Positions 1 through 64,000 of a stretch of DNA of 64,000 nucleotides are shown here, piece after piece. The translations under genes were made by a program, and so were the position numbers. Under the pieces are notes generated by a model. It was not told the origin of the DNA, searched no databases, and saw nothing but the letters and a program-made list of their open reading frames with translations. Source of the stretch: an uncultured Candidatus Saccharibacteria bacterium (lineage in GTDB: Bacteria; Patescibacteriota; Minisyncoccia; Phycocordibacterales; UBA9973); the NCBI GenBank assembly GCA_964625065.1, contig CAZUZL010000001.1, positions 40,132 through 104,131 of the forward strand, given 5' to 3'. The stretch's first letter is position 1; every line of letters begins with the position of its first letter.

Positions 1-18
1 CTGGTCTTCGCATATAGA

Positions 19-441
19 TTATTTAGTAGTTACTTTAGGACGTTTTGCACCGTATCTTGAACGTGACTTACCACGCTTTTCAGGAGCAGTTGCATCGAGA
101 CGACCACGAACGATGGTGTAACGTACACCGATCAAGTCCTTCACACGACCGCCGCGTATAACGACAACCGAGTGTTCTTGTAATTTGTGTCCAATACCTG
201 GAATGTAGGCTGTAACTTCTTGGCCATTAGTTAGGCGGACACGAGCAATTTTACGAACTGCAGAGTTAGGCTTTTTAGGAGTTGTAGTAGTAACCTTTGT
301 ACATACGCCACGTTTAAATGGTGACGGGTAGAACACAGGGCGGTTTTTAAGCGCATTAAAACCACGTGCTAATGCAACGGTTTTCTTTCTTTTAACCACA
401 TTTTTGCGGTTCTTTTTGATTAATTGATTTATTGTTGGCAT
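19..441 (-). CDS. rpsL: 30S ribosomal protein S12
   Basis: 140 aa translation [10 protein letters not shown]...[11 protein letters not shown] is a near-canonical S12 sequence. Confidence 0.95.
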
Positions 442-683
442 ATTTATATAGTAATTTTATAGCATATAGTTTGTCCAGCTATGGACACCCTACCTTCTGT
501 GCTCCTCTGCAACTCTTACAAAAGAGTAAAACACCGACTTATCCTAATACAAATTTGGTTTTTATGCAAGCCCCTACACCTATGTTACCATTTTGTTTTA
601 GTGTAAAATAACGACTGTCACAAAAAGAAAATATCGCGATTCGGCTGAATTTTATTACACCACACTCAAAACACTATGTTCGA

Positions 684-2846
684 TTATGGCAATATAGGTG
701 TGGGGGCAAGGGGTGCGCCTGGAACTGGGGTTTCGTATGTTTGTTCTATTATAAACTTCTCGTCCATGTAGCCTTTTTTAACAACCACAGTATGGTTTAC
801 CATTACAGGGCTGTACGAACCGTCTAGGTTCTTCTTCTCAATATTTACTTCATAAACACCGTTTGGTATTAGGCAGTAGAACTGACCGTTTTTATTAGTT
901 ATCTTTTTTATAAAGTCTTTACCGTTACGTAAAATGTGCACAATAGCATATGGGTATGGGTTACCTTTTGGTCCAACAACATAACTACGTGGTTTTGGTC
1001 GTAATGCAGTGTATTTTAGAATCAGCATTAATGTATAAAGCGCAACAACTATCATGTTGTAGTTTGAAGCTTTTGCATACCACGACAGTATTGAAACTAT
1101 ATAACCGATGAAGAAAAATACATTTGCAAAACGAACCCAGAAAACTTCGTGTGTTTTATGGTATGTCATTAATGTTTGTTGGCGTTTAGCGTATTCGTTC
1201 CAGTCAAAATGTTCTGGGTCCATTGGTATATTTGATATTACAAGACTGTTGCCGTCAGCACCTACTGTAAAAGGCATGCCATAGTACAGGTCTTTGTATA
1301 TTTCGTCTTCGTATTTACCATCTAGTAGTTTTGATGGGAAAATATAATTCGTCTTATGTGCAACAACAGTATATGTACCAGGTGGTAATAAAAATCCGAA
1401 ACGTCCATCTAAATCTGTTATAGATGTTTCTATTTCTTTACCTGTTATATCAAAAACTGAAACATACACTGGGTCTAGTGGTTGTTTAGTAACACTGTCG
1501 TACACAGTACCCCATGGGCGGTTTTTCTTTTTCAAACCTATCAGTACCAAGAACAGACTCCATAATCTAAACGGTATCAACAATAATTCACCCAACGAAA
1601 GTGGGTTTACAAACAATAGACTCATTATAGAAACAGACGAACCAGCAACAACACCAACTACCCCAGCAGTTTTAACAGCAGGTGTTATACCTGGTCTTTC
1701 AAATATTACTTTTACGGCTTTTTTTGTTGTTTCTATAACTTTGTTTGAATTAGATATACTTTTTCCAACATTGTCTGTTACATAACACCATATTGAACTA
1801 CAAACAGGTTCTACAGGGTGTCCGCCACCTCCGCCTGAGCCACCACCACCTCCGGTGCCTCCACCTCCGCCTGTTCCGCCGCCTCCAGAACCGCCTGTTC
1901 CTCCTCCGCCAGTGCCACCGCCTCCGGTACCACCGCCACCGGTTCCTCCACCACCATTACCTCCGCCCCCGCCTGAGCCACCACCTCCGGTACCGCCGCC
2001 TCCAGAACCGCCTGTTCCTCCGCCACCAGTGCCACCTCCTCCGGTGCCACCGCCGCCATTACCTCCTCCGCCGCCGTTTCCGCCGCCACCTCCACCTGAA
2101 CCGCCGCCACCTCCATGTCCACCACTTCCACAAAAACCAACTTCTACACTACCACTACTGTTATAAGTGGCTGAATTAGCTGCATTACAATCTGTATGGC
2201 AGTCTCTGTCTGTACTGTCTGTAAAAGTATCAGAATCATTATCTAAACCATCAGCACAAATTGGTCTAGAAACTTTTGGCACCCAGTCTGTTTTTACACA
2301 GGCGTCTGCATCAGCACAGTCAAACTTTATATAACCGTAGTTTTCGCTCCATGCATAACCTATAAATTCACCCGCACTGTTTATACGCACAGAAAAATCT
2401 GCATCGGCACAGCTGCCTGTCGGGTATGCCGAAGTTACATTAGAACAATTAAAAGACACCCAACCGGTGTTTTCACCCCAAGCAAAACCTGACAGTACAC
2501 CGTAACTACGGTCAGAACTTACATCTAAATTTACGTAGTAGTTAGAATCAGCACAGCCACTAGCTAGTGCGCCCACTGCGGCACAGTTTAGGCGTATCCA
2601 ACCGGTAGATTCACCGAACATCATTCCAGACAAACCGTTGTCTGTAACATGCACATTGTATGTGTCTATTCCTGGTTCTGTATAGTAGCCTGCATTTATA
2701 CGTGTACTAGTCGAAGTTTCTTTCGCTTTCCAGTATGTGGCGTCTATGGTGCCACTGTCAAAAGACGCAAACGCAACACCCGTGTTGATGCAGAAAAATA
2801 TAGAAATAATTAAAAATAATTTCTTAGAAAAAATACGGACGTCCAT
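684..2846 (-). CDS. Large secreted/membrane surface protein: N-terminal GW..F.C repeats, ~100-aa poly-Gly(S/N/T) linker, TM segments, two carboxypeptidase-regulatory-like beta-sandwich motifs
   Basis: 720 aa ORF with signal-peptide-like N-terminus; repeated GWIRLNCA/GWVSFNCS/GYIKFDCADADA units; GGGGSGGGGGGNGGGGG tract encoded by a tandem ~120-bp GC-rich repeat (1860-2100); hydrophobic helices; DITGKEIETSITDLDGRFGFLLPPGTYTV motif. Confidence 0.65.
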   Translation of the reverse strand: MDVRIFSKKLFLIISIFFCINTGVAFASFDSGTIDATYWKAKETSTSTRINAGYYTEPGIDTYNVHVTDNGLSGMMFGESTGWIRLNCAAVGALASGCADSNYYVNLDVSSDRSYGVLSGFAWGENTGWVSFNCSNVTSAYPTGSCADADFSVRINSAGEFIGYAWSENYGYIKFDCADADACVKTDWVPKVSRPICADGLDNDSDTFTDSTDRDCHTDCNAANSATYNSSGSVEVGFCGSGGHGGGGGSGGGGGGNGGGGGNGGGGTGGGGTGGGGTGGSGGGGTGGGGSGGGGGNGGGGTGGGGTGGGGTGGGGTGGSGGGGTGGGGGTGGGGGSGGGGGHPVEPVCSSIWCYVTDNVGKSISNSNKVIETTKKAVKVIFERPGITPAVKTAGVVGVVAGSSVSIMSLLFVNPLSLGELLLIPFRLWSLFLVLIGLKKKNRPWGTVYDSVTKQPLDPVYVSVFDITGKEIETSITDLDGRFGFLLPPGTYTVVAHKTNYIFPSKLLDGKYEDEIYKDLYYGMPFTVGADGNSLVISNIPMDPEHFDWNEYAKRQQTLMTYHKTHEVFWVRFANVFFFIGYIVSILSWYAKASNYNMIVVALYTLMLILKYTALRPKPRSYVVGPKGNPYPYAIVHILRNGKDFIKKITNKNGQFYCLIPNGVYEVNIEKKNLDGSYSPVMVNHTVVVKKGYMDEKFIIEQTYETPVPGAPLAPTPILP

Positions 2847-2854
2847 GTTATGTA

Positions 2855-3487
2855 TTATATACCACTACCGACAATAATGTGAGTCAAGAAATGCAATATA
2901 GGTGGAAAAACTTTTGGTGCTAGAAATATTATAAACAAAACTAACAAAATAAAACCCCATTTATTTAGAAAACTTTCTATGTATGCGTATTTTGCTGGCA
3001 AAAAAGCAAACAAAACTTTTGAACCGTCTAGTGGTGGTAACGGAATAAGGTTAAACACAACCAACACAATGTTTAAAATAACTATTTTAGAAGTTACTGC
3101 TAATACACCTGCAGTTAGTGTGCCTGTTGTTGCAAGCAAGCGAATAAGTAAACCAAAAACAACAGCCAGCAGTAAGTTAGAAATAACACCCGCTAATGCC
3201 ACCCATATAGTGCCACGTTTAATATTATAAAAGTTGTTTGGGTTTACTGGTACTGGTTTTGCCCAGGCTATCATAAAACCGGTACCTGAAAGTAGTAAAA
3301 TTAATGGCAAAAGAAAAGACCCGAAAAGTTCCAAATGTGGTAATGGGTTAATGGTTAAACGGCCAGCGTAGCGTGCGGTAGGGTCGCCAAAATATTCGGC
3401 CACATAACCATGGGCAAGTTCATGAATTACCACTGAAGCCAGTAATATAATAACGTATGTAATAATACCAATTGTGTCGCCTTGCAT
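2855..3487 (-). CDS. Site-2 protease family (peptidase M50) zinc metalloprotease
   Basis: HELAHGYVAEYFGDP HExxH motif in a polytopic membrane protein of ~210 aa. Confidence 0.8.
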   Translation of the reverse strand: MQGDTIGIITYVIILLASVVIHELAHGYVAEYFGDPTARYAGRLTINPLPHLELFGSFLLPLILLLSGTGFMIAWAKPVPVNPNNFYNIKRGTIWVALAGVISNLLLAVVFGLLIRLLATTGTLTAGVLAVTSKIVILNIVLVVFNLIPLPPLDGSKVLFAFLPAKYAYIESFLNKWGFILLVLFIIFLAPKVFPPILHFLTHIIVGSGI

Positions 3488-3520
3488 AATTTATATACTT
3501 ATGATAGCATAATACCCGTT

Positions 3521-3766
3521 ATGGCAAAAGTATGTGAAATCACAGGAAAAGGCTCTATCGTCGGTGGCGGTTATTCTACGAAGGTTCGTGCAACCAAGTT
3601 TAACCCTGTTGGCAACAGCCGTAAATACCCCAACCTTCAAAAGAAGCGTATTTTTGTTGCGGAACTAAACAAAACTTTCGTGCTTACAATATCTACTAAC
3701 GCAATACGCACTATCGCTAAAAACGGCGCATTCGCAACACTTAAAAAAGCTGGAATCATAAAATAG
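3521..3766 (+). CDS. rpmB: 50S ribosomal protein L28
   Basis: MAKVCEITGKGSIVGGGYSTKVRATKFNPVGN... matches L28; the ORF-track start at 3482 is a TTG that overlaps the upstream gene, so the ATG at 3521 is preferred. Confidence 0.85.
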   Translation: MAKVCEITGKGSIVGGGYSTKVRATKFNPVGNSRKYPNLQKKRIFVAELNKTFVLTISTNAIRTIAKNGAFATLKKAGIIK

Positions 3767-3794
3767 GTTGTAGGTTACAGCTTATAGGTTACAG

Positions 3795-3830
3795 AAAAAA
3801 GCCGTTCGAAATTCGAACGGCTTTTTTATT
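3795..3830. terminator. Bidirectional intrinsic terminator
   Basis: aaaaaa-GCCGTTCGAA-att-TCGAACGGC-ttttttatt between convergent genes. Confidence 0.65.
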
Positions 3831-4692
3831 TACATATAACAGTATTACCGTCTGAAGTACAGTTTATCGTACCCATTTTACTGGTTTCTAGATATGGAAT
3901 ATGCAGATTATTTATACGGTCCAGCACTTCTTTATGTGGGTGGCCGTATTGGTTTTTCAGACCGGCAGAAATAATAGCCAGCTTTGGGTGCACTGCCATA
4001 AGATATTCAACAGACGACGATGTGCGCGACCCATGGTGGCCAAGCTTTAAAACATCTACCGGTAACATACTTGGGTTGTGTTGTACTAAATACAGTTCCT
4101 TACCTATAGGCGAGTCCCCTGTAAACATAAACGACGTGTTGCCGTAGTCTAGTCGGGCAACAATTGAAGCTTCGTTAGTTTCCCACCCCGACACATCTGT
4201 ATCTGGGTACAGTATAGTTAAGTAAATATTATTTTTCTGGTCCAACATTATTTTCTGCCCAGCACGTGCATATATGTGCGGTATGTTTTTCTGTAATATT
4301 ATTTGTTGTAAATTTTGGTATACATCTGTGTTTACAGTTACACCTGGTTCTAACACACTTCCGACTTTATATTTTTCTAATACACTAACCAAACCTGCTA
4401 CATGGTCTGCATCTGGGTGCGTAGCAATAACCACATCTATACTGCGCTGGAAAAAAGGTAACTCTGCACCTAGGCGCGACAAAACTGTATTGTCACGCCC
4501 ACCGTCTATTAACATAGTTGTACCACTTGGTGTTTGTATTAGCATACTGTCGCCCTGGCCTACATCTAAAAAAGAAACTTTTAATTTATTTTGTGCTGGT
4601 TGTAAAAGCAAAACAAAAACCAACACCCCACCCAATACCAACAAACCCCCAACATATGCCCATAGTTTTTTGTGGTTCGGTTTTTGTTCCAT
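3826..4692 (-). CDS. Membrane-anchored metallo-beta-lactamase-fold hydrolase of the ComEC C-terminal type
   Basis: N-terminal TM helix, FLDVGQGDSMLI, ATHPDADHVAGL, GHHGS motifs typical of the ComEC/Rec2 lactamase-like domain. Confidence 0.75.
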   Translation of the reverse strand: MEQKPNHKKLWAYVGGLLVLGGVLVFVLLLQPAQNKLKVSFLDVGQGDSMLIQTPSGTTMLIDGGRDNTVLSRLGAELPFFQRSIDVVIATHPDADHVAGLVSVLEKYKVGSVLEPGVTVNTDVYQNLQQIILQKNIPHIYARAGQKIMLDQKNNIYLTILYPDTDVSGWETNEASIVARLDYGNTSFMFTGDSPIGKELYLVQHNPSMLPVDVLKLGHHGSRTSSSVEYLMAVHPKLAIISAGLKNQYGHPHKEVLDRINNLHIPYLETSKMGTINCTSDGNTVICK

Positions 4693-5138
4693 ATATGTAA
4701 CTATACCAAAGAAAAATCACTCCATAAAATATATACTAAAAAGGGCACGCAGATTTTTCCGCTAAAAAATCTCCTCAGAACTGCGCGCCGGTCGCGCTGG
4801 TAAGCCCCTTTTTAGCATACATTTTCTTCAGTGATAGCCAAGTTTAAATGCAAAAAACAAAATAGTTCTGTAAAAATGCCTGACGCAAGCCGACCGGGCG
4901 AGTCAGTAAAAAGAAATTAGTTTTTCTTTTTACCCGATTCACGAAGTGAAATTGCCGATGTGAGTGATAACGAACAGGCAATAGGAATCAATTTTCAGCA
5001 AGAAAATGTCGCGCTTAATGGACAATTGCGCGACGTGTTTGCTGGGGCAATCAAGCTTTTTTACAGAAGCTATTTTGTGATTTGCATGTATTTTACCTTT
5101 TTATACATATCCTGGAGGCCTTATGTTATACTGTATTT

Positions 5139-5744
5139 ATGCAAAAATACACACCCCAAGAATTTAACCTAGGCGAACTAATTGGCATATCAGCTAAGAA
5201 TGTTGAAGAACATTTGAAGCTATACAAAGGCTATGTAACAAACGCCAACAATGTTGTCGAAAAAATAAGTACCCTTTCAGAAGGCATGTTTAAAGACAAA
5301 GAAGACAATGGCTATGTTATAGCCGAACTTTTCCGCCGTTTTGCCTTTGAATACAACGGTATGCGTAACCATGAAGTTTATTTTAGTAGTCTTTCTGGTG
5401 GTCCAAAACCATTAAACCCAGACAGTGCATTAGCTAAACTAATAAACGAAACATGCATGTCGCTAGACATATTGTTAATGGGTTTTAAAAACATGGCTAT
5501 GACACGAGGTGTTGGTTGGGCAGTACTGTGGTACGACAAACGCGACAACCGCCTTCTAGCAAACTGGGTAGACGAACAACACTTAGGCCAACTAAACGGC
5601 TGTACTATGATTCTGGCCCTAGATATGTGGGAACATGCATATGTCTACGACTACCCAACTTCTGCAAAGAAAGATTATATCGAAGCCTTCTTTGCAAACC
5701 TAAACTGGGGCGTAGTAGAAGAAAATTTCAATAACGCACAATAA
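5139..5744 (+). CDS. sodA: Fe/Mn superoxide dismutase family protein
   Basis: DMWEHAYVYDY motif plus conserved His/Asp ligand positions; ATG at 5139 gives ~201 aa; the N-terminal EEHL region is divergent from the canonical HH. Confidence 0.75.
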   Translation: MQKYTPQEFNLGELIGISAKNVEEHLKLYKGYVTNANNVVEKISTLSEGMFKDKEDNGYVIAELFRRFAFEYNGMRNHEVYFSSLSGGPKPLNPDSALAKLINETCMSLDILLMGFKNMAMTRGVGWAVLWYDKRDNRLLANWVDEQHLGQLNGCTMILALDMWEHAYVYDYPTSAKKDYIEAFFANLNWGVVEENFNNAQ

Positions 5745-5769
5745 ATACAAACTTAATCTATTTGACATA

Positions 5770-5805
5770 AAACGCATTATCTATATAATGCGTTTTATAA
5801 TTCAT
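5770..5805 (+). terminator. Intrinsic terminator after sod
   Basis: ataaaacgcattatctatataatgcgttttat stem-loop with T-run. Confidence 0.6.
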
Positions 5806-5834
5806 ATAGTTCTAAACCTTTAAAATTTAATATA

Positions 5835-6515
5835 ATGACAAAAAAAGTAACCAGATCAGTAACAAGCCCAGAGGATTTTATTAGCATCCCCTCTGAAGAA
5901 GGCGAACGACTTATTCGTCGTATGTGGCTAGCAAGTGTATCATCTGAAGAAAAACCTTATTTGTCGCCAGTTTCGACATTTATGGCAAGATTCCGCCAGC
6001 AGATATTTATACAAAAAGACAATGGCAGCCCTCTGAAAATATACTTTTTTCTTGAAAAAGAGTTACTCCACAATAAAAAACTATTTAAAGACATTCAGAC
6101 TCTTGGCATGCTACCTAGTAATGCCTACTGCCATGCCACGATTAACGCAGGGCATGTAACTCAAATTCGCGCAAAGGGAATTCTAAGTGAAATGGACAAA
6201 GAAGAAAAAGATTTCTTTACTAAAAAAATAAAGGAAAGAATGAATGGAGTCAAAAATGAAGACCAGCCGGTTCTATTATTCTCTTTTTATGGTCCACTAC
6301 TAAAATTTAATATCAATAATTGTATTGAGAACCCTAAAGCTAAGTTTTATTGTTTCGAACCAACCCAGTATGAATACTGTAAATACTGGCTATGTAGAGT
6401 GGGTCAGATTAAACGTGATAATCCAGGCAAATCAATACAAAGACTTATTGCTGAAGGACAATACAAATCAAAGAAAAATGGAAGGTTAGTTACGCAAGAA
6501 TTTCTAATTTTGTAA
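5835..6515 (+). CDS. Hypothetical protein
   Basis: 226 aa ORF with its own terminator downstream; no recognisable motif. Confidence 0.45.
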   Translation: MTKKVTRSVTSPEDFISIPSEEGERLIRRMWLASVSSEEKPYLSPVSTFMARFRQQIFIQKDNGSPLKIYFFLEKELLHNKKLFKDIQTLGMLPSNAYCHATINAGHVTQIRAKGILSEMDKEEKDFFTKKIKERMNGVKNEDQPVLLFSFYGPLLKFNINNCIENPKAKFYCFEPTQYEYCKYWLCRVGQIKRDNPGKSIQRLIAEGQYKSKKNGRLVTQEFLIL

Positions 6516-6529
6516 AAGTTAAATAATTT

Positions 6530-6560
6530 AAAAAGTCAGGTATAGCCTGACTTTTTTTTA
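6530..6560. terminator. Bidirectional intrinsic terminator
   Basis: aaaaa-GTCAGGTATAGCCTGAC-tttttttta between convergent genes. Confidence 0.65.
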
Positions 6561-8003
6561 TTTTATAATCCCTATAACCCCATTCCCAAACAACATCACC
6601 GCCATTACCCCATACATACCCAACATTGCCCACAGTGGCAATGGGTAGTTTAGTACACCAAAAGGAACAGAGGCGAATAACATAATAACCCACAACACAA
6701 ACGTTAATAATATAGAAAGTGGAAATGCAAATAAAATAGATAAACTCGGTATAAAAAAACACAACACCAATAAAAATGTTAACCCCATAACCAGTGGCAT
6801 AAGTGGCAGTATTAATACATTGGCCGGTATTGAAACCAAAGACATAGCCCCCATAGTAAATAGTATCAGTGGCAGTACAGCAATATTTGTACCCACTGTT
6901 GTGGCAACCACGTCGCGTATACCAAACTTATCTGTTACCCATAAAAACTTGTGTAGTATTTTGGGTGTTATATATATCAGCCCTATAGTAGCTAAAACTG
7001 AAAGTTGAAATGAAACGTCGTACAGTATTGTAAATGGGTTCATTATACCCATTGCAATAATTGTTAATACCAACACCCTGCCTATATATGTTTTTCTACC
7101 GACAAGTTTTGCCAATATAACAATACCACCCATTATGCCCGCACGTATGGCAGTGGTAGAAGCACCGGTTAATATTACAAATAAAACTATACCAAATATT
7201 GAAACTATCCATGCTACTGTAACAGAAAATATTGCACCCAATGTTGCCAACATGGCTTCGACAACAATGGTAATGTTGTAGCCCGACAGGGCAATAATGT
7301 GTATAGTTCCGGAACGTACAAACTGGTCGCGCAAACCTGTTGTTAACCAGTCGCGCGAACCAACTAATATGCCACGAGCTAAGCCAGACTGCGGTTCGTG
7401 CAAATTGTTGTTTATTTGGTTTTCTATTTTATTCTTTAGTACTGCTAAACGTGCAGTAACATTCCACCTACCTGCTGGTGTGGTAGACAACACTTTTGGT
7501 TTGTCTAATGTTACATATACAAAGTCTTTTTTAAGATACGAAACATAGTCAAATACAGTGTCGTTAGAACCAGTAAAGTTTTCTGGGTATTGAAGTACGC
7601 CAGAAATTTGTACATGTTCACCCACCAACAAATTCCCGCTGTTTATTTTTACTAATACTCGAAATCTTTCACCGACGGGTTGTACTAAAACAGTTTGTAT
7701 ATTATTTTTACCTTCAGCAGTTACTACCCTGCCTGATAATGTTACATTTTTATTTATTGCATCCGTGTACAGAACAGGTATTTTTGGCATGCGCATATAC
7801 GAAACACCATAGCCAAGTAAAATAGACACCACTAAAACGAACGTTAAACCAAAAACTTTTTTAGAAAACTTACCTAAAAACAAAATACAAACCAGACAAA
7901 TAAAAACACCGGCAACTAGGCCGTATGTGTTCTGTTGTGCTGTAAATAAAATAATACCAACTACTGCGCCGAAACTTGTTCCATAAAACAAATTGTCATC
8001 CAT
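6558..8003 (-). CDS. comEC: DNA internalization competence protein ComEC/Rec2 (DUF4131 + competence channel domain, no lactamase domain)
   Basis: Polytopic membrane protein with ComEC competence-domain motifs (…TAIRAGIMGGIVILAKL…). The ORF-track GTG start at 8027 (MALPISNGM) lies inside a repeat; the ATG at 8001-8003 (MDDNLFYG) is preferred. Confidence 0.8.
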   Translation of the reverse strand: MDDNLFYGTSFGAVVGIILFTAQQNTYGLVAGVFICLVCILFLGKFSKKVFGLTFVLVVSILLGYGVSYMRMPKIPVLYTDAINKNVTLSGRVVTAEGKNNIQTVLVQPVGERFRVLVKINSGNLLVGEHVQISGVLQYPENFTGSNDTVFDYVSYLKKDFVYVTLDKPKVLSTTPAGRWNVTARLAVLKNKIENQINNNLHEPQSGLARGILVGSRDWLTTGLRDQFVRSGTIHIIALSGYNITIVVEAMLATLGAIFSVTVAWIVSIFGIVLFVILTGASTTAIRAGIMGGIVILAKLVGRKTYIGRVLVLTIIAMGIMNPFTILYDVSFQLSVLATIGLIYITPKILHKFLWVTDKFGIRDVVATTVGTNIAVLPLILFTMGAMSLVSIPANVLILPLMPLVMGLTFLLVLCFFIPSLSILFAFPLSILLTFVLWVIMLFASVPFGVLNYPLPLWAMLGMYGVMAVMLFGNGVIGIIK

Positions 8004-8191
8004 CCCGTTAGAGATAGGAAGTGCCACATTACAATATATGGAACTTCCTATAATTAGATAATTTATAATATTTCGACCATACTACTAGACCCTACAGGCA
8101 CTTCCGTAATATATTTGATTATATTTACATATTAACATAATTTATTTCTTTATTATATTAAGACAAAATAACATCTGTTATCTCAACGGGA
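8001..8191. mobile_element. 191-bp TIR-bounded repeat element (copy A); its terminal CAT is the comEC start codon
   Basis: Left arm catcccgttagagataggaagtgccac (8001-8027), inner partner ggcacttccgta (8097-8108), shared acatattaacata core, right arm atctcaacggga (8180-8191). Confidence 0.6.
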
Positions 8192-8197
8192 GGCAAA

Positions 8198-8761
8198 CTA
8201 CATAGGGGGCAACCCCTTGAAGAATTCTTTATAATTTTCTTTAGTGCCACGAAACAGTGGTGTGTTGTCTTTGTCTGCAAAACTGGTTGCAATAACATCG
8301 GCACGTTCGTTTAGTAGTACACCTGAATGCCCTGCAACTTTTTTCGTGTGTAAATTTTTACCAAAACTACGCACCAATACCATTAGTGGTTGCCATAGTT
8401 CCTGGTTTAGAACTGGTTTTTTATTTGCAGTTTTCCAACCGTTTTTCTCCCACCCTGCAACCCAAGACCCGATACCGCCTAACACATATGCAGAATCAGT
8501 ATGTACAGTAACAACCACTGTTACACTACGCCCCGCCTTTTTAACTTCTTCCTGGACTGCGCGCAAACTAGCTATAACACCCATCAGTTCCATTCTATTA
8601 TTCGTTGTATGGGCGTCGTGGCCACCTATTTCATAGACATAGTCATGTTCTGCCAATATGCCTGCGTCAAAGCCTATAACAGCCCCGTAGCCCCCTGGAC
8701 CAGGGTTACCGCGCGAAGAACCGTCTGTATATATAGATATATGTTTTTCCTGACTATTCAT
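8198..8761 (-). CDS. rnhA: Ribonuclease HI
   Basis: IYTDGSSRGNPGPGGYG...NNRMELMGVI...HSGVLLNERAD are canonical RNase H1 motifs. Confidence 0.85.
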   Translation of the reverse strand: MNSQEKHISIYTDGSSRGNPGPGGYGAVIGFDAGILAEHDYVYEIGGHDAHTTNNRMELMGVIASLRAVQEEVKKAGRSVTVVVTVHTDSAYVLGGIGSWVAGWEKNGWKTANKKPVLNQELWQPLMVLVRSFGKNLHTKKVAGHSGVLLNERADVIATSFADKDNTPLFRGTKENYKEFFKGLPPM

Positions 8762-8880
8762 CCCGTTTAGAAGCAGGTCGCGGTCAATAGAGCGCTATTT
8801 GCTTGATTATATTTATAAATTAATAATATATTACTTTCATAATTTATGCCCGTTACTGCGACCGCGGCTTCTAACGGGAT
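8759..8880. mobile_element. 122-bp TIR-bounded repeat element (copy C, short variant); its terminal CAT is the rnhA start codon
   Basis: Left catcccgtttagaagc-aggtcgcggtc (8759-8785); right gaccgcggc-ttctaacgggat (8858-8880); AT-rich core ttgattatattta shared with copy A. Confidence 0.55.
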
Positions 8881-8918
8881 TCATGTAAAGATTATAGCAT
8901 GAACATATACATAAATTA

Positions 8919-8950
8919 AAAATCACGCAGGTTGCAACTGCGTGATTTTA
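8919..8950 (-). terminator. Intrinsic terminator
   Basis: aaaatcacgcag-gttgcaa-ctgcgtgatttt. Confidence 0.55.
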
Positions 8951-9726
8951 GATATAAAACTTTCTCTAGTTTGGAGGAAAAAGTTAATATATTCCTGGTT
9001 GTTAGACTCGAACAATTCTTCGTGCCTACCAAAAGAAAACTGCACCCTATAGTGGTCTTCGTCGTTCAAAAATTTTCCAATTATTGAATAACTAGTAGTA
9101 GGAAACTTACTATGGAAAACTAAAACGAATAAATTTCTACACATTACATACTGAGATTTTCTATTCTTCTTCTTAATATCGTCAACAGAAATTATTAAAG
9201 CAAAGTATTCTGTGGCTTTTTCTGCAATATGTTTAAGTAACATTTCTGCAAATGCAGCTGGTTCGATATTAAGACTAGAAAACAAAGATTCTTTTTTAAA
9301 TACTACTTTTTCAGCATTATTCCATTCGTCGACATAAGACATGGTAAATTCCAAAAGGTTTTTGTCTTCACCTAAATGTGCATTAATTTTTTTAAACAGT
9401 GCGCTTTTTTCATAAAAATCTTCACTGTAATTCTCTTCTGTTTCAAAAAATTCTACTAACATTTTTCGGTTAATATTTTTTCTAAAAACATTAAAAAGAA
9501 AGAAAACAATTGCGGCTCGCAATGTTTTAAATTCTGCGGACACACCCCTATTTCCTAAAAGGCATTCGTGTTTTATTTCTTTTGTAAAATGCCAGGTTAT
9601 GCTGGGGTTAGATCTGATCGATTTTAAAATCGTTTCTACAACTATTAGTAAACTAACCATGGATAGGTTTGTATTTTGTATTTCCTTATTCGTGTACATT
9701 TTGTTTATTTTTAATAAACAATACAT
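8923..9726 (-). CDS. Hypothetical protein
   Basis: 267 aa ORF with no recognisable motif; the real start may be the internal MYTNKEIQ. Confidence 0.4.
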   Translation of the reverse strand: MYCLLKINKMYTNKEIQNTNLSMVSLLIVVETILKSIRSNPSITWHFTKEIKHECLLGNRGVSAEFKTLRAAIVFFLFNVFRKNINRKMLVEFFETEENYSEDFYEKSALFKKINAHLGEDKNLLEFTMSYVDEWNNAEKVVFKKESLFSSLNIEPAAFAEMLLKHIAEKATEYFALIISVDDIKKKNRKSQYVMCRNLFVLVFHSKFPTTSYSIIGKFLNDEDHYRVQFSFGRHEELFESNNQEYINFFLQTRESFISKITQLQPA

Positions 9727-9729
9727 AAA

Positions 9730-11466
9730 TTATATAGTAATGTCAACTATACGTAAGCGCATTTCTACCTTGCCCATATAACGCGATTCTTCTATATATG
9801 CAGACATATCTATATACATACCTGGTACCAGTTTTTGTTCAAAATCATTCGTAGTTTTGAAAAATGCTATGGCCTTTATCTTTGTTGTTTTTCCGTCATT
9901 GTTATGTGAAACAACTATTTCTAAGTGGTTTTTGTCTTTACCAAATTCCTTTGCTGTTTCTATTAATACACGTTTAAATACGAATAAAGGTTTTTCATTT
10001 GCCACACCAAATGGTGCAAAGTTTTGTATTGCACGATAGACTTCGTTTGTAACTATAGGTAATGTAACTTCTAGTGTTTGTGCACTATCTTTGTCAACAT
10101 TAACTTCAATTACAGCACTACTGTGCACACTGTTTAACACATCTGCCAGTGTATGTATTGCGTCATTACTAACTGAAAAACCTCCAGCACCCTCATGCCC
10201 ACCAAAGGCAACAAATGTGCCTGCCGGTGCAGCCGACATTATAGAAACAAGGTGGCACGTACCGTTAGAACGACATGAACCTTTTATAATTCCAAATTCG
10301 TCGCGTCCCCAAACAAAAACAGTTTTGTCATGTTCGTCTACAATTTTCGATGCAACCAAACCCAGCACACCAATGTTCCAGTTTGGGTTACCTATTACAA
10401 TAACAGGCTGTTCTTCTTTTTGTTTTAAAACTTTTTTTACCTCCTTCATGATAGATGCAACTTTTGTTTTTCTTTCTGTGTTTAAACCTTCTAAGTGTGT
10501 TGAAAATTCTACCGCTTCCTTAGCGTTTTTTGTTTTAAGTAATTTAAATGCAGTCATGGGCGTGTCCATGCGTGACGCAGCATTTAGTCGTGGTGCCAAT
10601 GTAAAAGTTACATCATCTTCAACTATGTGTGCCATGTCTACACCGGCTTTTTGTAATAGTAGTTGCAAGCCAGGTCGGCGAGTTTTCTTTAAAACCTGCA
10701 AACCATAGTACGCCAGTGTTCTGTTTTCCTTCAGTAGTGGTACCATGTCTGACAATGTTGCAATGGCCACCATGTCTAGCAACCATTTTTCCCACCCCAC
10801 GGGTACATTATATTCTGCACGGTATTTATCTAGGAAACCACGAACAAAAGTAAATATTACACCAGAACCACACAACATGTCGTCTGGGTAATTGTTACCA
10901 GTTTGTTTTGGGTTTATAACAGCATATGCATCTGGAATAATTTGTGTGTCTTTATTCTTCTTATCTTTAAGTATTTTCTCTAATGGCAAATGGTGGTCGG
11001 TAATGATTAAATCAATACCCTTTTCTTTACAGTACTTAGCTTGGTCGACAGCGGTAATACCAACATCAATTGTTATAATCAATGTCACCCCCTGACTAAC
11101 CAAACTATCTACAGCAGGTATATGTAAACCGTAACCTTCTTTGTGTCTGTCAGGAATATAAACAACATAATTTGTAAAACCAATAATGTCGAACATATCA
11201 GACAGTACAACTGCACCCGGTATACCGTCGCAGTCGTAGTCTGCATATATGGCAATTTTCTCGCCTTTTGCTATAGCGTTATAAACCCGTTCTACAGATT
11301 TATCCATGTCCTTCATATCTGTTGGGTTGCCTATATTTGTATATTGTGGGTGCAAAAAATCGTCAGCATCAATAGCCGACAAACCCCGCATAGTTAACAA
11401 ATGTTCCACCACTTCGTTCATGCACATTAGTCTACCATGGGGCATAAGTAATACAAAAATAGACAA
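9730..11466 (-). CDS. recJ: Single-stranded-DNA-specific exonuclease RecJ
   Basis: DHH/DHHA1 phosphoesterase motifs (DYDCDGI, ITDHH) in a ~570 aa protein; start possibly at MNEVVEH (11421). Confidence 0.8.
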   Translation of the reverse strand: MSIFVLLMPHGRLMCMNEVVEHLLTMRGLSAIDADDFLHPQYTNIGNPTDMKDMDKSVERVYNAIAKGEKIAIYADYDCDGIPGAVVLSDMFDIIGFTNYVVYIPDRHKEGYGLHIPAVDSLVSQGVTLIITIDVGITAVDQAKYCKEKGIDLIITDHHLPLEKILKDKKNKDTQIIPDAYAVINPKQTGNNYPDDMLCGSGVIFTFVRGFLDKYRAEYNVPVGWEKWLLDMVAIATLSDMVPLLKENRTLAYYGLQVLKKTRRPGLQLLLQKAGVDMAHIVEDDVTFTLAPRLNAASRMDTPMTAFKLLKTKNAKEAVEFSTHLEGLNTERKTKVASIMKEVKKVLKQKEEQPVIVIGNPNWNIGVLGLVASKIVDEHDKTVFVWGRDEFGIIKGSCRSNGTCHLVSIMSAAPAGTFVAFGGHEGAGGFSVSNDAIHTLADVLNSVHSSAVIEVNVDKDSAQTLEVTLPIVTNEVYRAIQNFAPFGVANEKPLFVFKRVLIETAKEFGKDKNHLEIVVSHNNDGKTTKIKAIAFFKTTNDFEQKLVPGMYIDMSAYIEESRYMGKVEMRLRIVDITI

Positions 11467-11542
11467 ATCTGTTGTAAGTGTTATACTAATAAAAAAACAA
11501 ATACTAGTGAGTATTTGTCAAAACAACTAAAATTAAATAAAC

Positions 11543-12133
11543 ATGGATATTATAGATTTTTTCAAAAAGCCTACATTAAAAGAATACAAGGAGGCTTTAC
11601 AAAACATTGCAAAAGTTGATAGTACTTTCACAACATCAGTTGAAGGTTTTACCCACACATCTGCCATCTATGAAGTTATTTTTGAATATTCAAAAATTGT
11701 AAGAATATACACAAATAGCATGGACGACGAGGTTACAGACAGAGATTCGTTCTGTAATTCATTGAATACATTTTTGGAAAACAAAAATAAATTACAAATA
11801 ATTGTTGATAATAACCCGTTTCGTTATGCAAAAACATCTAGAACTATAGATTTAATGACCAGATTTTATTCTAAAAATGAAAATTTAGATATTAGAATTT
11901 CAGATTCTAAATTCAAAAAATCTATTGCGGGGGTTACAAAAAATAACGAAACCTACTATTTTGTTGTTGGTGATGATTCAAAAGTAGCAATAGAAAATAA
12001 TTATACCAAACATGTGGTGCCATTATTTAGCTTCAATAATAAAGAATATGCAAATGCATATAAAAATGTTTTTGATTCACATTTTCTAAAATTACAGAGG
12101 GTATTTATACCACGTAGTCAGAACAAGTATTAA
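11543..12133 (+). CDS. Hypothetical protein
   Basis: 196 aa ORF, very AT-rich, followed by a terminator. Confidence 0.4.
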   Translation: MDIIDFFKKPTLKEYKEALQNIAKVDSTFTTSVEGFTHTSAIYEVIFEYSKIVRIYTNSMDDEVTDRDSFCNSLNTFLENKNKLQIIVDNNPFRYAKTSRTIDLMTRFYSKNENLDIRISDSKFKKSIAGVTKNNETYYFVVGDDSKVAIENNYTKHVVPLFSFNNKEYANAYKNVFDSHFLKLQRVFIPRSQNKY

Positions 12134-12150
12134 AGTACTAAAATAATTAA

Positions 12151-12186
12151 CAAAACCGATTCATATATATATGAATCGGTTTTTAA
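12151..12186 (+). terminator. Intrinsic terminator
   Basis: aaaccgattcatatatatatgaatcggttttt. Confidence 0.6.
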
Positions 12187-12321
12187 ATACAATAAAAATC
12201 TTATAACCTGCCTAGGCATATTTCGAAAAATATGTAGGAAGGCCTTGTTACACAAAGAATAGCAAATAAATCTAAAATACACAAGAAAATAAAATTATAA
12301 GCATAAATTAGATGATAAAAC

Positions 12322-13032
12322 TTAAAATGTATTAGAACTTAGTACATTTATAATTTCAATGGCCAGAGGTTCTCTTTCGTATTTCAAACTTTTTTGAAGT
12401 TTATCCATTATATCCCTAGAAGGAATTGCTAATTTTGATATTTCAGAAATAAATACAAACTGCTCTTCGGTTATTTCCGGTGGCAGACGTTTTATTAATT
12501 TAAGAATCTTTACGTCTTCTAAGTTATTTGCAGATAATTTTAAAAAATCAAGCTGATCTTTAATTAAAACCAAATTATCTATTAGAGTATCGATGGTATC
12601 TGTAGTTTTCTGTTTTATAGGACCTGCTGGAAAATTACCTAATATCTTAAAATATTCAGGAACAACTTTTTTAAATGAAGTATATTTGTAGTTTTTATTT
12701 CCTTCAATTAGAATTTGTTTTTCAACATTTTCTATAACTTCTTTCATTATAATAATTATTGTATTATTATAATTTAAAAGACGAAATAAATACTTTTTTC
12801 TTAAGCTTTTAAAGTAACGAGGAATTTTCGGAAGAATATAAACCTGGACAACTAAATAGATTGATAAGATCAAAATTAAAGTTATTATTGATTTTTGGTA
12901 ATAATTCACCAAAAACACTATTAGGCCTACTATGAATACAATAAGTGGGTAAAGAATGAATAATGGATAAAACGTAGAATTAGTACCCTCATTAATGGCC
13001 TTTTGAGATAGGTAAGATTTAGATTGTGTCAT
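12322..13032 (-). CDS. Hypothetical membrane protein
   Basis: 236 aa with two N-terminal TM helices; extremely AT-rich coding sequence. Confidence 0.4.
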   Translation of the reverse strand: MTQSKSYLSQKAINEGTNSTFYPLFILYPLIVFIVGLIVFLVNYYQKSIITLILILSIYLVVQVYILPKIPRYFKSLRKKYLFRLLNYNNTIIIIMKEVIENVEKQILIEGNKNYKYTSFKKVVPEYFKILGNFPAGPIKQKTTDTIDTLIDNLVLIKDQLDFLKLSANNLEDVKILKLIKRLPPEITEEQFVFISEISKLAIPSRDIMDKLQKSLKYEREPLAIEIINVLSSNTF

Positions 13033-13255
13033 ATTATGGATTTTTAAAGAGTGAAAATTAGATTATTTGAATATATAATAACATTAAATATCAATTTAAG
13101 CAAGTTTTTACATTACTACAAAATCTTGCATGTTTTATATGAACATGCTAAATTGTTAGTAATAAATTATATTTGCTTATCTGTAAATATAAAACTGAAT
13201 TGGTTATTAATATAGTTTTTGTTCGTTGGAATAAAATAGTAAATGATTCCTATTT

Positions 13256-13447
13256 TAGAAATAATAGGATCAGGGTAAACTAGAGTTAATAACTCTGGGG
13301 TTGTAGGATGCTTTGATTTGTGTCAAGTATTCCTAAGTAGCACATTCAGGCCAAATTTGTGAATCGACGGGTGAAATCACCAAGTCCCGTAACCCTAAAC
13401 CTTTGAACTTAAACTTTAAAACTTCGCTACGATTTGGCGGAGTTTTT
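13256..13447 (+). ncRNA. Candidate small structured RNA of unknown family
   Basis: An island of higher GC inside very AT-rich DNA; several local hairpins (agagtta/taactct, ggtg/cacc, acggg/cccgt); ends in a cuucgc/gcggag stem plus UUUUUUUAUUU; no ORF. Confidence 0.3.
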
Positions 13448-13527
13448 TTATTTAATTTTTATTCTGATAAAAAATCTAATACTAGTCTCAGTTAACATTA
13501 TTTACTTTGTAAATTATCAATACTGAA

Positions 13528-14217
13528 TTACCTTTTATAATCCACAAATTTCCCAGACCAAGTATATGCTGAAAGTATTCCTATGAATGAACCAGCAATA
13601 AACCAAAATATAAGTTCTTCAACTGGTATACCCATAGTTAAAATTCCTGATAGATATCTAAAATCATAAGTGGCTGAAACCCAGCCAGGAGTAGTTATAA
13701 TAGTTGTCCAATACAATGGAAGAATACATATAGTGGTCAAAATACCTGACCATAGACTTGGAATAATGAGGTCTTTTCTTATAATCCACATAAAAACCGT
13801 TGCCAATGTTGTAACTAATGTAAATGATTGAAATGATGTAAATCCTATATATTTAATAAGTACATGAATAACTGTCAGAACTACTACCGAAAAAAGGATT
13901 CGAAAAAGTGAATATATACTTTTTTGACTACTAATAATCTTTTTCTTGAAAAAGACTTGATAAATAACCATCATAACTCCACCAGCACCAAAACCAGTAA
14001 AAAAGTCTTCTACTCCTATTCTTGTTCCTGTTATGGTTTCTGGGTGCCACCAGTCCACTGTCCACCAAATGTAACCAGTGACTAGTGATAAAATTCCATA
14101 TAATGTAGCTGTATAAATCATAAATTTTCGTAAATCTTTTCGTAGAATATAAAAGATTGTCCAGAAAATCATCCCAACGATTACTAATATAAGGTATCCA
14201 AAATGAATAGGTAACAT
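13528..14217 (-). CDS. Membrane protein with a lycopene-cyclase-like domain
   Basis: 229 aa polytopic protein with two PxEE-like repeats (IGVEDFFTGF; GIPVEELIFWFIAG). Confidence 0.45.
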   Translation of the reverse strand: MLPIHFGYLILVIVGMIFWTIFYILRKDLRKFMIYTATLYGILSLVTGYIWWTVDWWHPETITGTRIGVEDFFTGFGAGGVMMVIYQVFFKKKIISSQKSIYSLFRILFSVVVLTVIHVLIKYIGFTSFQSFTLVTTLATVFMWIIRKDLIIPSLWSGILTTICILPLYWTTIITTPGWVSATYDFRYLSGILTMGIPVEELIFWFIAGSFIGILSAYTWSGKFVDYKR

Positions 14218-14252
14218 AATATGATTATAACTTATAGATATATTTTTAGCAC

Positions 14253-14729
14253 TTAAATATGTGATCTTAACTGCCTTACATCTTCTAAATCAACTTCACG
14301 AGCAAGTTTTGTTTTATACGCAATCAAAGATTTGATGTTTTCTACAGGTATTTTTCTACCATATACTTCCTTTATCGTTATGTTATCTAAACTACTATCA
14401 AGATATTCCCATCCTTTTGTTTGTGTATTAAAAATTTTTGCACCCGTTCCTGCAATATCTATGTCCTGACCTTCATAATTTAATGTCATTAAAAGTAAGT
14501 CCCAGTTTTCATCTTTGTATTGATTAGGTCCATACACAATATATGGTCGTATTTCATCAGACTGTGCTATTTGACCAATATCAACATCAGACACTTCTAT
14601 GTCAATGTCCGCAAGTTCTCTATTAACACCATACACCCTAGTAGCAAAGCCACCTGAAACTTTATATTTAATATTATTTTGCTCAAGAATATCTATTATC
14701 CAATTGAAAGCCACTTTAGTATTTTTCAT
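14253..14729 (-). CDS. Lnu(A)/ANT(2'')-family nucleotidyltransferase-like protein
   Basis: SGGFATRVYGVNRELADIDIEV nucleotidyltransferase motif; length 158 aa and C-terminal region are collinear with lincosamide nucleotidyltransferases. Confidence 0.55.
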   Translation of the reverse strand: MKNTKVAFNWIIDILEQNNIKYKVSGGFATRVYGVNRELADIDIEVSDVDIGQIAQSDEIRPYIVYGPNQYKDENWDLLLMTLNYEGQDIDIAGTGAKIFNTQTKGWEYLDSSLDNITIKEVYGRKIPVENIKSLIAYKTKLAREVDLEDVRQLRSHI

Positions 14730-14762
14730 AATATTTTAATACTACCACATTAAAATAAATAA

Positions 14763-14797
14763 AAATATTCTGGTGTTTAAGCCAGAATATTGCTTTT
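14763..14797. terminator. Intrinsic terminator
   Basis: aatattctgg-tgtttaagc-cagaatatt-gctttttt. Confidence 0.5.
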
Positions 14798-14809
14798 TTA
14801 AAAAATTGC

Positions 14810-15016
14810 TTAAAATTTTCTTTTCAACATCTCAATAGTGTGTTTTTTCCTCTGAGAAATAACGGCTTTATGAATTCCAAGTTTTATTAGCTCATCTTTT
14901 ATACCTGGTAGTTGAGAAAACTTTTCATGAGTAACAATTGGACCTGCGACAAAAACAAGCACTCCATCTTTCCGAGTTGGTGTTAGTTTTACGGTTTTGA
15001 ATGTTCTAGGCTTCAT
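14810..15016 (-). CDS. Small hypothetical protein, possibly a gene fragment
   Basis: 68 aa ORF, no motif. Confidence 0.25.
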   Translation of the reverse strand: MKPRTFKTVKLTPTRKDGVLVFVAGPIVTHEKFSQLPGIKDELIKLGIHKAVISQRKKHTIEMLKRKF

Positions 15017-15186
15017 AATCTAAAATTTTAATTTTTAAAATATATAAATTTATCTACTAATATAATACCATTTTATTTAATTTTAAACAAGATGTGCGTA
15101 TAGGTTCAATAGCTTGGCACCATTTGATAAAATGTTATCAAATAAATGTGATGCACAGCAACAAAAAAATTAAGTTGCAATTTATC

Positions 15187-15744
15187 TTAATTTAACTCTA
15201 TTTCCCCAAAATCCTTTATATATTCCGAATGGTTAGTTAGTTCTACATTACGTAGTATTGCCAAAGCAGATTCACGCATAGCAATACCCTCACTAGATTC
15301 GACACATTCTTCTAAAACATATGTAAAAAAACCGGCGTCAAAACTGTCAAAAGCAGTGGCCATAACACAGTCGTTTGCATCTACACCAACAATATGGACT
15401 TCTTGTATATTATTTTCTTTAAATAAAGTAATTAAATCTTTGTCGCCCTGAAATGCAGACTTAGTTGTTTTTGTAACTAGAATTGTATTTTTATTTTCTA
15501 ACTCTGACTTAATTTCAGGTATTGTTGGTTCGATTTTAAAAGTCCAGTTAGTTTGGATGTCCCACAACGAACCAGTATCTGCGTGGAATACAGCTTCTAC
15601 ATATAAATTATAGTTTCCTTTTTGTATCACCGATTGAACATTTTTTATAATGTAACGAGTTCTTTCGGGTAAAAACCCTGTTTGCATATCAACAATTATT
15701 AATGCTCGAATTTTGTTTGGGTTAGGAATTAGTATGGAATTCAT
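15187..15744 (-). CDS. Isochorismatase-family cysteine hydrolase (nicotinamidase-like)
   Basis: ALIIVDMQ and VHIVGVDANDCVMATAFDSFDAGF motifs. Confidence 0.75.
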   Translation of the reverse strand: MNSILIPNPNKIRALIIVDMQTGFLPERTRYIIKNVQSVIQKGNYNLYVEAVFHADTGSLWDIQTNWTFKIEPTIPEIKSELENKNTILVTKTTKSAFQGDKDLITLFKENNIQEVHIVGVDANDCVMATAFDSFDAGFFTYVLEECVESSEGIAMRESALAILRNVELTNHSEYIKDFGEIELN

Positions 15745-15756
15745 ATTTATATTATA

Positions 15757-16521
15757 TCATTTGCTGTGTGTTTTTATATCTATTGCTAAATGGTCAGACA
15801 CCCTATTGGGCAAAACTGTGCATAAAATATCGTTTGTTTTTAATGTACTAATATCAAAATACACATGGTCGGTACGGAACTTAAAACTAATACCAAAACG
15901 TGCAAAAAAACTATTTACCCTGTTAAGTAAAAAAGAAGATTTTTCTGTATATCGACTATCCAAAGTTGGGCCAATATTTTTACTAACACGAATAAAATCT
16001 GGTAAAAGTATTTTTTCTATTTCAGAAACTTCACCCGGAAAACCAGTATTAAAATCCCCCGCAAATACAATGGGTATATTGTTTTTATAATTAGAAAGAC
16101 TTTCTTTAATTATTTCTATTTCCTTTTTTCGTATACTTGTTTTTATGCCGGAATGTAGATGTACAGAACCTACCAATACACCCTGCCCCTGCACGGCAAA
16201 AATACCGCCAACAAAACCCCAACCACGCATTGGCATATTCGGGTCGAAATTTGCAAATGATATAAACAACGTATCTTTTAAAACAAATGCTTTTTTATAT
16301 AAAATACATACACCTGTATTAGTGCTGAGATTTACATCAAATGGACGCACCACAATATACGAATGTTCAAATTGTGTAATAATAGAAACAACTTTTGCAT
16401 CAACTTCCTGTAGTAGAACAAAATCGTATTTATCGCTTACCAACACATCATGTATAAAATCTCCGAAACTTGACTGATACGCCTTTTGTGTATTTAGTGT
16501 TAATATATTTAAGTTTTTCAT
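15757..16521 (-). CDS. Endonuclease/exonuclease/phosphatase (EEP) family protein
   Basis: LQEV, GDFN and SDHLA motifs in a 254 aa protein. Confidence 0.65.
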   Translation of the reverse strand: MKNLNILTLNTQKAYQSSFGDFIHDVLVSDKYDFVLLQEVDAKVVSIITQFEHSYIVVRPFDVNLSTNTGVCILYKKAFVLKDTLFISFANFDPNMPMRGWGFVGGIFAVQGQGVLVGSVHLHSGIKTSIRKKEIEIIKESLSNYKNNIPIVFAGDFNTGFPGEVSEIEKILLPDFIRVSKNIGPTLDSRYTEKSSFLLNRVNSFFARFGISFKFRTDHVYFDISTLKTNDILCTVLPNRVSDHLAIDIKTHSK

Positions 16522-16592
16522 AATTATTTTCTAAAACTATTTCAACAATCTTTTACTGAAGATCAAGTTTTTTAAGTTATGTTTCGTGTGTT

Positions 16593-17603
16593 TTATAATA
16601 CTATATTAGGATCAAGAATATTAATTAGTTTTTCTCTATTTTCTGTTAGATAATAAATTTCCTCTAAATTTGTTTTATATGTAATATCATTCCTAAAGTC
16701 TTCTTTTACATAATGCAGATATTCACGCCATATAGAATAGAAAGATTTTGTGTAGTACAACTCTATTGCACTTCTAAATTCAGTAGATGTAAATGAATAA
16801 ATATCAAAATATGACTTTATAAAAATCTTTGCTTTTTCTATATTTTCTAAATTATATCCATGCCAAAAACATGTAAGCGAACAGGAACGAACTAATTCAT
16901 ACATTCTAGGTGTTGGGCCTGCCATGTCTAAGTCAAAAATATTAAGAATTTTTCCGTCTTCGGTAAAAAATACATTGTCAGGATAATAGTCACCAAAACA
17001 AAGGTGTCTGTCATTCATGTTTAAAGATTCAAAAGTAGTTGTACATTCTGATACAAGTTTTTTCTTTAAATTCAATCCGTCTATACTCAAAACATCAAAG
17101 TCATTTTCTGGTTTAATAATTTTTAGTAATTCTTCAATTTCAAAAATTATGTGTTCTTTTTCCTGTAATTTAAAATGCGTATCTTCATCATATTTACCGA
17201 TAATTCCATTTTTTGTTAACAAATGAGCCTTAGCTAATTCACGCCCCATAACTTTAATAATATCTATAGGTATATTTCCAGTTTCATACTGTTTTCCACT
17301 AATAAATGGGTAAAGCACGTAACATGAGTGGTTTATTACTTCATGCAAATTACCATTCTTACTTCTTATTGGGCCGATAACAGGAATTTTATTTTGAATA
17401 AAAAAATCTTCAACTTTTTCTATAGTTTCAATTCTATCTGCACCGCTTATTCTGTGTTTTTTCAAAAAGAAAACACCATTACCAGTTTCTACCTTGTAAT
17501 TATAACTAGAAAAACCCTTTTCAACCTTAGTAAAAACAACGGGTTCAACGAGCCAAAACATTTCTATAATTTTTTCTGATATATTTTGATTCATATTATG
17601 CAA
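16593..17603 (-). CDS. Aminoglycoside/macrolide phosphotransferase (APH/choline-kinase) family protein
   Basis: Brenner-like HLCFGDYYPDNVFF and IFDLDMAG motifs; 336 aa. Confidence 0.65.
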   Translation of the reverse strand: MHNMNQNISEKIIEMFWLVEPVVFTKVEKGFSSYNYKVETGNGVFFLKKHRISGADRIETIEKVEDFFIQNKIPVIGPIRSKNGNLHEVINHSCYVLYPFISGKQYETGNIPIDIIKVMGRELAKAHLLTKNGIIGKYDEDTHFKLQEKEHIIFEIEELLKIIKPENDFDVLSIDGLNLKKKLVSECTTTFESLNMNDRHLCFGDYYPDNVFFTEDGKILNIFDLDMAGPTPRMYELVRSCSLTCFWHGYNLENIEKAKIFIKSYFDIYSFTSTEFRSAIELYYTKSFYSIWREYLHYVKEDFRNDITYKTNLEEIYYLTENREKLINILDPNIVL

Positions 17604-18822
17604 CTATAGCATTTTTCAGATACTTTTTCTCCACGAATAATATACTAAACATTGCCAACGTTATTACTGTTAGAACACTGAACGTTGTTGACGTACCACT
17701 GATATCCAGCATGACACCAATTATAATCGGGGCAACTATTTCACCCAAACACCAACTTACTGAAAGCAGCCCAGACACGCGACCCAAATGTTCTTTGGTA
17801 ACTATTGTCGTCGTAATACCATCGAAAGCAAAGCTGACTAAATTAAGAGCAAGAGACAAACCGAATGCCAATACTACACTTGCAATCACACCTTTAATAA
17901 AGATTAAGCACACCAGACAGAAAACAAGTGCCGACATACCGCACATAACGGCTTTACTACGGTTCCGATCAGCAAGAGCACCAACATAGGCACTACACAC
18001 TGACGGCAAAGCGGTTGCAGCACCTATAAGGATAACCCACGTTATACTTGCCCCGTTCGTATATGCATCAAGCGGTATAACAAAACCGGCAACAACACTA
18101 ACAAAGCCCATAAAAAATGTGGCCAGACTGATCAATCTTACACCCGGGCTCCAACTTTTTATTTCATTCCATAAACTATAAAAAACGCCATCATTAAAAA
18201 CATTTTTTATACCTGCTTTCGCACCAACATAACCAGGATCGCGATTTAGTGTTAGGAACATGAAAAGACAAATAATAGACGTTGGCAATATCACAAGAAA
18301 GAGCGAATGAATGGCAAAATAATTTACCAAGAAAATACTCGCTACGACACACACTATCCAAAAAATACTGGTAACAGCGTCGAAATAGCCAAATATGCGC
18401 CCAATAGATTCAGATGCTGAATGTCGGCGTATATAGGTACTGCGACCAACACTATCGAATGCATAACCCACCCCGTTTAGTAGTCGGGCAATAACGACAA
18501 ATATAACTGCCCCCGTAGCACCTGCCCAGAAATATGCAAAACCGATAAATGGATAAAAGAGAACACCTATAATCAATACCGTTCGGGCAGAAATTTTATC
18601 TATCAACAGCCCCACAAACGGCACTGCTAGAATAAAGGCGATGTCATACACCGAACGCAATAACCCAGTTTCTGCATATGAGTTAGCAAAAGAAAGAAGA
18701 AATATCGGTATCAATGCCTCGACTACGCCCCAGCCCATCCAACGAATAGTGGTGCCCCAGATAACAGTATTTACATCACTGGGAATTGATCGTTTTTGTA
18801 AAAATGGTTTAAAAAAAGACAT
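17596..18822 (-). CDS. MFS transporter
   Basis: About 12 TM helices and MFS signature loops; overlaps the downstream kinase by 8 nt, which suggests an operon. Confidence 0.8.
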   Translation of the reverse strand: MSFFKPFLQKRSIPSDVNTVIWGTTIRWMGWGVVEALIPIFLLSFANSYAETGLLRSVYDIAFILAVPFVGLLIDKISARTVLIIGVLFYPFIGFAYFWAGATGAVIFVVIARLLNGVGYAFDSVGRSTYIRRHSASESIGRIFGYFDAVTSIFWIVCVVASIFLVNYFAIHSLFLVILPTSIICLFMFLTLNRDPGYVGAKAGIKNVFNDGVFYSLWNEIKSWSPGVRLISLATFFMGFVSVVAGFVIPLDAYTNGASITWVILIGAATALPSVCSAYVGALADRNRSKAVMCGMSALVFCLVCLIFIKGVIASVVLAFGLSLALNLVSFAFDGITTTIVTKEHLGRVSGLLSVSWCLGEIVAPIIIGVMLDISGTSTTFSVLTVITLAMFSILFVEKKYLKNAIVA

Positions 18823-18863
18823 AGTATCGTACTTGTGAAATATTTAATAATAACATTTTTTAC

Positions 18864-19766
18864 TTATTCATTCACTCCTATTAATAAAAGTCCTGAAATA
18901 ATAATACAAAAGATTAATACTTTCTTTATAACTACCTTACGGTTTATGTCCTCTCTGAACGCTTCGGGGTTGTATTTTTTAACAGCTACAGTATACAACA
19001 AAACAAAGATTGGTATAACCATACCAATACCCTTTACCAAACTTACAGGGGCCAATTCTATAGCGTACATTTCTGCACCAACTGCTAAAAATGTAAAAAA
19101 TTCTTCTAAAAAGAAAAGTTTAAAATACTTACGGTAACTATCTTTTTCTTCTTTTAGTTGTGTTCGCAAACTAGGCATAGCAAGTATGAAAGCACAGCCG
19201 ATAATACCTGATGTAATCAATTGCCCACCTATAGCAGTACTCCACCCTATACCGTGTTCAAACATGTATTTATACAAGATACCGTCAATGGCAAGTATGG
19301 TAGATGCCAGCACTATAAGGTAAAAAGCTTTACTTAACTTTAAAGTTTTAATTTTACCTCTAAAAGCCAACAAGACATTCCCTAAAATAATAATACCTAT
19401 ACCAATATATTCGCGTAATTGTAGAACTTCACCAATAAAAACAAAGGCGAATATTGGAATTATTATTTTACCGAAAGAAAAAAATGCAGATACAACAGAA
19501 GTGTCTTCTATTTTTAAAGATTTGTAATATGGGTACAAATACAAAAGGTTCGTTAAGCCAACACCTATAAGTGGCCAAATTAAGTCAAAAGTTGGTAATA
19601 CTGGTTTTTGAATAATAAACAGTATTGGCACAAATACAAAGTTACACAAAGATGCAAAAAATATCAATGGTGCAATATTCTTAAAACCTTTATTACTAAA
19701 AAATTCATCAAAAATTTCAGCTACTGCATACAAAGCTGGGGCCAGAAAAGCAAAAAATATCCACAT
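18864..19766 (-). CDS. EamA/DMT-family permease
   Basis: 300 aa with about ten TM helices in two EamA-like halves. Confidence 0.65.
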   Translation of the reverse strand: MWIFFAFLAPALYAVAEIFDEFFSNKGFKNIAPLIFFASLCNFVFVPILFIIQKPVLPTFDLIWPLIGVGLTNLLYLYPYYKSLKIEDTSVVSAFFSFGKIIIPIFAFVFIGEVLQLREYIGIGIIILGNVLLAFRGKIKTLKLSKAFYLIVLASTILAIDGILYKYMFEHGIGWSTAIGGQLITSGIIGCAFILAMPSLRTQLKEEKDSYRKYFKLFFLEEFFTFLAVGAEMYAIELAPVSLVKGIGMVIPIFVLLYTVAVKKYNPEAFREDINRKVVIKKVLIFCIIISGLLLIGVNE

Positions 19767-19773
19767 TTGTAGA

Positions 19774-20244
19774 TTATATCACTTTTTTAATGTTTACATA
19801 ATGACCTAAAAACCACTTTAATTTATCTTGTAAATACTTGGTATTTTTAATGGTTAATTGTTGGCCCTCATATTTTATTATAACAACTGTACCTTCTAAC
19901 CTTTTATTAAAATCAAGCGAATCGGAAATGCTATCTTTTTCTATTTTAAGTATTATTAATTCTTTGTATTTATCTGATATAAAATTACCATCAGAATCTA
20001 CCCAACTAGATCTAGATTTCAATAGTGATTTTTTTCTAATTGGTGATGTAATAAAAGCACCTAAGACACCTAACAAACGAGTAAGTATATGCACATATAC
20101 AGGCATACTAATTCCAATAATATAAAGACAATCTTTAGTAACTATAATGTCTGCCATTGAAAAATTATTGTTTTTTATTGAATCTGAAAAATTAACAACA
20201 AATGTCCAATTTGGAATATATAAAAATGGTCTATATTTTTCCAT
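19774..20244 (-). CDS. Hypothetical protein
   Basis: 156 aa ORF, no motif. Confidence 0.4.
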   Translation of the reverse strand: MEKYRPFLYIPNWTFVVNFSDSIKNNNFSMADIIVTKDCLYIIGISMPVYVHILTRLLGVLGAFITSPIRKKSLLKSRSSWVDSDGNFISDKYKELIILKIEKDSISDSLDFNKRLEGTVVIIKYEGQQLTIKNTKYLQDKLKWFLGHYVNIKKVI

Positions 20245-20247
20245 AAT

Positions 20248-20445
20248 TTAATATGAATATATTTTAATTACTTGAAGTATAAAGAAAACAATAAGACCTA
20301 TGGTAAAAATTGTATTTATTTTTCTATATTTATTAGATTTTTTTATTATCTGCTCGTTTCGCAACAAGGCTTGTTTTTGATTTTCAACAGTTTCTTTTTG
20401 TAAATCACGAATTTCTTCTAATATTTTTATAGTTTTATCTTCCAT
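20248..20445 (-). CDS. Small membrane protein
   Basis: 65 aa with a coiled N-terminus and one C-terminal TM helix. Confidence 0.3.
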   Translation of the reverse strand: MEDKTIKILEEIRDLQKETVENQKQALLRNEQIIKKSNKYRKINTIFTIGLIVFFILQVIKIYSY

Positions 20446-20465
20446 ATAATTTAGTTTAGTTAATT

Positions 20466-21617
20466 TTATTTCAACGCCTTTATACCAACTAGTGTACCTT
20501 TTGCCAGGAATTCTAATGTTGCGCCACCGCCAGTAGAAACAAAAGTAAATTTATTTGCCATGCTTGATTGGTTTATAACATCCACTGTATCGCCACCACC
20601 TACGATACTAACAGTCTTTTGTTTGCCTTTGGTTTGACTTGCTAATGCATTTAACAAATCTATAGTGCTTTTTGTGTGGCCTTTTTCGTACCAGCCTAAT
20701 GGGCCGTTCCATACAACAAGTTTTGTTTTTGCCATTAATGTAGTTAGTAGTTTAACTGTTAGTGGGCCTACGTCTACTATAGTGTCGCCCTTTTGAACTT
20801 CAGCTACATTTACAGCCCAAGAATTTTTACCCCTACTATCTGTGCGGTTAACTATAACGTCGATTGGTGTTAGAACTTTTTTATTTTTAAGTACACCAGT
20901 CAGTGGTGGAGTATTTTTATCTATAACAGATTTACCAACTTCGTAACCTTTGGCTTTTAAAAAGTTGTTTGCTAATGCACCGCCGACAAACACCATATCT
21001 GCAGTAGAAACATATTTTTTAAGTAATGGCATTTTAGTTTCAAACTTTGCACCGCCTAGTATAAATAGGAATGGTTTTTTAGGTTTCAATGCACTAGACA
21101 AATTTAAAATTTCTTTTTCCATCTGTAGTCCTGCATATGAAGGCAGTAGTTTAGGTAAACCAACTATAGACATATGTGCCCGGTGCGACACTGAAAATGC
21201 GTCGTTTACATATATGTCCCCTAACGATGCAAAGTCACTAGCTAGTTGTTTGTCATTTTCTTTCTCACCCTTCCATCGGCGGATGTTTTCTATTACCATT
21301 ATGTCGCCTTCGTTCATTAGTACTATATTTTGTACAATGTCATCGAAATTTGTACTTTTTTCTAATGTTACAACTGTGTTTGGTATTAATGTTTTAAGGT
21401 AGTTAACCATAGGTAATAAGGTTTGTTTACCATCGTCCCCAGCATGTGCCAACACAACAACCTTGGCCCCCTTCTCGGTTAAGGTTTTAATAGTTTGCAG
21501 TGACGCAACAATACGAAAACCGTCGCCAACTACACCATTTACAATTGGCACATTCCAGTCTAGTCGTACTAGTGCTACTTTATTTTTTAATTGTTTTAGT
21601 TTTTTGAGTGTTTGCAT
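20466..21617 (-). CDS. pgk: Phosphoglycerate kinase
   Basis: RLDWNVP, VGGGDTV and GGGATLEFLAKG motifs. Confidence 0.92.
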   Translation of the reverse strand: MQTLKKLKQLKNKVALVRLDWNVPIVNGVVGDGFRIVASLQTIKTLTEKGAKVVVLAHAGDDGKQTLLPMVNYLKTLIPNTVVTLEKSTNFDDIVQNIVLMNEGDIMVIENIRRWKGEKENDKQLASDFASLGDIYVNDAFSVSHRAHMSIVGLPKLLPSYAGLQMEKEILNLSSALKPKKPFLFILGGAKFETKMPLLKKYVSTADMVFVGGALANNFLKAKGYEVGKSVIDKNTPPLTGVLKNKKVLTPIDVIVNRTDSRGKNSWAVNVAEVQKGDTIVDVGPLTVKLLTTLMAKTKLVVWNGPLGWYEKGHTKSTIDLLNALASQTKGKQKTVSIVGGGDTVDVINQSSMANKFTFVSTGGGATLEFLAKGTLVGIKALK

Positions 21618-22377
21618 AGTTTTCAGTATTAATTAATATTGTATCAAAATGTTTTGGCAATAGTGATTCGTGTCCTACCAGATACCCGTCGACACCACCA
21701 TGTTCTATAAACCCTAACGCGTCCTTCGGTGTTACAGACCCACCATACAGCACCTGCACATTGTGCGCATCTGCTGGGCTGAATATGTCGCTTATAACTT
21801 TACGTATAAAAAGAACAACTTCAAAACATTCAGCTGGTGTTGCAGGGCGCGGGGCGTCTTTGCCTATAGCCCATACAGGTTCATAAGCAATTACAATTTG
21901 TTCTAAAGACTTACGTGGTAAGTTACCTATAGCAGTTGTTACTTGTTCCTTTATAGTGTGCCAGAAAAAACCCTGAGTGTCGCGCAACATTTCACCAACA
22001 CATATTACAGGCACCAGACCGTTTGTAACTGCTGTTGTAACCTTAGCACGTACTGTTGTGTCTGTTTCACCCCTGGCACGAACTTCACTGTGGCCAACTA
22101 TAGTATAAGTAACACCAAACTTTTTAACCATCGACGCAGAAACTAAGCCAGTATGTGCGCCTTCTGTTGGCACCGCAATGTCCTGTACACCTAATATACA
22201 TTTTTTAGAGGCTAGTTTTTTCAGGTCAGATAAATACACATAAGGCACACAAATAACTGTTGAAACGTTTTTCAATTTAGAAGATACTTTTTTAATACCA
22301 GTAAAAATCTTCTTCGCCTCTACTGTAGTTTGGGGGTTTAGTTTCCAGTTAGCTATAATCAGGTAATTGTTTTTCAT
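21580..22377 (-). CDS. tpiA: Triosephosphate isomerase
   Basis: ANWKLN, VGHSEVR, IAYEPVWAIG and YGGSV motifs; the C-terminus is extended and overlaps the pgk start by ~38 nt. Confidence 0.9.
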   Translation of the reverse strand: MKNNYLIIANWKLNPQTTVEAKKIFTGIKKVSSKLKNVSTVICVPYVYLSDLKKLASKKCILGVQDIAVPTEGAHTGLVSASMVKKFGVTYTIVGHSEVRARGETDTTVRAKVTTAVTNGLVPVICVGEMLRDTQGFFWHTIKEQVTTAIGNLPRKSLEQIVIAYEPVWAIGKDAPRPATPAECFEVVLFIRKVISDIFSPADAHNVQVLYGGSVTPKDALGFIEHGGVDGYLVGHESLLPKHFDTILINTENYANTQKTKTIKK

Positions 22378-22421
22378 TATGTTATTGTAACATTTAGAAT
22401 GTGTGGCTTCAATGCATGCAA

Positions 22422-22460
22422 AAATAAACCGCAGTTACATAATAACTGCGGTTTATTATC
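22422..22460 (-). terminator. Intrinsic terminator
   Basis: aaaccgcagttacataataactgcggtttatt. Confidence 0.6.
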
Positions 22461-23934
22461 TTTCTTCCCATAGTATGGTTTGGTATTGGTCAGAAGTAAG
22501 TGGAAAAGAAGGTGGTGCCCCGTATAAAAGATTTGCATCGTATGTAATAGTACGTGTGTCGTATCCTGTGCCATCTGTATATGCAAAACCATAACGTTGG
22601 TTTGAACCTATCATTCCATACAAACGTAGAGAATTACGCAAATATCCCGTACCACAACTGCTAGCGTAGTACGAACGCCCAACACGACCGTTTTGAGCAA
22701 TCAATGCAGCATCTATACGTAAGTCGTTTGCACTACTTAAACCTAAGTTTATATTATTTTGTGCAACTAAACCAATTACATCTTGCCCATCGACATTCGT
22801 GTAACGTAGATCGTTATTAATAATAATACTTTTACGTTTTGTTGGGTCATCAGGAAAACGCCCCGCGGCAATAGTAATACGTGCGGAATTAATAGTTCCG
22901 TCTACCCATACGTTATCTTCAACAAAGATAACCCCATTTACAGGAAATACCACGTTGCCAGCAGTAAGTGTTTCTGTTTTTATAGTCCAAGTACTCCAAT
23001 CTAATTCATTATTTAAATTAGTACACCCGTTTGGTACAGCAGTTAGTGCAGTTACTGTATATATGTCATATGTATCGTTTGTTTTTAAAACAATATGGTA
23101 ACCCTGTTTACCTGAAGCTGCGTAATATTTACCATCGGTTGCAGAACCTAATGTTTTTAATTTAGACAAATCAGTTGTTATACCAGCAAAATCAACAACC
23201 GGCACTGGAAACTTTCTTCCCGCCATAAACACATCGGACCGGTCGGCAACTGCGTTGGGCGAAGCTTCGGCACTGCGGTATGTGTCGTTTACTGTTGTAC
23301 CAACACCTGTGTCTGTGTCGTGCGTGTGCACTGCAAATTCTGAACCTCCGGTGTGGTCAGGGTCGTCGTACGTAGTCAACGCACTAGTAACCAGATTATG
23401 GGCTATACCGTCTAGTCGTATGCCAAAATTTGAATGTAATGGTCCAAATATTTCTGTACCTTCACCAAAACGCATATTGTCATTAGCTACCACAGAAAAC
23501 TTAGCAAAAGAAGGTATAGCAAGGTCAGATTCGATAGTGCGCTTAACATTTGCCACACCAGTTAATGTTCCTGTGGAAAATATTTTTACCAACGTAGACC
23601 CAGCTGGTGGCGGGGTTATTGTTAACGAATATTGTCCTATCTGGTTTCCGTCGCTATCATAAAAAGCATGCACATATGGACCATTTGTATTTGTTCCATC
23701 TTTGTAGTCAGTGTTATTTTTAGCCAAATGCCATCTGTAGTAATCAATACCGGCTTCGGCAATTTGTAATGCTTGTTCGCGTTGCAATGTACGTCTGACG
23801 GCTGCAACACTAGTTGTAGTCCACATTACAAAAGCCAATACCACTATAACGGTTATAGCTGTAAATATAAGTACACCTAGCAACATAAATGCTTGGGGTG
23901 TTTGAATATTTTTTTTCAAATTTATATTTACCAT
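22456..23934 (-). CDS. Pilus-associated protein with N-terminal membrane anchor (putative minor pilin/tip protein)
   Basis: 492 aa with an N-terminal hydrophobic helix, Thr/Asn-rich beta-type sequence, last gene of the pilB-pilC-pilin operon. Confidence 0.45.
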   Translation of the reverse strand: MVNINLKKNIQTPQAFMLLGVLIFTAITVIVVLAFVMWTTTSVAAVRRTLQREQALQIAEAGIDYYRWHLAKNNTDYKDGTNTNGPYVHAFYDSDGNQIGQYSLTITPPPAGSTLVKIFSTGTLTGVANVKRTIESDLAIPSFAKFSVVANDNMRFGEGTEIFGPLHSNFGIRLDGIAHNLVTSALTTYDDPDHTGGSEFAVHTHDTDTGVGTTVNDTYRSAEASPNAVADRSDVFMAGRKFPVPVVDFAGITTDLSKLKTLGSATDGKYYAASGKQGYHIVLKTNDTYDIYTVTALTAVPNGCTNLNNELDWSTWTIKTETLTAGNVVFPVNGVIFVEDNVWVDGTINSARITIAAGRFPDDPTKRKSIIINNDLRYTNVDGQDVIGLVAQNNINLGLSSANDLRIDAALIAQNGRVGRSYYASSCGTGYLRNSLRLYGMIGSNQRYGFAYTDGTGYDTRTITYDANLLYGAPPSFPLTSDQYQTILWEER

Positions 23935-23943
23935 GTATATATA

Positions 23944-24588
23944 TTATAAGTTATTTTTCAAATTTCGTAACGACACTTGTGTAGTTAACGTAAATGCTGG
24001 TGGCGCCTGGTTTACATCGTCGTCAACAGATATATAAATTTTTACTAAACGTACATCTGTATACCTACTTGATGCTAAACTTGCATAGCCAGTCGCACCA
24101 GTGTAACCAGTGTCATAGTATGTAAACATTGGAGTTGTTCCGTTAACCACATTATACACAATTGTATTTGCAACTTCATTTGCTGTGTTGTATGTTAATG
24201 GGTCGCCGGTTGGTTGAGTTACACCTTTTACCAATGTACTTCCGGACTGTGTATATCGAATTCTTTCTTTTGTACCATTATTGTCTGCGTCACTATAGAA
24301 TATAAATTCTGAACCTGTCATTTTTTCTATACCAAACGCACCAGTAGACGCTGGTGACAATGAACGTATTTCTTCAACCATAGGACGCAGTATACGTTTA
24401 GTTTCGTCCTGTGCACTAAGTTTTGTTTGCGCATATTCTCTGTATAGTAACGTGTTAACTTTAAAATTCGCAATCAATTTAACAGAAAAACCCATGATGG
24501 CAATAACAATAAGAAGTTCTAACAAACTAAATGCTTTGTATGTTTTTTTATTAGAATTTAAAATTTGTTTTTTCATATTATTGAACAT
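23944..24588 (-). CDS. Type IV pilin-like (prepilin N-terminal domain) protein
   Basis: KAFSLLELLIVIAIMG class-III signal/N-methylation motif. Confidence 0.7.
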   Translation of the reverse strand: MFNNMKKQILNSNKKTYKAFSLLELLIVIAIMGFSVKLIANFKVNTLLYREYAQTKLSAQDETKRILRPMVEEIRSLSPASTGAFGIEKMTGSEFIFYSDADNNGTKERIRYTQSGSTLVKGVTQPTGDPLTYNTANEVANTIVYNVVNGTTPMFTYYDTGYTGATGYASLASSRYTDVRLVKIYISVDDDVNQAPPAFTLTTQVSLRNLKNNL

Positions 24589-26365
24589 GCATACTTATTG
24601 TTATCAAGGCCCAAACTAAACTTCCACTAGCCAAAGTAAATGTTGATGTCTGTGTATTATATCCTGGATTCGATATAGTTGCAGTATATGTACCATTTGA
24701 AAGTGCAGAAAAGTTTACATAGCCAGCTGGTGTACAACTACTAGAATACCCCACGGTTATGTCACTAACTATCGGTCTAGCAGTCGCAGGGGTGTTTGCG
24801 TGTAGGAACAGTTTATAACGAACATACTTATGTCCCTGGAACTGTGTCATGGCAGACAAACTACTATTACTAGTTGTAAAATATGTAGCACTTGTACCAT
24901 CTGGTCCGATAAAAGTATAGTCAGAAAGTAATGTCGTGTCTGCAACAGCAAGTTGGAACTTAACAGATGTGCCAGCACTTTGACTTGTTGGTTCCCAACC
25001 TACAGTAAACAAGTTTCCACTTGCTATATCAATTGCACTGGAAGTTAGTACACCATCTGTACCACCAGTTGTTGTTAATGTTATTTGCCCTGGTGTTGAT
25101 GTTGTGTTTACGTTTGAATCTGAAGACTGGAATTTTGTTGTATCTGTATACAGAGTTTGACTACCACCACCAGACCAATCTGTCTGTGTTATGTAACCGA
25201 CACCAGTTGATTTGGTTGAACTATACCCTGTTTTAGTTAGTACTACAGTTGCATTAGCCAAAGGCAAACCACTAGCAAAGTCCTTTACTGCAAACACACG
25301 ACGCACACCGTCTTTGGGGGCAACTATCGCATCGATTATTTTTGTTTCGCCTGGGTTTAACGATATAGGGTCCATAGTGTTCGAACCAATAAAATCATAA
25401 ACAGTGTCTAGGAAACTTATGTGATAAGAATCCCATTCCATATTATTTAAAGTTTTATTACCAGAACTGTCAGTTGCAGAAGTAACATTGTATTTAAACA
25501 AATCAGGTGTAGTAAATGACTTTTTAGAACCAACTAAATTATAATCCATAGATGAAACTGCCCCACAACTTGTTGTTTTACTTGTTATCTGCACAGTACC
25601 TACAACATCTATAGAAAAAGAAACTTGTGTTATACCTTCAGCTATAACAGATGCATGGGCTTTTGTAGCCGTACTTGTACCCGATTTTTTAGCAGTAGTT
25701 GCGTCAGTCGAGTAGCCAGACTTGGTAACAGTAATTTGATATGTATTAGTTGCAGGTGGAGCGTCTATTAACAACAATTGCCCGTTATTATCTGTCGTTT
25801 GTGTTGTATTAACAGCTGGAATTAAACTACTGTTAGTAATTGTCACACTAGCATCTGGCAAAGCAACTCCATTTGCATCAAAAACACGTATTAGTAAAAC
25901 TCCGTTTGAAGATTCTGATTCAAAGTTTTTAGGTGCAACATGGCTAGTATAAGTTGCTGTTACTGGTTTTCGGCAGTTTGTACATGTAACTGATATTTCC
26001 ACTAGTTTATTGTCTCCTGGGTTTGTATCTACGGGGTAAACACCGTCAAAAGGCTCGTCTATTGCACGGACTACAGTGTTTATATTATATGTATTATAGT
26101 CACGCACTAACACTTTATTTGAAACAATAACACCGGCCGGTATACCACCCACAGTACCAACACTGCTATAAGGAATGTTACGTATTATTTCTAATTGTTC
26201 TGTAGCTATACCTGTAATGATCAGTTTGTCTTGTATAACCGATGAAACTTCTATTATTTTTGTAAATATCTGATACAAAGCCAATGAAACAAGAGCTAAA
26301 ATAGTAACAGTAACTAATGTTTCTACCAACGTTACGCCTTTTTTATTTCCAAAGTACTGATGCAT
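24578..26365 (-). CDS. Large pseudopilin with carboxypeptidase-regulatory-like domains
   Basis: KGVTLVETLVTVTILALVSLALY prepilin-type N-terminus; GVLLIRVFDANGVALPDASVTITNS beta-sandwich motif; 595 aa. Confidence 0.65.
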   Translation of the reverse strand: MHQYFGNKKGVTLVETLVTVTILALVSLALYQIFTKIIEVSSVIQDKLIITGIATEQLEIIRNIPYSSVGTVGGIPAGVIVSNKVLVRDYNTYNINTVVRAIDEPFDGVYPVDTNPGDNKLVEISVTCTNCRKPVTATYTSHVAPKNFESESSNGVLLIRVFDANGVALPDASVTITNSSLIPAVNTTQTTDNNGQLLLIDAPPATNTYQITVTKSGYSTDATTAKKSGTSTATKAHASVIAEGITQVSFSIDVVGTVQITSKTTSCGAVSSMDYNLVGSKKSFTTPDLFKYNVTSATDSSGNKTLNNMEWDSYHISFLDTVYDFIGSNTMDPISLNPGETKIIDAIVAPKDGVRRVFAVKDFASGLPLANATVVLTKTGYSSTKSTGVGYITQTDWSGGGSQTLYTDTTKFQSSDSNVNTTSTPGQITLTTTGGTDGVLTSSAIDIASGNLFTVGWEPTSQSAGTSVKFQLAVADTTLLSDYTFIGPDGTSATYFTTSNSSLSAMTQFQGHKYVRYKLFLHANTPATARPIVSDITVGYSSSCTPAGYVNFSALSNGTYTATISNPGYNTQTSTFTLASGSLVWALITISMHVQ

Positions 26366-26377
26366 ATAGATTATATT

Positions 26378-27601
26378 TTATTTAACATTATCCATTAGAG
26401 AATACATCGGACTTAGCATAGATATAGCAAAGAAACCAACTGCAATACCAATAAACACCATAAGCATTGGTTCTACTATTGCAGAGAGGTCTTTTGTTTT
26501 TGTATCAACTTCGTTTTCATAAAAAATTGCAATGTCCTGTAACATAGCTGAAGTTTTACCAGTTTCTTCGCCGACTTCTATCATTTCGCCTACCATAAGC
26601 GGATACAGTTGCAGATTGCTTTTAAACGCCCCGGAAAGTGGTTCGCCCTTTTGCACATGTTCTATAGCTGTTGTTATAACTTCTTTATAATATGAATTTT
26701 GTAAAACTTCTTTTGTAATTTCCAAAGCTCGCATAATATCTACCCCAGAAGATAGCAAAGATGACAACGTTCGCGCTGTTCGGGCAGAATTAGATTCTTG
26801 GACTATAGTACCGATAACAGGTATACGCACAACAACCCATTCCATGGCGCGTTTAACTTTTTTAATTTTAGTTATATATATAACACCAACAACAAGTAAA
26901 ACTATAATTATTAATACCATCAACGGGTTTGCAGACAGTGCATCTGAAACAAAAATTACAAACTTTGTACTTGCTGGCAATTCACCGCCCATGTCTTTAA
27001 ATGTTTTTGTTAGTGTTGGTATAACATATATCATCATTAGTATACCTATAATACCAATAGCTGAAATAATAACTGCAGGGTACATCATGGCACTTTTAAT
27101 CTTCTTATTTAAGGCATAGCTTTTTTCTAAACTGGTACCTATTTCGTGCAGTGTACTTACCATGCCACCAGATTCCTCCCCGGCACGGACCATAGATACA
27201 AACAAGGCTGAAAAAACCTTTGGAAACTTAACCATCGAACCAGAAAGTGTACCACCTTGTGAAATATCGTTTTGTAGCGACTGTATTATTTCTTTGAAAG
27301 TTTTGTTTTTAGTTTGTTTTTCTAAAACTGCAAGTGCACGTGATATAGCCAAACCCGCTTCTAGCATACCAGCAAGGTTTTTAGTAAATAAAATCTTTTC
27401 CTGTAAACCAACACCTTTTTTAAGAAAAGGTATATTTAAATTTATACCTTTTGGTTTTATTTCTTCTATAGACAACACAGTACCCTGTGCATGCAGAACT
27501 TCTAAAGCACTTGCACGACTGGCAGAGTCAAGTATACTTTCTACCATCTGACCATTTTGAGATTTCATTCTATAGGAAAATTGCATACATATATTATACA
27601 T
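26378..27601 (-). CDS. pilC: Type IV pilus assembly platform protein PilC (GspF family)
   Basis: Two T2SF repeats with TM segments. Confidence 0.85.
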   Translation of the reverse strand: MYNICMQFSYRMKSQNGQMVESILDSASRASALEVLHAQGTVLSIEEIKPKGINLNIPFLKKGVGLQEKILFTKNLAGMLEAGLAISRALAVLEKQTKNKTFKEIIQSLQNDISQGGTLSGSMVKFPKVFSALFVSMVRAGEESGGMVSTLHEIGTSLEKSYALNKKIKSAMMYPAVIISAIGIIGILMMIYVIPTLTKTFKDMGGELPASTKFVIFVSDALSANPLMVLIIIVLLVVGVIYITKIKKVKRAMEWVVVRIPVIGTIVQESNSARTARTLSSLLSSGVDIMRALEITKEVLQNSYYKEVITTAIEHVQKGEPLSGAFKSNLQLYPLMVGEMIEVGEETGKTSAMLQDIAIFYENEVDTKTKDLSAIVEPMLMVFIGIAVGFFAISMLSPMYSLMDNVK

Positions 27602-27652
27602 CTTAGTTATATTTTAAACAAAGATTATAAGTTCTAAAAAATTTATATAAAA

Positions 27653-29404
27653 TTATTCAGACACAACACGGAACACTTCTTCTATAGAAGTTAAACCTTG
27701 AACTGCGCAGTATATACCGTCTTCTATCATTGTCATCATACCTTCTGATTTTGCTTGTTTTTCTATAACGTCTGCAGACGAACCTTTTAATATCATTTCT
27801 TTAATAGCTGGGCCAACAACCAAAACTTCATGTATACCCAAACGGCCTTTGTAACCGTCTTCTGATTCTTCGTTTTTGACAGGTCTATAAAAAGGTATGT
27901 TTTGCCATGTTGCATCTGGAGCTACCATTTTTTCATCTAGTAGGAACTTCATCATACGGTCTAGGTCTATGTATTTTTGAATATTTTTTATTTCTGCTTC
28001 AGACAATGTGTACTGTTCTTTGGCACTAGTAAGTTTACGCACCAAACGCTGTGAAATAACTATTTTTAAGGTCGAAACCAACAAGAAAGGTTCGGCACCC
28101 ATATCTATAAAACGAGGTATGGCACCAGCTGCACTGTTGGTGTGTATAGTAGACAACACAACGTGTCCGGTAAGCGATGCGTTAATAGCCAAACTAGCTG
28201 TTTCACCGTCACGGATTTCCCCCACCATAACTATGTCTGGGTCCTGACGCAATAGTGAACGTAGACCGTTAGCAAAAGTCATGCCAATTTCAGACTTCAC
28301 TTGGGTTTGGTTTATACGTGCCATTTGGTATTCTATTGGGTCTTCGATTGTAGATATGTTTACTTCAGGAGTATTCAAAAGGTCTAACACTGTGTAAAGT
28401 GTCGTAGTTTTACCTGAACCAGTCGGACCTGCGGCCAGTATCATACCTGTATGCATACGCATACCTTCGTGTAGACGCTCCAGACCCTCGCCATGAAAAC
28501 CAAGTTTTTCTAATGAAAAACCTTTGGAATTTTCTCGCAATATACGTATAACCACTTTTTCTCCGAAATATGTCGGTAATGTAGAAACACGAAAAGACAC
28601 CTTCATTTCGTCTTCTGTTATTTTAAAACGTCCGTCTTGGGGTAAACGTTTTTCGTCAAGCTTTAAGTTAGATAACACTTTGATACGTGCTGTTATGCCC
28701 GCCGCTGTTTCCTTGGGTAGTATCATGGCGTCTTTTAGTATACCGTCTATACGGTAACGTACTATTAACGATTCTTCTGCGGGTTCTATATGTATGTCAG
28801 AAGTGCCCTGCATTATAGCGTGCGATATTAGTGTATCGACGATTTTAACTATAGGCATGTCGTCGGCAAGTTTTTTCAAATCAGCTTCAGACTGGGCTTG
28901 GCCTGATTCTTCGGCTATCATTTTTAACGATGCACTTTCTTTAGAAATAATGTCATCGAATTCTGCCTTCAAACTTTTCTTATATAACTGTAGTGCATGC
29001 CTGATAGATGCTACGTCGGTTAGACGTGGTAATATTTTAACTTCAAACTTTTTCTTTAAGAAGTCCAGTGTAGCCAGGTCTTCTACGTCTAGCATGGCAA
29101 CTTCTATACTGTCTTTGTTTTGTTTAAAAGCCACAATGTTGTGGTTACGTGCAATAGGTTCGGGTATTAACGAAAGTATTTCGAATTCTATTTTTTCGTT
29201 AGTTAGGTTTACATATGGCAAACCTAGTACAAAAGCTTCAGCCCGCTTCATGTCTGCATCGGTAACTTTACCTTCAGAAAGCAAAGTTTGTGCCAAAGTT
29301 TGTTTTAGTTCTTTTGCTTTTTCTTCTAGTGCAATAAATTCGTCTTCTTTTATAATGCCACTGGTTAGGAAAAACTTTTTTAATTGTGTTTCATCAACTG
29401 TCAT
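27653..29404 (-). CDS. pilB: Type IV pilus assembly ATPase PilB (GspE family)
   Basis: Walker A LAAGPTGSGKTTTLY; T2SE N-terminal domain; start taken at MTVDETQ. Confidence 0.9.
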   Translation of the reverse strand: MTVDETQLKKFFLTSGIIKEDEFIALEEKAKELKQTLAQTLLSEGKVTDADMKRAEAFVLGLPYVNLTNEKIEFEILSLIPEPIARNHNIVAFKQNKDSIEVAMLDVEDLATLDFLKKKFEVKILPRLTDVASIRHALQLYKKSLKAEFDDIISKESASLKMIAEESGQAQSEADLKKLADDMPIVKIVDTLISHAIMQGTSDIHIEPAEESLIVRYRIDGILKDAMILPKETAAGITARIKVLSNLKLDEKRLPQDGRFKITEDEMKVSFRVSTLPTYFGEKVVIRILRENSKGFSLEKLGFHGEGLERLHEGMRMHTGMILAAGPTGSGKTTTLYTVLDLLNTPEVNISTIEDPIEYQMARINQTQVKSEIGMTFANGLRSLLRQDPDIVMVGEIRDGETASLAINASLTGHVVLSTIHTNSAAGAIPRFIDMGAEPFLLVSTLKIVISQRLVRKLTSAKEQYTLSEAEIKNIQKYIDLDRMMKFLLDEKMVAPDATWQNIPFYRPVKNEESEDGYKGRLGIHEVLVVGPAIKEMILKGSSADVIEKQAKSEGMMTMIEDGIYCAVQGLTSIEEVFRVVSE

Positions 29405-29487
29405 ACGTATAGTATATATGATTTTCACAAAAATCACATCACACCACATACACTTAGCGTGATTAAATAGTGCAGTGTAAAGAAAAA

Positions 29488-29515
29488 CACCAGAATATTT
29501 CTGGTGTTTTTTTAC
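29488..29515 (-). terminator. Intrinsic terminator
   Basis: aaaaacaccagaa-tatt-tctggtgtttttt. Confidence 0.6.
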
Positions 29516-29541
29516 TAAGCTTTTTTATACCAAATGAACTA

Positions 29542-29988
29542 TTATTCAACCTTTATTGTTCTAAAGCTAGAACAGCATTCTGAATCGTCCGAACAACATT
29601 CGACAGAAATTTGTTCATCGGAAGGTTCGGGATAATCCTCCTTAAAATACTCTTTAGCAATATCGGGTAATTTTAAAGCGTCACTTTCTTTTTTAGATTC
29701 TTCGGAATCAAATGGTTGGTGATGAAGCATTTTACCATATATCATATCGCAGTGTCTGCTATATAGTTTAGTATTTAAAATGTGTTGATGCCATACATCA
29801 TCTACATCTTTGGTTGGGATTATAGGTTTCTCTTGAACTGCTGTAATGTACAAATATTGTCTGTACCTTATGAGTGCATTTTTAATCCTTTGGTCTGACC
29901 AATCAAGTTTCTTTTGAATCTGTTTGGTTAAAAAATCCATATCAATTGACTGGATTGTTGTAAGTAAGTGGTCGTCGATTTTATGCAT
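29542..29988 (-). CDS. Hypothetical protein with a His-rich core and Cys-rich C-terminal tail
   Basis: 148 aa; DVWHQHIL...HCDMIYGKMLHH; C-terminal ECCSDDSECCSS. Confidence 0.4.
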   Translation of the reverse strand: MHKIDDHLLTTIQSIDMDFLTKQIQKKLDWSDQRIKNALIRYRQYLYITAVQEKPIIPTKDVDDVWHQHILNTKLYSRHCDMIYGKMLHHQPFDSEESKKESDALKLPDIAKEYFKEDYPEPSDEQISVECCSDDSECCSSFRTIKVE

Positions 29989-30100
29989 AAAAAATGTATT
30001 AAAATTTGAATATTCTATGAGTTGGATACAGAATATAACATTATATAAATTTTGTCAAGTATAATTTTAATTCAAGATGTTGTTATGGAAACAAATAAAA

Positions 30101-30132
30101 AACCACTGGGTATCTCCTAGTGGTTTTTTATT
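30101..30132 (-). terminator. Intrinsic terminator
   Basis: aaaaaccactgggtatctcctagtggtttttt. Confidence 0.6.
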
Positions 30133-31368
30133 TTAAAGTTTTTTATACCAAGCAAAGCTTTTGCCCTTTTTGATTATATACAAACCATTGTTGTTAGATA
30201 AACCGTCTAGTGTTGCGCCGTCGGTGATTTTTGTACCGCCGACTGAAACAGAACCTTGTTCTATTAGTGTACGGGCTTCACGTTTAGATGTAGCTAGGTT
30301 TAGTTCTACCAACACATCTACAACATCGTTACTACTACCAACTGCGCCTGGTACTTCTGACTGTATCATTTCTATTGCATTAGAACTTACTGTATTACTT
30401 AATGCGTCACCGAACAATACACCTGACACTTCTGCAGCTGCATTTGCTTTATCTGCACCATGGACCATTGTTGTAACTGCCATTGCAAGTTTTTTCTGCC
30501 CTGAACGTGCACTTGGGTTTGCATTATGTTCTGCAACTATGTTTTGTATTTCGTCTAAACTGTAGTCAGTGTAAACTTTTAAAAAGTTTTCTACACCTTC
30601 GTCTGTTGCATTAAACCAAAACTGGTAGAACATGTACGGGCTGGTTTTAGTAGCGTCTAACCATACTGCACCACCTTCAGACTTACCAAACTTTTTACCA
30701 GTTTTAGGGTCTACAACTAACGGTGCGGTTATGACATACACATCGGCGCCTTCTTTTTTATGAACAAGTTCTATACCAGCTACCATGTTACCCCATTGGT
30801 CAGATGCACCTATTTGTACTGTACAGTTTTTATTTTTAAACAAATACCAGAAATCGTACGCCTGTAACAAACTATATGAAAATTCTGTATAAGAGAAAAA
30901 GTTTTCAGATTCCAATCTAGTTTTAATAGATTCACGGCCCAGCAATGTATGCACTGAAAAATATTTACCAACATCACGAAGGAACTCTACCGTAGACATT
31001 GGTTGTGTCCAGTCGTAGTTGTTTACCATGTCAAAATGCCCGTCGCCAAACAGTGTGGTAATTTGTTTTTTCAAAGCCATTGCATTTTGTGCAACTTGTT
31101 CTGTTGTTAGTAGGTTGCGTTCGTCGCTTTTGCCAGACGGGTCGCCTATCATACCTGTAGCGCCACCTAGTAGTACAACTACATTATGGCCTGCCTGTTT
31201 AAGGCGTTTAAGTAACATAAATACAGCCAAATGCCCCACGTGCAACGAATCTGCTGTTGGGTCTGTGCCTAGGTATATGGTGCGTGGTTCGTTTATATAA
31301 CTTGCAACACTTTCGTTAGAAACTTGTTGCACATGCCCGCGAGCCACTAATTGTTCATATAATGTCAT
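30133..31368 (-). CDS. tyrS: Tyrosine--tRNA ligase
   Basis: HVGHL (HIGH) and KFGKS (KMSKS) motifs; C-terminal S4 domain; start taken at MTLYEQL. Confidence 0.9.
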   Translation of the reverse strand: MTLYEQLVARGHVQQVSNESVASYINEPRTIYLGTDPTADSLHVGHLAVFMLLKRLKQAGHNVVVLLGGATGMIGDPSGKSDERNLLTTEQVAQNAMALKKQITTLFGDGHFDMVNNYDWTQPMSTVEFLRDVGKYFSVHTLLGRESIKTRLESENFFSYTEFSYSLLQAYDFWYLFKNKNCTVQIGASDQWGNMVAGIELVHKKEGADVYVITAPLVVDPKTGKKFGKSEGGAVWLDATKTSPYMFYQFWFNATDEGVENFLKVYTDYSLDEIQNIVAEHNANPSARSGQKKLAMAVTTMVHGADKANAAAEVSGVLFGDALSNTVSSNAIEMIQSEVPGAVGSSNDVVDVLVELNLATSKREARTLIEQGSVSVGGTKITDGATLDGLSNNNGLYIIKKGKSFAWYKKL

Positions 31369-31448
31369 ACATATATAGTACACGAAAATTTCACGGTGTA
31401 AACAAAAAAGCCTGTAAACAATGTCTACAGGCTTCTAATATTAGAACT

Positions 31449-32387
31449 TTATTTTTTACCAAAGAATGAAATAATTCTTTGGTCTAATATTGCAATTTCA
31501 TCAATTAAGTCAATCTTTTGATACTTTAATCGTTCTATGATGGAGGTCTTTACACCTACTGCCGTTTCCAAGTCATAAGTTTGTACTTTTTTCTGCATAA
31601 AGGCAATTGACTTTTGTTTCAAATCAACATGCAGATCAACAAAAAACTTTCTATTCATTGAATCATTATCAGGGAAATACCCGAAATCAGATATTCTATA
31701 ACGGGCAAATGCTATAAATTTATGAAAATCACCGTCTGCTCTTTCCATCTGTTCTTCGGCAACAGTAATGGTCTTTTTTGTAGACTCAGAATGAGCTTCA
31801 AGGAATTTTTGAAAAAAATCTTCCCACTTACTAGATCGTGGCGAAAGCAATAATTCGTATGCTTTATCCCAGATTTCAAGATCGTATAAATTTATAGATT
31901 TGGTCAACATATCAATCTGACGAAGCAGTGCATCAAAAAATATTTCGTTTATTTCAGTCGGACTGGTCATTTGAAAAAAGTTTTTTTCTTCCTCGGAATT
32001 CAATAACTTTCGATACATGTCGTAATCTAATATAAAATAATTACGATTTTCATCCTTACCTGTAATCCACTTGTTCATAAACTTTTCAAACAATTGTATT
32101 TTTTCTTCTCTAGTAATACATTGTTCGTCGGATTTTACGTCATAATATGATTTTGGAAGGTAAAGAGCTCTAACAAAACTCTCCGTAAAAGACATTGTTT
32201 CAATTAAGTTGTTAAACATATCCATTACCTGTTTCTTGTTTAATAAATTTTCTTTTCTACTCAATGCATTTGAAAGAATAAAAAATTTTGCATTACATGT
32301 TTTATCCGATGACTGATTGTGGTCAAGGTAACTTCCTAATCCATCGAGGTTGTAGCCATTAAAGGGGTCAATTTTTTGTGCTTTCAT
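31449..32387 (-). CDS. Hypothetical protein
   Basis: 312 aa ORF, no motif. Confidence 0.45.
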   Translation of the reverse strand: MKAQKIDPFNGYNLDGLGSYLDHNQSSDKTCNAKFFILSNALSRKENLLNKKQVMDMFNNLIETMSFTESFVRALYLPKSYYDVKSDEQCITREEKIQLFEKFMNKWITGKDENRNYFILDYDMYRKLLNSEEEKNFFQMTSPTEINEIFFDALLRQIDMLTKSINLYDLEIWDKAYELLLSPRSSKWEDFFQKFLEAHSESTKKTITVAEEQMERADGDFHKFIAFARYRISDFGYFPDNDSMNRKFFVDLHVDLKQKSIAFMQKKVQTYDLETAVGVKTSIIERLKYQKIDLIDEIAILDQRIISFFGKK

Positions 32388-32499
32388 GATATATATTTAA
32401 TTTTAAAATTTACTCTATTAAACCACATTTTAAAAAACATTGCAAACAAAAAACTTGGAAGCCAGGCTTCCAAGTTTTTTATATCTGTTTCGTGTAACG

Positions 32500-34263
32500 C
32501 TAGCCCAGTGTTGCCTTTAGGCGGCGCACTCCTTGTGAAACCGATTCTTCTTTACCTATTGTTACGTGGCCTATGTCAGCTGTATTTGTAACGTGTGGCC
32601 CACCACAGAATTCTTTCGACACATACGCATCAGCAGGGTCCTGTATTGTATAGACACTAACTACGTCTGGGTACTTGGCACCGAACTCCATTTCTGCACC
32701 CAGTGCCTCTGCCTCGGCCTTTGGCATTTCGCGACGAATAACGGGTAAACCTGCACTGACCCAACCGTTTACCAAGTCTTCTACCCTTTTCTTTTCTTCG
32801 TCTGTTACCTTTCTGTCGAATGCAAAATCTATGCGTAAACGTTCTTCTGTAATGTTACTACCTTTTTGTTTAACAGATTTACCTAACACTTCTTGCAACG
32901 CAGCTAAAACCAAATGGTGTGCAGTGTGTAGTTTTATAGTTTGTTCATTTGTATTTGCAAGGCCGCCGCGGAACATACCTGCAGATGCAGACTGAGAAAG
33001 TTTTTGGTGTTCCTTCATTTGTGCATCAAACTTTGCACGGTCTATTGTTATGCCTTTTTCTTTTGCTAATTCTTCGGTAAGTTCAATCGGAAAACCATAT
33101 GTGGTTGCAAGCACGAATGGGTCTACACCACGTTCGAATTCCTTCAAGCCTAATTCTAGTGTTTTTCTAAACTTTAATTCTTCTACTCTAATCACTTCAT
33201 GAATATGTTGTTCATTTTCATGGGTAAAATTCTTAAAATATATTTCTTTGTATTTATAGAAAAATGAAGCCACCATCTTTACAAGTGTAAAGTTACTCCA
33301 AAATCCAAGTTGGTCTGATCGTAAAACTGCTCGTCTTATAAGACGACGTAACACATACCCCTGATCTTTATTACTCGGTATTACACCGTCAGCTATTAAA
33401 AAAGTAGCTGTTCGCATATGATCCATCACTATTCTCATTAATTTCTCAGAGTACTTATCTCCTGAAATACTCTTGAGATTAATTTTTATATCTTCAAATA
33501 TATCCGTATCATATGCAGTCTTCTTGCCTTGCATTACAGCAGTTATACGTTCTAAGCCTGCACCAGTGTCTACGTTTTTCTGGGCTAGTTTACCTATTAC
33601 CTTTCCGTCTTTCTTTTCAAATTCCATGAAAACGTCGTTCCAGATTTCGATAAAGTTTTCAGATTTAACTTGTTCAACAAATTCTTCTTTACTTAAAACT
33701 TTTCCAACAAACATTTCTTCCATGTCGTAGAACATTTCAGAACATGGGCCACATGGGCCGTTGTCGCCTGGGCTCCAGAAGTTGTCTTCTGCAGGTAGTG
33801 CATATATGCGGTGTTCGGGTATACCTAACGACATCCATATATTTTTTGATTCTTCATCTAGTGGTGCACTTTCGTCACCTTCGAAAATTGTAACTGCAAG
33901 TCTGTTTGCATCTAAGCCTAAACCTTCTTCTTTGCTAGTTAAAAATTCGTAACTCCATTTTATGGCGTCTTCCTTAAAGTAGTCGCCCAAAGACCAGTTA
34001 CCCATCATTTCAAAAAAAGAAAAATGTCTGTTGTCGCCAATGTCGTCTAGGTCGCCTGTACGTACACATTTTTGTACATCAGCAATACGTGTACCCATTG
34101 GGTGTTTTGTACCCATCAAATATGGTACCAACGGTTGCATGCCGGCAGTATTAAAAAGCACCGAAGGGTCGTTTTCAGGCACAAGTGAAGCCGACGGTAT
34201 AATAGCGTGGCCCCGTTTAGCAAAAAAGTCTAAAAACTTTTTACGAATTTCTGTTGAAGTCAT
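32500..34263 (-). CDS. alaS: Alanine--tRNA ligase (short form, ~588 aa)
   Basis: N-terminal MTSTEIRKKFLDFF; class-II catalytic core; editing-domain HTAHHLV and CGGPHV motifs. The ORF-track N-terminal extension is rejected because it runs into the promoter region. Confidence 0.88.
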   Translation of the reverse strand: MTSTEIRKKFLDFFAKRGHAIIPSASLVPENDPSVLFNTAGMQPLVPYLMGTKHPMGTRIADVQKCVRTGDLDDIGDNRHFSFFEMMGNWSLGDYFKEDAIKWSYEFLTSKEEGLGLDANRLAVTIFEGDESAPLDEESKNIWMSLGIPEHRIYALPAEDNFWSPGDNGPCGPCSEMFYDMEEMFVGKVLSKEEFVEQVKSENFIEIWNDVFMEFEKKDGKVIGKLAQKNVDTGAGLERITAVMQGKKTAYDTDIFEDIKINLKSISGDKYSEKLMRIVMDHMRTATFLIADGVIPSNKDQGYVLRRLIRRAVLRSDQLGFWSNFTLVKMVASFFYKYKEIYFKNFTHENEQHIHEVIRVEELKFRKTLELGLKEFERGVDPFVLATTYGFPIELTEELAKEKGITIDRAKFDAQMKEHQKLSQSASAGMFRGGLANTNEQTIKLHTAHHLVLAALQEVLGKSVKQKGSNITEERLRIDFAFDRKVTDEEKKRVEDLVNGWVSAGLPVIRREMPKAEAEALGAEMEFGAKYPDVVSVYTIQDPADAYVSKEFCGGPHVTNTADIGHVTIGKEESVSQGVRRLKATLG

Positions 34264-34303
34264 ATGGGTATAATCTAGCATAAAAAATGGGTATAATAAA
34301 GAA

Positions 34304-34733
34304 ATGAGAAACCCCCACTCGGCCTCCCCCTTATCAAGGGGAGGAGAAAAACATCCATTTATACCATATAAAAAAGAACTCCCTGAAAAAGCACGAGAGT
34401 TAAGAAATAATGTAACAAAGGCAGAAGAAAAATTATGGCATGAAGTTTTAAGAAACAAGCAATTTTTAGGATTTAGATTTGTGCGACAAAAGCCATTGAA
34501 ATATTTTATTGCAGATTTTTATTGTGCCAAACTTATGCTTGTTATAGAAGTGGATGGTAGTGTACACAACAAAATAAAAGAACGAGATGCTGAGAGAACA
34601 GAAATATTAAAAGGAATACATAATATAAAAGTGGTTCGATATACAAATGAAAATATTCTAAAAAGAATTGGCTGGGTTAAAGAAAGTTTAGAAAAAGAAA
34701 TTATTCAAAGAGAAACTGAACTTTCACAATAAG
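34304..34733 (+). CDS. DUF559 (Vsr-like endonuclease fold) protein
   Basis: EKLWHEVLRNKQFLGFRFVRQKP...ADFYCAKLMLVIEVDG...ERDAERTEILKGIHNIKVVRY is a typical DUF559 signature. Confidence 0.7.
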
Positions 34734-34780
34734 CAGTTAAATTCCCTCCCTTGATAAGGGGAGGGTTAGGGTGGGGTTTC
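34304..34780. mobile_element. About 480-bp cassette: DUF559 ORF bracketed by ~37-bp imperfect terminal inverted repeats
   Basis: IR-L gaaacccccactcggcctcccccttatcaaggggagg (34308-34344) against the reverse complement of IR-R ccctcccttgataaggggagggttagggtggggtttc (34744-34780); each arm also holds a CCCCTT..AAGGGG palindrome. Confidence 0.55.
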
Positions 34781-34901
34781 TTGTTATTTTGCATACATAT
34801 ATAATGTATGCTATAGTCCATGTATTACCTGTCACTTCTGTGCCAGGCATTTTTATTAAAAATTAAATAATGGGGAGTTTCCCTAAAAACTAAATAAATA
34901 T

Positions 34902-36176
34902 ATGTTTGATTTAAAGACAATGAAATTGGCGATGGACCAATTGGAACAAGAAAAGAAAATACCAAAAGACAAAATACTAGAAGCTATCGAACATTCGTTA
35001 GCTGCAGCTTATAAAAAAGAATACGGAAAGAAAGGCCAGATAGTACGTTGTAAGTTTAACTTAGACGACGGTACTACTAGTTTCTACCAAGTTAAAATAA
35101 CTGTAGACGAATCTGTTGTTCGTATTGTTGCCGAAGGTGAAGAAGAAACTGAGATAGTAGCCGAAGGCGACGAACGTTCACGGTACAACGAAGAACACCA
35201 CATAATGATAGACGATGCACGTCGTATAAAGGAAAACGCTCAACTAGAAGACGAAGTTATATTTCCATTAGAAGACAAAGCCGACTTTGGCCGTATTGCT
35301 GCACAAACTGCAAAGCAAGTTATAATTCAGAAAATCCGTGATGCAGAACGCAGTACTATAATCGACGAATACGGTAGTAAAGAAGGCGAAATAGTTCATG
35401 GACATGTAGAAAAATTTGAAAACGGAATTGTATATGTAGACTTCAACCGTGCCAAAGGTATAATACCTCGCGAAGAACAAATTCCTGGTGAACGTTTCGA
35501 ACGTGGCGACAGAATCAGTGCGTACCTATTTTCTGTAGAGGAAGGCATGCGTGGAGTTAACCTACGACTGTCACGTTCACACCCACAGTTTGTTAAAGCT
35601 TTGTTTGAAATCGAAGCCCCTGAAATAGCAACTGGTGTTGTAGAAATAAAATCTATTGCCCGCGAAGCCGGTAGTAGAACTAAAATAGCAGTTTCATCGA
35701 ACGACCCACACGTAGACCCGACAGGTGCATGTGTTGGCGGACGTGGTGTACGCGTTACAACAGTAACCAACGAAATCAACGGTGAAAAAATCGACGTTAT
35801 CGAATGGTCAGAAGACCCAGCCATATATGTAGCCAAGGCTTTAGCCCCTGCAAAAGTATTAGACATACAAATAGACGAAGCTGAACACCAAGCAAAAGTT
35901 GAAGTTGCCGAAGACCAACTTTCATTAGCTATCGGTAAGGGCGGACAAAACGTACGCCTAGCAGCAAAACTTACTGGATGGCGTATTGATATCAAGGGTC
36001 AAAAAGGTGAAGTTATACAAGGAGGCGACGATATTTTCGGTGACGTAGAGGCAGAAGAAAGCGACGCTGAAATAGAAGAAACAGTTGCGGAAGACAAAAC
36101 TATACCTGAAGAAAACACAGTGACTGAAGTTCTAGAAGAAGTTGAAAAAGTTATCGAAGAAGAAACAAAAGAGTAA
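34902..36176 (+). CDS. nusA: Transcription termination/antitermination factor NusA
   Basis: S1 domain and two KH domains (GACVGGRGVRV), plus an acidic C-terminal tail. Confidence 0.9.
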   Translation: MFDLKTMKLAMDQLEQEKKIPKDKILEAIEHSLAAAYKKEYGKKGQIVRCKFNLDDGTTSFYQVKITVDESVVRIVAEGEEETEIVAEGDERSRYNEEHHIMIDDARRIKENAQLEDEVIFPLEDKADFGRIAAQTAKQVIIQKIRDAERSTIIDEYGSKEGEIVHGHVEKFENGIVYVDFNRAKGIIPREEQIPGERFERGDRISAYLFSVEEGMRGVNLRLSRSHPQFVKALFEIEAPEIATGVVEIKSIAREAGSRTKIAVSSNDPHVDPTGACVGGRGVRVTTVTNEINGEKIDVIEWSEDPAIYVAKALAPAKVLDIQIDEAEHQAKVEVAEDQLSLAIGKGGQNVRLAAKLTGWRIDIKGQKGEVIQGGDDIFGDVEAEESDAEIEETVAEDKTIPEENTVTEVLEEVEKVIEEETKE

Positions 36177-36278
36177 TTTTATTAATCTAATTTAAGAGGT
36201 TACTGAACTCACTGTAAACTGTTCACTGACCACTGTTAACTATTTATGGCCAACATAGACCACAAACCAAGTAAGTTC

Positions 36279-36839
36279 ATGATGAACTTACTACACATAT
36301 TGCCACCATATACTAATGGCGACAAAACAACTGTAAACGCACTTATAGAAATAAACCCTTCAACTATAAATAAGTACGAATTTATAACTGAAACCGGACA
36401 TTTGAAACTAGACCGCGTTGGATATTCGTCTCTTGCATACCCTATTACCTACGGTGCTATACCCCAAACATGGGACCACGACGGCGACATGTTAGACATA
36501 GTTATAGCAAACGTAACTGAACCACTTATACCAGGTTCATTAGCAGAAGCCCGCATAATAGGTGTAATGGAATTCGAAGACAGTGGCGAACGCGACGACA
36601 AGATAATTGCCGTTCTAGCCGACGACAAACGTATGGACCACATAACCCACTACGAACAACTAGGCGAACACTGGCAGGACGAAACCATGCACTATTTCGA
36701 ACACTACAAAGACCTTAAAAAACCTGGTTTATGTAAAGTGTTAGGTTTCTATGGTGTAACCGAAGCCGTAGCTATAGTCGACGACTGTGCTAACCGTTAC
36801 AACACAGATTACTTACCTAAGTTTGAAAAAGAGGCTTAA
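36279..36839 (+). CDS. ppa: Inorganic pyrophosphatase (family I)
   Basis: YPITYGAIPQTWDHDGDMLDIVI...DDKIIAV motifs; start taken at MMNLL. Confidence 0.85.
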   Translation: MMNLLHILPPYTNGDKTTVNALIEINPSTINKYEFITETGHLKLDRVGYSSLAYPITYGAIPQTWDHDGDMLDIVIANVTEPLIPGSLAEARIIGVMEFEDSGERDDKIIAVLADDKRMDHITHYEQLGEHWQDETMHYFEHYKDLKKPGLCKVLGFYGVTEAVAIVDDCANRYNTDYLPKFEKEA

Positions 36840-36850
36840 AAACCTCAGAT

Positions 36851-36883
36851 AAAAAGCACCCCCTTGGCGGGGTGCTTTTTTGT
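36851..36883 (+). terminator. Intrinsic terminator
   Basis: aagcacccccttggcggggtgcttttttg. Confidence 0.65.
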
Positions 36884-36918
36884 AATATTATGCTAGTATG
36901 AACGTCATCATGTACGTA

Positions 36919-37449
36919 ATGAAGGAATTAGTTAAAAAATGCTTAATAGGTATCGCCTTCCTCACCCTTTTTGCTGGGGGTCTTGCACATGCCGAGACTA
37001 CAGACAATAAGGCCGGAACTGACACCAAAGAAGTAATAAAAGCTGACAAACCAGCCTCTCTTACTGCCAAGGAACAACGCGACCAATACGAAGCTATATA
37101 CAAACAATTGACCAAAGTGTATACAAAAATAGCCGATGGCGTAGACAAACTACAAGCAGCAGACGAAGACACAATTGCAATAGAAAAGAAACTCCTAGAT
37201 GCTAAAAAGTCTCTATTAGATGCAGATAAAATACTACATCCTAAACTAGAAACAAAGGCTGACATTAAAAGCGACTCTAAGGTAGACAGTACAAAAACAG
37301 ATGTTGTTACTACAACTACATTAACACTGGTAGACACAAACAAGAAACCAGTAGTTAAGAAAGACATCAAAAACGTACTCGAAACTGCCCAAAAGCAACT
37401 TAAAGAATCTCTAAATCTATTAAAAGAATTCATTATCGATTCGAACTAA
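36919..37449 (+). CDS. Secreted Lys/Asp-rich hypothetical protein
   Basis: Signal peptide MKELVKKCLIGIAFLTLFAGGLAHA; low-complexity charged sequence. Confidence 0.5.
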   Translation: MKELVKKCLIGIAFLTLFAGGLAHAETTDNKAGTDTKEVIKADKPASLTAKEQRDQYEAIYKQLTKVYTKIADGVDKLQAADEDTIAIEKKLLDAKKSLLDADKILHPKLETKADIKSDSKVDSTKTDVVTTTTLTLVDTNKKPVVKKDIKNVLETAQKQLKESLNLLKEFIIDSN

Positions 37450-37462
37450 CGAATAAACACAT

Positions 37463-37498
37463 AAAAAAACCCGGAACAATGTTCCGGTTTTGTGTTTT
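37463..37498 (+). terminator. Intrinsic terminator
   Basis: aaacccggaacaatgttccggttttgtgtttt. Confidence 0.65.
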
Positions 37499-37502
37499 AA
37501 AA

Positions 37503-37535
37503 ATATTGACATAAGTATATACATTGTATATACTT
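37503..37535 (+). promoter_or_regulatory. Sigma70-like promoter with palindromic operator upstream of mazEF
   Basis: TTGACA -17 bp- TATACT; the duplicated gtatatac palindrome overlaps the -10. Confidence 0.5.
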
Positions 37536-37540
37536 AATGC

Positions 37541-37780
37541 ATGACTACAACAATACAAAAATGGGGTAATAGTTTAGGGGTACGAATTCCTAAAAACATA
37601 GCTACTAATATGGGTCTAAAGGCTGGTAGTGGTGTTTTTGTTTCTGAAAAAGACGGAATTATGATTTTAGAGAAAAAATCAAAATTACTGAATCTTAAAA
37701 AAGCTATGAAAGACTACACACCTGAAAATTACCACCAAGAAGTCGACTGGGGTACCCCTGTCGGTAAAGAAATATGGTAA
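37541..37780 (+). CDS. mazE: MazE/PemI-family antitoxin (AbrB/SpoVT-type DNA-binding domain)
   Basis: MTTTIQKWGNSLGVRIPK swapped-hairpin motif. Confidence 0.8.
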   Translation: MTTTIQKWGNSLGVRIPKNIATNMGLKAGSGVFVSEKDGIMILEKKSKLLNLKKAMKDYTPENYHQEVDWGTPVGKEIW

Positions 37781-38109
37781 AAAAATATATTCCAAAACAG
37801 GGTGACATTATTCTGATATCTTTTGACCCAACAGTCGGACATGAACAACGCGGTAGTCGCCCAGCTATTGTTGTGTCTGCCACAGAGTACAACACTCGTA
37901 CTGGTATGATGCTTGTGTGTCCAGTAACATCTAAGGGTAAAGGTTATATTTTTGAAGTAAAAATTAAAGGAAATAAAATAAACGGGTTTATATTAGTAGA
38001 CCAAATTCGTTCAATGGACTGGTTCGCACGAAAACCAAAATTTGTAGAGAAATGCAAGACAGAAGAACTTTCACAAATCAAACTACTAATAGCAAGTTTA
38101 GTACAATAA
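37774..38109 (+). CDS. mazF: MazF/PemK-family endoribonuclease toxin
   Basis: YIPKQGDIILISFDPTVGHEQRGSRPAIVVS motif; 7-nt overlap with mazE. Confidence 0.85.
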   Translation: MVKKYIPKQGDIILISFDPTVGHEQRGSRPAIVVSATEYNTRTGMMLVCPVTSKGKGYIFEVKIKGNKINGFILVDQIRSMDWFARKPKFVEKCKTEELSQIKLLIASLVQ

Positions 38110-38183
38110 CGTAATGAAGAAACACCTTCCAGCAATGGAGGGTGTTTTTTGACAAAAGGCCTATTTTCTACTACACTATTGCC

Positions 38184-39269
38184 ATGTCAAAAGAAATAAA
38201 ACCCATAAAAACAGCAGTGGAAAAACAACCAGGCAGTAACGTAGAAGTCAAAGTAACACTTGCTTGGGCTGACGTTGCTAGTTATAAAGACGCAGTTATG
38301 TTGTCTATTCAGAAAGACTACGAAGCCGACGGTTTCCGTAAAGGCAATGTGCCTATTGCAACTATAGAGAAAAACGTTTCTGCTTCTCTTGTAAACGAAA
38401 TGATGGCCGAAGAAGCCCTAAACGATATATACCCTACTATACTAAAAGACAACAACATTGACGCTCTTGGACGACCTGAAGTTATATTTACAAAACTAGC
38501 CGATGGTAACGATGTAGAATGCACCATTAAAACTGCGGTATACCCAGAATTTACACTACCTGATTACAAAAAAATTGCTAAGACTGTTGTAAAAGAAGTT
38601 GTAGAACCAAAAGAAGGCTTTGCAGCTACAGACGAAGAAGTAACACAAGCATTCAAAGAACTGCAACATATGCGCGCCCACCAAGAAATGCACAAGGAAG
38701 GTGGCCACGATGAACACGACCACAACCATGCACCGATAGATGAAAAAGACTACCCTGAAGTAAACGAAGCATTTGCAGGAAGTTTCGGTTTCGAAGACTT
38801 AGAAAAAATGCGTGAAAAAGTTCGCGAAAATCTTAAGAAAGAAAAAGAACAAAAACACTCAGAGAAAAAGCGTTTAGCTATAGTTGAAAAAGTTATCGAA
38901 GAAACAACCATCGACATACCACAATCAATAATAGACACTGAACTAGACCAAATGGTAGCCCGCATGCGCCACGATATACAAATGATGGGTATGGTATTCG
39001 ACGACTACCTAGTGCACCTGAAGAAAACAGAAGCCGAACTACGCACAGACTACACACCAGACGCAATAAAACGTGCAAAACTGAACTTTATCGTAGAAAA
39101 ACTAGCATTGTCTGAAAACCTTAAACCAACAGACGAAGAAACAGAAAAAGAAATCCAAAAAATAATGGAAGCCTACCCCGACGCAGACCGTACCAGTGCA
39201 ACCATGTACATAACAACAACACTGACAAACCAAAAAGTTTTTGACTTCCTAGAAAAATCAGCGCAGTAG
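38184..39269 (+). CDS. tig: Trigger factor
   Basis: N-terminal ribosome-binding domain GFRKGNVP; ~360 aa with an acidic/His-rich insert; start at MSKEIKPI. Confidence 0.8.
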   Translation: MSKEIKPIKTAVEKQPGSNVEVKVTLAWADVASYKDAVMLSIQKDYEADGFRKGNVPIATIEKNVSASLVNEMMAEEALNDIYPTILKDNNIDALGRPEVIFTKLADGNDVECTIKTAVYPEFTLPDYKKIAKTVVKEVVEPKEGFAATDEEVTQAFKELQHMRAHQEMHKEGGHDEHDHNHAPIDEKDYPEVNEAFAGSFGFEDLEKMREKVRENLKKEKEQKHSEKKRLAIVEKVIEETTIDIPQSIIDTELDQMVARMRHDIQMMGMVFDDYLVHLKKTEAELRTDYTPDAIKRAKLNFIVEKLALSENLKPTDEETEKEIQKIMEAYPDADRTSATMYITTTLTNQKVFDFLEKSAQ

Positions 39270-39280
39270 ATTATAGAAAT

Positions 39281-39308
39281 AAAAACTCCCTTAGGGGGTG
39301 TTTTTATT
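39281..39308 (+). terminator. Intrinsic terminator
   Basis: aaaaactcccttagggggtgttttt. Confidence 0.55.
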
Positions 39309-39311
39309 TCC

Positions 39312-39490
39312 CCTACTTGTGGAGGAGGTGAGCTTGTGGGTAGGGACCCGTAAGTGCAAGACCTTGAGTATCTGTAGCTAAGATGCGAAAGGTGTACAGC
39401 TTCAGTAAGAAGTGGCACTCCTGTGACGGGGTGGTGATTTACATGATTAGTCACCACCTCCCCCTACGGGTACTCCTCCTCAACAAGGAG
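39312..39490 (+). ncRNA. GC-rich structured element of unknown family, closed by a ~13-bp helix
   Basis: 5' cttgtggaggagg pairs with 3' cctcctcaacaag; internal ggtggtga/tcaccacc hairpin; direct repeat of cccctac; alternative pairing of cctcctc with a downstream ggaggag; sits between tig and clpP. Confidence 0.3.
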
Positions 39491-39537
39491 GAGATTAACA
39501 ACATTGAAAATTTCTTAAATAATGCTACTATATAGCC

Positions 39538-40122
39538 ATGTTAATACCAACCGTAATTGAAAAAACCCCTAATGGCGAACGTGCATACGACATATATTCA
39601 CGCCTTTTAAATGAACGTATAATATTCCTAACTGGTGAAATAAACGACGCAGTAGCAAACACTGTTATTGCCCAGTTGCTGTTTCTAGAACATTCAGATG
39701 CCAAGAAAGACATTTCTTTCTACATCAACAGCCCAGGGGGTTCGGTGCATTCAGGTCTAGCTATACTAGACACAATGAACCACATCAAATGTGACGTATC
39801 TACTGTATGTGTTGGTATAGCTGCATCTATGGGCGCTATGATACTGTCTGCTGGTACAAAAGGCAAGAGATTTGCATTACCTAATTCTGAAATCATGATA
39901 CACCAACCAATAGCAGGTGTAGAAGGCCAGGCTTCAGACATAGCAATAACCGCTAAAAACATATTACGTGCCCGTGAAAACCTATACCAGATACTTTCTA
40001 AAAACACCGGCAAACCAGTTTCGCAAATAGAAAAAGACGGTGACCGCGACTACTGGATGACATCCAAAGAAGCAAAAGCTTACGGTATAATAGACGAAGT
40101 AATGACAAAAAAGTCTAAATAG
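39538..40122 (+). CDS. clpP: ATP-dependent Clp protease proteolytic subunit
   Basis: INSPGGSV...VGIAASMGA...MIHQP, the Ser-His-Asp triad context. Confidence 0.93.
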
Positions 40123-40166
40123 CCACCGCCTGAACGACCAGAAAAGCTTATATTATATAAACTTTA

Positions 40167-40200
40167 TAGAAAACACACCCACTTTTGGGGTGTTTTTTCG
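40167..40200 (+). terminator. Intrinsic terminator
   Basis: aacacacccacttttggggtgttttttcg. Confidence 0.65.
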
Positions 40201-40210
40201 TATCAAAAAA

Positions 40211-40245
40211 GCTTGACAATTTCTGTGTATGTGCTATACTACCAA
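40211..40245 (+). promoter_or_regulatory. Strong sigma70-like promoter
   Basis: TTGACA-atttctgtgtatgtgc-TATACT. Confidence 0.5.
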
Positions 40246-40616
40246 TATAAGTTATTTATACCTCAAATGGGGTGACGTAGAGTATGCAGCTGGAATCTGT
40301 CTGGTTATATATTGCGTACAGCGTTAACAATATTGTGCATTGCACAATATTGCCATAAATAATAAAAGAAAACCGCTCAAAGGCTTAGCTTTTGCCAAAA
40401 TTTAGACAATTTTAGAGCAATCAAAAACATCAGTGTATATATTATCTTTATTGATTTGTGTAATGAGATGTTAAAAATTTGATTAAAAGTTTTCTTAAAC
40501 AAATAGATAAAATTAGTAATTTAGACATTATTTTTTTATCTTTCCAAATGGGGTCTTCACTACGTAGTGGGGGCCCTTTTTCATTTTTTATTTTATAACT
40601 TTATACTTTATAACTT

Positions 40617-42149
40617 ATGTTGTATACTGTTTCCATGCACATAACCCCCTACTTGCTGGCTGGCGCAGGCCTAATAGCCGGTTTTATACTACGCACTCTA
40701 TATATGCAGGGCAAACGCGGTAGTCTAGAACTTGAACTTAAAAAAATGGAACTCGCCGCTAAGGACGAGGCTTTGAAGATTATCGAAGACGCCCGCCACA
40801 ATGCAGAATCTCGTGAACGCGAAATAAAAATGATGGCACGCGAAAAAGAACATGAAGCTAAAACATTAGAAATGCGTGTGCAAAAACGCGAAGACATGTT
40901 AGACATCCGCCAAGAAGAACTAAACCGCGAAGCTGACACTTTAAAAAAACAAGCCGACGATATACGCACAATAAAGGAAAATATTAAAAACATCGAGGCA
41001 CGTGTAATGTTAGAACTAGAACATGTGTCACGCATGTCTATAGACGAAGCCCGCGACCAACTAATGTCTATAACTGCAAAACGTTACGAAGACGACATTG
41101 CCCTACGTTTACAAAAACTTGAACAGTCACACCAAGACCGTTTCGAACTTCGTGCCCGTGAAATACTAACCAGTACAATGCAACGGCTTTCTACATCTAC
41201 TGTGCAGGAACATGTTACGTCTTCTATAACGCTGGAAAACAGCGACATTAAAGGTAAAGTTATAGGCAAAGAAGGCCGTAACATAAAAACATTTGAACGC
41301 ATGGCTGGTGTAGAACTGTTGGTAGACGAGTCCCCTGAAACCATTGTTATTTCAGCCTTTGATCCAGTTCGTAGACAAGTTGCAAAAACAGCACTAGAGG
41401 CACTGATATCTGACGGACGCATACAACCCGCACGTATAGAAGAAGAAATAGCAAAAGCCCAAGAAAACATAAACCAAACAATGACAGAACGTGGCGAAGC
41501 CGCTGTATACGAAACAGGTGTACTACAACTACCACCCGGCGTAGTACAAATACTTGGCCGACTTGCCTACCGCACCAGTTACGGGCAAAACGTATTGCAA
41601 CATTCTGTAGAAACAGCATATATAGCAGCAATGTTAGCAGAGGAACTTGGTGCCGATGTAGCCATAGCCAAGGCCGGTGCATTAGTACACGACATAGGTA
41701 AGGCACTAGATCATGAAGTTGAAGGCACGCATGTAAACATAGGTATGCGCATATTAGAAAAGTTTGGTGTAGACACACGCATTATAGATGCAATGAAAAG
41801 CCACCACAACGAATACCCGCACGAGTCACTCGAATCTGTTATTGTTCAAGTTGCCGACCATATTTCTGGTGGACGCCCTGGTGCCCGCAGGGATAGTGTA
41901 GAACAATACGTTAAACGCCTTGCAGACCTTGAAGCCATAACAACAAAGTTCCCTGGTGTTGAACGCAGTTATGCATTACAAGCAGGCCGTGAAATACGCG
42001 TGTTTGTAACACCAGAAAAAGTTTCTGATGCGGAAGCTAAAAAACTTGCGCGCGACATTGCAGTATCTATCGAACGTGAATTAAAGTACCCAGGAGAGAT
42101 TAAAGTGACTCTTATAAGAGAAAACCGCGTTACCGAATTCGCAAGATAA
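40617..42149 (+). CDS. rny: Ribonuclease Y
   Basis: N-terminal TM helix, coiled coil, KH domain, HD domain (LVHDIGKA). Confidence 0.9.
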   Translation: MLYTVSMHITPYLLAGAGLIAGFILRTLYMQGKRGSLELELKKMELAAKDEALKIIEDARHNAESREREIKMMAREKEHEAKTLEMRVQKREDMLDIRQEELNREADTLKKQADDIRTIKENIKNIEARVMLELEHVSRMSIDEARDQLMSITAKRYEDDIALRLQKLEQSHQDRFELRAREILTSTMQRLSTSTVQEHVTSSITLENSDIKGKVIGKEGRNIKTFERMAGVELLVDESPETIVISAFDPVRRQVAKTALEALISDGRIQPARIEEEIAKAQENINQTMTERGEAAVYETGVLQLPPGVVQILGRLAYRTSYGQNVLQHSVETAYIAAMLAEELGADVAIAKAGALVHDIGKALDHEVEGTHVNIGMRILEKFGVDTRIIDAMKSHHNEYPHESLESVIVQVADHISGGRPGARRDSVEQYVKRLADLEAITTKFPGVERSYALQAGREIRVFVTPEKVSDAEAKKLARDIAVSIERELKYPGEIKVTLIRENRVTEFAR

Positions 42150-42151
42150 AA

Positions 42152-42185
42152 ATAAAACACCTCGCACGAGGTGTTTTATTTTTAT
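42152..42185 (+). terminator. Intrinsic terminator
   Basis: aaaacacctcgcacgaggtgttttattttt. Confidence 0.65.
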
Positions 42186-42374
42186 CGCGCAAACTCAAAA
42201 AAACCTTACTAAATCTACATTTTATTGAAAATAATAAACAACAAATATAAATGTGGGTCAATAGCCTACCTATTGCGTTAAAAAACCCTTATTTTGTATA
42301 ATAGATACAGCTTATACTGTCGTGTGTATAAGTTAACATTACATGGTCGCGCATTACATATAATCAAAAATACT

Positions 42375-42647
42375 ATGAATAAAGCAAATCTAGCAGAACT
42401 GGTTCATACAATGATTGGCGGTACTAAAGTACAATCAGAAGAAGTAATCGAGGCTATACTAGGTGCTATCGTTAAAACCCTAAAAAGTGGAAACGAAGTA
42501 TCTATTGCAGGTCTAGGTATCTTCTCAGTTAAGGCACGTCCAGCTCGTATGGCACGTAACCCTAAAACAGGTGAAGCAGTTAAAGTTGCAGCTACGAACG
42601 TTCCTAAGTTCCGCCCTGCAAAGGCATTGAAAGACGCTGTAAAATAG
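42375..42647 (+). CDS. hup: DNA-binding protein HU
   Basis: MNKANLAELV...GLGIFSVKARPARMARNPKTGE; TTGCGT -18 bp- TATAAT promoter upstream. Confidence 0.9.
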   Translation: MNKANLAELVHTMIGGTKVQSEEVIEAILGAIVKTLKSGNEVSIAGLGIFSVKARPARMARNPKTGEAVKVAATNVPKFRPAKALKDAVK

Positions 42648-42683
42648 CACTTTCATAAATCGACCTGATAGTACGGCATATAT

Positions 42684-42770
42684 AAACCCCTCCTTACGGA
42701 GGGTTTTATATATGGGCAGAAAATAATTTAAAATGACAAAATCTCCTTCGTAGGAGATTTTGTTTTTGAA
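42684..42770. terminator. Two tandem stem-loops (aaacccctccttacggagggttt; aaatctccttcgtaggagatttt), bidirectional
   Basis: GC stems with flanking A/T runs between convergent genes. Confidence 0.6.
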
Positions 42771-42808
42771 TTTAACTGTCTATGTTTAATAAATAAAAAT
42801 CAAACTTT

Positions 42809-43933
42809 CTAGTTCTCGATTAAACCATTTGGTATCATTTGTTTAACCTTGTTCTTATTAAGAAACCTTTGATAGGAATTGTAATTTAGAAGATTCTCGT
42901 ACTGAAGGTGCCCAATAAGTAAGCTTGGGTGCATACCTAATTCTTGACTCTTTTTATTTATAATTTGGGGTGTTATTTCTATAAACTTAAGGCTTTCTAT
43001 TACACCATCTAATCCCAAACTGCTGACAGCGAATTCATTAGCTTCTTCTTCTTTATCATCCTTAGAGGGACTGTGAATATCGTCTATAAAACATGATCCG
43101 GCTGGTAAAAAATCATGTAGAATTAAATGACCGATTTCATGTAGTAAGGTAAAATAGAAATTATCAATTCTTTCATATCTTAAAGACATAATAATAACAG
43201 GACTGGTAGAATCTAACCAACATGCAGCGCCGTCTACACGAGTCTTTGAAAAGTGTGGCAGGAAAACAATTCTAACTCCAATATTTTTTAGTTCTTCAAC
43301 TATATTTTTAATACCACCTGATTCAGAAGAAAAGTTTTTTATTTTTTTTGAAAAATCTATGAGCTTATTTTTATCGTATACACCTACTTTTTGCCTTTTA
43401 GCAATTTTTTTTGCAAGCAAAACCCAAGACCTTAAATAACTAAAAACGATTTCTCCTTCTGAGGCCCTTAAACGTGCGGACACCAGCGTTTTTAAATCTC
43501 CTTCAGATGAGATACCCAGTAATTCAAATATATCTTTTTTCAAATCCTCAACACCTTTTTTCCTTTTTATGTATTGACGCCTAACTAGATCAGCAATTGG
43601 AAAGAAAGAGTACAAATCAGATCTTTCTTTTATCTCTAAGGGCTTATCTTTTGTTTTTTTATTTAGAATAAAAAGATCGTATTCAACTTGTAAAGAAAGC
43701 CACATGCTTGGGGTTGTTCCTAGCGCAGCAGAAATTATACCTGCTGTTTCTGGAGTAATTCCGCGCTTACCTTTTATTATCTCATTAACAGTTCTTGCTG
43801 GTCTACCTATAATATCCGAAAACTCTGCCTGTGTAAGCTGTCTCTCTGTTATTTCATCAAGTAAAATCTCCCCAGGGTGAAATACTCGGGCAGCCTGATC
43901 TTTATTTTTTTTAAAATTTGTATCTATTTTCAT
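42809..43933 (-). CDS. HigA-type HTH antitoxin fused to ImmA/IrrE-family zinc metallopeptidase domain
   Basis: N-terminal HPGEILLDEI...GKRGITPETA...PSMWLSLQVEYDL is a HigA-family XRE HTH; C-terminal FTLLHEIGHLILHD is the ImmA/IrrE HExxH motif. Confidence 0.7.
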   Translation of the reverse strand: MKIDTNFKKNKDQAARVFHPGEILLDEITERQLTQAEFSDIIGRPARTVNEIIKGKRGITPETAGIISAALGTTPSMWLSLQVEYDLFILNKKTKDKPLEIKERSDLYSFFPIADLVRRQYIKRKKGVEDLKKDIFELLGISSEGDLKTLVSARLRASEGEIVFSYLRSWVLLAKKIAKRQKVGVYDKNKLIDFSKKIKNFSSESGGIKNIVEELKNIGVRIVFLPHFSKTRVDGAACWLDSTSPVIIMSLRYERIDNFYFTLLHEIGHLILHDFLPAGSCFIDDIHSPSKDDKEEEANEFAVSSLGLDGVIESLKFIEITPQIINKKSQELGMHPSLLIGHLQYENLLNYNSYQRFLNKNKVKQMIPNGLIEN

Positions 43934-43942
43934 AATTATGTT

Positions 43943-44239
43943 CTATGAGTAGTGATTAGAAATTTCTTTAATCAATATAATCTTGCAGGTTCCGTCGTTC
44001 TCTAAACTAAAGATTAACCGGTACTGCTGATTTAATCTTATTGAATAATTATCTTCTTTACCTGCAAGCTTCTCGAAATGGTTTCCTTTTATGGCCCTTA
44101 AATCATTTTCATTAGATGCCGACTTAATAATTTGCATTTTTTTAAAAAATGAACTAACAACATAATCAGGATAGTTTTCTTTCCCTATTTCTTCATAATA
44201 TAAGTCGGATAATTCCGAATTTGCGAATTGAAATATCAT
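43943..44239 (-). CDS. higB: HigB/RelE-ParE-family toxin (plasmid maintenance system killer type)
   Basis: NYSIRLNQQYRLIFSLENDGTCKIILIKEISNHY signature; start taken at MIFQF (98 aa) because a TTGACC -17 bp- TATTAT promoter lies inside the longer ORF-track N-terminus. Confidence 0.75.
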   Translation of the reverse strand: MIFQFANSELSDLYYEEIGKENYPDYVVSSFFKKMQIIKSASNENDLRAIKGNHFEKLAGKEDNYSIRLNQQYRLIFSLENDGTCKIILIKEISNHYS

Positions 44240-44626
44240 TGTTTCTTTTAAAATCGACCTTTTATGTATCGAATATGCTGTATGGTTATAATAACAGCTT
44301 GGGTAGCATAGGTCAACTAAAGTTTTACACACATTGTAAATATAGGGTTAACTATTGATTTACAATATATGTTAATTTACTATTGACTCTGATTACCTTG
44401 GCATGCTACATTATAGCAAGAGCTTGCTTTTAAGTAAAATCAATTGAAAATCAAGAAAAGCCACCAATTTCTTAGTAGCTTTTCTGGGCGTTTAAATTAA
44501 ATAAGGGGTACATTCCTAAAATACTCCGTGTCGATTATTTTATATTAGTTAAAATATCAGTAAAGTCTTACATCTATACTGTACCATAACTTACGCCCAA
44601 ATATCAATCTAACTCAAAAAATAAAA

Positions 44627-44785
44627 TGAGTGCAGGAGCAAAGACATTTACACTTGGCAGAGATTCTAGAACTGGCGAATTTATCACCGTTAAGGAAGCT
44701 GAGCGACGTCCAAACACCACTACAGTTGAACGAATCCCAAAACCTGGGAACGGCGACACTAGTAATAGTGGTAAAAGAAGGTAAC
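44627..44785 (+). CDS. Unannotated small ORF (52 aa) with its own terminator
   Basis: MSAGAKTFTLGRDSRTGEFITVKEAERRPNTTTVERIPKPGNGDTSNSGKRR followed by the hairpin atcacacac-tgaaagg-atgtgtgat and a T-run; below the length cutoff of the ORF track. Confidence 0.35.
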
Positions 44786-44859
44786 AGAGCTTGGTAATAA
44801 TATAAAAATCACACACTGAAAGGATGTGTGATTTTTATATTTCAATCTTTATTAGTGTC

Positions 44860-45066
44860 TTAAAAGGTCAATAATTTTTTTAGTCCAATTTTGAAAGAAT
44901 TTACAAGTATTAAATACTTTTTACCATCTGAAGTTTCAATAGTTATTCCTGCTTCAATAATAACCACAATGAACGCGACATATATAAAATTAATTGGCTT
45001 TTTAAAAAGATTTACTGGAAAAGTAGTAGATTGCTCTACAGGTTGCATATTTTTATTATAACACAA
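44860..45066 (-). CDS. Small single-TM protein
   Basis: 68 aa, INFIYVAFIVVIIEAGITI helix. Confidence 0.3.
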   Translation of the reverse strand: MCYNKNMQPVEQSTTFPVNLFKKPINFIYVAFIVVIIEAGITIETSDGKKYLILVNSFKIGLKKLLTF

Positions 45067-45127
45067 TATTTAAACTGAAGTATTACCATAAGTAGTAAAA
45101 AGGCTCTTTGGAAGCCTTTTTACTATG

Positions 45128-45198
45128 TGCGGGATAAGAGAATCGAACTCTTGCCAACAGTTTGGAAAACTGTGGTTCTACCACTAAACCAATCCCGC
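45128..45198 (-). tRNA. tRNA-Gly (anticodon UCC), no encoded CCA
   Basis: Hand-folded cloverleaf: acceptor GCGGGAU/AUCCCGC, D-loop AGUGGUA, anticodon loop UUUCCAA, T-loop UUCGAUU. Confidence 0.85.
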
Positions 45199-45315
45199 AA
45201 TATTTTGATTGGTTCGCTTCAAAGCTTAGTTTAAGGCTAATCGAATCGCCCTTATCACTTCGTGCCGCAGATGTCCCCGGGACATCTGGGTTGTGTTTTC
45301 TGCTTCAAAACTTAG

Positions 45316-45386
45316 TCGGGGTGCCGGGAATCGAACCCGGCCCTTATGTTCCCAAAACATAGATACTACCGATATACTACACCCCG
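45316..45386 (-). tRNA. tRNA-Pro (anticodon UGG), no encoded CCA
   Basis: Acceptor CGGGGUG/CACCCCG with the C1:G72 pair typical of bacterial tRNA-Pro; anticodon loop UUUGGGA with G37; T-loop UUCGAUU. Confidence 0.85.
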
Positions 45387-45608
45387 ACTAAGCTTTTAAA
45401 CATCGCACAACCCCCACACATAGATACTACACTTATAGACTACGCTGGGGCACAGCTTTTATGCTACCAATTATTTTCAATAACAGTGCTTATTATTGCA
45501 CAAATAAAGCTTAATTTCAAGTGGTTATGCGCCTTCTAGTATTTTACGTTTTATTGTGCTAGTTTAAGGAAAAGAAACACATATCCACAATTTAATAAAC
45601 ATATCTAT

Positions 45609-46274
45609 ATGACACAGCAATTTACTGAAACACTCCCCCGTTCTGCATGGGAAAATGTAGTAATAAATGAAAACAACGAACCATTGGTTCTGCTTTTAGA
45701 AACCGACAGTCTTAAAACAGGTATTGTTGGCAAAAAATACAAACCACGTTTTTACGTTCGTAAAACTATCGCGGACAAGCTTTATGGTATTGCAAATTCT
45801 TTACCCAAAGGTATATGTTTAGTAGTAATTGAAGGTTACCGCTCAACCCAAGACCAACAAAACACTTGGGACAATGTATTTGCATTATTAAAAAAAGAAA
45901 ACCCAACATGGTCCGAAGAAGCAGTGACCCAAAAAGTTGGCCTTGTCGTTGCTAAACCACTACCCCTAGCTAACCACCACTGTGGCGGTGCTGTAGACGT
46001 AACGCTTATGCGTTCAGACGGAACATTGTTAGACATGGGCACACCCTACCCTAGCGAACCGTTAGGCACAGAGTGGTACGAAAAATTCCCCATGCTTTCT
46101 AAGAAAGTTGATAGTTGGCACAAACGAAACCGTCAATTGCTACGCAACGCAATGCAAGTAAAAGGTTTTGTTTGGTACCCAGGTGAATGGTGGCATTACT
46201 GTTGGGGCGACAGAATGTGGGCCGTATATTCTGGCAGAACAAAATGTATTTATGGTTCTGTAGAACTGCCCTAA
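45609..46274 (+). CDS. ddpX: D-alanyl-D-alanine dipeptidase (VanX/DdpX, peptidase M15D)
   Basis: ANHHCGGAVDV and EWWHY zinc-site motifs. Confidence 0.8.
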   Translation: MTQQFTETLPRSAWENVVINENNEPLVLLLETDSLKTGIVGKKYKPRFYVRKTIADKLYGIANSLPKGICLVVIEGYRSTQDQQNTWDNVFALLKKENPTWSEEAVTQKVGLVVAKPLPLANHHCGGAVDVTLMRSDGTLLDMGTPYPSEPLGTEWYEKFPMLSKKVDSWHKRNRQLLRNAMQVKGFVWYPGEWWHYCWGDRMWAVYSGRTKCIYGSVELP

Positions 46275-46284
46275 GTAATTGCAT

Positions 46285-46325
46285 GAATTAAGGAATCCCC
46301 GGAAATTATTTTCCGGGGCTTTTCT
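46285..46325 (+). terminator. Intrinsic terminator
   Basis: ccccggaaattattttccggggcttttcttttttt. Confidence 0.65.
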
Positions 46326-46373
46326 TTTTTTAAAATATGTGTTATAAAGATGTAAACTAAACCAAAATACGAT

Positions 46374-46958
46374 ATGGAGCAAGAAAAACTTCTCGAACGA
46401 GTGTTCGATAAAAACCCGATTATATTAATGAACGGCTGGTCACTCTTAGAAATAGAAGTCCAGACAGTACTTTTAAAAAAGTCTTACAAGAAGCTGCATA
46501 GAACCAAAGATCTAGCGGTTATAGACATGGAGACAGAGATAATTTCTGAATACCATAAAATGAAGCCCGCTGCGTCAAAGAAATTACTAGCAATGCAAAA
46601 AGCTGGCAAAAAACACTCTTTTGCTATCGAAGTTATGTTGTGGACACAAAAGATTCTTTTCGTATACGACACCGACTGCCCTGTTGTAATAACAGGGTCA
46701 CCTCGGAGTGAGGATGAAGCAAGGGCACTTTTAAGTTTTTCTGAAACATTACATAAACAATTGTACGTTTTCAACATCAAAACTGAAAAGAGCACTGACA
46801 ACCGCGCGGAAATAGAAAAATATGACAATATGGTAAACCCCGCTTTAAGAGTACTTTCAGGAAAGCAAGTTCACATATTAAATGTAGAGATTAATTCAAA
46901 GACAACGCACCAAAGCGTGCATGACAAATTACTTAAACATATAGGCAATGTTAGGTAA
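46374..46958 (+). CDS. Hypothetical protein
   Basis: 194 aa ORF with terminator hairpin aaacccttggaaatttattttcaagggtttttt at 46958-47000. Confidence 0.5.
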   Translation: MEQEKLLERVFDKNPIILMNGWSLLEIEVQTVLLKKSYKKLHRTKDLAVIDMETEIISEYHKMKPAASKKLLAMQKAGKKHSFAIEVMLWTQKILFVYDTDCPVVITGSPRSEDEARALLSFSETLHKQLYVFNIKTEKSTDNRAEIEKYDNMVNPALRVLSGKQVHILNVEINSKTTHQSVHDKLLKHIGNVR

Positions 46959-47001
46959 AAACCAAACCCTTGGAAATTTATTTTCAAGGGTTTTTTGATT
47001 C

Positions 47002-47409
47002 CTATAATATCAAATCTTCGTACATTACTACCCTACCGGTTTTGTTTTCCATATCTAGGTACGCACATGCCAAGTCTATATATACCTTTGTTTTATAAGA
47101 CACTTTTCGTTCTAGCAGGTATGTTTCTATGGTGCGTAGCATTTTCCGTGCCTTCATAGGGTGCATGTTTTGGGCTGGGTCGTAACGCATGTATTTAACT
47201 TGAGCCAAATCCCCCACTTTTATGGACTTAACTTCTATAAAATGTATATTGTCGGGTCCATTTGTTACACGAGTAACAATGTCTATCTCGCCCCACTTTT
47301 TAGTGTAGTTGCGTTCTAGTATTTCATGGCCGTGTTTCATGAGGAACGTACAAACTACGTCCTCTCCTATTTCTCCAGTCTTTTGTTTATCTGAAGTAAA
47401 AACCTTCAT
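47002..47409 (-). CDS. YraN-family (UPF0102) predicted endonuclease
   Basis: GEDVVCTFLMKHGHEILERNYTKKWGEIDIVTR...IHFIEVKS; start at MKVFTSD; the ORF-track extension MALPISNGM is repeat-derived. Confidence 0.7.
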   Translation of the reverse strand: MKVFTSDKQKTGEIGEDVVCTFLMKHGHEILERNYTKKWGEIDIVTRVTNGPDNIHFIEVKSIKVGDLAQVKYMRYDPAQNMHPMKARKMLRTIETYLLERKVSYKTKVYIDLACAYLDMENKTGRVVMYEDLIL

Positions 47410-47597
47410 CCCGTTAGAGATAGGAAGTGCCACTACATAACATAGAAAACATTTACTATTCTCGATTTTAATTATAATCTATTCGACTAATTACATATCT
47501 AGCACTTCCGTAGATTAATTCAGTATATATACATATTAACATATTACGAGTGCATGAAACATATAAGCAATTAAGCATCTATAATCTCTAACGGGAT
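47407..47597. mobile_element. 191-bp TIR-bounded repeat element (copy B); its terminal CAT is the yraN-like start codon
   Basis: The 27 nt catcccgttagagataggaagtgccac are identical to copy A; inner partner agcacttccgta (47501-47513); tacatattaacata core; right arm atctctaacgggat (47584-47597). Confidence 0.6.
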
Positions 47598-47989
47598 TCA
47601 CTACTTAACTTCAAAATGTTTCATGAATAACACAAATGTCCGTTTCAGTACCAAAATGATCGAATTCCACTAAAGTGTGCCACGTGAAACATCTTTATGG
47701 CTATATCTAACTAATATAATATGTATTCTAATGTGTATTTTATAAATACCCTTATTTTTATAGGTATTTTAGATTTTTGGGGTATAGTATGACATTTTTT
47801 TGACATGTCTGTATACTGTCTTTTATAAACAATATACACAGACTTATCCACACTTATACACAGTTTTCTATATAAAATATAGGTTTTAATGAATATAAAA
47901 GACGATTCTTACAAGAATTGTGTCGCGCAATGTCCTTTGAAGCGCGACCCGTCAAAAAAGTCTTTAATAAAAAGGGCAGAAAAAAGAGA

Positions 47990-48420
47990 GGGGGGCAAAA
48001 GGGGAATCGGTTGCGATTTTATAACAACAGGGAATCGCCACCTACCGTGGCGAGTGCTTTGAACAAAAAGGGGAATCGGCCACGGTTTGCTGGTATTAGA
48101 AATGCGGAATGGGGATCGGCTTCGCCTCTCACCTCGTCAGTCACTCGGTTCGGGCTAGCCACCGCCTCGCACCCACACTGCTGTGTGGGACCCGCTCCGG
48201 CGTCCGATTCAGAATAACAGGGAATCGCCACCTACCGTGGCGGGTGCTTTTAGTAACAATAGGGAATCGGCCACGATTTGCTGACATTTTTCATCACAAG
48301 TTCGAAAAATACCTAGCAATCCCGGCCCGGACTCGGCGACAAGCATTCCTTGTTACACAGGAATCTTGTATACCGCCTCCGTCTTCCGATTCCCCTATTA
48401 CGCATAAAATAAAATCGCCC
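47990..48420. repeat. GC-rich non-coding block of direct repeats derived from the 3' end of tRNA-Gly(GCC)
   Basis: A composite ~70-bp unit occurs twice (48027-48094 and 48217-48288); core gggaatcgg occurs at least 7 times in gene orientation and once inverted (48395-48413); hairpins cgccac-ctacc-gtggcg and cccacac-tgctg-tgtggg. Confidence 0.55.
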
Positions 48421-48450
48421 GAAGGTATACTTCGGGGTCATTTATTTTTG

Positions 48451-48521
48451 TGCGGAATAGGGGAATCGGACCCCTGTCTCATCCTTGGCAAGGACGTGTT
48501 CTACCACTGAACCAATTCCGC
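48451..48521 (-). tRNA. tRNA-Gly (anticodon GCC), no encoded CCA
   Basis: Acceptor GCGGAAU/AUUCCGC, D-loop AGUGGUA, anticodon loop UUGCCAA; the T-loop UCCGAUU carries an unusual C55; a hairpin cccgaag-uauac-cuucggg plus U-run follows the 3' end. Confidence 0.75.
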
Positions 48522-48684
48522 ATTTATTTATGTTTTGTTATTATAGTGTTTTTTGTAAAAAAAAGCAAACACAACATAGATGGTGTGGTGTTGGTAAAAT
48601 AGGCTTATTTTATATAGGTTTTATACATACATTTGTTAAAAGTCAAAATATAATGTATAATCAACATATTAATAATAATTAATA

Positions 48685-48756
48685 GCGCTTGTAGCTCAAT
48701 GGATAGAGTGACCGTCTTCGGAACGGTTGATGTGGGTTCGATTCCTGCCAGGCGCA
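48685..48756 (+). tRNA. tRNA-Arg (anticodon UCG), no encoded CCA
   Basis: Acceptor GCGCUUG/CAGGCGC, anticodon stem ACCGU/ACGGU, loop CUUCGGA, T-loop UUCGAUU; the T-stem has two G-U pairs. Confidence 0.78.
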
Positions 48757-48759
48757 CAA

Positions 48760-48912
48760 GACGATGAAAAGTAGACTGCTCTACTTTTCGAGTACTTGTG
48801 CGAGACGGAGCGATGTTTTGCAAGCATGCAAAACCGCGAGTCGGACCGTCTACAGGTGTCCATCTTATGCCGTGATGGACTTCGAGAAATTTTATGAGTG
48901 ACGACGAATAAA
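48760..48912 (+). other. Three consecutive stem-loops between tRNA-Arg and cca (possible leader or processing structure)
   Basis: aaaagtaga-ctgc-tctactttt; gagacgg...gttttgcaagcatgcaaaac...ccgtctac; gtccatc-ttatgccgt-gatggac; acgaata-aaa-tattcgt. Confidence 0.3.
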
Positions 48913-48943
48913 ATATTCGTGGCCAAAAGACAAAAACATTAGT

Positions 48944-50485
48944 ATGAACCAAATCACCATAGACCATAATATAATACCAACTTATGTTACACATGTAACA
49001 CAAACCCTTGAAAATGCCGGTTTCGAGGCTTTTCTGGTGGGTGGGTGTGTTCGCGACATGGTCATGGGTAAGGTACCAAAAGACTGGGATATTACTACCA
49101 ATGCATTGCCAGAACAAATCATTCCACTATTTGAAAAAACAGTATATGAGAATACATTTGGAACTGTAGGAGTTTGTGTTCCTCGTGAAACTGAATCTGT
49201 CCACTCTACACTGCCCACTGTTCACTATGACATTCTCGAAGTCACACCGTACCGTAAAGAGGGTAAATATGAGGACTTTAGGCACCCAAATGACGTACGT
49301 TTCACGAATAACATAGAAGAAGACCTAATAAGACGTGACTTTACCATGAACGCCCTGGCATATAGCCTTAGTTCTGCGTATAAAGGACATTCTAACGGAC
49401 AAATAGTGGACATATACGGTGGCATGCAGGATATAAAGGACAAAACTATTCGTGCAGTTGGAAACGCAAATGACAGGTTTAATGAAGACGCTTTACGAAT
49501 GTTGCGCGCTGTGAGGTTTTCCACAGTTTTGGGTTTCACCATATCTGCGGAAACATTTCAAGCTATTGTTGACAATGCACACCTTTTGAAACATATTTCG
49601 CAGGAACGTATTCGTGACGAATTTATTAAAATAATAGAAAGCCCAACACCAGCGCTAGGTGTAGGCTTACTGCAAAAGGCCGGACTATTGCAATATATAG
49701 TGCCTGAACTTATAGAAGGTATCGGCTGTGTACAGGGCGGGGTACATATGTATGACGTTTTTGAACACCTTTTAGCTGCACTGGACCATGCTGCGCAAAA
49801 GGGCTATTCGACAGATATACGCCTTGCTGCGCTTTTCCACGACATAGGCAAGCCACGCACCAGACGCAAAGGTGAAAAGAAAGAATACACATTCTATGGC
49901 CACGAAGTAGTAGGTGCGCGTATGGCAAAGGTAATACTGGAACGCCTACATATGCCAACCAAGTCTGTAGAATACATTACCAACATGGTACGTAGACACA
50001 TGTTTTTCTCTGATACTGAACAAATAACATTATCTGCTGTACGCCGTATAGTAGCCAGTGTCGGTGCCGATCATATATGGGAACTAATGCAAATACGCGA
50101 AGCAGACCGTGCTGGTATGAAGAAAACTGAAGCATCATACCGCCTACGTAAATACCATGCCATGATAGAGGAATGTTTGCGCGACCCTATATCAGTTAGC
50201 CAGCTTAAAATAGATGGTAACTACCTAATGCACGACCTAAACATAAAACCAGGGCCACGCATGGGCTGGATGTTACTAGCACTACTAGAAGAAGTGCTAG
50301 ACGACCCTACTAAAAATACAGTTGAATATCTAAGTAAACGTGTAGGTGAATACGAACAAATGCCCGATGCAGAACTAAAGGCACTAGGCGATAAAGCTAA
50401 GGAAACTAAAGACGAACTGGAAGGGGAAGAAGTAGCAAAGTTGCATGCCAAACATGGTGTGGGAAAGAAAAAACACCTTTCATAA
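48944..50485 (+). CDS. cca: CCA-adding tRNA nucleotidyltransferase with C-terminal HD domain
   Basis: GGCVRDMVMGKVPKDWDITT poly(A)-polymerase head; LAALFHDIGKP HD motif. Confidence 0.85.
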   Translation: MNQITIDHNIIPTYVTHVTQTLENAGFEAFLVGGCVRDMVMGKVPKDWDITTNALPEQIIPLFEKTVYENTFGTVGVCVPRETESVHSTLPTVHYDILEVTPYRKEGKYEDFRHPNDVRFTNNIEEDLIRRDFTMNALAYSLSSAYKGHSNGQIVDIYGGMQDIKDKTIRAVGNANDRFNEDALRMLRAVRFSTVLGFTISAETFQAIVDNAHLLKHISQERIRDEFIKIIESPTPALGVGLLQKAGLLQYIVPELIEGIGCVQGGVHMYDVFEHLLAALDHAAQKGYSTDIRLAALFHDIGKPRTRRKGEKKEYTFYGHEVVGARMAKVILERLHMPTKSVEYITNMVRRHMFFSDTEQITLSAVRRIVASVGADHIWELMQIREADRAGMKKTEASYRLRKYHAMIEECLRDPISVSQLKIDGNYLMHDLNIKPGPRMGWMLLALLEEVLDDPTKNTVEYLSKRVGEYEQMPDAELKALGDKAKETKDELEGEEVAKLHAKHGVGKKKHLS

Positions 50486-50486
50486 A

Positions 50487-50521
50487 TAAAAAAACAGCCG
50501 TACAATACGGCTGTTTTGGTT
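50487..50521. terminator. Bidirectional intrinsic terminator
   Basis: aaaaaaacagccgtacaatacggctgttttggttt. Confidence 0.65.
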
Positions 50522-50535
50522 TGGAAATTGGTGTG

Positions 50536-51027
50536 TTATTCATTTATGTCGCCATACTCCAATAAAGATTCGTCGGATCTTTCAAATGGTAGTTCACCTA
50601 GGTGAGGTCGATTTTTGAAAAAATTCAAAGATGTTCCTTTTTCCAGAATTTGATCTGAATAGACCATAACCAAATTTGAAACAAAAGCTTCTTGCTTAAT
50701 TACTATATCATACCCTTTTCTGAAATAGTTTATTTCATTCCTGTCTCGTAATAAAATTATACATTTTTTTATGTGTAATTCACCTACAAGACATATTCTG
50801 GTAGTAGATTCTAATGCCACCAAAAGACCTATTTTCAACTCTCTTTGTCCATAAACCTTTAGTCTACATGTATCAACTGTTAAAAACATAAGCTCATGCA
50901 CCTGCCTTTGTTTAAAAAAATGCAGAAAAGTACTGTAACTATTACTGGCAATCCTGCCGGTAATATTTTGCTCGCCGATCAGATCCACTAACCTAACAAG
51001 CTCTTTTTCGATATTCGTATTTTCCAT
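50536..51027 (-). CDS. Hypothetical protein
   Basis: 163 aa ORF, no motif. Confidence 0.4.
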   Translation of the reverse strand: MENTNIEKELVRLVDLIGEQNITGRIASNSYSTFLHFFKQRQVHELMFLTVDTCRLKVYGQRELKIGLLVALESTTRICLVGELHIKKCIILLRDRNEINYFRKGYDIVIKQEAFVSNLVMVYSDQILEKGTSLNFFKNRPHLGELPFERSDESLLEYGDINE

Positions 51028-51130
51028 TTGATTAATTTACTTTTTTTATTTACATTACCACCTGTATATACATATGTCAAACAAAAAAACCCAGGTCGTA
51101 CAGACCTGGGTTTCGCAATTTTAGTGCATT

Positions 51131-51589
51131 TTATTTTGCAGGACGGGATGACGCCAAAAACATTTCTTTGGCCGGACCGTCTTCAAGAACATGTTCATGT
51201 GAAAGGGAAAGTAAAATACTATCATTTAATAGTATTCTTTTTTCCGTAGTAATTTCTTTCGAAAAAAGGTAGCGGAAAGTTTCGTGTTCCTTTACATAAA
51301 CTATGGCTCGAATAAGTCTTTTACCAGCTATAACAGGGTGGTGGCCCGAATTATCTATTAATCCGGCGATTACTCCAATTGGAGTAATGTTCACATGGGT
51401 AAGGGAAAGAGACCCTTTATACTTTTGATGCAAATCTTTGGGTTCTTCACCAGTCACAACAAACGATTGACCCCTTACATGTTTTAGTGTTTCAAAAATT
51501 TTGCTGATTTTCTGCATTGCTTCTCTTTGATGCAATGGCAAACCTGATTGCAATACGCGACGAAGGTCGCCAATGTTTTCTTGTTGCAT
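51131..51589 (-). CDS. Hypothetical protein (weak resemblance to PPC/DUF296-type domain)
   Basis: 152 aa; THVNITPIGVIAGLIDNSGHHPVIAGK; terminator aaacccaggtcgtacagacctgggttt downstream at 51087-51113. Confidence 0.4.
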   Translation of the reverse strand: MQQENIGDLRRVLQSGLPLHQREAMQKISKIFETLKHVRGQSFVVTGEEPKDLHQKYKGSLSLTHVNITPIGVIAGLIDNSGHHPVIAGKRLIRAIVYVKEHETFRYLFSKEITTEKRILLNDSILLSLSHEHVLEDGPAKEMFLASSRPAK

Positions 51590-51686
51590 GGTACTATAGT
51601 TATTAATTTATAAAACATAGTACAGCACTAACTAGGTTTTGTCAACAAAATCACACCAAATAAAATACAAAAAGGAAAGTAAAAAA

Positions 51687-52478
51687 TTAAATATCTAAAT
51701 CAATATAAATAGGGCAGTGGTCGGAACCCATGTAGTCGATCAGTGTTTCAAACTTTTTTATTTTTGGTACCAGTCCAGCTGAAGCAAAAAAATAATCTAT
51801 GCGCCAGCCAACGTTACGGTCGCGGGCTGCGGTTTTCTGGTCCCAGTATGTATATATGTCTGTAACGTTTCCGTGTATGTGTCGAAACATATCTGTATAG
51901 CCATGGCCTACAACCTGGTCTAACCATTCGCGTTCTATGGGCAGGAAACCTGTGTTGTCTGCATTTTCCTTGGGCCGGGCAAGGTCTATTTCAGTGTGCG
52001 CAGTGTTTACGTCGCCACAGAACAGTACCATGCTACCTTTTTTCTGTAGTCCATCTACATATTTTAAATATGTATCATAAAATTTTAGCTTATAGTCTAA
52101 ACGTTCAGGACCACCACCACCGTTAGGGAAGTATGTGTTAATCAGTACAATAGAGTTTGTTTTGGTTTGTATTGTAGTTACGATGTTACGACCCTCTACA
52201 TCAAAAACTTCGTTACCTATACCGTTTACTGGTACTGTAACATCGAAACCGTCTTTGATATAAAAACCAACACCGCTGTAGCCCTTACGTGCACGTGAAG
52301 CAGATACATATAATGTATAGCCGTGTACGTGTTGGTATTCGGCAGGTATTTGTTCAAGTTCAGCCTTTATCTCTTGTAAACAAAGTATGTCGGGCTTGTA
52401 TTTAGTCAGTAATGGATCTAAATTACCTTGTTTTATAGTTGCCCGCAGGCCGTTAGTGTTCCATGAAATTATGCGCAT
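51687..52478 (-). CDS. xth: Exodeoxyribonuclease III (AP endonuclease)
   Basis: MRIISWNTNGLRA...LCLQE...SDHCP motifs. Confidence 0.9.
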   Translation of the reverse strand: MRIISWNTNGLRATIKQGNLDPLLTKYKPDILCLQEIKAELEQIPAEYQHVHGYTLYVSASRARKGYSGVGFYIKDGFDVTVPVNGIGNEVFDVEGRNIVTTIQTKTNSIVLINTYFPNGGGGPERLDYKLKFYDTYLKYVDGLQKKGSMVLFCGDVNTAHTEIDLARPKENADNTGFLPIEREWLDQVVGHGYTDMFRHIHGNVTDIYTYWDQKTAARDRNVGWRIDYFFASAGLVPKIKKFETLIDYMGSDHCPIYIDLDI

Positions 52479-52553
52479 AAAGGTAGTATAAACTACTTTC
52501 CTTTTCCGTGAAACCCAGTAGTAATGACTACATACTACCGGGCATGCTTTTTA

Positions 52554-53483
52554 TTATTTTGATTTTCCGTGGAATTTCTTATGTATATCACGTAGTTGTG
52601 AATCGGTAACGTGTGTATATATCTGTGTTGTGGCTATATTTGCGTGGCCTAGCATCATCTGCACACTGCGTATGTCTGCACCGTTAGACAACAGATCTGT
52701 AGCAAAACTGTGGCGTATAACGTGTGGGGTAACTTTTTTTGATATGCCCGCCATTATGGCATAGTGTTTAATAATACGTTCTATAGAACGTGAAGTTAGT
52801 CGTGTGTTGTTTTTAGCAAGTGAAATAAACATTGGTTCTGACATGTCTCTTCTGTTTTTTATATATGTCTGCACTGCGTCCTTAGCAGTTTCTGATAGGA
52901 AAACCACGCGAACTTTTTCGCCTTTACCACGGATAGAAAATTCGTCTTTAGACAGATCAAGGTCGCGGTTTAGCGAAGCTATTTCTGAAACACGCAGGCC
53001 AGTAGAAAACAGTAGTTCTAACATAGCTCTGTCGCGAAGTAGTTTTGTTTTATCTATACCTTCGGCAGTAGGTAGGTTTATTTCCGGTGCATGTAGTAGT
53101 CTGTTTAGTTCGTCTACTGTTATCAGGTCTAGGTGGCGTTCTTTAAGTTTAGCCAGTTCTATACGGTCTGGTGGTAGGGAAGTTACACCACGCTTCATTA
53201 AATATTTTAAGAAAACACGTATGGCTATCATGTGGTAGTTTTGTGTGTTTTTTTTCAGGGTTGCCGCCACTTGACCCTTAACTTTCATACCAGACTGGCG
53301 GTTTAGATAAAGGCGGAATTCACGCACAACGTCGTCTGTAATGTCAGTAGGGGTTTTAATGTTCGACACTGCAAAAAAGCGTATTAAGTACCTGTCATAG
53401 TTAGCCACAGTTTTTAAACTTTGGCCTTTTTCGATTTCAACATATTCAAGGAACTGCCTTTTACATGTATTAATGTCATCCAT
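52554..53483 (-). CDS. Tyrosine site-specific recombinase XerC/XerD
   Basis: R...HxxR...Y catalytic residues (GLRVSE, VIRHSFAT, LGHANIATTQIYTHV). Confidence 0.85.
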   Translation of the reverse strand: MDDINTCKRQFLEYVEIEKGQSLKTVANYDRYLIRFFAVSNIKTPTDITDDVVREFRLYLNRQSGMKVKGQVAATLKKNTQNYHMIAIRVFLKYLMKRGVTSLPPDRIELAKLKERHLDLITVDELNRLLHAPEINLPTAEGIDKTKLLRDRAMLELLFSTGLRVSEIASLNRDLDLSKDEFSIRGKGEKVRVVFLSETAKDAVQTYIKNRRDMSEPMFISLAKNNTRLTSRSIERIIKHYAIMAGISKKVTPHVIRHSFATDLLSNGADIRSVQMMLGHANIATTQIYTHVTDSQLRDIHKKFHGKSK

Positions 53484-53596
53484 TGCTAAATTATATCACA
53501 ATGTCGCACAATATTACCTTGTGTTTATACAGTTGACAAGTTATACCATATCTGCTATAGTATATTCAGCTAAGTTCTAACTAAAAAAGCTACCAA

Positions 53597-53923
53597 ATGG
53601 TGAAGAATAAAAATAAACAAATAATAAAAAAACTTGTTGCAGTGAAGAATAAACCTAAAAACCCTGAATTTTTTGTTGAAGAAAAGATTGAGGGCATCAG
53701 AGAGGAAATGGGCATGCTACAAGTGTTAATATACGAATTTTCAGAACCAAACGCTGTGAAAACAGAAGAAGTTCATGAAACTGTTAAGTTTTCTGAGGTA
53801 AAAAAGAGTGTAAAATTCACTCGTGAAAGAGAAGTAAATTACGTACATTCAGAAAATGCTTACGTAGCAACAAGTGTTGCTGTACATGATCTAGTAAAAC
53901 AATATAAACCTTGTTTTGACTAA
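53597..53923 (+). CDS. Hypothetical protein
   Basis: 108 aa Lys/Glu-rich ORF with terminator aaagtcgaggaattcctcgacttttttt at 53950-53978. Confidence 0.4.
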   Translation: MVKNKNKQIIKKLVAVKNKPKNPEFFVEEKIEGIREEMGMLQVLIYEFSEPNAVKTEEVHETVKFSEVKKSVKFTREREVNYVHSENAYVATSVAVHDLVKQYKPCFD

Positions 53924-54038
53924 AAATATGGGTGCGGTTTTTTGTGAAAAGTCGAGGAATTCCTCGACTTTTTTTATTGCCTGGGTATTTAGACTGGCCC
54001 TTGCATAATTTGTCAATATATGCTACATTATAAACACT

Positions 54039-54299
54039 ATGTTAACAACAAAGAAAAAGCAGAACGTAATAAAAAAGGTGCAATTGCACGACACAGACAC
54101 AGGGTCTTCTCCTGCACAAATTGCTATTTTATCTGCTAGAATAGACGAACTTTCTGGCCACTTGAAAAAACACAAAAAAGACAACCATTCACGCCGTGGT
54201 TTGATCAAAATGGTAGCTGACAGACGTAGTCACCTTAAATACTTGGAAAAAAACGACAAAGCTCGTTACGACCAAATGATAAAACTTATCAAGGCATAA
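54039..54299 (+). CDS. rpsO: 30S ribosomal protein S15
   Basis: GSSPAQIAILSARIDELSGHLKKHKKDNHSRRGL motif; terminator aaaagaacctcgttaaaacgaggttctttt follows. Confidence 0.92.
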   Translation: MLTTKKKQNVIKKVQLHDTDTGSSPAQIAILSARIDELSGHLKKHKKDNHSRRGLIKMVADRRSHLKYLEKNDKARYDQMIKLIKA

Positions 54300-54355
54300 A
54301 ATAAAAGAACCTCGTTAAAACGAGGTTCTTTTATTTTCTATGGTATAATACACAT

Positions 54356-54862
54356 ATGACAGTAATAAAACAAAAAGAACAACGTGTGGGTATATTTATA
54401 GATGCACAGAACATGTACCACAGCGCTAAAAACCTTTACCACCGCAAAGTAAACTTTGCCGCCATTATGCGTGAAGCGTTGGCTGGCCGTAAACTGGTAC
54501 GCGCCATTGCATATGTTATAACTTCAGATTCAGGTGAAGAAAAAAACTTTTTTGATGCACTTATAAAGTCTGGTATAGAAACTAAAACCAAAGACTTACA
54601 AACTTTCTACGGCGGTGCTAAAAAAGCCGACTGGGACGTGGGTCTAGCAGTAGACGCTATTAAAATGGCACCACGTCTAGATGCAATAGTTATAATTTCA
54701 GGCGACGGAGACTTTGTACCCCTAGTAGAATACTTAAAAACTATGACACAGGTAGAGGCTATGTCTTTTGGTAAATCTACATCTAGTAAACTTATAGAAT
54801 CTGTAGACGACTTTATAGATATGTCTCTAACACCTAAAAAATATTTGATAGGCATGAAGTAG
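54356..54862 (+). CDS. NYN-domain (LabA-like) protein, predicted RNase
   Basis: VGIFIDAQNMY...DVGLAVDAI...IISGDGDFVPLV motifs. Confidence 0.75.
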   Translation: MTVIKQKEQRVGIFIDAQNMYHSAKNLYHRKVNFAAIMREALAGRKLVRAIAYVITSDSGEEKNFFDALIKSGIETKTKDLQTFYGGAKKADWDVGLAVDAIKMAPRLDAIVIISGDGDFVPLVEYLKTMTQVEAMSFGKSTSSKLIESVDDFIDMSLTPKKYLIGMK

Positions 54863-54877
54863 TTTATAAAATATAGT

Positions 54878-55780
54878 TTGTACCTTATGGAAAATGTTCC
54901 ACAAAAACCACAAATACAAAACGAAAACATTCTTGTAGAACAAGGGGCTGTTCATACTTATGAAAAAGATATGGAACAAGCCCTACGTGGGGAACAAAGT
55001 GGTTTAGTTAAAGAAACCATCGAACGTGCCCGCGAAGACCAAAATGCTCGGGGCAGTATAGCCAGAGAAAAAACTAAAAACCAAATTTTAGTTTGGTTAA
55101 GTGTGTTGTTTATATTGGTTAGTCTTGGCAGTATTTACTATTCTTGGACAACACAACAGCAACTATCTATACCGGCCACACCTACTATAGTACCTGTGGT
55201 ATTTTTCAATACAACGACACAGCCAACAGTACTACCCAGTACAACACAAGTTGTTTCAGACATTATAATGCAAGCAAAAAACGAAACCCTTAGTCCAGGC
55301 ACACTACACAGAGTTTTGTTTACTGACACAACTAACACACCTGCATCGAGTATTTTACTATTCCAAAGTTTAGGCTGGCATATAGACGAATTTCTAACAC
55401 ATAGTCTGTCAAGCAGAAGCGAAGTTGGTATTTATACAAACCCTGATGGAACAAAGTCACCATTTGTACTAGGCACAACAGATGGAACTGACGCAGCATA
55501 CCGTGGTCTAGCCACGTGGGAAACTAAGGCCCTAGAAGACACAGCAACATTGTTTGACATACAAACTAAAACCATAAACGACGCATTGTACCAAAAAAGT
55601 TTTGAACAAATAACAATAAAAAACAAAGACGGACGTGCACTATACGACGACCAAAACAAACCCCTAATAATAATCGAGTTCCTTGACAACAACCATTTTA
55701 TTGTGACTAATTCTAAAGACGCCGTCAAAGAAGTCTTAGTCCGCTTGGCCAAAGAACAAAGTAGAAATGTTGCCCAATAA
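54878..55780 (+). CDS. Membrane-anchored hypothetical protein
   Basis: 300 aa with a single TM helix ILVWLSVLFILVSLGSIYY and a Thr-rich extracellular region. Confidence 0.5.
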   Translation: MYLMENVPQKPQIQNENILVEQGAVHTYEKDMEQALRGEQSGLVKETIERAREDQNARGSIAREKTKNQILVWLSVLFILVSLGSIYYSWTTQQQLSIPATPTIVPVVFFNTTTQPTVLPSTTQVVSDIIMQAKNETLSPGTLHRVLFTDTTNTPASSILLFQSLGWHIDEFLTHSLSSRSEVGIYTNPDGTKSPFVLGTTDGTDAAYRGLATWETKALEDTATLFDIQTKTINDALYQKSFEQITIKNKDGRALYDDQNKPLIIIEFLDNNHFIVTNSKDAVKEVLVRLAKEQSRNVAQ

Positions 55781-55843
55781 TGCTATTTTTTGGGTAAAAA
55801 CTATTTGCTATTTTTGTGGTTATGCTACAATATACGGAACATG

Positions 55844-56215
55844 AAATTAGACACAAACTACAAACAAATACGTGAAGGCCTATCTATCGAAAAAGAAAAG
55901 ATAGAGTCTGAACTAAAAGACATTGCCAGCTACAGTACTGAAACCCGTTCTTGGGAAGCAATGCCTACATCACAAGACGACGGACCAGAATCTGATGCGG
56001 TAGATTTAGCAGACCGCCTAGAAGAATACGAAACACGAAGTGAAATGGTTCGTACACTTGAAAAAAGACTAAACTCTATAAACAGTGCAATAGAAAAAAT
56101 AGACGCAGGTAAAGGTTTCGGTATATGTGAAGTTTGCAGTAAACAAATAGAAGGCGACAGACTTATGGCAAACCCTTCAGCAAAAACATGTAAAGAACAC
56201 ATGAACAACAGATAG
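55844..56215 (+). CDS. DksA/TraR-family zinc-finger protein
   Basis: Coiled coil followed by CEVC-x17-CKEH; start taken at MKLDTNYK. Confidence 0.65.
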   Translation, partial: KLDTNYKQIREGLSIEKEKIESELKDIASYSTETRSWEAMPTSQDDGPESDAVDLADRLEEYETRSEMVRTLEKRLNSINSAIEKIDAGKGFGICEVCSKQIEGDRLMANPSAKTCKEHMNNR

Positions 56216-56258
56216 TCGAATATCAATGGACATCATCCGACATGATTTTTGAGAAAAT

Positions 56259-56290
56259 CAAAAGCGACACATTGGTGTCGCTTTTTATTT
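56259..56290 (+). terminator. Intrinsic terminator
   Basis: aaaagcgacacattggtgtcgctttttattt. Confidence 0.6.
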
Positions 56291-56335
56291 ATTAAATTTA
56301 TTTGTTATATTTTTTCTACAGGTTATAATATTTAT

Positions 56336-57886
56336 ATGTCATTCGCACGGTTATATAGTGCTCAGATGCAATTACTAAAAGGCCAGCTTGTTACTGTCGA
56401 GGTAGACATATCTCGAGGGTTAAATGCTTTTTCTATTGTTGGTTTACCCGACAAAGCAGTAGAAGAAGCCCGAGATCGCGTTGGCGGTGCATTGAAAAAT
56501 TCTGGATTTCCTTCACCTAAACATACAAATGTAAAAACAATAGTTTCATTAGCGCCAGCAGAACTTAAAAAAGAAGGTGCTTATTTTGATGTAGCCATAG
56601 CACTTGGTTTTCTACTTGCGTCAGACGAAATACGTTTCGACCCCGAGGGCAAAATATTTATCGGTGAACTGTCTTTAAATGGCGACATACAAAATGTGCG
56701 GGGTATTATACCTATAGTCCAAGCCATGCAGAAAAAAGGTATACGTGAAATGTACGTACCGTGGGGCAACAGACGCGAAGCCGCATTAGTACCAGGCATA
56801 ACAATATACGGGGTAAAAACATTCCGTAACTTAGTCGACCACCTAGACGAAAAAATTCGTGTAGAAAAACCCACACAACTTTTTGAACAACCGCAAACAG
56901 AAGTAAGTTACGCAAACACATTTAGTAGTGGTATAGATTTTTCAGATGTCCGCGGGCAGGAAACAGCAAAGCGTGGGCTAGAAATAGCCGCAGCAGGTGG
57001 GCACAACATAGCTATGTATGGCCCACCTGGCACAGGTAAAACAATGTTAGCCCGTGTGTTTGCAACACTACTACCACAAATGGACCTGCCAGACGTATTA
57101 GAAGTTACAGGTATACATTCTGCTGTAGGTGTAAACGAAAACGACATTATTACGGAAGTACCGTTCCGTAGCCCACACCACACAGCCAGTTATGTTTCTA
57201 TGGTCGGCGGTGGGGCAAACCTACGTCCTGGCGAGGTTACGCTGGCACATAAAGGTGTTTTGTTTTTAGACGAATTTCCAGAGTTTGATAAAAAGGTAAT
57301 AGAAGCATTACGCCAACCACTAGAAGACAACGTAGTGTCAGTTTCGCGTGCACGTGGTACTGCCAACTTTCCTTCAAACTTTATTTTAGTAGCAGCCATG
57401 AACCCATGCCCATGTGGCAACCTGGGTAACAAACAAAAACGCTGTATATGTAAACCCAACGACATTGCACGTTACCAACGCAAAATTTCCGGGCCCATTA
57501 TAGACCGCATAGACATATGGGTACAAGTTGCCGATATAGATTATAAAAAACTAGCAGGTGTAGGTACCGGAGAAAAAACAGAGGTTATAAAAACACGTGT
57601 GCAGTCTGCCCGTAACAAACAAAAACAACGTTTTACTAACCACAAGAAAAACATAACAACTAACGCTGAAATGAATGTTAAAGACCTGGCCGTACATGCA
57701 CAACTTGCACCCAAAGTCCGCGACTTGCTAGACCAGTCTGCCGAGAAACTGCAACTCTCCCCCCGGGCATACCACCGTGTTATAAAACTTGCCCGCACCA
57801 TAGCCGACCTAGCCAACGCAAACGAAATAGAAACAACACACATTTTGGAAGCTTTACAATACAGACCGAAACTAGAACAATATTAA
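56336..57886 (+). CDS. comM: YifB/ComM-family Mg-chelatase-like AAA+ ATPase
   Basis: N-terminal Lon-like domain, Walker A GPPGTGKT, C-terminal ChlI domain; start taken at MSFARLY. Confidence 0.85.
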   Translation: MSFARLYSAQMQLLKGQLVTVEVDISRGLNAFSIVGLPDKAVEEARDRVGGALKNSGFPSPKHTNVKTIVSLAPAELKKEGAYFDVAIALGFLLASDEIRFDPEGKIFIGELSLNGDIQNVRGIIPIVQAMQKKGIREMYVPWGNRREAALVPGITIYGVKTFRNLVDHLDEKIRVEKPTQLFEQPQTEVSYANTFSSGIDFSDVRGQETAKRGLEIAAAGGHNIAMYGPPGTGKTMLARVFATLLPQMDLPDVLEVTGIHSAVGVNENDIITEVPFRSPHHTASYVSMVGGGANLRPGEVTLAHKGVLFLDEFPEFDKKVIEALRQPLEDNVVSVSRARGTANFPSNFILVAAMNPCPCGNLGNKQKRCICKPNDIARYQRKISGPIIDRIDIWVQVADIDYKKLAGVGTGEKTEVIKTRVQSARNKQKQRFTNHKKNITTNAEMNVKDLAVHAQLAPKVRDLLDQSAEKLQLSPRAYHRVIKLARTIADLANANEIETTHILEALQYRPKLEQY

Positions 57887-57915
57887 AACCGATTCGGATG
57901 AATCGGTTTTAATAT
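57887..57915. terminator. Bidirectional intrinsic terminator
   Basis: aaaaccgattcggatgaatcggttttaat. Confidence 0.65.
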
Positions 57916-57917
57916 TT

Positions 57918-59168
57918 TTAGTCTTTACTGTTTACGTCACCAGTAGAACCTTTTATTGCAAATGAGTTCTTTGCACCGCGGATTTCAAAGTGTAAATGTG
58001 GTCCTGTCGAGTGTCCTGTAGAACCAACATACGCTATTGTTTGGCCCTTGGTTACAGACTGACCAACTGTAACTATGTTAGATGTGTTGTGTGCGTAAAG
58101 TGTTTGTGTGCCGTTAGGGTGTTTAATAGCTAGATATGTACCATAACCACCACCGTATGTACCACGAGAGTCGGCAATAACTACACCGTCTGCTGCTGCC
58201 ATAACAGGTGTACCTTTAGGTGCAGAAATGTCGATACCATTAAATGCGTGTAGACCCTGAGTAACAATACCACCACGAACAGGGAACATGTAGTAACCAC
58301 TGTATTCTGCTGCATTAAAGCCCCAAGTCTTTTCACCCCGTGCACTGCGCATAACAGCGTCGCCAGATTTTGGACCTGATAGATCAAGTTCGCCGGTAGA
58401 TTTAAGTTTATAGACACCAGTACCTGTGTATTTACCCGTTTGAGATTTAGTAGTAGTACCTTTTGCTGTTTTATTTGCAGGCTGGGCGACTGTTTGTTGT
58501 TCACCGTTAGGTATTATTATAACTGTGCCAGGTTCTACAACAGTGTCTACTGTTATACCGTTAAATAGTTCTATGTCAGAGGTGTCTGCACTATATTTTT
58601 TAGCTATAGACTTTATGGTGTCGCCCTTTTTAAATGTATATCGTAGACCAGTAACAGGTAGTATTGTTAGCATTTGGCCTTCCTTAAGGGTGGGGTTTTG
58701 ACTTAGGTTGTTAGCCCAGATAATGGTGTTTGGTGTAACGTCGTATAGGTTTGCCACTGTTTTAATAGTGTCGCCTTTTTTAACGGTATATAAACTAATC
58801 TGGTCTGTATCTGGAACGTACTGTTCTACATCTAAGGCAGTGCCCATAGGGCCCACATCTGTAGACAAAACACCGTCGTCTGACAACATAGTAGTGTCAA
58901 CATCGTCGCCGCCCAAAACAGTAGAAACAACAGTTGATGGGTCGGGTAAAACTAGGGTTTGAGAGTTTTTGGTTATTTCAACCTTGCCTTGGGCGTCTGC
59001 TATTTTGCCTAGAAAGCTAAAAATACCCGCGTGTACGTAGGTCGGAACAAATATGGTTAGAGTAGCTAAAGCAATAAAAGCTTTAGAAATAAGGATTTTT
59101 TGAACAAAGCGGACCAAAAGGGTGGGGGGTACGGTTTCGCCGGTTGTTTGTTTATTATTAGGTAACAT
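57918..59168 (-). CDS. LysM-domain M23-family peptidoglycan endopeptidase
   Basis: Two LysM repeats (YTVKKGDTIKTVA; YTFKKGDTIKSIA) and C-terminal GIDISAPKGTPV...HLHFEI. Confidence 0.8.
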   Translation of the reverse strand: MLPNNKQTTGETVPPTLLVRFVQKILISKAFIALATLTIFVPTYVHAGIFSFLGKIADAQGKVEITKNSQTLVLPDPSTVVSTVLGGDDVDTTMLSDDGVLSTDVGPMGTALDVEQYVPDTDQISLYTVKKGDTIKTVANLYDVTPNTIIWANNLSQNPTLKEGQMLTILPVTGLRYTFKKGDTIKSIAKKYSADTSDIELFNGITVDTVVEPGTVIIIPNGEQQTVAQPANKTAKGTTTKSQTGKYTGTGVYKLKSTGELDLSGPKSGDAVMRSARGEKTWGFNAAEYSGYYMFPVRGGIVTQGLHAFNGIDISAPKGTPVMAAADGVVIADSRGTYGGGYGTYLAIKHPNGTQTLYAHNTSNIVTVGQSVTKGQTIAYVGSTGHSTGPHLHFEIRGAKNSFAIKGSTGDVNSKD

Positions 59169-59323
59169 AACGTAGGCCTAGGCCTTACCTATATAATGGT
59201 AGCACGCTAAAAAACAGAGTCAACAGACAAAAAGTGCAAAAAATGTTGTAATAAACACCTATTTACAAGGGTTTTAAGCCGAAAAACTCTGAGAATCAAG
59301 CTTTTTATGGTATTATTGGACAT

Positions 59324-61252
59324 ATGCATTATCTAGAAGGACTAAATGAAGCCCAAAACCAAGCCGTAACCCATATAAATGGACCACTTTTGATAGTTGC
59401 CGGGGCTGGTGCAGGCAAAACTAAGACCATAACCCACCGTATTGTACATCTTATATATAGTGGCGTCAGACCAGACCAGATACTGGCCATAACATTTACC
59501 AACAAAGCAGCCAAAGAAATGCGTGAACGCGCCGAGAAGATAATACACCAGAACATAGAAAACGTAGTTGGCATGCCCACACTACTAACATTCCATTCGT
59601 TCTGTGTACGCATATTAAAGGAACAACATGCATTATTAGGACTGAAAAAGCACTTTGTTATTTTGGACGAGGGCGACGCTGTGTCTATGATCAAAGATGC
59701 AATAAAGTCTATAGGCCTGGACCCGAAGCAATACGAACCTAAAAAGATAAAGGGTATTATTTCACGTGCTAAATCAAACATGACAACACGTGAACTGTTT
59801 ACTGAACGCGCGACATCTACCATTGAATCTATAGTTGCGCGTGTTTGGGCATTGTATGAAAAAGCATGCAAAGACGAAGGTGCGGTAGACTTCGACGACC
59901 TACTATTAGAAACAGTTTTGCTATTTGAAAGACACCCGAGTGTTTTAGAAATGTACCAAGACCGTTACCCATACATACACATAGACGAATACCAGGACAC
60001 AAACGAAGTTCAATACAGACTGGCAACATTGTTAGCTAAAAAATATAAAAACATTTGTGTAGTGGGTGATAGCGACCAGACTATATATACATGGCGTGGG
60101 GCAAATATAAAAAACATTTTACAGTTTGAAGAAGACTACCCAGATGCATTAGTAGTTCTACTGGAAGAAAATTACCGTTCAACTAAAAACATTATTACCG
60201 CAGCAAACAGTGTAATAATAAAAAACAAAGAACGTAAAGACAAAACTCTGTTTACCAGTAAATCAGACGGCGACGCAATAGGGGTGTACCAAGTGTTCGA
60301 CGAAAAAGTTGAATCTAATTTTGTAGCAACACAATGTTTACAGTTAATAGACGAAGGTGTTAGCCCAGACGACATTGCTGTACTGTACCGTGCAAACTTT
60401 CAGTCTCGTGCTATAGAAGAAGCCATGTTAGACAACCACGTACCATATACTGTTTTAGGTACAAAGTTCTTTGACCGCAAAGAGGTTAAAGACGTGTTGT
60501 CTTATTTACGTGCAGCCCAGAACCCAGATTCATTGTCTGACATTAAACGTATTATAAACTTCCCGGCGCGCGGTATAGGCAAAACAACACTGGCTAAACT
60601 TTTCTCTGGTATGCGTGACCAATTGCCCCCAGCAATGCAGAAAAAAATTGAAATGTTTTACCATCTACTGGCAACCATCGATGCATATGCAACAGTAAAC
60701 ACACCCAGTGAAGTTCTACGCTACATAGTTCAAACAACAGGTATTGAATCTGAACTAAAGGCCGGTAGTGCCGAAGACATAGAAAGACTAGAAAACATCA
60801 AGGAACTAGTTACACTTGCGCAGAAATACGACGAATACCCATTGGAGGAAGGTATAGACCACCTACTATCAGACGCGTCACTAATGAGCGACCAAGACAC
60901 CCTAACACACACAGAAGAAAAGAAAGGTGTACGCATGATGACAGTCCATGCATCAAAAGGTTTGGAATTTCCATATGTATTTATTGTTGGGCTAGAACAT
61001 GGATTGTTTCCCCATCAGCGCGACGGGCGCAGTTCTGAGGCTGATAAAGAAGAAGAACGCCGTCTGTTCTACGTAGCCTTAACACGCGCTGAAAAAAAGC
61101 TATACTTAGTACATGCAGAACTACGAACCATATTCGGCATGCGACAAATAAATTCACCATCAGAATTCCTTTTCGACATACCAAACGAAATAATAGAAGT
61201 AGAACACATACATGGACCACGTGAAAAAACAGTTTACTTTGAGGCATTCTAA
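59324..61252 (+). CDS. UvrD/PcrA/Rep-family DNA helicase
   Basis: AGAGAGKTKTIT Walker A, DEYQDTN, and subsequent helicase motifs. Confidence 0.9.
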   Translation: MHYLEGLNEAQNQAVTHINGPLLIVAGAGAGKTKTITHRIVHLIYSGVRPDQILAITFTNKAAKEMRERAEKIIHQNIENVVGMPTLLTFHSFCVRILKEQHALLGLKKHFVILDEGDAVSMIKDAIKSIGLDPKQYEPKKIKGIISRAKSNMTTRELFTERATSTIESIVARVWALYEKACKDEGAVDFDDLLLETVLLFERHPSVLEMYQDRYPYIHIDEYQDTNEVQYRLATLLAKKYKNICVVGDSDQTIYTWRGANIKNILQFEEDYPDALVVLLEENYRSTKNIITAANSVIIKNKERKDKTLFTSKSDGDAIGVYQVFDEKVESNFVATQCLQLIDEGVSPDDIAVLYRANFQSRAIEEAMLDNHVPYTVLGTKFFDRKEVKDVLSYLRAAQNPDSLSDIKRIINFPARGIGKTTLAKLFSGMRDQLPPAMQKKIEMFYHLLATIDAYATVNTPSEVLRYIVQTTGIESELKAGSAEDIERLENIKELVTLAQKYDEYPLEEGIDHLLSDASLMSDQDTLTHTEEKKGVRMMTVHASKGLEFPYVFIVGLEHGLFPHQRDGRSSEADKEEERRLFYVALTRAEKKLYLVHAELRTIFGMRQINSPSEFLFDIPNEIIEVEHIHGPREKTVYFEAF

Positions 61253-61255
61253 AAT

Positions 61256-62077
61256 ATGAAAACTCACTCACCTAAAAAATCTCTCGGACAGAACTTTCTG
61301 AAGTCACAAAAAGCTTTGGCGGAAATTTTACATGCCGGTTCAGTTTCTATAGGTGACACTATTTTAGAAATAGGCCCAGGTAAAGGTGCACTTACTGAAA
61401 AACTTCTTTCCACTGGTGCACATGTGGTGGCCATAGAAAAAGACCAGGAACTAGTTCCATACCTACAGGAAAAATTTGCTATTGATATAGAAAAAGGCTT
61501 GTTTACATTAATAGAGGGCGACATTTTGGAATTTGATATAGAATCCATAACAAAACTAACCCCCCCTTCGCAGGGCGGGAAGCAGCTACCGAACTATAAA
61601 CTAATAGCCAACATTCCATACAACATAACCGGTGCCATAATACGCATGTTTTTAGAAAGCAAAAACCAGCCTACAACAATGGTGCTGCTTGTTCAAAAAG
61701 AAGTGGCCGTACGCATAGCCCGCGACAAAAAGGAAAGTATTCTGTCTCTTTCAGTTAAGGCATACGGTACACCTACGTACGTTTCCACTGTTTCGAAAAG
61801 GTATTTTAACCCAGCCCCTAAGGTAGATTCGGCCATAATAGCAGTACAGGGCATAAACCGAAATAGATTTGTTTCACAGACACACGAAGCTGAGTTTTTC
61901 AAATTAGTAAAAACAGCATTTGCCCATAAACGTAAGCAACTGGCAGGCAACCTAAAAGAAGGTGGTTATAGCACAGAATGGATAAATACAACTTTTTCTA
62001 ATAACAAAATACCCGAATATGTCCGTGCCGAAGACATACACATACAAACATGGCTACACATGTCTAATAACATATAA
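61256..62077 (+). CDS. rsmA: 16S rRNA (adenine1518/1519-N6)-dimethyltransferase
   Basis: LGQNFL, ILEIGPGKGALT and NIPYNIT motifs. Confidence 0.9.
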   Translation: MKTHSPKKSLGQNFLKSQKALAEILHAGSVSIGDTILEIGPGKGALTEKLLSTGAHVVAIEKDQELVPYLQEKFAIDIEKGLFTLIEGDILEFDIESITKLTPPSQGGKQLPNYKLIANIPYNITGAIIRMFLESKNQPTTMVLLVQKEVAVRIARDKKESILSLSVKAYGTPTYVSTVSKRYFNPAPKVDSAIIAVQGINRNRFVSQTHEAEFFKLVKTAFAHKRKQLAGNLKEGGYSTEWINTTFSNNKIPEYVRAEDIHIQTWLHMSNNI

Positions 62078-62117
62078 ATGTTATTGCTAAAACAGCACTA
62101 TACTGTACAATATATGT

Positions 62118-62504
62118 ATGTATCGTGCATATATATACCCTATAGTTACTTTAATAATACTTGGTAGTTTTTTTACACTACCTGCAAACGCCCTTACCCT
62201 AAAAAAACCATTGGCTTCTTTTGGTGGTAGGGTTATTCTGACACAAGTACCAGGCGTTACATGTACAGGCCAATACTGGCTAACAACAAAACCTAGTGGA
62301 GGGTTTCCTATAAACACACCACTAGTTATAGAGGCGACCAATAAAACTATTTCGCCTGGGGCAAATATTTTAGGCTTAGTAAACCCTGTATCTGACATGA
62401 ACACCTGTTTTATACCAACACCGACAGGGCCAATATATATACCTTCATGGCGCATAGACACTACACACATGGGCGTTTCTACTATTAGACCTAAACTAAG
62501 ATAA
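62118..62504 (+). CDS. Small secreted hypothetical protein
   Basis: Signal peptide; same strand and flow as neighbours; preferred over the antisense ORF 62087-62515. Confidence 0.4.
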   Translation: MYRAYIYPIVTLIILGSFFTLPANALTLKKPLASFGGRVILTQVPGVTCTGQYWLTTKPSGGFPINTPLVIEATNKTISPGANILGLVNPVSDMNTCFIPTPTGPIYIPSWRIDTTHMGVSTIRPKLR

Positions 62505-62507
62505 ACT

Positions 62508-63392
62508 ATGAACATTCAACCATATTTACCAAGTGCGTTATTTAAAAAAAGACTAATTGTTATTAGCGCATTAGTGATTATTTTAATATTAGTACCTAAA
62601 ATATGGGTATTTGTTACTTCAAAGATTAAAACACACCGTATAACAGATTCTGAAGCTGCAGTTATAGCAGCCACAGACACAGACGGTGACAGTGTTTACG
62701 ACTGGCAGGAAAAACTTTGGGGCACAGACATAAACAACATAGCAACGTTTGGTGTACCCGACGCAACATACATAAAAAACAAACAAACAGAACTAACAAC
62801 TAACGATACGGCAACAGACAACAAAACAGACATATTAAGTAAACAGCTTTTTGCTACAGTTAACGCAATAAAGGCCAGTACAACATTAAACCCGTCTGAC
62901 AGTTACAAAGAAATAGCCGAAAACGTTGCCCAGTTTGTAACAGACAACCCAAACCCAGACGTAGTTGTTATAACAAGCAAAGACATAAAAACAATACCAA
63001 ACAACCCTACAAACAAAAAACTTTATGCAAAGTCTATAGGGAACCTTTCTGGTACATATTTTGGTAACAATACTAAAATAGGCACTGAAACAAGTATTTT
63101 ATACTATGCATTAATAAACGAAGACCCAGCACACATACCAGACCTGGACCCTATTATTTCAGACTACGAAACCCTAGCTAAAAAACTAACAGCAATAAAA
63201 GTACCTGAACTAGCAGTTGCCGACCACGTACAACTTGTAAACGCATTATATGCAATAAGTTCTGCTTTAACAGAAACAAAGTCTTTATTTTCTGACAGCG
63301 TTATTGGAATCCGCGGTGTAGTGGGGTATAATAAAACTGCTACTGAATTAGACACTATTATAGATAGACTACAAACATATGCTTCGAACTAA
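62508..63392 (+). CDS. Membrane-anchored hypothetical protein
   Basis: 294 aa, N-terminal TM helix, Thr/Asn/Asp-rich. Confidence 0.5.
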   Translation: MNIQPYLPSALFKKRLIVISALVIILILVPKIWVFVTSKIKTHRITDSEAAVIAATDTDGDSVYDWQEKLWGTDINNIATFGVPDATYIKNKQTELTTNDTATDNKTDILSKQLFATVNAIKASTTLNPSDSYKEIAENVAQFVTDNPNPDVVVITSKDIKTIPNNPTNKKLYAKSIGNLSGTYFGNNTKIGTETSILYYALINEDPAHIPDLDPIISDYETLAKKLTAIKVPELAVADHVQLVNALYAISSALTETKSLFSDSVIGIRGVVGYNKTATELDTIIDRLQTYASN

Positions 63393-64000
63393 AAAACAAA
63401 CATTTAATTTTTTATTAAGCTCGGTGTTACTTACCAGCTTTTTAGTTCCTGCAATAACTAGTGCACAAAGCATATCAAAACCAGCTATTAACCCATCACA
63501 GGTAGGGTCTGCGCTAGTTGGCTGTTTATCTATAAACACAAAACTGGCAAAATTTGTTACTGGGTTTACAAGTAAAGTAAATGCTACTCAAGTTGCTGTT
63601 AATAACCCCACTGACAATAACCGTAAAGATTGTTTAGACAAAGTTGGCTACCTTGCTGCACGACTAGCAATACAACAAATAACAAACCGCACCATAGCCT
63701 GGATAAACACTGGTTTCGACGGCAACCCTTTCTGGACAACAGAAGACCAAACCCTATACGACAAAATAAGTAATACTCAAATCAAAGACCTTGTTGCCCC
63801 ATACGCACTGACAAAAACACAAGGCCAGGAATTTGCTAAAGACATTGCCCGCCAGTTAATAATAGAATCAAAAACAACAGTAGACCGAAAAACTGGGTTT
63901 ACAGGTCCAGGCAGAACATTTACAAACAACTTTCAGGCAGGTGGAGGTTGGAAAAGTTGGTACAACTTAACTTCAAACCCAGCAAACGACCCAATTGGTT
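63379..64000 (+). CDS. Secreted hypothetical protein (partial, runs off the window end)
   Basis: ATG at 63379 then a signal-peptide-like MLRTKKQTFNFLLSSVLLTSFLVPAITSAQS; open frame to position 64000; not in the ORF track because no stop is reached. Confidence 0.45.
   Translation, partial: MLRTKKQTFNFLLSSVLLTSFLVPAITSAQSISKPAINPSQVGSALVGCLSINTKLAKFVTGFTSKVNATQVAVNNPTDNNRKDCLDKVGYLAARLAIQQITNRTIAWINTGFDGNPFWTTEDQTLYDKISNTQIKDLVAPYALTKTQGQEFAKDIARQLIIESKTTVDRKTGFTGPGRTFTNNFQAGGGWKSWYNLTSNPANDPIG

Follow-up and report, generated by a model that had tools for sequence, protein, structure and literature searches.

The window, by which we mean the whole 64,000-nucleotide stretch of DNA analysed here, carries on its minus strand an open reading frame whose product begins MNSQEKH and whose identity as RNase H comes from the PF00075 domain found in all its close homologues; an exact-protein look-up returned no identical protein on record. 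The start codon of this gene, rnhA, is shared with an element that we call copy C, which reads TCCCGTTAGAAGC...GCTTCTAAACGGGA on the minus strand from the gene-distal to the gene-proximal end, and whose last base (8761) is the A of the rnhA ATG. As the window is written, positions 8759-8880 run catcccgtttagaagcaggtcgcggtc...gaccgcggcttctaacgggat, with a left arm catcccgtttagaagc (8759-8774) that holds one additional T, a right arm gcttctaacgggat (8867-8880), an inner pair ggtcgcggtc (8776-8785) and gaccgcggc (8860-8868), and a CAT (8759-8761) that is the reverse complement of the rnhA ATG. The outer inverted repeat, the inner pair, the identity of CAT with the start codon, the MNSQEKH terminus and the presence of copies A and C at both ends of rnhA had all been given in a preliminary description of this DNA, and each is found where it was placed. 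That description does not consider a mobile insertion, with a duplicated target and with sites that are empty in relatives. The 'CA' at 8759-8760 and the 'T' at 8880 are part of a 4-bp target duplication, ttca at 8757-8760 and again at 8880-8883 (TGAA on the minus strand), and lie outside the element proper.

Table 1. Positions in the window of rnhA, of the three element copies and of the parts of copy C
Feature	Coordinates	Strand	Remarks
rnhA (RNase HI)	8198..8761	-	187 aa; gene with the insertion in its start codon
Element copy C, type I (TCCCGTT...AACGGGA)	8761..8879	-	119 bp; nhmmer E = 5.6e-17; no counterpart at the orthologous site of a relative (L001)
Gene-proximal copy of the duplication	8757..8760	-	TGAA; its TG completes the rnhA ATG and its AA opens codon 2
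Distal copy of the duplication	8880..8884	-	TGAA (8880-8883) and the original A of the old start codon (8884)
Putative native -10 box	8891..8896	-	TATAAT, 7 nt upstream of the relic ATG
Outer stem P1, distal arm	8867..8879	-	TCCCGTTAGAAGC
Outer stem P1, proximal arm	8761..8774	-	GCTTCTAAACGGGA; one extra A
Inner stem P2, 5' strand	8858..8866	-	CGCGGTCGC
Inner stem P2, 3' strand and bulge	8775..8785	-	GACCGCGACCT; two possible pairing registers
Internal block	8803..8823	-	TTAATTTATAAATATAATCAA; includes TATAAT about 44 nt upstream of the rnhA ATG
Copy A, type II with expanded hairpin loop	8003..8191	-	189 bp; comEC-like start codon
Copy B, type II	47409..47596	-	188 bp; UPF0102/YraN-like start codon

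Immediately upstream of copy C stands gctataatctttacATGAA, which has the form of a normal leaderless promoter with an ATG of its own. The relic ATGAA opens an ORF of 15 codons, MNPVRSRGRSNGHKL, which then meets a stop, and the TATAAT before it is, to judge by its sequence and spacing, the putative original leaderless promoter of rnhA, now separated from the gene by the element. The proximal P1 arm of copy C includes the conserved TAA, and its final base is the A of the ATG.

Copy A stands at the opposite end of rnhA, at the comEC start, and lacks one base at its distal end in the window; the same copy is intact in the 'Nomurabacteria' genome Kiruna_bin-09228, in which A, B and C all occupy identical sites. 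Copy B is flanked by TGAA at 47405-47408 and 47597-47600, and the same site is occupied in three further loci (L020, L024 and L025); two Logan samples have copy B. A profile search of the 64-kb window returned no copy beyond these three.

Empty sites and the family of elements

A Logan contig of a relative (L001), in which RnhA is 98% identical and the DNA about 90% identical, has the orthologous rnhA site free of the element: gctataatctttacATGAATagtcagg. Here the -10 box directly abuts the gene in the arrangement TATAAT-N7-ATGAATAGT, and a single ATGAAT stands where the window has ATGAA[T...A]TGAAT, that is, ...A TGAA [T CCCGTT...AACGGG A] TGAA T..., a 119-bp element with a 4-bp duplication. 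The BLAST alignments between the two sequences break precisely where the element begins and ends, with an overlap equal to the duplicated bases. The same contig lacks copy A as well, and its rnhA and comEC genes abut (tagttATG). A second and independent pair of filled and empty sites is found at mnmA in Parcubacteria, where the element stands after tataatcaagggacATGAA in two loci (L048 and L176) and two others (L177 and L178) read ...caagggcATGAAAAAG. [quoted passage not shown] Terminal repeats, a duplication of host sequence, small size and presence/absence polymorphism all match this class, and no ORF larger than a short peptide lies inside the elements.

The wider family was sought in JGI metagenomes with the pattern TCCCGTTAGAR-N(85-145)-YTCTAACGGGA, which matched at least 120 metagenome stretches from end to end. 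Together with the copies in the window and in related loci, the metagenome matches listed amount to at least 139 elements of 79-190 nt (mode 120) with the conserved ends TCCCGTTAGA...TCTAACGGGA. The terminal A begins an ATG-initiated ORF of at least 50 aa in 119 of the 139 elements among the matches listed; since the search pattern included neither the ATG nor any flanking sequence, this association with start codons is not built in. The other 20 are mostly elements cut by the end of a locus, the first of a tandem pair, or cases with the ATG 2-4 nt off. Copies whose ends have diverged occur as well, at L032:550, L112:8928 and L074:1593. The idea that the palindrome arose by chance, or by local duplication outside any family, has only the AT-rich, repeat-prone context in its favour and is refuted by the shuffles and the shared ends: the end motif with the internal block occurs at exactly three sites in the window and at none in 100 shuffles, no shuffle out of 200 folds as well as the copy C region (z = -4.4 as RNA and -4.6 as DNA), and the ends recur at the loci counted above.

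Among the matches listed, 65% of copies are followed by the tetranucleotide TGAA, 14% by TGGA and 9% by TGAG. Taken together, the A and these four nucleotides are identical on both sides in 75 of 116 copies, rare versions such as TGCG, TGTA and TGGG included, and the duplication is imperfect in the remaining 41 of 116. At sites other than an ATG the duplications are TTTA, TAAA, TCAA, CATA and CATG, and the length of the duplication is therefore fixed at 4 bp. An 8-kb locus of a 'Saccharibacteria' MAG (L019) contains two further members, one with C-type ends and ATGAAT on each side at a dus-like gene, the other with ends of the A/B type. The interrupted genes include those for uL23, IF-2, AspRS, MnmA, HPF, a LexA-like protein, RluD and PGK. 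Pfam profiles of the element-bearing genes begin at the first residues (that of MnmA from position 1), and the rebuilt ATG is therefore the true start. These genes are real, essential ones are among them, and they are functionally unrelated.

The family is large, apparently undescribed, and found mainly in genomes of Patescibacteria (the candidate phyla radiation). A scan of genome contigs for the distal end together with the internal promoter block gave 20 loci, of which only the Kiruna genome and one 'Saccharibacteria' MAG are genuine, the others being chance matches, as expected. Viral contigs gave no match to the full-length pattern; a 15-mer scan of them gave mostly chance matches in GC-rich phage genes (for example L147) and a few genuine mini-variants, and tblastn of one phage-contig gene against known phages returned no match. 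Neither the window nor 0.9 Mb of flanking loci contained an autonomous element or a transposase with these ends; a search for two such ends at a spacing of 0.4-3.5 kb, together with an ORF and a duplication that matches, returned only neighbouring MITEs.

Paired ends and covariation

The preliminary description had proposed that selection acts on the structure of the element and not on its sequence, and had taken copy C for a shorter variant of A and B that keeps the same architecture and position with a compensatory change in the inner stem. Across the family, the outer stem P1 is 13 bp long and 99% paired in 37 copies, although the search pattern fixed positions 1-10, whose conservation is therefore in part built in. 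Variation is seen at positions 11-13, where the two sides always match (AU/GC 33/4, GC/AU 27/9 and CG/UA 24/11 in the 37 type-I copies). The inner stem P2 of type I joins the two arms and covaries in two alternative registers (GC/AU 21/14 and UA/AU 27/8). Double changes in P1 11-13 and P2 of the 37 type-I copies fill 49-50 cells against about 15 in shuffles, a value reached by none of 500, and slid controls of the type-I pairing fall to about 40% paired; RNAalifold independently predicts the same P1 and P2 stems. In type II, the 3' strand of P2 has not moved and its partner is local, which gives a hairpin acGG-N5-7-loop-N5-7-CCt right before the proximal arm, and 30 copies of this hairpin have 217 of 220 Watson-Crick pairs spread over more than 15 different stem sequences. 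Element interiors differ completely between the subfamilies, and the paired ends are all that is conserved.

The covariation that the earlier proposal called for in a larger set of copies is thus present, a chance similarity of the inner stems is not borne out, and the idea of compensatory change therefore holds for the family. Selection on structure fits the arms and the hairpin, which covary, whereas the outer 10 bp look conserved in sequence, with the reservation on the search pattern given above. The derivation of C from A and B does not stand: copy C shares 79% identity with type-I copies from other organisms and 51% with A/B, and by these identities we would class it as a member of the common subfamily of about 120 nt and not as a shortened A or B, which are themselves type II plus about 65 nt inside the hairpin loop. 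The shared architecture holds for one strand: the 3' strand of the inner stem, directly before CC-T-[13-nt arm]-ATG, is the only position common to all copies, whereas its 5' partner lies at the distal arm in C and about 75 nt inside the element, beside the gene-proximal half, in A and B.

Whether the conserved structure could be that of a regulatory RNA was considered in some detail. A fixed cis-regulatory element, in which a 5'-UTR hairpin hides the start or is cut by RNase III and joins rnhA, comEC and yraN in a regulon, would account for the stable hairpin (z = -4.4), the real covariation, the fixed sense orientation and the position of the start codon in the last stem pair. Against it, the element, bounded by an exact 4-bp duplication, is present in some close relatives and absent from others (three sites, two lineages), the target genes are functionally unrelated and the interiors are unconserved between subfamilies. 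At gathering scores, Rfam 15 matched nothing but tRNAs, both in the window and in 20 loci that bear elements, and there was nothing meaningful at E values up to 10. Covariation of the arms is in itself compatible with either RNA or DNA folding. The mismatches tolerated in the mRNA sense are A:C more often than G:U (13 versus 4 in P1, 11 versus 5 in P1 and P2), which, on small numbers, is the reverse of what is expected of a sense RNA; selection specific to the sense RNA is unsupported by this count, and the data therefore do not favour RNA over DNA structure. We consider this explanation highly improbable as an account of the element, given that the empty-site comparisons refute its immobility; an RNA role may exist on top of mobility.

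A different route of movement would be by a hairpin-dependent single-stranded DNA mechanism or a site-specific recombinase, of the IS200/IS605-type PATE, REP/RAYT-like or integron attC-like kind. In its recombinase variant, the circle junction AACGGGA-TGAA-TCCCGTT would serve as a lox-like core whose asymmetric spacer sets the orientation, and the sequence does imply that joined ends would give inverted arms around an asymmetric 4-nt spacer. Strict orientation and selection on hairpins, the local subterminal one included, fit such a mechanism, and the excess of A:C over G:U is compatible with folding of the bottom DNA strand. However, the flanking repeat is free to vary and yet usually agrees between the two sides, even where it is TGCG, TGTA or TGGG, which fits a staggered cut and not a recombinase overlap, because the latter needs identity between donor and target; the target flanks, in addition, have no conserved arms. 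PATE and REP/RAYT systems have subterminal hairpins and insert 3' of a fixed tetra- or pentanucleotide. To our knowledge, IS200/IS605 elements have neither terminal inverted repeats nor duplications, whereas terminal inverted repeats and a variable duplication are both present here. In attC sites a RYYYAAC box precedes GTTRRRY, in a cassette context with an integrase nearby; here the order of the boxes is reversed (GTTAGA...TCTAAC) and the context is the start of housekeeping genes. Movement of this kind is accordingly unlikely, and we retain the reading of a cut-and-paste MITE.

Start-codon preference and expression of the interrupted gene

Nearly all genes of the window have TATAAT 6-9 nt before the ATG and no Shine-Dalgarno sequence, the exceptions being the three that bear elements. 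A TATAAT so close to an ATG that lacks a Shine-Dalgarno sequence is the sequence signature of putative leaderless mRNAs. On the metagenome contigs, a -10-like peak likewise precedes the ATG of ordinary genes by 6 nt, with only a weak Shine-Dalgarno signal, and this -10 peak recurs in the distal flanks of the elements, at 6-8 nt. In hosts with many leaderless genes, and with the -10 peak kept on the distal side, the old promoter should therefore still fire and yield an RNA that begins at the relic AUG and carries the whole hairpin.

The ORF that begins at the relic ATG (MNPVR...) is open through the entire element in 38 of 116 copies. Where the element length is a multiple of three, this ORF ends on the conserved UAA within UCUAACGGGAUG, which stands 4 nt ahead of the AUG (26 copies observed, 5.9 expected), and where the length leaves a remainder of one it stops at a UGA overlapping AUGA (11 observed, 3.4 expected), so that the two classes total 37, where shuffled interiors predict 9.3. 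Copies of the in-frame class are the rarest, and only 1 of these 27 is open, against 2.5 expected. An in-frame N-terminal extension, such as 'MALPISNGM' in A and B, was rejected on this ground, the class being depleted and closed. The placing of the short-ORF stops beside the rebuilt ATG suggests translation from the old start, termination and restart, which as a mechanism for the family we regard as plausible, though somewhat short of an even chance. The mini-variants, which are 43-64 nt long and stand before genes with Shine-Dalgarno sequences in a few IMG/VR contigs, conform to this frame rule as well, and they have GGAGG just before the proximal arm; their sequences are evidence that continued translation of the gene is a constraint that has probably shaped the gene-proximal half.

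Copies A, B and C belong to an AT-rich class that has no read-through short ORF; in C the stop comes after 15 codons. All three share the block TTAATnTrTAaATATAatcAA, with its TATAAT, 49-50 nt from the distal end, and the block is also present in one L019 copy (D2), four copies in all. A scan of the JGI metagenomes for the promoter-block pattern gave no match, and the block is therefore lineage-specific and not family-wide. Across the family, -10-like hexamers inside the elements are about as frequent antisense (19) as sense (23) and have no positional peak, so that a family-wide outward promoter was rejected, and a sigma-70 scan around copy C found nothing convincing on the gene strand. The internal-promoter step is weakly supported, the block being lineage-specific and the family without strand bias; the TATAAT block nevertheless stands as the best candidate for a new rnhA promoter in copy C, with a leader of about 37 nt that lacks the 5' arm, and we put it forward only tentatively.

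A further way to keep the gene expressed would act after transcription: the hairpin might be excised or cut at its base to leave a leaderless 5'-AUG, or a ribosome loaded at the old AUG might slide or hop past the hairpin to the identical AUGAA, in the manner of T4 gene 60. Identical AUGRA sequences do stand on both sides of a stable stem, the hosts use leaderless mRNAs, and essential genes tolerate the insertion. It also counts in favour of this idea that Patescibacteria keep RNase III (PMC12641178). The interiors vary, with no conserved catalytic core and no Rfam match to a ribozyme or intron, the excess of read-through short ORFs fits ordinary translation and restart better than hopping, and the G:U signal expected in the sense strand of an RNA structure is absent; all of this makes post-transcriptional neutralisation very unlikely. 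A self-cleaving ribozyme or an intron was rejected separately, as no core is conserved across members.

The bias towards start codons is larger than the target sequence would explain. ATGAA occurs at 182 sites in the window, 15 of them gene starts and 25 intergenic, with the others inside genes, so that a target ATGAA with purging of intragenic insertions predicts a start-codon share of about 37%, against at least 86% observed. CC-T precedes the 13-nt arm on the gene-proximal side in 57 of 116 copies (76 under a relaxed definition) and on the distal side in 2 (3 relaxed), and the orientation relative to the gene is therefore essentially fixed. Because a symmetric cut-and-paste transposase alone would be insufficient, we attribute the fixed orientation and the start bias to selection or to targeting.

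The course of events for copy C can be read from these comparisons. The element went into the rnhA start codon between the A and TGAA, thereby duplicating TGAA; the enzyme, as we infer, would be a cut-and-paste transposase with 4-bp staggered cuts. The terminal A of the element and the duplicated TG together form an intact ATG, leaving the ORF and the N-terminus of the protein unaltered, and the old leaderless promoter and the old ATG are stranded about 120 bp upstream. If only those copies survive that keep the downstream gene expressed, this would give the fixed orientation and the gene-proximal features, namely a TAA that precedes the ATG by 4 nt, the CC-U bulge and its hairpin, and the Shine-Dalgarno sequence in the variants of hosts that use one. 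In about one third of copies, ribosomes may start at the old ATG, cross the element, stop at UAA-CGGG-AUG or AUGA, and restart; in the AT-rich copies A, B and C, the internal TATAAT block would be the likeliest source of a leadered rnhA transcript. A stronger hypothesis is that the family homes, in an orientation-specific manner, to the first codon, which in these hosts is the transcription start, and that each copy brings its own 'do no harm' module, for which the ATG-restoring terminal A, the short ORF with its UAA or UGA placed for restart, and the Shine-Dalgarno sequence where hosts use one are the candidates. We hold this to be possible yet on balance doubtful. If the start bias were true targeting, through the open promoter complex, initiating ribosomes or RNA polymerase, it would constitute a new principle of transposon target selection, and the family would offer a natural setting in which to study how uncultured bacteria carry out leaderless initiation and restart.

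Tolerated insertions in the start codons of essential genes, such as those for uL23, IF-2 and aminoacyl-tRNA synthetases, are unusual, and imply either very precise targeting or a built-in preservation of expression. The hosts belong to the candidate phyla radiation, in which the family is abundant, with tiny, gene-dense genomes, supposedly few mobile elements, and expression signals that are almost unstudied. In these genomes the elements mark recent change between close strains, and they offer dozens of natural experiments on how an AUG behaves with no Shine-Dalgarno sequence behind 120 nt of hairpin. They also carry a warning for annotation: for at least one element-bearing gene, that of an MnmA, gene calling has set the start differently, and the recorded protein is 3 residues shorter.

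Comparison with known systems

MITEs have been defined in general terms (PMC3184786). Like other MITEs, for example the Correia elements, the family described here combines a length of about 100-190 bp, terminal inverted repeats, a target duplication, the lack of a transposase gene, many copies and a long stem-loop. Correia elements (CREE) of Neisseria are gene-adjacent, can supply promoters, and have transcripts that are cut by RNase III; their duplication is TA and their repeats are 26 bp long, both orientations occur, and they are not known to have any tie to start codons. The present elements differ in having a 13-bp repeat, a 4-bp and mostly TGAA duplication in the start codon, one orientation, and a last base that rebuilds the ATG. 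The REP2 repeats of Neisseria and the IR repeats of Borrelia plasmids supply a whole expression cassette including the ATG, and their descriptions mention neither terminal inverted repeats nor 4-bp duplications nor empty-site polymorphism at start codons. In the present family the element contributes no more of the ATG than its A, and a ribosome-binding site is missing from most copies.

Palindromic mobile repeats that are tolerated in, or at the edge of, coding regions include the Rickettsia palindromic elements, alongside other repeats with in-frame fusion to genes (PMC3184786). Unlike the Rickettsia elements, which are translated within the host protein, the present elements leave the N-terminus of the protein unchanged, and their in-frame class is the rarest. 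The SAS/ESAS motifs of cluster K mycobacteriophages and the mycobacterial MIRUs are short motifs or repeats that stand exactly at gene starts or junctions, some with inverted repeats and some with short ORFs that overlap the neighbouring genes at their stop and start, in hosts with many leaderless genes. They differ in sequence from this family, and we know of no report of a terminal-repeat and duplication architecture for them. Bypass elements, such as that of T4 gene 60 and the mitochondrial 'byps', are mobile insertions in ORFs with matching take-off and landing codons around a hairpin. Whereas those lie inside ORFs and are skipped by elongating ribosomes, insertion here is at the start codon, and the read-through counts favour termination and restart.

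As a possible parent we consider the IS1380/piggyBac group, which presumably makes 4-5-bp duplications and has CC(C) ends, the piggyBac end CCCTAGAAAGATA resembling CCCGTTAGAGATA; the present elements differ from it in their T-CCC...GGG-A ends and in a target of TGAA, not TTAA, and no such transposase lies near any copy. We found no description of such elements in the open-access literature. In kind, then, the element is a MITE, and its novelty is the combination of features, which, as far as can be read from the sequences, appears to be new: a 4-bp duplication in the start codon, an ATG rebuilt by the terminal base, a locked orientation, an ORF compatible with restart, and a wide spread in the Patescibacteria.

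Variation in the form and ends of the element

In many copies of this MITE family the end motif recurs in the interior of the element, either as an additional small hairpin, (A)CCC-UAAC-GGG(U), or as a second, internal TCCCGTTAG motif. These internal repeats may represent additional binding sites for the protein that recognizes the element ends. Tandem copies are also found: in the metagenome locus L133 (6131-6367), two nearly identical 117-nt copies lie in series. Insertion of the first copy created a TGA(A) that then received the second, giving the order ATGA|el|TGA|el|TGAA, an arrangement which suggests that the same target was struck repeatedly. Other copies have diverged ends, AATGGGA, CCCCGTTAGAT... 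and TCCTGTTAGAAG... (L032:550, L112:8928, L074:1593, and upstream of 1501 in L176, a Parcubacteria locus with a filled mnmA site). Because copies with such ends exist, the family is larger than the count obtained with the exact-end pattern.

IMG/VR contigs carry mini versions of 43-64 nt, which have the ends of the element and are flanked by ATGAA/TGAA. A Shine-Dalgarno sequence (GGAGG) lies immediately 5' of their proximal (gene-side) arm, and the genomes bearing them use ribosome-binding sites and have a GC content of 42-50%. One gene 3' of a mini version gave no match when compared with known phages.

Positions of element variants, example gene starts and window-specific genes (L-numbers denote contigs or loci from sequence collections)
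Feature	Source	Position	Remark
Extra hairpin or second internal motif	L028, L045, L049, L068, L089, L103, L131		Distal arms
Extra hairpin or second internal motif	L026	274-289	
Mini version	L151	10174-10216	
Mini versions, two	L157	4733-4777 and 9058-9117	
Mini version	L162	376-418	
Mini version	L174	2708-2759	
Mini version	L175	3739-3799	
Gene starts with TATAAT/TGnTATAAT box	Window	2846, 3487, 9726, 14217, 15744, 19766, 53483	Examples
7.4-kb block, ~8 ORFs	Window	11440-18845	Window-specific vs L001/L002; between recJ and EamA-like gene
0.7-kb gene	Window	19767-20464	Window-specific vs L001/L002
226-aa ORF (5835-6515)	Window	Region 5746-6611	In place of LysE-family gene of L001/L002

Leaderless gene starts and gene annotation

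Leaderless mRNAs appear to serve most of the genome represented by the window, because nearly all window genes have a TATAAT or TGnTATAAT box 6-9 nt 5' of the ATG, without a Shine-Dalgarno sequence. Element-bearing metagenome contigs show the same signature. In at least one element-bearing gene, the start chosen by the gene caller differs: the public call for mnmA at L048 (element at 3086-3206; protein P0121) is 356 aa, three residues shorter than the 359-aa ORF from the rebuilt ATG. The exact RnhA protein of the window has no entry among recorded proteins.

Other features of the window

Adjoining tRNA-Gly(gcc) is a GC-rich, non-coding stretch of ~550 nt (47900-48450), with a GC content of 43-65% versus 37% for the genome. 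It contains two internal repeats of ~100 nt each (..CAGGGAAUCGCCACCUACCGUGGCG.GUGCUUU..GGGGAAUCGGCCACG..), gives folding z-scores of about -3.6 to -3.8 on both strands, has no match in Rfam, and is possibly an undescribed structured RNA.

The gene content of the window was compared with that of L001/L002, a relative ~90% identical in DNA, and the differences are listed in the table.

Follow-up and report, generated by a model that had tools for sequence, protein, structure and literature searches.

The genomic islands of Prochlorococcus and the hypervariable regions of SAR11 are strain-specific blocks that occupy fixed sites between core genes, often without an integrase, and show atypical composition, gene-by-gene mosaicism, and a cargo in which transporters and modifying enzymes are prominent. 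Many of the Prochlorococcus islands abut tRNA genes. The block described here, from a 64-kb window (the whole stretch of DNA analyzed, 64,000 nucleotides), resembles these islands in its fixed core-gene site, composition, mosaicism, type of cargo, and lack of an integrase, but differs in belonging to a CPR genome, in lying in the pgk-recJ spacer with no tRNA nearby, and in being small (9 kb). With classical integrase-borne genomic and resistance islands it has in common presence/absence among relatives, deviant GC, and accessory cargo, whereas it has no integrase, tRNA target, direct repeats, conjugation or phage genes, or recognized resistance gene. The island is real but ordinary, i.e., an integrase-free flexible genomic island of a known kind. 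The best matches of its pgk come from 'Candidatus Nomurabacteria bacterium' (98% aa), with others from Minisyncoccia, Paceibacterota, and Parcubacteria MAGs, and the source organism is evidently a Nomurabacteria/Paceibacteria-type Patescibacterium (CPR).

Extent, composition, and empty sites

The original prediction placed a visibly AT-richer stretch of ~9 kb between recJ and pgk at 11543-20445; these positions agree with the first and last island ORFs, whereas the indel boundaries, as defined by synteny, are 11440 and 20462 (Table 1). When profiled at the 1-kb and 400-bp scale, GC drops from ~0.38-0.40 in recJ to 0.24-0.33 over 11.4-17.6 kb and 18.8-20.4 kb, and returns to 0.36-0.41 in pgk. 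The island as a whole has a GC of 0.301 (30.1%) against 0.382 (38.2%) in the remainder of the window, and the 370 other windows of 9,023 bp all fall within 0.360-0.399, none being below 36.0%. Likewise, the median GC3 is 0.22 for the 12 island ORFs versus 0.308 for the 49 other ORFs (Mann-Whitney p = 2.7e-6). The predicted AT-richness is borne out by these comparisons, as is the extreme composition proposed for 12.2-13.2 kb (GC 0.24-0.27 over 12.0-13.2 kb); the segment at 19.6-20.4 kb is as extreme (0.24-0.26). A compositional exception, overlooked originally, is the MFS gene with host-like GC (Table 1) and a GC3 of 0.34.

Table 1. Features of the recJ-pgk interval, with positions in the window
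Feature	Position	Strand	Evidence and remarks
recJ, left core flank	9730..11424	-	Pfam DHH, DHHA1, RecJ_OB; 94% aa identity to L001
Whole island	11440..20462		9,023 bp; ends of blastn blocks against L001 and L002, junction sequences, GC
196-aa protein	11543..12133	+	Sole + strand island gene, transcribed away from recJ; weak match to DUF7931, below threshold
Perfect 16+16 nt palindrome	12152..12183		Repeat search and terminator scan; A and T runs either side
236-aa protein	12322..13032	-	Two N-terminal hydrophobic helices
Nested sub-insertion (candidate RNA and lycopene-cyclase-domain gene)	13109..14267		1,159 bp; 42 nt instead in L177
Candidate structured non-coding RNA	13243..13455	+	Folding z-scores, terminator scan
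229-aa polytopic membrane protein, two Lycopene_cyc (CrtYc/CrtYd-type) domains	13528..14217	-	Pfam PF18916 E 2.5e-12
158-aa minimal pol-beta-type nucleotidyltransferase	14253..14729	-	TM1012/LnuA/ANT(2'')/MenT1 fold group; conserved CPR family
Hairpin, T-runs both sides	14764..14791	both scanned	Terminator-like site between 68-aa ORF and nucleotidyltransferase gene
68-aa ORF	14810..15016	-	Orphan gene, or not a gene
185-aa isochorismatase-family cysteine hydrolase	15187..15744	-	Pfam E 2.4e-22
254-aa endonuclease/exonuclease/phosphatase (EEP) enzyme	15757..16521	-	Pfam E 9e-7, 29.3 bits vs cut-off 24.5
333-aa APH-fold small-molecule kinase	16593..17594	-	Pfam APH E 9e-17
408-aa MFS_1 transporter	17596..18822	-	Pfam E 3e-30; GC 0.407
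300-aa EamA/DMT permease	18864..19766	-	Pfam E 8e-13 over two stretches; L082 homologue 98% identical in aa
156-aa protein	19774..20244	-	Differs strongly from strain to strain; L082 homologue 44% identical in aa
65-aa protein, C-terminal hydrophobic helix	20248..20445	-	Starts 20 nt past pgk stop; 67% aa identity in L082
pgk, right core flank	20466..21617	-	Pfam PGK E 2e-104

The nearest relatives, L001 (92-93% nucleotide identity) and L002 (~81%), have no island between pgk and recJ, which are directly adjacent with spacers of 56 bp and 79 bp, respectively, that of L001 containing a terminator hairpin. Positions 8834-11439 of the window align with 13817-11212 of L001, and 20463-22398 with 11155-9220; thus, the homology with L001 reaches ~16 nt upstream of the likely recJ start (ATG at 11424 or 11418), and on the other side the homology of the relatives restarts 3 nt beyond the pgk stop codon. 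Across 114 related loci recJ is found 33-4,873 bp downstream of pgk (median ~560 bp), the 9-kb gap of the window being the largest among the loci compared. The island genes are absent from all 114 of these loci with pgk->recJ adjacency, and a tblastn search with the 12 island proteins was negative in all 160 pgk-centred loci of other class members. Because it is missing from both the nearest relatives and the 114 loci, the block is accessory rather than a core segment of related genomes, and the empty sites and synteny support the prediction of horizontally acquired cargo. Applying parsimony to the few close genomes, we infer that the island was gained rather than lost.

Mosaic organization among strains

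Variants of the island are present in several samples, namely L081, L082, L177, and ENA contigs. L082, from another sample and with a pgk 91% identical at the nucleotide level, carries a variant island on its pgk contig and thereby independently supports the pgk-side junction; the recJ-side junction is known from one assembly, the present one. In L082, pgk is followed by a 327-aa ART-PolyVal gene, homologues of the 65-aa and 156-aa genes, an oppositely oriented 186-aa gene, and the EamA and APH genes (the last at 84% aa identity; for the others see Table 1), with neither the 327-aa nor the 186-aa gene having a counterpart in the present island. It has no MFS gene, with just 7 nt separating the EamA stop from the APH ATG. 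The MFS gene was inserted secondarily between EamA and APH, spanning about 17595-18863, and its pairing with the kinase is recent because L082 does not have it. In the present island, a single nt lies between the stop codon of MFS and the APH ATG; an upstream TTG as the APH start would give an 8-nt overlap with MFS, but the database gene call and homologues favor the ATG (333 aa).

A comparable difference is seen further to the left, where L177 matches 13073-13108 (100%) and 14268-14763 (93%) around its short replacement of the nested sub-insertion. A 2,325-bp ENA contig similarly has the nucleotidyltransferase gene followed after 100 nt by a near-identical copy of the 236-aa gene, without 13109-14267, while L081 holds an exact copy of 3.6 kb of the island interior. 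Together, these variants indicate that the island is a nested mosaic of gene-sized pieces that differ between close strains. Three points were absent from the original prediction: this nested mosaic, the MFS gene as a secondary insertion, and the lycopene-cyclase-domain protein among the 'hypotheticals'.

Domain content and possible functions of the cargo

Pfam matches confirm, at the family or fold level, the labels initially given to recJ, pgk, and the isochorismatase, EEP, APH, MFS, and EamA/DMT genes. Among the less characterized components, the 196-aa protein approaches DUF7931 (Pfam E 2.3e-4, 21 bits vs a cut-off of 27), shares its 90% cluster with four further sequences, of which two are truncated and two complete or almost so, and has no match in PDB, PADLOC, or PHROG. 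The 236-aa protein has none in Pfam, NCBIfam, PADLOC, or PHROG, and the palindrome between these two convergent genes is a predicted bidirectional terminator. The 156-aa protein gave no family match in Pfam, PADLOC, or PHROG searches. The candidate RNA comprises a four-way-junction core (13243-13398) and an intrinsic terminator (13418-13446) with a T-run; its fold z-scores are -3.86 over 236 nt and -5.18 over 376 nt, with 0 shuffles equally stable, versus -2.0 for the opposite strand, and searches of Rfam and for a second copy found no match. The label of fragment initially given to the 68-aa ORF lacks support: the only match at E <= 1e-3 in 1.84 billion representative proteins is the ORF itself, and it has no Pfam match even at E <= 1.

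The 229-aa protein, previously a 'hypothetical' and a singleton 90% cluster, matches PF18916 in two stretches. Like the heterodimeric or fused CrtYc/CrtYd lycopene cyclases (PF18916), it has two Lycopene_cyc domains, here combined in one polytopic protein, but no carotenoid or isoprenoid genes occur nearby; a split Lycopene_cyc pair comes after MFS and isochorismatase genes in L176. Given that the neighbors of Lycopene_cyc include MFS and isochorismatase-family genes (two instances seen), a role other than carotenoid cyclization is likely. The isochorismatase-family enzyme has its Asp (IVDMQ) and Cys (DANDCV) in family-typical motifs, is 50% identical to the L176 isochorismatase, and has a Pyrococcus nicotinamidase/pyrazinamidase as its best PDB relative (E 1.3e-7). 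The EEP enzyme is PRK05421-like in NCBIfam (E 3e-9), with no PDB sequence match and no obvious signal peptide. The best homologues of the MFS transporter show 53% identity and are mostly from CPR.

The 158-aa nucleotidyltransferase retains intact catalytic residues (G26, G27 and D41, I42, D43 being invariant) and has homologues in 126 clusters at 42-87% identity, whose neighborhoods are unrelated and mainly housekeeping. Its original 'Lnu(A)/ANT(2'')-like' label is right at the family/fold level: the family profile detects LnuA (E 1e-4) and TM1012 (8e-4) in the PDB, Pfam PF10706 weakly matches 32 of 47 family members, and Foldseek with an AF2 model (pLDDT 96.7) retrieves TM1012 (TM 0.80), MenT1 (0.71), LnuA (0.63), and ANT(2'') (0.60). 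It resembles TM1012, LnuA, ANT(2'')-Ia, and MenT1 (PDB 2EWR, 4FO1, 4WQK, 8AN4) in size, fold, and the GG...DxD motif, but at 13-20% identity and with scores far below the curated Lnu cut-offs it forms its own well-conserved CPR family, the nearest structure being the functionally uncharacterized TM1012.

The kinase likewise has an intact catalytic set (invariant K45/K46, D202, N207, D221, D223), and shares its fold and Lys/Asp/Asn/DxD residues with NahK (4OCJ), CotI/YtaA (2Q83), homoserine kinase II (2PPQ), APH(9)-Ia (3I0O), and the amicoumacin kinase AmiN (6SUI). Its identity to these is 13-17%, with no assignable substrate, and, unlike them, it belongs to a small, apparently CPR-restricted family (18 homologues/clusters, the sole source name that gives an organism being Candidatus Paceibacterota). 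The sequence profile prefers CotI/YtaA (1e-10) and APH(9) (1e-6) and also detects homoserine kinase (2.5e-6), whereas the best Foldseek match of the AF2 model (pLDDT 91) is the sugar kinase NahK (TM 0.76-0.77, every other match <= 0.67).

These two enzymes bear on the resistance or detoxification flavor originally attributed to the island. In a reading of this kind, the kinase and nucleotidyltransferase would inactivate antibiotics such as aminoglycosides, lincosamides, or macrolides produced by hosts or neighbors, with MFS and EamA exporting them. The fold kinship with LnuA and ANT(2'')-Ia on the one hand and with APH(9), amicoumacin kinase, and Mph on the other, the intact catalytic residues of both, the tight MFS-kinase spacing with the EamA permease gene directly upstream, and an MFS gene near the kinase homologue in L083 all fit such a role. 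However, against NCBIfam resistance models the nucleotidyltransferase scores 13-14 bits vs cut-offs of 300-350 for Lnu(A)/Lnu(E), and the kinase draws no antibiotic-kinase (APH/Mph) model even at E <= 0.1. The nearest structures, TM1012 and NahK, are not resistance enzymes, and the nucleotidyltransferase is conserved at 45-87% over >120 CPR clusters in its mostly housekeeping settings. Moreover, plasmid relatives are few and distant, those of the nucleotidyltransferase reaching at most 37% identity and those of the kinase at most 19%, none being under an annotated resistance gene, and the kinase-MFS pairing is recent. We accordingly regard this function as doubtful: no test among NCBIfam models, structures, and plasmid relatives supports it, and none of the cargo genes is a recognized resistance determinant.

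A tentative and rather unlikely reading is a host-metabolite salvage kit. Here, the permeases would bring in a compound such as an amino sugar or some other metabolite of the host, a NahK/AmgK-like anomeric kinase would retain it by phosphorylation, and the hydrolases would act on it, making up for the limited biosynthetic capacity of an epibiotic CPR cell. This reading draws on the structural match to N-acetylhexosamine 1-kinase, on a distant kinase homologue in L088 lying ~1 kb from a PIG-L deacetylase and a GT4 glycosyltransferase with one opposite-strand gene between, on the kinship of the isochorismatase-family enzyme to nicotinamidase, a salvage enzyme, and on the recurrence of MFS, isochorismatase, and Lycopene_cyc in L176. 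Nevertheless, identity to NahK is only 13%, the profile favors CotI/YtaA and APH(9), the kinase neighbors differ in each genome examined (SET, GNAT, MazG, AAA_33, CBU_0592), and the island genes are gained and lost independently between strains.

The cargo could tentatively be described as a loose set of transport and small-molecule-modifying genes, with no single demonstrated pathway: two permeases, an APH-fold kinase predicted to be active, an EEP phosphoesterase, a cysteine amidohydrolase, a minimal nucleotidyltransferase, and a lycopene-cyclase-domain membrane protein, whose probable substrates would be compounds passing between the cell and its host or environment. Gene contexts of homologues were compared in L083-L090 and L171-L176; MFS, isochorismatase, and Lycopene_cyc occur together in L176, and MFS and APH in L083. 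Given such recurrent associations, the cargo may be less arbitrary than a loose collection.

Probable origin and exchange of the island

We consider it probable that the block is a strain-variable, integrase-free flexible genomic island of the pgk-recJ spacer, exchanged within the CPR gene pool. Those homologues of the nucleotidyltransferase, kinase, and MFS that have source names all come from CPR, except for one Binatia MFS. An ancestral block of the genus, lost separately by the lineages of L001 and L002, would accord with the predominantly reductive evolution of CPR genomes, the variants in several samples, and the clean empty sites, but is improbable, as it needs at least two precise deletions, each restoring a short spacer, and sits poorly with the absence of island genes from the 160 pgk-centred loci, a GC 8 points below the core with GC3 shifted likewise, and nested indels that show continuing gain and replacement.

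A relic of a mobile element (a prophage, ICE, transposon, or integron array), or of an anti-phage defense island, that has lost its mobility genes is very unlikely. It could be suggested by the ART-PolyVal domain of the L082 variant, typical of polyvalent proteins of mobile elements, by the similarity of the nucleotidyltransferase to the MenT1 toxin fold with a small ORF upstream, and by distant relatives of this enzyme in a cassette-array-like, mostly same-strand array of small genes on a Vibrio alginolyticus plasmid. Against it, searches in and next to the island were negative for tRNAs, Rfam families, recombinase domains, and flanking repeats, whether direct or inverted, and those in the island for integrase or transposase domains, phage signals, and PADLOC defense systems; there are only three weak PHROG matches, all to families of unknown function, and IMG/VR yields no kinase-family relatives and one partial match for the nucleotidyltransferase family. 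The original observation that no integrase or repeat boundary is visible thus withstands domain, tRNA, and repeat searches. An assembly or binning chimera misjoining a foreign AT-rich fragment between pgk and recJ, conceivable for a metagenome-assembled genome with a recJ-side junction seen once, is scarcely credible given the independent L082 contig joining the pgk 3' end to an island variant, the exact L081 copy, junctions falling exactly within the intergenic spacer, and the orientation of all genes but the 196-aa one with pgk and recJ.

For the favored flexible island, we propose that the block would have been assembled and exchanged inside the CPR gene pool, with free DNA being taken up and integrated by RecA-type homologous recombination anchored in the conserved pgk and recJ flanks, and single genes being added or lost in intergenic spacers by illegitimate or short-homology recombination. 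The window encodes ComEC (6558-8027) and the type IV pilus proteins PilB, PilC, and pseudopilins (23944-29449). ComEC-dependent natural transformation and homologous recombination with ~0.5-1 kb flanks have been demonstrated in Saccharibacteria (PMC10633639), the competence demonstrated being that of a class other than that of the window's organism. As the flanks show no recombination tract against L001 (identity roughly flat at 0.85-0.99 per 150 nt, and somewhat lower, 0.87, in the pgk-proximal 150 nt), this route is inferred, not shown. Other strain-specific insertions in the window, at 5754-6611, 8750-9746, 29417-30140, and 31410-32442, also have a low GC of ~0.31-0.33. Since AT-richness (~30% GC) is thus common to the strain-specific genes of the window, it marks the flexible gene pool of the lineage rather than one foreign donor, a pool whose exchange would require no site-specific mobile element.

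A strain-variable block in the pgk-recJ spacer

The pgk gene of the window has its best matches in MAGs labelled Candidatus Nomurabacteria (98% aa), Minisyncoccia, Paceibacterota, and Parcubacteria, indicating that the window derives from a Patescibacteria (CPR) genome. A scan with pgk, one genome per species, returned 80 loci, the closest of which, L001 (Kiruna_bin-09228; 92-93% nt), aligns over its positions 13817-11212 to window 8834-11439 and over its positions 11155-9220 to window 20463-22398. Thus, pgk and recJ are separated in L001 by only 56 bp, a spacer that contains a terminator hairpin; L002, the next closest relative at about 81% nt, has a spacer of 79 bp. Homology restarts 3 nt past the stop codon of pgk and, on the other side, about 16 nt short of the start of recJ, so that the intervening 9,023 bp (hereafter the island) are an exact replacement of the intergenic spacer. 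Of the 160 pgk-centred loci supplied by the scans of genomes and metagenomes, 114 have recJ downstream of pgk in the same orientation, with gaps of 33-4,873 bp (median about 560 bp), and the island proteins have no tblastn match in any of the 160. The metagenome scan, in which no relative was closer than 53% aa, contributed synteny data and no further strains. The relatives do not have the same genes at the same composition, and the block is therefore accessory.

Other genes are seen in and near this spacer. The pgk-recJ gaps of 2.5-3.5 kb in six of the loci (L007, L009, L013, L015, L028, and L137) contain an opposite-strand ORF of ~135 aa with, by eye, a histidine-triad-like HxHxH motif, accompanied in some lineages by an MFS, CapA-like, or M18-aminopeptidase-like gene; no such ORF lies between pgk and recJ in the window, L001, or L002. 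On the other side of recJ, a 267-aa gene separates it from rnhA, with an 87% identical (aa) copy in L001, and in many other relatives rnhA starts within ~50 bp of the recJ end.

With its synteny-defined boundaries the island has a GC content of 0.301, as against 0.382 in the rest of the window (37.1% overall), and all 370 other windows of 9,023 bp lie above it (0.360-0.399). The GC profile falls from ~0.38-0.40 in recJ to 0.24-0.33 in the island and recovers in pgk. The median GC3 of the 12 island ORFs is 0.22 versus 0.308 for the 49 others (Mann-Whitney p = 2.7e-6), showing that synonymous positions are shifted too; the MFS transporter gene is the exception, with a core-like composition (GC3 0.34). 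All other window segments missing from L001 or L002 are likewise AT-rich (see the table), and a GC of ~30% is therefore a mark of the flexible gene pool of this lineage and not of a single exotic donor. The profile, the window comparison, and GC3 bear out the AT-richness that the original prediction had noted between recJ and pgk, and the empty sites in L001 and L002 support its reading of the stretch as accessory and horizontally acquired.

Features of the window and their coordinates
Feature	Window coordinates (strand)	GC	Remark
226-aa orphan gene	5754-6611	0.334	Missing from L002
ComEC gene	6558-8027
267-aa gene, weak DnaA_C-like HTH	8750-9746	0.306	Missing from L002
Island	11440-20462
196-aa protein gene	11543-12133
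Terminator-like hairpin	12152-12183
Nested indel with lycopene-cyclase-domain gene	13109-14267
Predicted four-way junction	13243-13398 (+)
Candidate structured RNA	13243-13455 (+)
Intrinsic terminator	13418-13446 (+)		Followed by a T-run
Nucleotidyltransferase gene	14253-14729 (-)
Terminator-like hairpin	14764-14791
Kinase gene	16593-17594 (-)
Nested indel with MFS gene	about 17595-18863
MFS gene	17596-18822 (-)	0.407
65-aa/156-aa gene pair	19774-20445		L082 1246-1902
pgk	20466-21617 (-)
Segment downstream of tpi	22399-26374		Differs from L001; L002 aligns throughout
Type IV pilus genes (PilB, PilC, pseudopilins)	23944-29449
GRDP-like 148-aa gene	29417-30140	0.305	Missing from L001 and L002
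312-aa orphan gene	31410-32442	0.305	Missing from L001

The island differs from a classical integrative genomic island, with its integrase, tRNA target, and flanking direct repeats: no island ORF contains an integrase or recombinase domain (Pfam, NCBIfam, PHROGs), there is no tRNA or tmRNA insertion site (the nearest tRNA is at 45.1 kb), and no boundary repeats were found flanking it. As regards an integron cassette array, which has an IntI integrase and attC sites between its cassettes, no integrase domain and no shared intergenic repeats were seen in the island. Rfam returned nothing relevant. A phage origin finds only three weak PHROG matches, all to families of unknown function, and in IMG/VR the nucleotidyltransferase family has a single partial match and the kinase family no match. 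An anti-phage defence island was rejected since PADLOC gave no match at E <= 0.1 for the 10 proteins of the island other than its MFS and EamA permeases. The island agrees instead with integrase-free flexible genomic islands, having their strain-variable presence, fixed core-gene site, and deviant composition.

Mosaic structure across strains

The site between the core genes is fixed and its gene content differs by strain, as seen in a variant island in a sister strain and in two nested indels. The sister-strain locus, L082, is an independent assembly (SRR25018320) beginning in the 3' end of pgk (91% nt, 97% aa), after which come a 327-aa ART-PolyVal gene, homologues of the 65-aa and 156-aa proteins (67% and 44% aa identity to the window), a 186-aa opposite-strand gene, EamA (98% aa, 94% nt), and the kinase (84% aa). 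Such uneven divergence among adjacent genes shows recombination. The MFS gene is absent from L082, where just 7 nt separate the stop codon of EamA from the kinase ATG, and the host-like MFS gene of the window is thus a secondary insertion. The EamA, kinase, EEP, and isochorismatase homologues at >=90% identity have in cluster look-ups a longest contig of 3,726 bp each, too short for an additional MFS gene; provided that the four lie together on one contig, this would be a third sign of the mosaic.

The second indel is recognized from two other sequences: L177 matches window 13073-13108 (100%) and 14268-14763 (93%) with 42 unrelated nt between, and an ENA contig of 2,325 bp (ERZ1426853) has 100 nt between the nucleotidyltransferase gene and the 236-aa gene that comes next. 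The intervening piece, which contains the lycopene-cyclase-domain gene and a 495-nt non-coding stretch, is therefore a separate one. A further locus, L081 (SRR13208906), contains an exact copy of window 15443-19078. Island variants are thus present in four or five datasets at least, which also makes a chimeric assembly less likely.

Several further points of variation were observed. The ART-PolyVal (ADP-ribosyltransferase) domain gene directly after pgk (L082 213-1196) and the 186-aa gene (L082 1941-2501) are both absent from the window. The 65-aa/156-aa pair has its low identities between flanking pgk and EamA that are 97-98% identical, which points to allele replacement or fast diversification of the pair. 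The cluster of the 196-aa protein includes a 102-aa variant, P0160, which is on record on four contigs and diverges after residue 87; its divergent C-terminus has no match among the loci compared, and this suggests another breakpoint within the island in other strains. Outside the island, the segment downstream of tpi measures 3,976 bp in the window against 3,267 bp in L001. It encodes a 492-aa protein without a Pfam match and two large pseudopilin-like proteins with N_methyl motifs, and the adjoining PilC gene has 68% nt identity to L001 compared with about 92% elsewhere; the segment may encode pilus surface components in a divergent allelic form.

The non-coding stretch of 495 nt, situated between the 236-aa and lycopene-cyclase-domain genes, has on its plus strand a predicted four-way junction followed by an intrinsic terminator. 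This candidate RNA folds with z = -3.86 (236 nt) and -5.18 (376 nt), none of the shuffles being as stable, and the opposite strand with z = -2.0. It has no Rfam match even at E <= 10; a single-sequence covariance model located no second copy in the window and 178 loci (2.4 Mb), and its core motif is absent from IMG/VR viral contigs. It remains an unexplained singleton.

Gene families of the island

The gene labels that the original prediction had assigned hold at the family level (recJ, pgk, isochorismatase, EEP, APH, MFS_1, and EamA by Pfam and NCBIfam), and a protein of 229 aa that it had left hypothetical has two Lycopene_cyc domains. For the isochorismatase-family enzyme the closest relative is an archaeal nicotinamidase (E 1e-7), and the EEP enzyme resembles PRK05421 (NCBIfam). 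Searching the PDB by sequence only produced no significant match for four proteins (nucleotidyltransferase, kinase, 196-aa protein, EEP enzyme); profiles and AF2 models were required. The island proteins are recorded at NCBI on a contig of 157,899 bp. Where homologues carry a source name, those of the nucleotidyltransferase, kinase, and MFS proteins come from Parcubacteria, Paceibacterota, Wolfebacteria, and the 'Patescibacteria group', the sole one from outside the CPR being an MFS protein of Binatia (43% identity).

The 158-aa nucleotidyltransferase belongs to a family of 126 clusters (42-87% identity), found elsewhere alone among housekeeping genes, in which G26, G27, D41, and D43 are invariant and the hG[GS]...DxD motif is present. 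The family profile detects LnuA (4FO1; E 1e-4) over the N-terminal 60 residues only and TM1012 (E 8e-4) over the full length, and Foldseek with the AF2 model (pLDDT 96.7) places TM1012 first (2EWR, 2FCL; TM 0.79-0.80), followed by the MenT1 toxin (0.71), LnuA (0.63), and ANT(2'')-Ia (0.60). The window protein accordingly shares the motif and alpha/beta core of TM1012-like, pol-beta-type minimal nucleotidyltransferases. The ANT(2'')-Ia model PF10706 is matched weakly by 32 of 47 homologues at E <= 0.01 (best 1e-6); the window protein itself has no Pfam match at E <= 0.01, so the PF10706 gathering score is not reached, and the NCBIfam Lnu(A)/Lnu(E) models give it 13.5-14.2 bits (E 0.04-0.05) against curated cut-offs of 300-350 bits. 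A comparison with the MenAT toxin-antitoxin arrangement finds the fold likeness to MenT1 and, upstream, the 68-aa ORF without homologues; the upstream neighbours of the homologous nucleotidyltransferases vary (a 49-aa ORF, a Fic gene, a 108-aa gene). Given that an exhaustive HMMER search found no relatives of the 68-aa ORF, the 68-aa 'fragment' of the original prediction is not assignable to a family. Distant relatives of the nucleotidyltransferase (30-37% identity) occur on replicons of Vibrio, Photobacterium, Pseudoalteromonas, Halomonas, and Deinococcus, some under the PGAP name 'MazG-related protein'. One so named, 32% identical, lies on a Vibrio alginolyticus plasmid (L178; NZ_CP099958.1, 45610-54062) among small genes, most of them on one strand, whose arrangement resembles an integron cassette array.

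The 333-aa APH-fold kinase has just 18 homologous clusters among 5.8 billion proteins. It is on record with an ATG start (P0001), and neither the form with a TTG start nor pgk has an exact-sequence match on record. It scores 62.1 bits with PF01636 (cut-off 23.2), and K45/K46, D202, N207, D221, and D223, corresponding to the catalytic Lys, the HxD-type Asp, the Asn, and the DxD, are invariant in the 18 homologues. Against the PDB its profile detects CotI/YtaA (1e-10), APH(9)-Ia (1e-6), and homoserine kinase (2.5e-6), and with the AF2 model (pLDDT 91) the best Foldseek match is the N-acetylhexosamine 1-kinase NahK (TM 0.76-0.77, 13% identity), the rest, including APH and Mph, being at <= 0.67; on this model the likeness to NahK would be one of global fold only. 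The kinase matches no curated APH or Mph resistance model in NCBIfam, where only the CotS, homoserine kinase, CotI, and YsxE models are listed for it, all far below their cut-offs, and a single plasmid relative was found, at 19% identity. Both modifying enzymes look catalytically competent, without an assignable substrate.

The neighbourhoods of the kinase homologues are variable and accessory: MFS-SET-kinase-CBU_0592 with CYTH, GNAT, NUDIX, and EamA genes (L083), kinase-AAA_33-CBU_0592 (L084), kinase-SET-three GNATs (L085-L087), and kinase-MazG with PIG-L and GT4 genes about 1 kb upstream (L088-L090). A 300-aa gene upstream of the kinase in L085-L087, considered as an EamA homologue, proved unrelated by BLASTP. 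Around the best MFS homologue with usable context (L176), the order is GNAT, MFS (54%), isochorismatase (50%), two Lycopene_cyc proteins (101 and 107 aa), and a 209-aa protein. This run of adjacent same-strand genes (CAZNAZ010000009.1, 1254-4777) belongs to another CPR genome and has no carotenoid genes around it. Two unrelated genomes thus have MFS, isochorismatase, and Lycopene_cyc genes within a few kb of one another, an association (n = 2) suggestive of a possible conserved functional module.

The resistance or detoxification flavour proposed in the original prediction fared less well: no positive test came from the searches, the NCBIfam resistance models score far below their cut-offs, and the nearest structures are TM1012 and NahK. 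The resistance reading is unproven, and on present evidence it is no likelier than a role in metabolite salvage or a collection of genes without connection to one another.

Proposed exchange of the block and its significance

The island has precise intergenic boundaries and mosaic strain variation, lacks site-specific recombination machinery, and is drawn from the CPR gene pool. We propose that cells would take up DNA and exchange the block by homologous recombination, for which pgk and recJ would serve as anchors, with single genes gained in spacers through illegitimate recombination. Genes for ComEC and for a type IV pilus are present in the same window. We know of no demonstration of competence in the window's class, a point against the proposed mechanism. 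Nor does a search of the flanks for an imported recombination tract, which would lower the identity to L001 beside the junctions, favour it: identity stays essentially flat, with no clear tract. In Saccharibacteria, ComEC-dependent natural transformation with homology arms of 0.5-1 kb has been demonstrated (PMC10633639).

All but one of the island genes have the orientation of pgk and recJ. The first starts 20 nt past the pgk stop codon, the terminator of L001 is missing, and read-through from pgk probably drives a first operon comprised of the 65-aa, 156-aa, EamA, MFS, kinase, EEP, and isochorismatase genes. Two terminator-like hairpins lie further on, and the recJ promoter region is now within island DNA.

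A broader reading, which we consider rather improbable, is that the island is part of a CPR-specific, cassette-wise exchangeable 'host-interface kit'. Its recurrent modules (MFS + isochorismatase + Lycopene_cyc, and NahK-like kinase + permease) would process host metabolites or lipids or defuse host antibiotics and would be shuffled by natural transformation without a site-specific recombinase, one cassette carrying the undescribed structured RNA of ~200 nt.

We found no published description of this locus. The island adds a case to the known integrase-free flexible genomic islands, few of which have been delimited so precisely in this lineage; it leaves current understanding unchanged and is a solid, ordinary result. 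The items that it flags are the conserved TM1012-like nucleotidyltransferase family, the CPR-restricted kinase family, and the association of MFS, isochorismatase, and lycopene-cyclase-domain genes. To annotate genes of the APH fold or the LnuA/ANT fold in CPR genomes as resistance genes is tempting, and should await functional tests. With base-pair boundaries, nested indels, and four to five independent datasets, the island is a well-delimited example of strain variation in the very small genomes of CPR/Patescibacteria, in which gene-sized AT-rich cassettes are slotted into core-gene spacers without mobile-element machinery, a pattern that fits the competence-driven recombination shown in Saccharibacteria.

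Follow-up and report, generated by a model that had tools for sequence, protein, structure and literature searches.

A gene for a small nuclease of the DUF559 family lies between inverted repeats in the gap between the divergently oriented genes alaS and nusA, and the question is what gene and repeats are to each other. The locus was found in a 64-kb stretch of DNA, referred to here as the window, with a G + C content of 37%. Its nearest relatives are metagenome-assembled genomes of Patescibacteria (CPR), several of them labelled Saccharibacteria or Paceibacteria. The features of the gap are listed in Table 1; promoter, ORF and the two repeat units together form a module of roughly 490 bp.

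Table 1. Features of the alaS-nusA gap in the window
Feature	Position	Strand	Basis
alaS, start	34263	-	
Extended -10-like box (A)TGGGTATAAT	34287..34297	+	Repeat search; TATAAT end 6 nt 5′ of ATG
Variable segment (cassette), from promoter box and ATG through left unit and DUF559 ORF to right unit	34291..34781	.	Alignments A1 and A2; edges about ±7 nt
Predicted DUF559 (Vsr-like PD-(D/E)xK) nuclease ORF, 142 aa	34304..34732	+	Pfam, NCBIfam and PDB matches, AF2 model, dN/dS
Left unit: CCTCCCCT / TGATAA / GGGGGAGG / CCG / AGTGGGGG, then TTTC	34308..34344	-	Own detector; comparison with TM_ECO Table 1
Left unit, plus-strand parts: C-rich tail; loop 2; hairpin	34312..34319; 34320..34322; 34323..34344		
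Right unit: CCCTCCCT / TGATAA / GGGGAGGG / TTA / GGGTGGGG, then TTTC	34744..34780	+	Own detector
nusA, start	34902	+	

The preliminary description of this DNA had placed a DUF559 ORF in the gap, and database comparison agreed. The predicted protein matched Pfam DUF559 (PF04480) with 101.2 bits against a cut-off of 20.6 (E = 3.8e-29; residues 27-132 on profile positions 4-107 of 109). DUF559 is a very large family of orphan nucleases, and its member in E. coli K-12, YcjD, is uncharacterised. The NCBIfam model for YcjD, PRK09767, was matched below its cut-off (E = 1.7e-16, 60 bits versus 218), and a sequence match in the PDB was found to the solved DUF559 protein 3HRL (E = 6.6e-11). An AlphaFold (AF2) model built from 49 homologues had a pLDDT of 83.7, with low confidence only at about residues 1-20. 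The best PDB matches of the model by Foldseek were 3HRL (E = 4e-6, TM 0.89) and 3R3P, the catalytic domain of I-Bth0305I (TM 0.79, probability 1.00), and a restriction-endonuclease-like fold is common to the model and the solved DUF559 members. The window protein has all of D71, E82-x-D84-G and H88; among the 49 aligned sequences (A3), D71, E82, D84 and G85 were invariant and H88 nearly so. The protein is predicted from sequence and model to be a Vsr-like PD-(D/E)xK nuclease, the fold first proposed for it, and the homing endonuclease I-Bth0305I is its nearest characterised structural relative. PADLOC assigned it to no defence system and gave a weak match (24 bits) to a methyl-directed restriction enzyme model.

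Comparison with the homologous gene of L002, an ENA contig, gave a dN/dS of 0.20 for the ORF, so the gene is under purifying selection and the protein is maintained. The dS of the ORF was 0.65 versus 0.21 for the adjacent alaS fragment, a threefold difference; the module therefore has either a history different from that of its neighbours or a higher mutation rate. In the same comparison, the 52 aligned nucleotides round the right unit (34733-34785) were 96% identical, versus 83% for the ORF, and the right unit itself is constrained.

Translation starts at the sole in-frame ATG, GTG or TTG upstream of the conserved core, 4 nt before the left arm, and runs through the arm as had been noticed at the outset, residues 1-19 of the protein being encoded by the left unit. 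Two -10-like boxes had also been reported upstream. The sequence ATGGGTATAAT is indeed present twice (34264-34274 and 34287-34297), but the second copy alone is specific to the cassette; the first aligns to alaS-adjacent sequence in the cassette-less genome L005. A consensus promoter scan found no -35 partner for the TGGGTATAAT boxes, which were therefore not called. The promoter and terminator scan gave one terminator-like match only, weak, on the minus strand and within the left arm. Because TATAAT ends 6 nt before the ATG, and because a similar spacing is conserved in relatives (TGGTATAAT-N6-ATG in contigs L002 and L003, TATAAT-N7-ATG in locus L004), we infer that the DUF559 mRNA is probably leaderless.

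The inverted repeat flanking the ORF is real. An ungapped repeat search returned arms at 34298-34345 and 34743-34790 (48 nt, 71% complementary), and a gapped global alignment of 34308-34344 with the reverse complement of 34744-34780 gave 30 identical columns out of 38 (about 79%), so that the similarity first given as about 29/36 survived proper alignment. When the 5′ flank was scored against the reverse-complemented 3′ flank for every window ORF of 100 aa or longer (90 in all), the DUF559 ORF had the best flank repeat of all, with a score of 38 versus 24 for the next best. A palindrome, CCCCTTN3AAGGGG, had been described in each arm; it is exact in the left arm (34327-34341), but the right copy (34747-34761) has one mismatch. 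It occurs nowhere else in the 64 kb, for which shuffling gave an expectation of 0.09. A search for additional DUF559 copies with the same arms, as the preliminary description had suggested, was made over the 64-kb window and found neither further units nor further DUF559 genes. A weak detector match at 39457-39493 belongs to another structured region.

Each arm has an internal architecture beyond the palindrome. In the G-rich orientation, a pyrimidine arm and its complementary purine arm enclose a TGATAA loop, and a 3-nt loop then separates the purine arm from a block that mirrors it. In both window units the detector found arms of 8 nt round a 6-nt loop, with a single mismatch or bulge per stem. 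The left unit has one stem bulge and one tail mismatch, its local hairpin was calculated at -15.2 kcal/mol, and its loop 2 resembles E. coli type B. The right unit begins 12 nt past the stop codon; its tail mirrors the purine arm perfectly (0 mismatches, T opposite A being allowed), its local hairpin was calculated at -18.9 kcal/mol, and its loop 2 resembles type A. The single A:T pair is placed differently in the two stems, and each tail has a T at the mirrored position, tracking its own stem. The same held in related loci: in about 87% of asymmetric perfect hairpins, one of the two flanks perfectly mirrored the hairpin's own purine arm, versus about 7% when flanks were swapped. Per strand reading, the own mirror was found in 43%, the direct-copy control in 10% and the flank-swap control in 3.5%, the 43% being the raw figure obtained with every hairpin read on both strands. 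A G-quadruplex reading of the G-rich tails was set aside, since the covariation of mirror and stem suits a triplex architecture better.

This architecture is that of the BoxC/PIT/TM_ECO repeats, described in E. coli since 1992 and later in hundreds of genomes, without a reported function, protein partner or route of spread (Bergler 1992; Hoyne & Maher 2000; Holder et al. 2015, PMC4666352). The published TM_ECO consensus is CCCTCNCCC N3-6 GGGNGAGGG N3 GGGNGAGGG; the second loop is TTA in type A and CCG in type B, and inverted pairs in E. coli are always A + B (PMC4666352). Holder et al. (2015) found that single-strand TM_ECO oligonucleotides form a triplex in vitro and detected none in vivo; they described TM loci as hypervariable between E. 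coli strains, and reported no function and no mobility functions near the repeats (PMC4666352). By their block order, the window arms are assigned to this triplex-motif class, with a potential for intrastrand triplex formation. They do not fit the TM_ECO consensus, and because their stems (CCCTCCCT and CCTCCCCT) differ from it they are best classed as relatives rather than TM_ECO proper. The window pair combines two unlike types, with CCG as loop 2 on the left and TTA on the right. This matches the A + B pairing of E. coli, although the match may be partly coincidental since second loops vary widely in metagenomic units. No Rfam family covered the units (searched for the region at E up to 10, four unit-rich loci and the whole window). 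The only Rfam match on an arm was whalefall-1, at chance level (11.7 bits versus a gathering score of 37).

Comparison with relatives showed that gene and repeats are present or absent together as a segment, in agreement with the original view of a discrete cassette. L002 and a second ENA contig, L003, have the same arrangement beside alaS, with a right unit identical to that of the window; alaS is 95% identical to the window's at the nucleotide level and the DUF559 protein 78% identical. The homology of these contigs with the window ends directly after GGGTGGGGTTTCT, at the right unit's outer end, and ATTCAAAAAGCGCT follows. The closest reference genome, L005 (NusA 92%, AlaS 80%), has neither the DUF559 gene nor a unit. 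Its junction runs from alaS-proximal GCATAAAAAATG through CAGTTTTGC to ATTCAAAAAGCGCT (alignments A1 and A2), and the L003 allele has GCATATTTGACT next to GGTATAAT at one edge and GGGGTTTCTGAA next to ATTCAAAAAGCGCT at the other. Because the same ATTCAAAAAGCGCT follows the alaS-proximal sequence and CAGTTTTGC, L005 appears to carry the empty site relative to L002 and L003, which answers the proposal to look for one in relatives lacking the cassette; window, L002 and L003 are the filled alleles. The preliminary description had set the boundaries at the arms. The right edge does coincide with the outer end of the right arm, but the left edge is about 17 nt further out than the left arm, so that promoter box and ATG fall within the segment. 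No target-site duplication was found, the junctions AAAAAATG / GGTATAAT and GGGGTTTCT / TGTTATT having no direct repeat in common. The window lacks a stretch of about 1.1 kb found ahead of the nusA promoter in L005, and L005 has no empty doublet at the site. The event could for these reasons be a replacement or deletion, not an insertion, in a gap that is a variable spot. An RNA gene was first suspected in the L005 gap, where Rfam found nothing.

More distant loci have the gene or the units in other combinations. In L004 (NusA 70%, DUF559 50%), the DUF559 gene lies directly upstream of nusA with a different upstream neighbour; the 5′ part of its ORF contains one unit, and three more follow the stop. 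An ORF-less doublet (L004:5666-5754) is located 2 kb away, after a pyrophosphatase gene. L006 (NusA 66%) lacks DUF559 and has a solo unit, far nearer the TM_ECO consensus than the window units, at the position of the window's right unit. In the other 76 NusA loci, besides L005 and L006, the sequence upstream of nusA holds no DUF559 gene and no unit. The same gene at the same place without repeats, which the preliminary description had named as the observation that would speak against it, was not encountered, as L002, L003 and L004 all carry repeats. The orientation of the cassette is identical in the window, L001, L002 and L003.

Metagenomes were scanned with the DUF559 alignment, which yielded 80 loci with 81 genes, and units were located with a detector of our own (hairpin arms of 6-10 nt plus mirror tail, at most one mismatch in each). 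The detector found 192 units in 359 kb versus 0-1 in block-shuffled sequence. Unit density was 5.0/kb within 100 bp of a DUF559 ORF, 1.6/kb at 100-200 bp and 0.07-0.13/kb beyond 400 bp; in 632 kb of NusA loci it was 0.008/kb. Positions were counted for the 63 genes flanked on both sides by 200 bp of sequence or more. A unit lay within 300 bp of the conserved core in 57 of them, upstream in 48, downstream in 35, on both sides in 26 and inside the core in none. Loci with a unit were frequent at every base composition (30/31 at 35-45% G + C, 15/17 at 45-55% and 10/13 above 55%). By these counts, and with the E. coli case described below, related DUF559 genes are almost always embedded among triplex-type units, at low and high G + C alike. 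Such an association might also arise from units inserting near, or regulating, the DUF559 gene.

The layouts were varied. A convergent doublet before or after the gene was the commonest, and the window layout, with one inverted unit per side, was found in 3 of the 63 genes. The usual order in AT-rich relatives is a unit with a GGAGG 3′ arm, the ORF, a second unit and, about 20 nt on, an oppositely oriented third one. The SD of these relatives is the GGAGG of that upstream hairpin arm, 5-6 nt before the ATG. The window lineage appears to have lost the ATG of its relatives and now to start upstream of the first unit. Many database homologues have called N-terminal extensions (PLSRGG, PPDKGGKGG, SPDKGRLGGV), which are translated units. 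L015, the only NusA locus with a DUF559 gene elsewhere, has two of the five units of the NusA set, one on each side of the gene and in direct orientation.

In E. coli K-12, the last codons of ycjD (b1289, DUF559) lie within a decayed unit. The gene is followed by a copy of about 40 nt of its own 3′ end and, about 170 nt past the stop and on the coding strand, by the complete TM_ECO #9; there is no upstream unit. This ycjD-TM segment was found in 3377 of 5426 complete E. coli genomes, and those without it have the eef efflux operon in the sapF-fabI gap (PMC12817139), as in O157, where a TetR/RND (eef) island takes its place. A clean empty site for ycjD was sought and rejected, since O157 homology resumes about 45 nt beyond TM_ECO #9 and not at a unit edge. 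Published TM_ECO copy numbers are 19-30 in the ycjD-positive phylogroups A, B1 and C, 1-2 in B2, 11 in O157 and 12-15 in phylogroup D. As support for a link with ycjD these numbers are suggestive, but loose and confounded by phylogeny, and they were not counted; megablast counts of TM_ECO places against ycjD gave no clear difference, and O157 keeps its 11 copies without ycjD.

Units are also common away from the gene. One of the 18 TM_ECO loci of E. coli K-12 adjoins DUF559 and the other 17 are far from any. A pattern scan of IMG/VR returned 20 full units, mostly convergent doublets of two unlike units, with no DUF559 gene within 600 bp of any of the 20. Most repeats therefore do not adjoin the gene, which parallels the relation of REPs to RAYT genes.

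Taken together, these data are best explained, at a probability of about 0.5, by a selfish module of a nuclease and its cognate repeats, analogous to REP/RAYT, in which the nuclease would act on the units. The DUF559 nuclease may recognise the units as hairpin or triplex on single strands, as duplex or as extruded doublets, and may nick or cut there; repair of the break would then copy units, with or without the gene, to new places, which would explain why TM loci are reported to be unstable. On this scheme copies that carry the gene would be autonomous and doublets lacking the ORF non-autonomous, as with RAYT and REP/REPIN. A PD-(D/E)xK nuclease cuts DNA and cannot rejoin it, so the module encodes no complete transposase, and its spread would have to use host repair and be homing-like rather than transposition proper. 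The units may also restrain expression, with the SD of the relatives held in a hairpin stem and the AUG of the window buried by arm-to-arm pairing, for which the 5′/3′ panhandle was calculated at -63.7 kcal/mol versus -34 for the two local hairpins. Counted against the module reading were the presence of only two units in 64 kb, hence no apparent sign of dispersal in the window, the lack of a target-site duplication, the variable layouts, the missing doublet at the L005 site, the position of most units away from DUF559 and the persistence of 11 TM_ECO copies in O157, which has no ycjD. A wider proposal, that DUF559 nucleases including YcjD are the dedicated partner of BoxC/PIT/TM repeats across bacteria and phage-like contigs, and so a new class of selfish repeat-nuclease systems, is put forward tentatively and may well prove too broad.

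An ordinary chromosomal DUF559 nuclease with a repair or housekeeping role would explain some of the same data. The units would then be cis-regulatory hairpins, sequestering the SD or AUG at the 5′ side and acting as stabiliser or terminator at the 3′ side, or the enzyme would process triplexes or hairpins for the host; the association would reflect regulation or substrate sensing, not mobility. The GGAGG supplied by the upstream hairpin in relatives, the ability of the window arms to close the whole mRNA as a panhandle and the purifying selection on the ORF all agree with such a role, and the DUF559 gene directly upstream of nusA in L004, together with the solo unit there in L006, fits old vertical residence followed by decay. 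We nevertheless regard it as unlikely: viral contigs and 17 of the 18 E. coli loci have ORF-less doublets far from DUF559, the closest genome, L005, lacks the module, and the dS of the module is threefold that of neighbouring alaS. PIT elements, as summarised in PMC4666352 with a citation of Maher's group, have neither promoter nor terminator activity in E. coli.

The preliminary description had called the arms of about 37 bp terminal inverted repeats and the whole a selfish, possibly homing, endonuclease cassette. On that reading the locus would be a self-contained transposon or homing cassette, cut by its own endonuclease at CCCCTT-N3-AAGGGG. In its favour, the inverted repeat is genuine and occurs only here in the window, the segment is polymorphic with its right edge at an arm end, the fold is related to that of a homing endonuclease, and 3 of 63 related genes have the same inverted layout. 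The arms, however, proved to be two unlike subtypes (CCG and TTA) of a widespread repeat class that is also found without the gene, no target-site duplication is present, the left edge falls outside the arm, most relatives have whole doublets beside the gene or, as in L015, units in direct orientation, and the 64-kb window has no second copy. No DDE, HUH, serine or tyrosine transposase lies between the repeats, DUF559 being the only ORF. This reading is regarded as improbable. Even less credit can be given to an invertible on/off switch, in which recombination between the arms would flip the ORF off its promoter and ATG. Inversion would indeed uncouple them, as both lie outside the left arm, and the term 'DUF559 domain-containing protein' is 14-fold enriched among predicted inversion targets (PMC9881135). 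No invertase gene was found near the cassette, though, the arms share only about 79% identity, a single orientation was seen in the window, L001, L002 and L003, the units of L015 are direct, and the published enrichment is most simply explained by the inverted units themselves. A switch of this kind is very improbable.

If the wider proposal holds, the hairpin with its mirror tail, an H-DNA-like fold, would be the recognition element of the new class of selfish systems, and breaks made by the nuclease would explain why the repeats have spread and why their loci are hypervariable. With REP/RAYT as the first, the module would be a second case in which a domesticated or selfish gene is tied to short structured repeats, resting here on a different enzyme and on a non-B-DNA motif. 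The association itself, seen in about 90% of this DUF559 subfamily at low and high G + C and at ycjD, gives two orphans a hypothesis that can be tested in E. coli K-12. Both parts are known separately, and the link between DUF559/YcjD and BoxC/PIT/TM repeats appears to be new as far as found: no paper making it was retrieved from open-access PubMed Central or bioRxiv, and an earlier description elsewhere is possible.

Among known systems, the BoxC/PIT/TM_ECO repeats share with the window units the block order, the 3-nt loops TTA and CCG, the pairing of unlike units in inversion, the intergenic position and the hypervariable loci. The window units differ in their stems, CCCTCCC / CCTCCCCC with a TGATAA loop instead of CCCTCNCCC...GGGNGAGGG, in having two copies in 64 kb with a gene between them, one copy being translated as an N-terminus, and in the association itself, as published work found no mobility or nuclease gene with such repeats. 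In REP/REPIN elements with RAYT genes (REPtrons), a single-copy gene likewise lies between inverted structured repeats that also occur in ORF-less doublets, an anatomy that suggests an autonomous gene copy and non-autonomous doublets. RAYT, however, is an HUH/Y1 single-strand transposase that cuts and rejoins, whereas DUF559 is a PD-(D/E)xK protein with no known joining activity, and REP is a GTAG-headed palindrome, whereas the window repeats have a mirror tail with triplex potential. The module is therefore not a member of the REP/RAYT group, since its protein is PD-(D/E)xK and not HUH/Y1.

Among nucleases, I-Bth0305I and other Vsr-like (EDxHD / PD-(D/E)xK) homing endonucleases (3R3P) are similar in the catalytic fold and in being encoded by a small, selfish-looking gene with a presence/absence pattern. 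The DUF559 gene differs in lying outside any intron or intein, in lacking an extra DNA-binding domain, in being flanked by repeats and in an identity of only about 20%. Vsr, the very-short-patch repair endonuclease, is paired with the Dcm methylase and nicks at T:G mismatches in CCWGG. It is of the same superfamily, with the same kind of acidic-motif active site, but forms a separate Pfam family (PF03852), and nothing at the window locus suggests a Vsr role. E. coli YcjD (b1289) and N. gonorrhoeae NGO0050 (3HRL) are uncharacterised proteins of the same Pfam family as the window protein. The ycjD gene resembles that of the window in ending in a decayed unit, in being followed by TM_ECO #9 and in being variably present among strains; it differs in belonging to another subfamily (60 bits for the window protein against the cut-off of 218), in having no upstream unit and in the duplication of its 3′ end.

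The alaS-nusA gap is a variable spot within the lineage of the window and its relative L005, whose genome lacks the cassette. In L005 this gap holds a 140-aa ORF with no match in Pfam, and about 700 bp of the gap gave no match in Rfam. AlaS of the window was counted from the start MTSTEIRKKF, and the mechanical ORF list draws alaS longer upstream, running over the DUF559 start. At 588 aa, the protein is far below the usual length of the bacterial enzyme.

Between a promoter-like site (TTTGCA-18-TATAGT, with a TG) and the nusA ATG of the window, there lies a short hairpin with a T-run after it, and equivalents are present at three related nusA loci. The hairpin and T-run may be a nusA leader attenuator.

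Table. Coordinates of features in the window and in other loci
Feature	Location	Strand	Remarks
alaS	window 32500-34263	-	
Stretch with hairpin and T-run	window 34788-34901		5′ of nusA
Equivalents	L004:3560-3668; L005:3880-4000; L006:2960-3077		5′ of nusA
MazE antitoxin and PemK/MazF toxin	window 37541-38109	+	overlapping gene pair; PF04014, PF02452
GC-rich stretch, ~200 nt	window 39296-39500	+	intergenic, 3′ of trigger-factor gene
140-aa ORF	L005:2806-3228	-	alaS-nusA gap
Convergent doublet of two unlike units, no ORF	L004:5666-5754		3′ of pyrophosphatase gene
Solo unit CCCCTCTCC/TTTATAA/GGAGAGGGG/TTA/GGGGTGAGG	L006:2899-2936		just upstream of nusA promoter
Duplicate of ~40 nt of ycjD 3′ end, then GGGTTAGGGG remnant	L205 (E. 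coli K-12), NC_000913.3:1351204-1351420		
Two tandem copies of ~128-bp doublet	L252:429-645		3′ of DUF559 gene
Two direct copies of ~125-bp doublet	L261:9-126 and 542-659		flanking DUF559 gene
Type II hammerhead ribozyme	L195:7097-7225		Rfam 50.7 bits (gathering 37)

Elsewhere in the window, the toxin-antitoxin pair was identified by its Pfam matches (E = 6e-11 for the antitoxin and 8e-25 for the toxin). For the stretch near the trigger-factor gene, the computed folding energy is -84.7 kcal/mol (z = -4.85), a stability that none of 200 shuffles reached. This stretch matched no Rfam family at the gathering score; it is a candidate structured RNA without an assigned family.

In E. coli K-12, the duplicated ycjD end and the remnant lie between the ycjD stop and the complete unit TM_ECO #9, suggesting that the junction of gene and unit has undergone more than one event. 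Doublets are themselves repeated at two further DUF559 loci, and the layout of L261, with the gene between direct doublet copies, is composite-like. Two unit doublets also lie about 1 kb from the hammerhead ribozyme in the IMG/VR contig L195.

Units also occur without an adjoining DUF559 gene. The ORF-less doublet of L004 is located 2 kb away from the DUF559 gene of that locus, and its spacer is similar to the one downstream of that gene. L006 has no DUF559 gene, and its solo unit occupies the position of the right unit of the window; in sequence this solo unit is close to TM_ECO type A of E. coli.

Follow-up and report, generated by a model that had tools for sequence, protein, structure and literature searches.

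A strain-specific structured element in the tig-clpP spacer of a Patescibacteria genome

Genes and predicted signals at the junction

The element described here lies between the genes for trigger factor (tig) and ClpP in a Patescibacteria (CPR) genome, of which a stretch of 64 kb (64,000 nucleotides, referred to as the window) was analyzed. Its nearest relatives in public data are MAGs that carry the labels Nomurabacteria, Minisyncoccia and Saccharibacteria. Both flanking genes had been named from the letters alone, and protein family matches bear this out (PF05697/PF05698 for tig, PF00574 for clpP). The features of the junction, all on the plus strand, are the following:

38184-39269, +: tig (trigger factor), 361 aa (open reading frame list; homologs of 361 aa with PF05697/PF05698)
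39285-39309, +: predicted intrinsic terminator of tig, stem-loop at 39285-39299 followed by a T-run (terminator scan)
39310-39497, +: structured GC-rich element of ~188 nt (fold, z-score, helix table, sliding-window rank)
39309-39328, +: closing inverted repeat, 5' arm, includes CTTGTGGAGGAGG (pairing search, helix table)
39329-39410, +: internal 82-nt segment, missing in relative L003 (pairwise alignment, mismatch map)
39332-39340, +: second helix, 5' strand, pairs with 39463-39471 over 9 bp including 4 G-U
39430-39458, +: hairpin GGTGGTGA-loop(13)-TCACCACC (helix table; identical in L003)
39475-39494, +: closing inverted repeat, 3' arm (pairing search, helix table)
39504-39531, +: predicted clpP promoter, TTGAAA, 16-nt spacer and TACTAT after TG (promoter scan)
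39538-40122, +: clpP, 194 aa (open reading frame list; PF00574)

The terminator and promoter calls are consensus matches in AT-rich DNA and count as predictions only. Candidate promoters were found by the scan at 39495-39531, downstream of the element. The start of clpP reads TGcTACTAT, six nucleotides and then ATG, so that the end of the -10 hexamer is 6 nt away from the start codon, which is a leaderless arrangement. The same pattern recurs in the window: a TAnnnT hexamer, often TG-extended, is located 6-7 nt before the ATG in 21 of 50 long open reading frames against 4.9% of other ATGs (P = 5e-15), and an SD-like motif is seen in one of 50 genes. Judged by these counts, the genome appears to be nearly all leaderless and SD-free. 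The earlier remark that clpP has no obvious SD in front of its ATG is true, but it holds genome-wide; an absent SD is therefore normal here. Likewise, since the SD is apparently not used in this genome, the GGAGG runs of the element would not be ribosome-binding sites and sequestration of an SD would have no target. This is a caution for genome scans, in which GGAGG "switches" and "missing SDs" are meaningless where initiation is not SD-led. A literature search on MITEs or leaderless translation in Patescibacteria yielded nothing relevant.

Further leaderless-type starts are present at 39523-39540, 34812-34832 and 54340-54358. Upstream of nusA (34812-34900), about 75 nt separate such a promoter (TGCTATAGT) from the nusA ATG; they contain a hairpin and a T-run (CCTGTCACTTCTGTGCCAGGCATTTTT) and may form a leader of the attenuator kind.

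With the terminator on its left and the promoter on its right, the element would lie outside both predicted transcription units, tig as well as clpP. For the same reason it is probably not part of the clpP mRNA, which would leave no room for riboswitch or leader action. A leader or riboswitch-like regulator was nevertheless one of three options in the sequence-only reading: the 3' arm would alternate between the long-range closing helix and a local CTCCTCC/GGAGGAG hairpin and thereby switch clpP expression. The element is indeed situated directly upstream of clpP and the mutually exclusive helices exist. In addition, clpP is preceded by a conserved hairpin leader in other lineages, so clpP leaders do occur in the group. 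However, the predicted promoter comes after the element and would give a leaderless mRNA, no terminator or anti-terminator is located between the element and the ATG, and GGAGG sequestration has no target if SD motifs are essentially unused (1/50). The element is also unrelated to the clpP-upstream hairpin of the other lineages, finds no Rfam match even at E <= 10 and is absent from the closest and from more distant relatives, the closest having a 24-nt spacer or unrelated inserts instead. We consider a clpP leader highly improbable.

Anatomy and fold of the element

Every structural feature named in the sequence-only reading is present, and only the left boundary shifts: it had been put at 39312, which is 4 nt before the closing helix given with it, whereas the natural left edge derived from relatives is 39310, where L003 and L037 part directly after the T-run of the terminator. 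In the closing helix, CTTGTGGAGGAGG (39316-39328) and CCTCCTCAACAAG (39475-39487) pair at 12 of 13 positions, the exception being a single G/A mismatch at 39321/39482. Pairing runs outward to 39309/39494 and then comprises 17 bp with three single mismatches. The 8-bp inner hairpin (GGTGGTGA/TCACCACC) is found at 39430-39437/39451-39458, and the direct repeat CCCCTAC at 39310-39316 and 39461-39467. The alternative pairing of the 3' arm exists as well, as a perfect 7-bp local hairpin (CTCCTCC-TCAACAA-GGAGGAG, 39473-39493). The second helix is rich in G-U pairs and is therefore formed only by RNA of the plus strand.

The plus strand folds with an MFE of -83.6 kcal/mol, compared to -59.7 +/- 4.0 for 200 dinucleotide shuffles (z = -5.97). 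This is the lowest MFE among 3,362 sliding 190-nt windows covering both strands of the 64 kb, and only windows with tRNA genes equal it. GC content is 0.51 in the element against about 0.38 in the flanks and the genome. Given the z-score and the rank, the structured element is real and far from chance. Values for the minus strand are -69.8 kcal/mol and z = -3.5 (dinucleotide shuffles), and the mirrored structure on that strand reaches -68.2 kcal/mol (8 G-U pairs versus one C/A apposition).

Based on the fold, it might be argued that the element is a functional structured RNA of the plus strand that is kept by selection, either in the tail of tig read-through transcripts (a 3'-UTR stabiliser or processing module) or as a strain-specific sRNA, the latter resembling the small-RNA option of the first reading. 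The z-score, the place at the top of the 3,362 windows at the level of tRNA loci and the GC content of 0.51 in a 0.38 genome all favor such an RNA. So do the advantage of the plus strand, which is about 14-15 kcal/mol with the G-U pairs concentrated in 39332-39340/39463-39471, and a C to T change in the 3' arm of the closing helix that keeps the pairing as a plus-strand G-U. A different motif with two hairpins, at 56223-56261, is located between a stop codon and a terminator; being inside a 3' UTR, it indicates that 3'-UTR RNA modules exist in this genome.

Yet the element is positioned downstream of the tig terminator, and the terminator stem is maintained by compensatory change: it differs in L003 but still pairs (ACTCCC/GGGGGT versus ACACC/GGTGT). 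The L003-type terminator is common to L037 and L016. No promoter is predicted upstream of the element on either strand, and inspection of the 3' end on the plus strand reveals no T-run. Moreover, L003 gets by without 82 nt, among them one strand of the G-U-rich helix, and the closest relatives do without the element altogether. The preference for the plus strand itself should be read with care, as MFE prediction takes G-U pairs opportunistically in a G-rich strand and the element is known in only two sequence variants, too few for covariation. As for the small RNA in particular, the better fold on the plus strand stands against the lack of a predicted promoter on both strands and of a plus-strand terminator. 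We regard a functional RNA as doubtful on balance.

Spacer forms among relatives

Contigs were compared at the tig-clpP junction for a cluster of 14 close relatives, defined by a Tig protein that is at least 90% identical. The spacer takes at least six forms in relatives of this kind:

L011, L012: 24 nt, no element
L004-L006: the window element, identical over the part of the element on each Logan contig
L003: the window element minus 82 nt
L002, L010, L015: an unrelated inverted-repeat element of 110 nt
L001, L007, L014, L038: a different unrelated element, then a 5' stub of clpP with a hairpin
L013: 5.7 kb of inserted genes on the reverse strand
L008, L009, L016, L037: other genes in the place of clpP

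In the flanking coding DNA, the window and its close relatives are 88-96% identical, whereas the spacers are unalignable, with identity at random level. The element is thus polymorphic in presence: it occurs in the window, L003 and L004-L006 and not in L002, L010, L011, L012, L015 and others. L002 and L015, which are the closest relatives by their flanks, are without it. Among the 30+ loci compared, the element was found upstream of clpP in one other lineage only.

For more distant relatives (Tig 41-53% identical) the tig-clpP spacer is 17-32 nt in L018, L020, L021, L022 and L024; such short spacers are seen in most, not all, of them. Because the distant relatives mostly have 17-32-nt spacers, the compact junction is, on this sequence comparison, taken as the ancestral state and the long spacers as derived.

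Variation of this kind is also seen elsewhere. In a more distant lineage, the spacers of L018 and L019 measure 27 and 332 nt, a second and independent presence/absence polymorphism; the L019 spacer contains a small reverse-strand open reading frame for a basic protein of ~50 aa that L018 does not have. An ENA contig of sample ERZ1426853 encodes a ClpP identical to that of the window with a tig-clpP spacer of only 111 nt, perhaps yet another variant or the window-type spacer with its site empty. A 157-nt deletion was considered as the source of this spacer and rejected, as no suitable direct repeats were found. Finally, Logan contigs break inside the element (L004:1, L005:1 and L006:2172, corresponding to ~39404-39436 of the window): the contigs of two sequencing runs begin at one same base, and the upstream contig ends 28 nt beyond this shared start. 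This reproducible break of the assembly graph could mean that a variant coexists or that the right half of the element also occurs in a second context.

A low-divergence tract shared with L003

Over 39301-39551, only 6 of 169 aligned positions differ between the window and L003 (about 96% identical), whereas identity outside this tract is about 84% upstream and about 77% downstream, and the ClpP proteins are just 69% identical. The predicted clpP promoter stretch is 100% identical. L003 has the element even though its flanks are more diverged than those of L002 and L015. These differences suggest that the element and the promoter were shared, as one cassette, more recently than their surroundings. 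The low divergence of the tract, together with the lack of the element in the relatives with the closest flanks, points to lateral exchange of element and promoter. Alternatively, purifying selection rather than recent exchange could account for the conservation between the window and L003, and about 96% identity despite diverged flanks is what a functional RNA would have in its favor.

Searches for RNA families, coding content and further copies

A covariance model search of the whole window with cmscan (Rfam 15, gathering score), which had been proposed as a check, yields only tRNAs and nothing at the element. At E <= 10 the locus returns only noise on the terminator, and ten related loci again give tRNAs only. 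ARAGORN finds no tRNA or tmRNA at the element. A housekeeping RNA (6S, SRP, RNase P, tmRNA) was rejected on these grounds, as neither program reports a match at the element, close relatives have an empty syntenic site or other sequence there, and L003 tolerates the 82-nt loss. By eye, a resemblance to the RNase P S-domain (GAAAGGUG ... GUAAGA) can be noticed; it was dismissed because Rfam gives no signal, the element is dispensable and the motifs are outside their expected structural context in the MFE structure.

The open reading frames of the element (50 aa on the plus strand, 94 aa on the minus strand and 15 aa after GGAGGAGG) do not match any Pfam family, and in L003 the 82-nt indel interrupts them. 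A coding remnant or a type I toxin was therefore discarded: Pfam is silent, the frames are not preserved in L003 and toxin-like hydrophobicity is lacking. A CIRCE or CtsR operator upstream of clpP was also considered, but although GGCACTC is like a CIRCE half-site, the second half is missing.

Mismatch-tolerant pattern searches and a repeat finder detected no second copy in the 64-kb window, and neither did blastn-short and nhmmer in 243 kb of window and relatives or one exact 23-mer in JGI metagenome contigs. Four exact k-mers gave a single chance match in IMG/VR, in a GC-rich coding region (L017), and blastn against phage and plasmid collections only a chance match of 25 nt. The sequence-only reading expected a MITE to be multi-copy, and in these searches of the window, the 243 kb, the JGI contigs, IMG/VR and the phage and plasmid collections no further copy was found. 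No target-site duplication was found: the flanks TTTATT\CCCC... and ...GGAGA\TTAAC (the backslash marking the edge) have no common direct repeat, and the direct repeats CCCCTAC and AGGAGG are both internal to the element. Nor did the compared loci offer a clean empty site set in the same flanking spacer. No transposase with matching ends was seen in the sequence of window and relatives.

Kinship with other hairpins of the clade was examined and rejected. The hairpins of a DUF559 cassette in the window (CCTCCCC-loop-GGGGAGG) share the design (C-run, AT loop, G-run) without sequence homology, and the 5' arm in L003 is a perfect hairpin of that type, so the likeness is a loose analogy. Matches to the clpP-stub hairpin and to the dispersed two-hairpin motif are short and at chance level.

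Comparison with known systems

Correia/NEMIS elements of Neisseria and ERIC/IRU elements of enterobacteria are bacterial MITEs that occur tens to hundreds of times in a genome; those of the Correia type carry an IHF site and are flanked by a duplicated TA target. Like these elements, the one described here is non-coding, falls in the range of 100-200 bp and has terminal inverted repeats that form a long hairpin. It is also located at an intergenic junction beside a terminator and a promoter, varies in size, with full-length forms next to forms shortened or expanded internally, and is present or absent between close strains. Unlike Correia and ERIC, it was found here in a single copy, and the whole spacer including the promoter is replaced rather than a conserved spacer being cleanly interrupted. 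Also, no target duplication as in Correia is seen.

Intergenic regulatory regions are reportedly switched horizontally between strains by recombination in E. coli and other species (Oren et al. 2014, PNAS). The locus is similar in that conserved flanking genes (88-96% nucleotide identity) enclose an unalignable spacer, the distribution does not follow flank similarity and the low-divergence tract covers exactly the spacer cassette, ending inside the 5' end of the downstream gene. Such switching concerns promoter regions generally, however, and leaves the GC-rich palindromic block unexplained.

The compact, GC-rich domain of several helices upstream of a gene, with its alternative pairings, also resembles the cis-regulatory riboswitches and leaders in Rfam. 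In contrast to those, it is located upstream of the predicted promoter, has no expression platform, is not conserved across orthologous loci and has no Rfam match. The spacer elements of L007 and L002 share its genomic slot, the design of an outer inverted repeat around internal hairpins and the strain-specific occurrence, but they have no sequence similarity to it, and its modules are not repeated elsewhere in the window.

A proposed insertion or replacement cassette

Overall, our preferred reading, to which we assign a probability of about 0.55, is that of a palindromic insertion cassette, non-coding and specific to the strain, by which an ancestral tig-clpP operon was split. The starting point would be a compact pair of genes with a spacer of 17-32 nt, probably co-transcribed. 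The element would then have been inserted at the junction or have replaced the spacer through recombination. With the terminator on the left and the leaderless-type promoter on the right, tig and clpP would now form two transcription units. The sequences directly show the anatomy, the position relative to the predicted signals, the absence or replacement in relatives and the tract of low divergence. We infer the transcript boundaries and the route of arrival from the predicted signals and the comparison of relatives; a lack of function is inferred likewise, and the element would be at most passenger DNA or reinforce the insulation between tig and clpP.

The MITE option of the sequence-only reading fits best of the three that it offered. 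It is supported by the inverted-repeat ends, the polymorphic presence, the internally deleted variant, the distribution that departs from flank similarity and the size of ~188 nt (below about 300 bp) without coding capacity, whereas dispersed copies were not found. The element therefore appears MITE-like in anatomy and would be at best a candidate member of a multi-copy family. The neighborhood of tig is prone to insertions, as the alaS-nusA junction and the region upstream of tig also vary between strains, and the other spacer elements of the clade are made with modules that also occur scattered through the window genome. The strand asymmetry speaks against the cassette, as a purely DNA-level element is not expected to fold better on the plus strand.

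The junction has hosted large insertions in sister strains, so the element might also be an inert remnant of foreign DNA with a higher GC content or of a larger insertion that was deleted (as the 5.7 kb in L013), immobile and without function. Its GC content is foreign to the genome and it is single-copy in all data searched, which is in line with this idea. Against it, the element has no similarity to the inserted genes of L013, L008 and L016 or to other compared sequence, has no protein-family signal and is better conserved than its flanks; moreover, the lowest-MFE fold in 64 kb and terminal inverted repeats of about 20 bp would be unexpected in a remnant. We judge this origin improbable.

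A bolder proposal, which we put forward with little confidence, is that the element belongs to a class, so far undescribed, of modular spacer cassettes built from hairpins in leaderless Patescibacteria, in which the block is a functional RNA of the plus strand. If true, cassettes of terminator, structured block and leaderless promoter would recombine between strains and rewire operons like tig-clpP, and the block on the plus strand could for example be a roadblock for read-through, an RNase target or a protein-binding platform.

Returning to the insertion cassette, the element would be a strain-specific structured spacer insert instead of a new clpP regulator, and as such has little import alone. 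Its value is that of an example: in a reduced genome that appears leaderless and SD-free, junctions of conserved genes turn over fast and are filled by differing hairpin-rich cassettes, one of which would split the conserved tig-clpP pair. Some side observations are perhaps worthier than the element itself, namely the leaderless architecture, the two-hairpin motif and the clpP-stub hairpin.

Other structured and mobile-looking features

The two-hairpin motif has copies in the window at 5003-5056, 56223-56261 and 47922-47948 (minus strand) and in L007 at 11120-11175 and 12411-12437 (minus strand). The first hairpin (GTCGCGy-TTCAATGGACATT-rCGCGAC) has a loop of 13 nt that is conserved, and the second (GATTTC-TGAG-GAAATC) precedes CAAG. 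The copies show covariation in both stems, and Rfam has no match. The copy at 56223 is located between the stop codon of a DksA/TraR-like gene and a terminator, and in L007 the motif fills the tig-clpP spacer.

The clpP stub is absent from the window. In several lineages whose Tig is 41-94% identical to that of the window, it repeats the initial 19 nt of clpP (ATGTTAATACCnACnGTAA) ahead of the gene. Next come CCCC, a hairpin of variable, covarying sequence, CTACGGGGCrAGAwGT, some 55 AT-rich nucleotides and finally the real clpP ATG. It was located at L007:11218-11340, L014:4315-4436, L026:4229-4358 and L028:3597-3726, as two tandem copies at L029:3712-3932 and also in L001, L030 and L038. Read as a short uORF, the stub gives MLIPTVTPE... 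and stops within the hairpin. A leader or attenuator is one possibility for it, a small insertion aimed at codon 6 of clpP another.

Between alaS and nusA, the region 34298-34790 contains a DUF559 endonuclease-like open reading frame (34304-34732, Pfam E = 4e-29). It is flanked by 48-nt inverted arms, each with a CCTCCCC-loop-GGGGAGG hairpin (34323-34344 and 34744-34765). L008 has only 32 nt between alaS and nusA and the L002-type strain 93 nt, and the DUF559 cassette is therefore an insertion. Just upstream of tig, a mazE/mazF (PemK) toxin-antitoxin pair (37541-38109) is present in the window and in L006. In L011, L013 and L007 it is absent, and a hypothetical gene of 183-189 aa is directly followed by tig.

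At 4845-5090 the window has an element of ~245 nt that is bounded by inverted repeats. It holds, in reverse orientation, the core of the spacer element seen in L002 (4877-4899, 96% over 23 nt) as well as the two-hairpin motif of the L007 spacer element, which suggests that the spacer elements of the clade are assembled modularly.

The region 47990-48470, GC-rich and beside tRNA-Gly(gcc), is among the most structured windows and has repeated units containing GGGAATCG. A 52-nt direct repeat is 85% identical (48018/48208), and a 43-nt palindrome overlaps the 3' half of the tRNA (48385-48470); the region looks like stacked integration remnants at a tRNA gene. A second dispersed repeat family, which begins with CATCCCGTTAGAGATAGGAAGTGCCAC, is 83-87% identical between 8001-8139 and 47407-47543, and one copy is bounded by 30-nt inverted arms (47392-47421/47584-47613).
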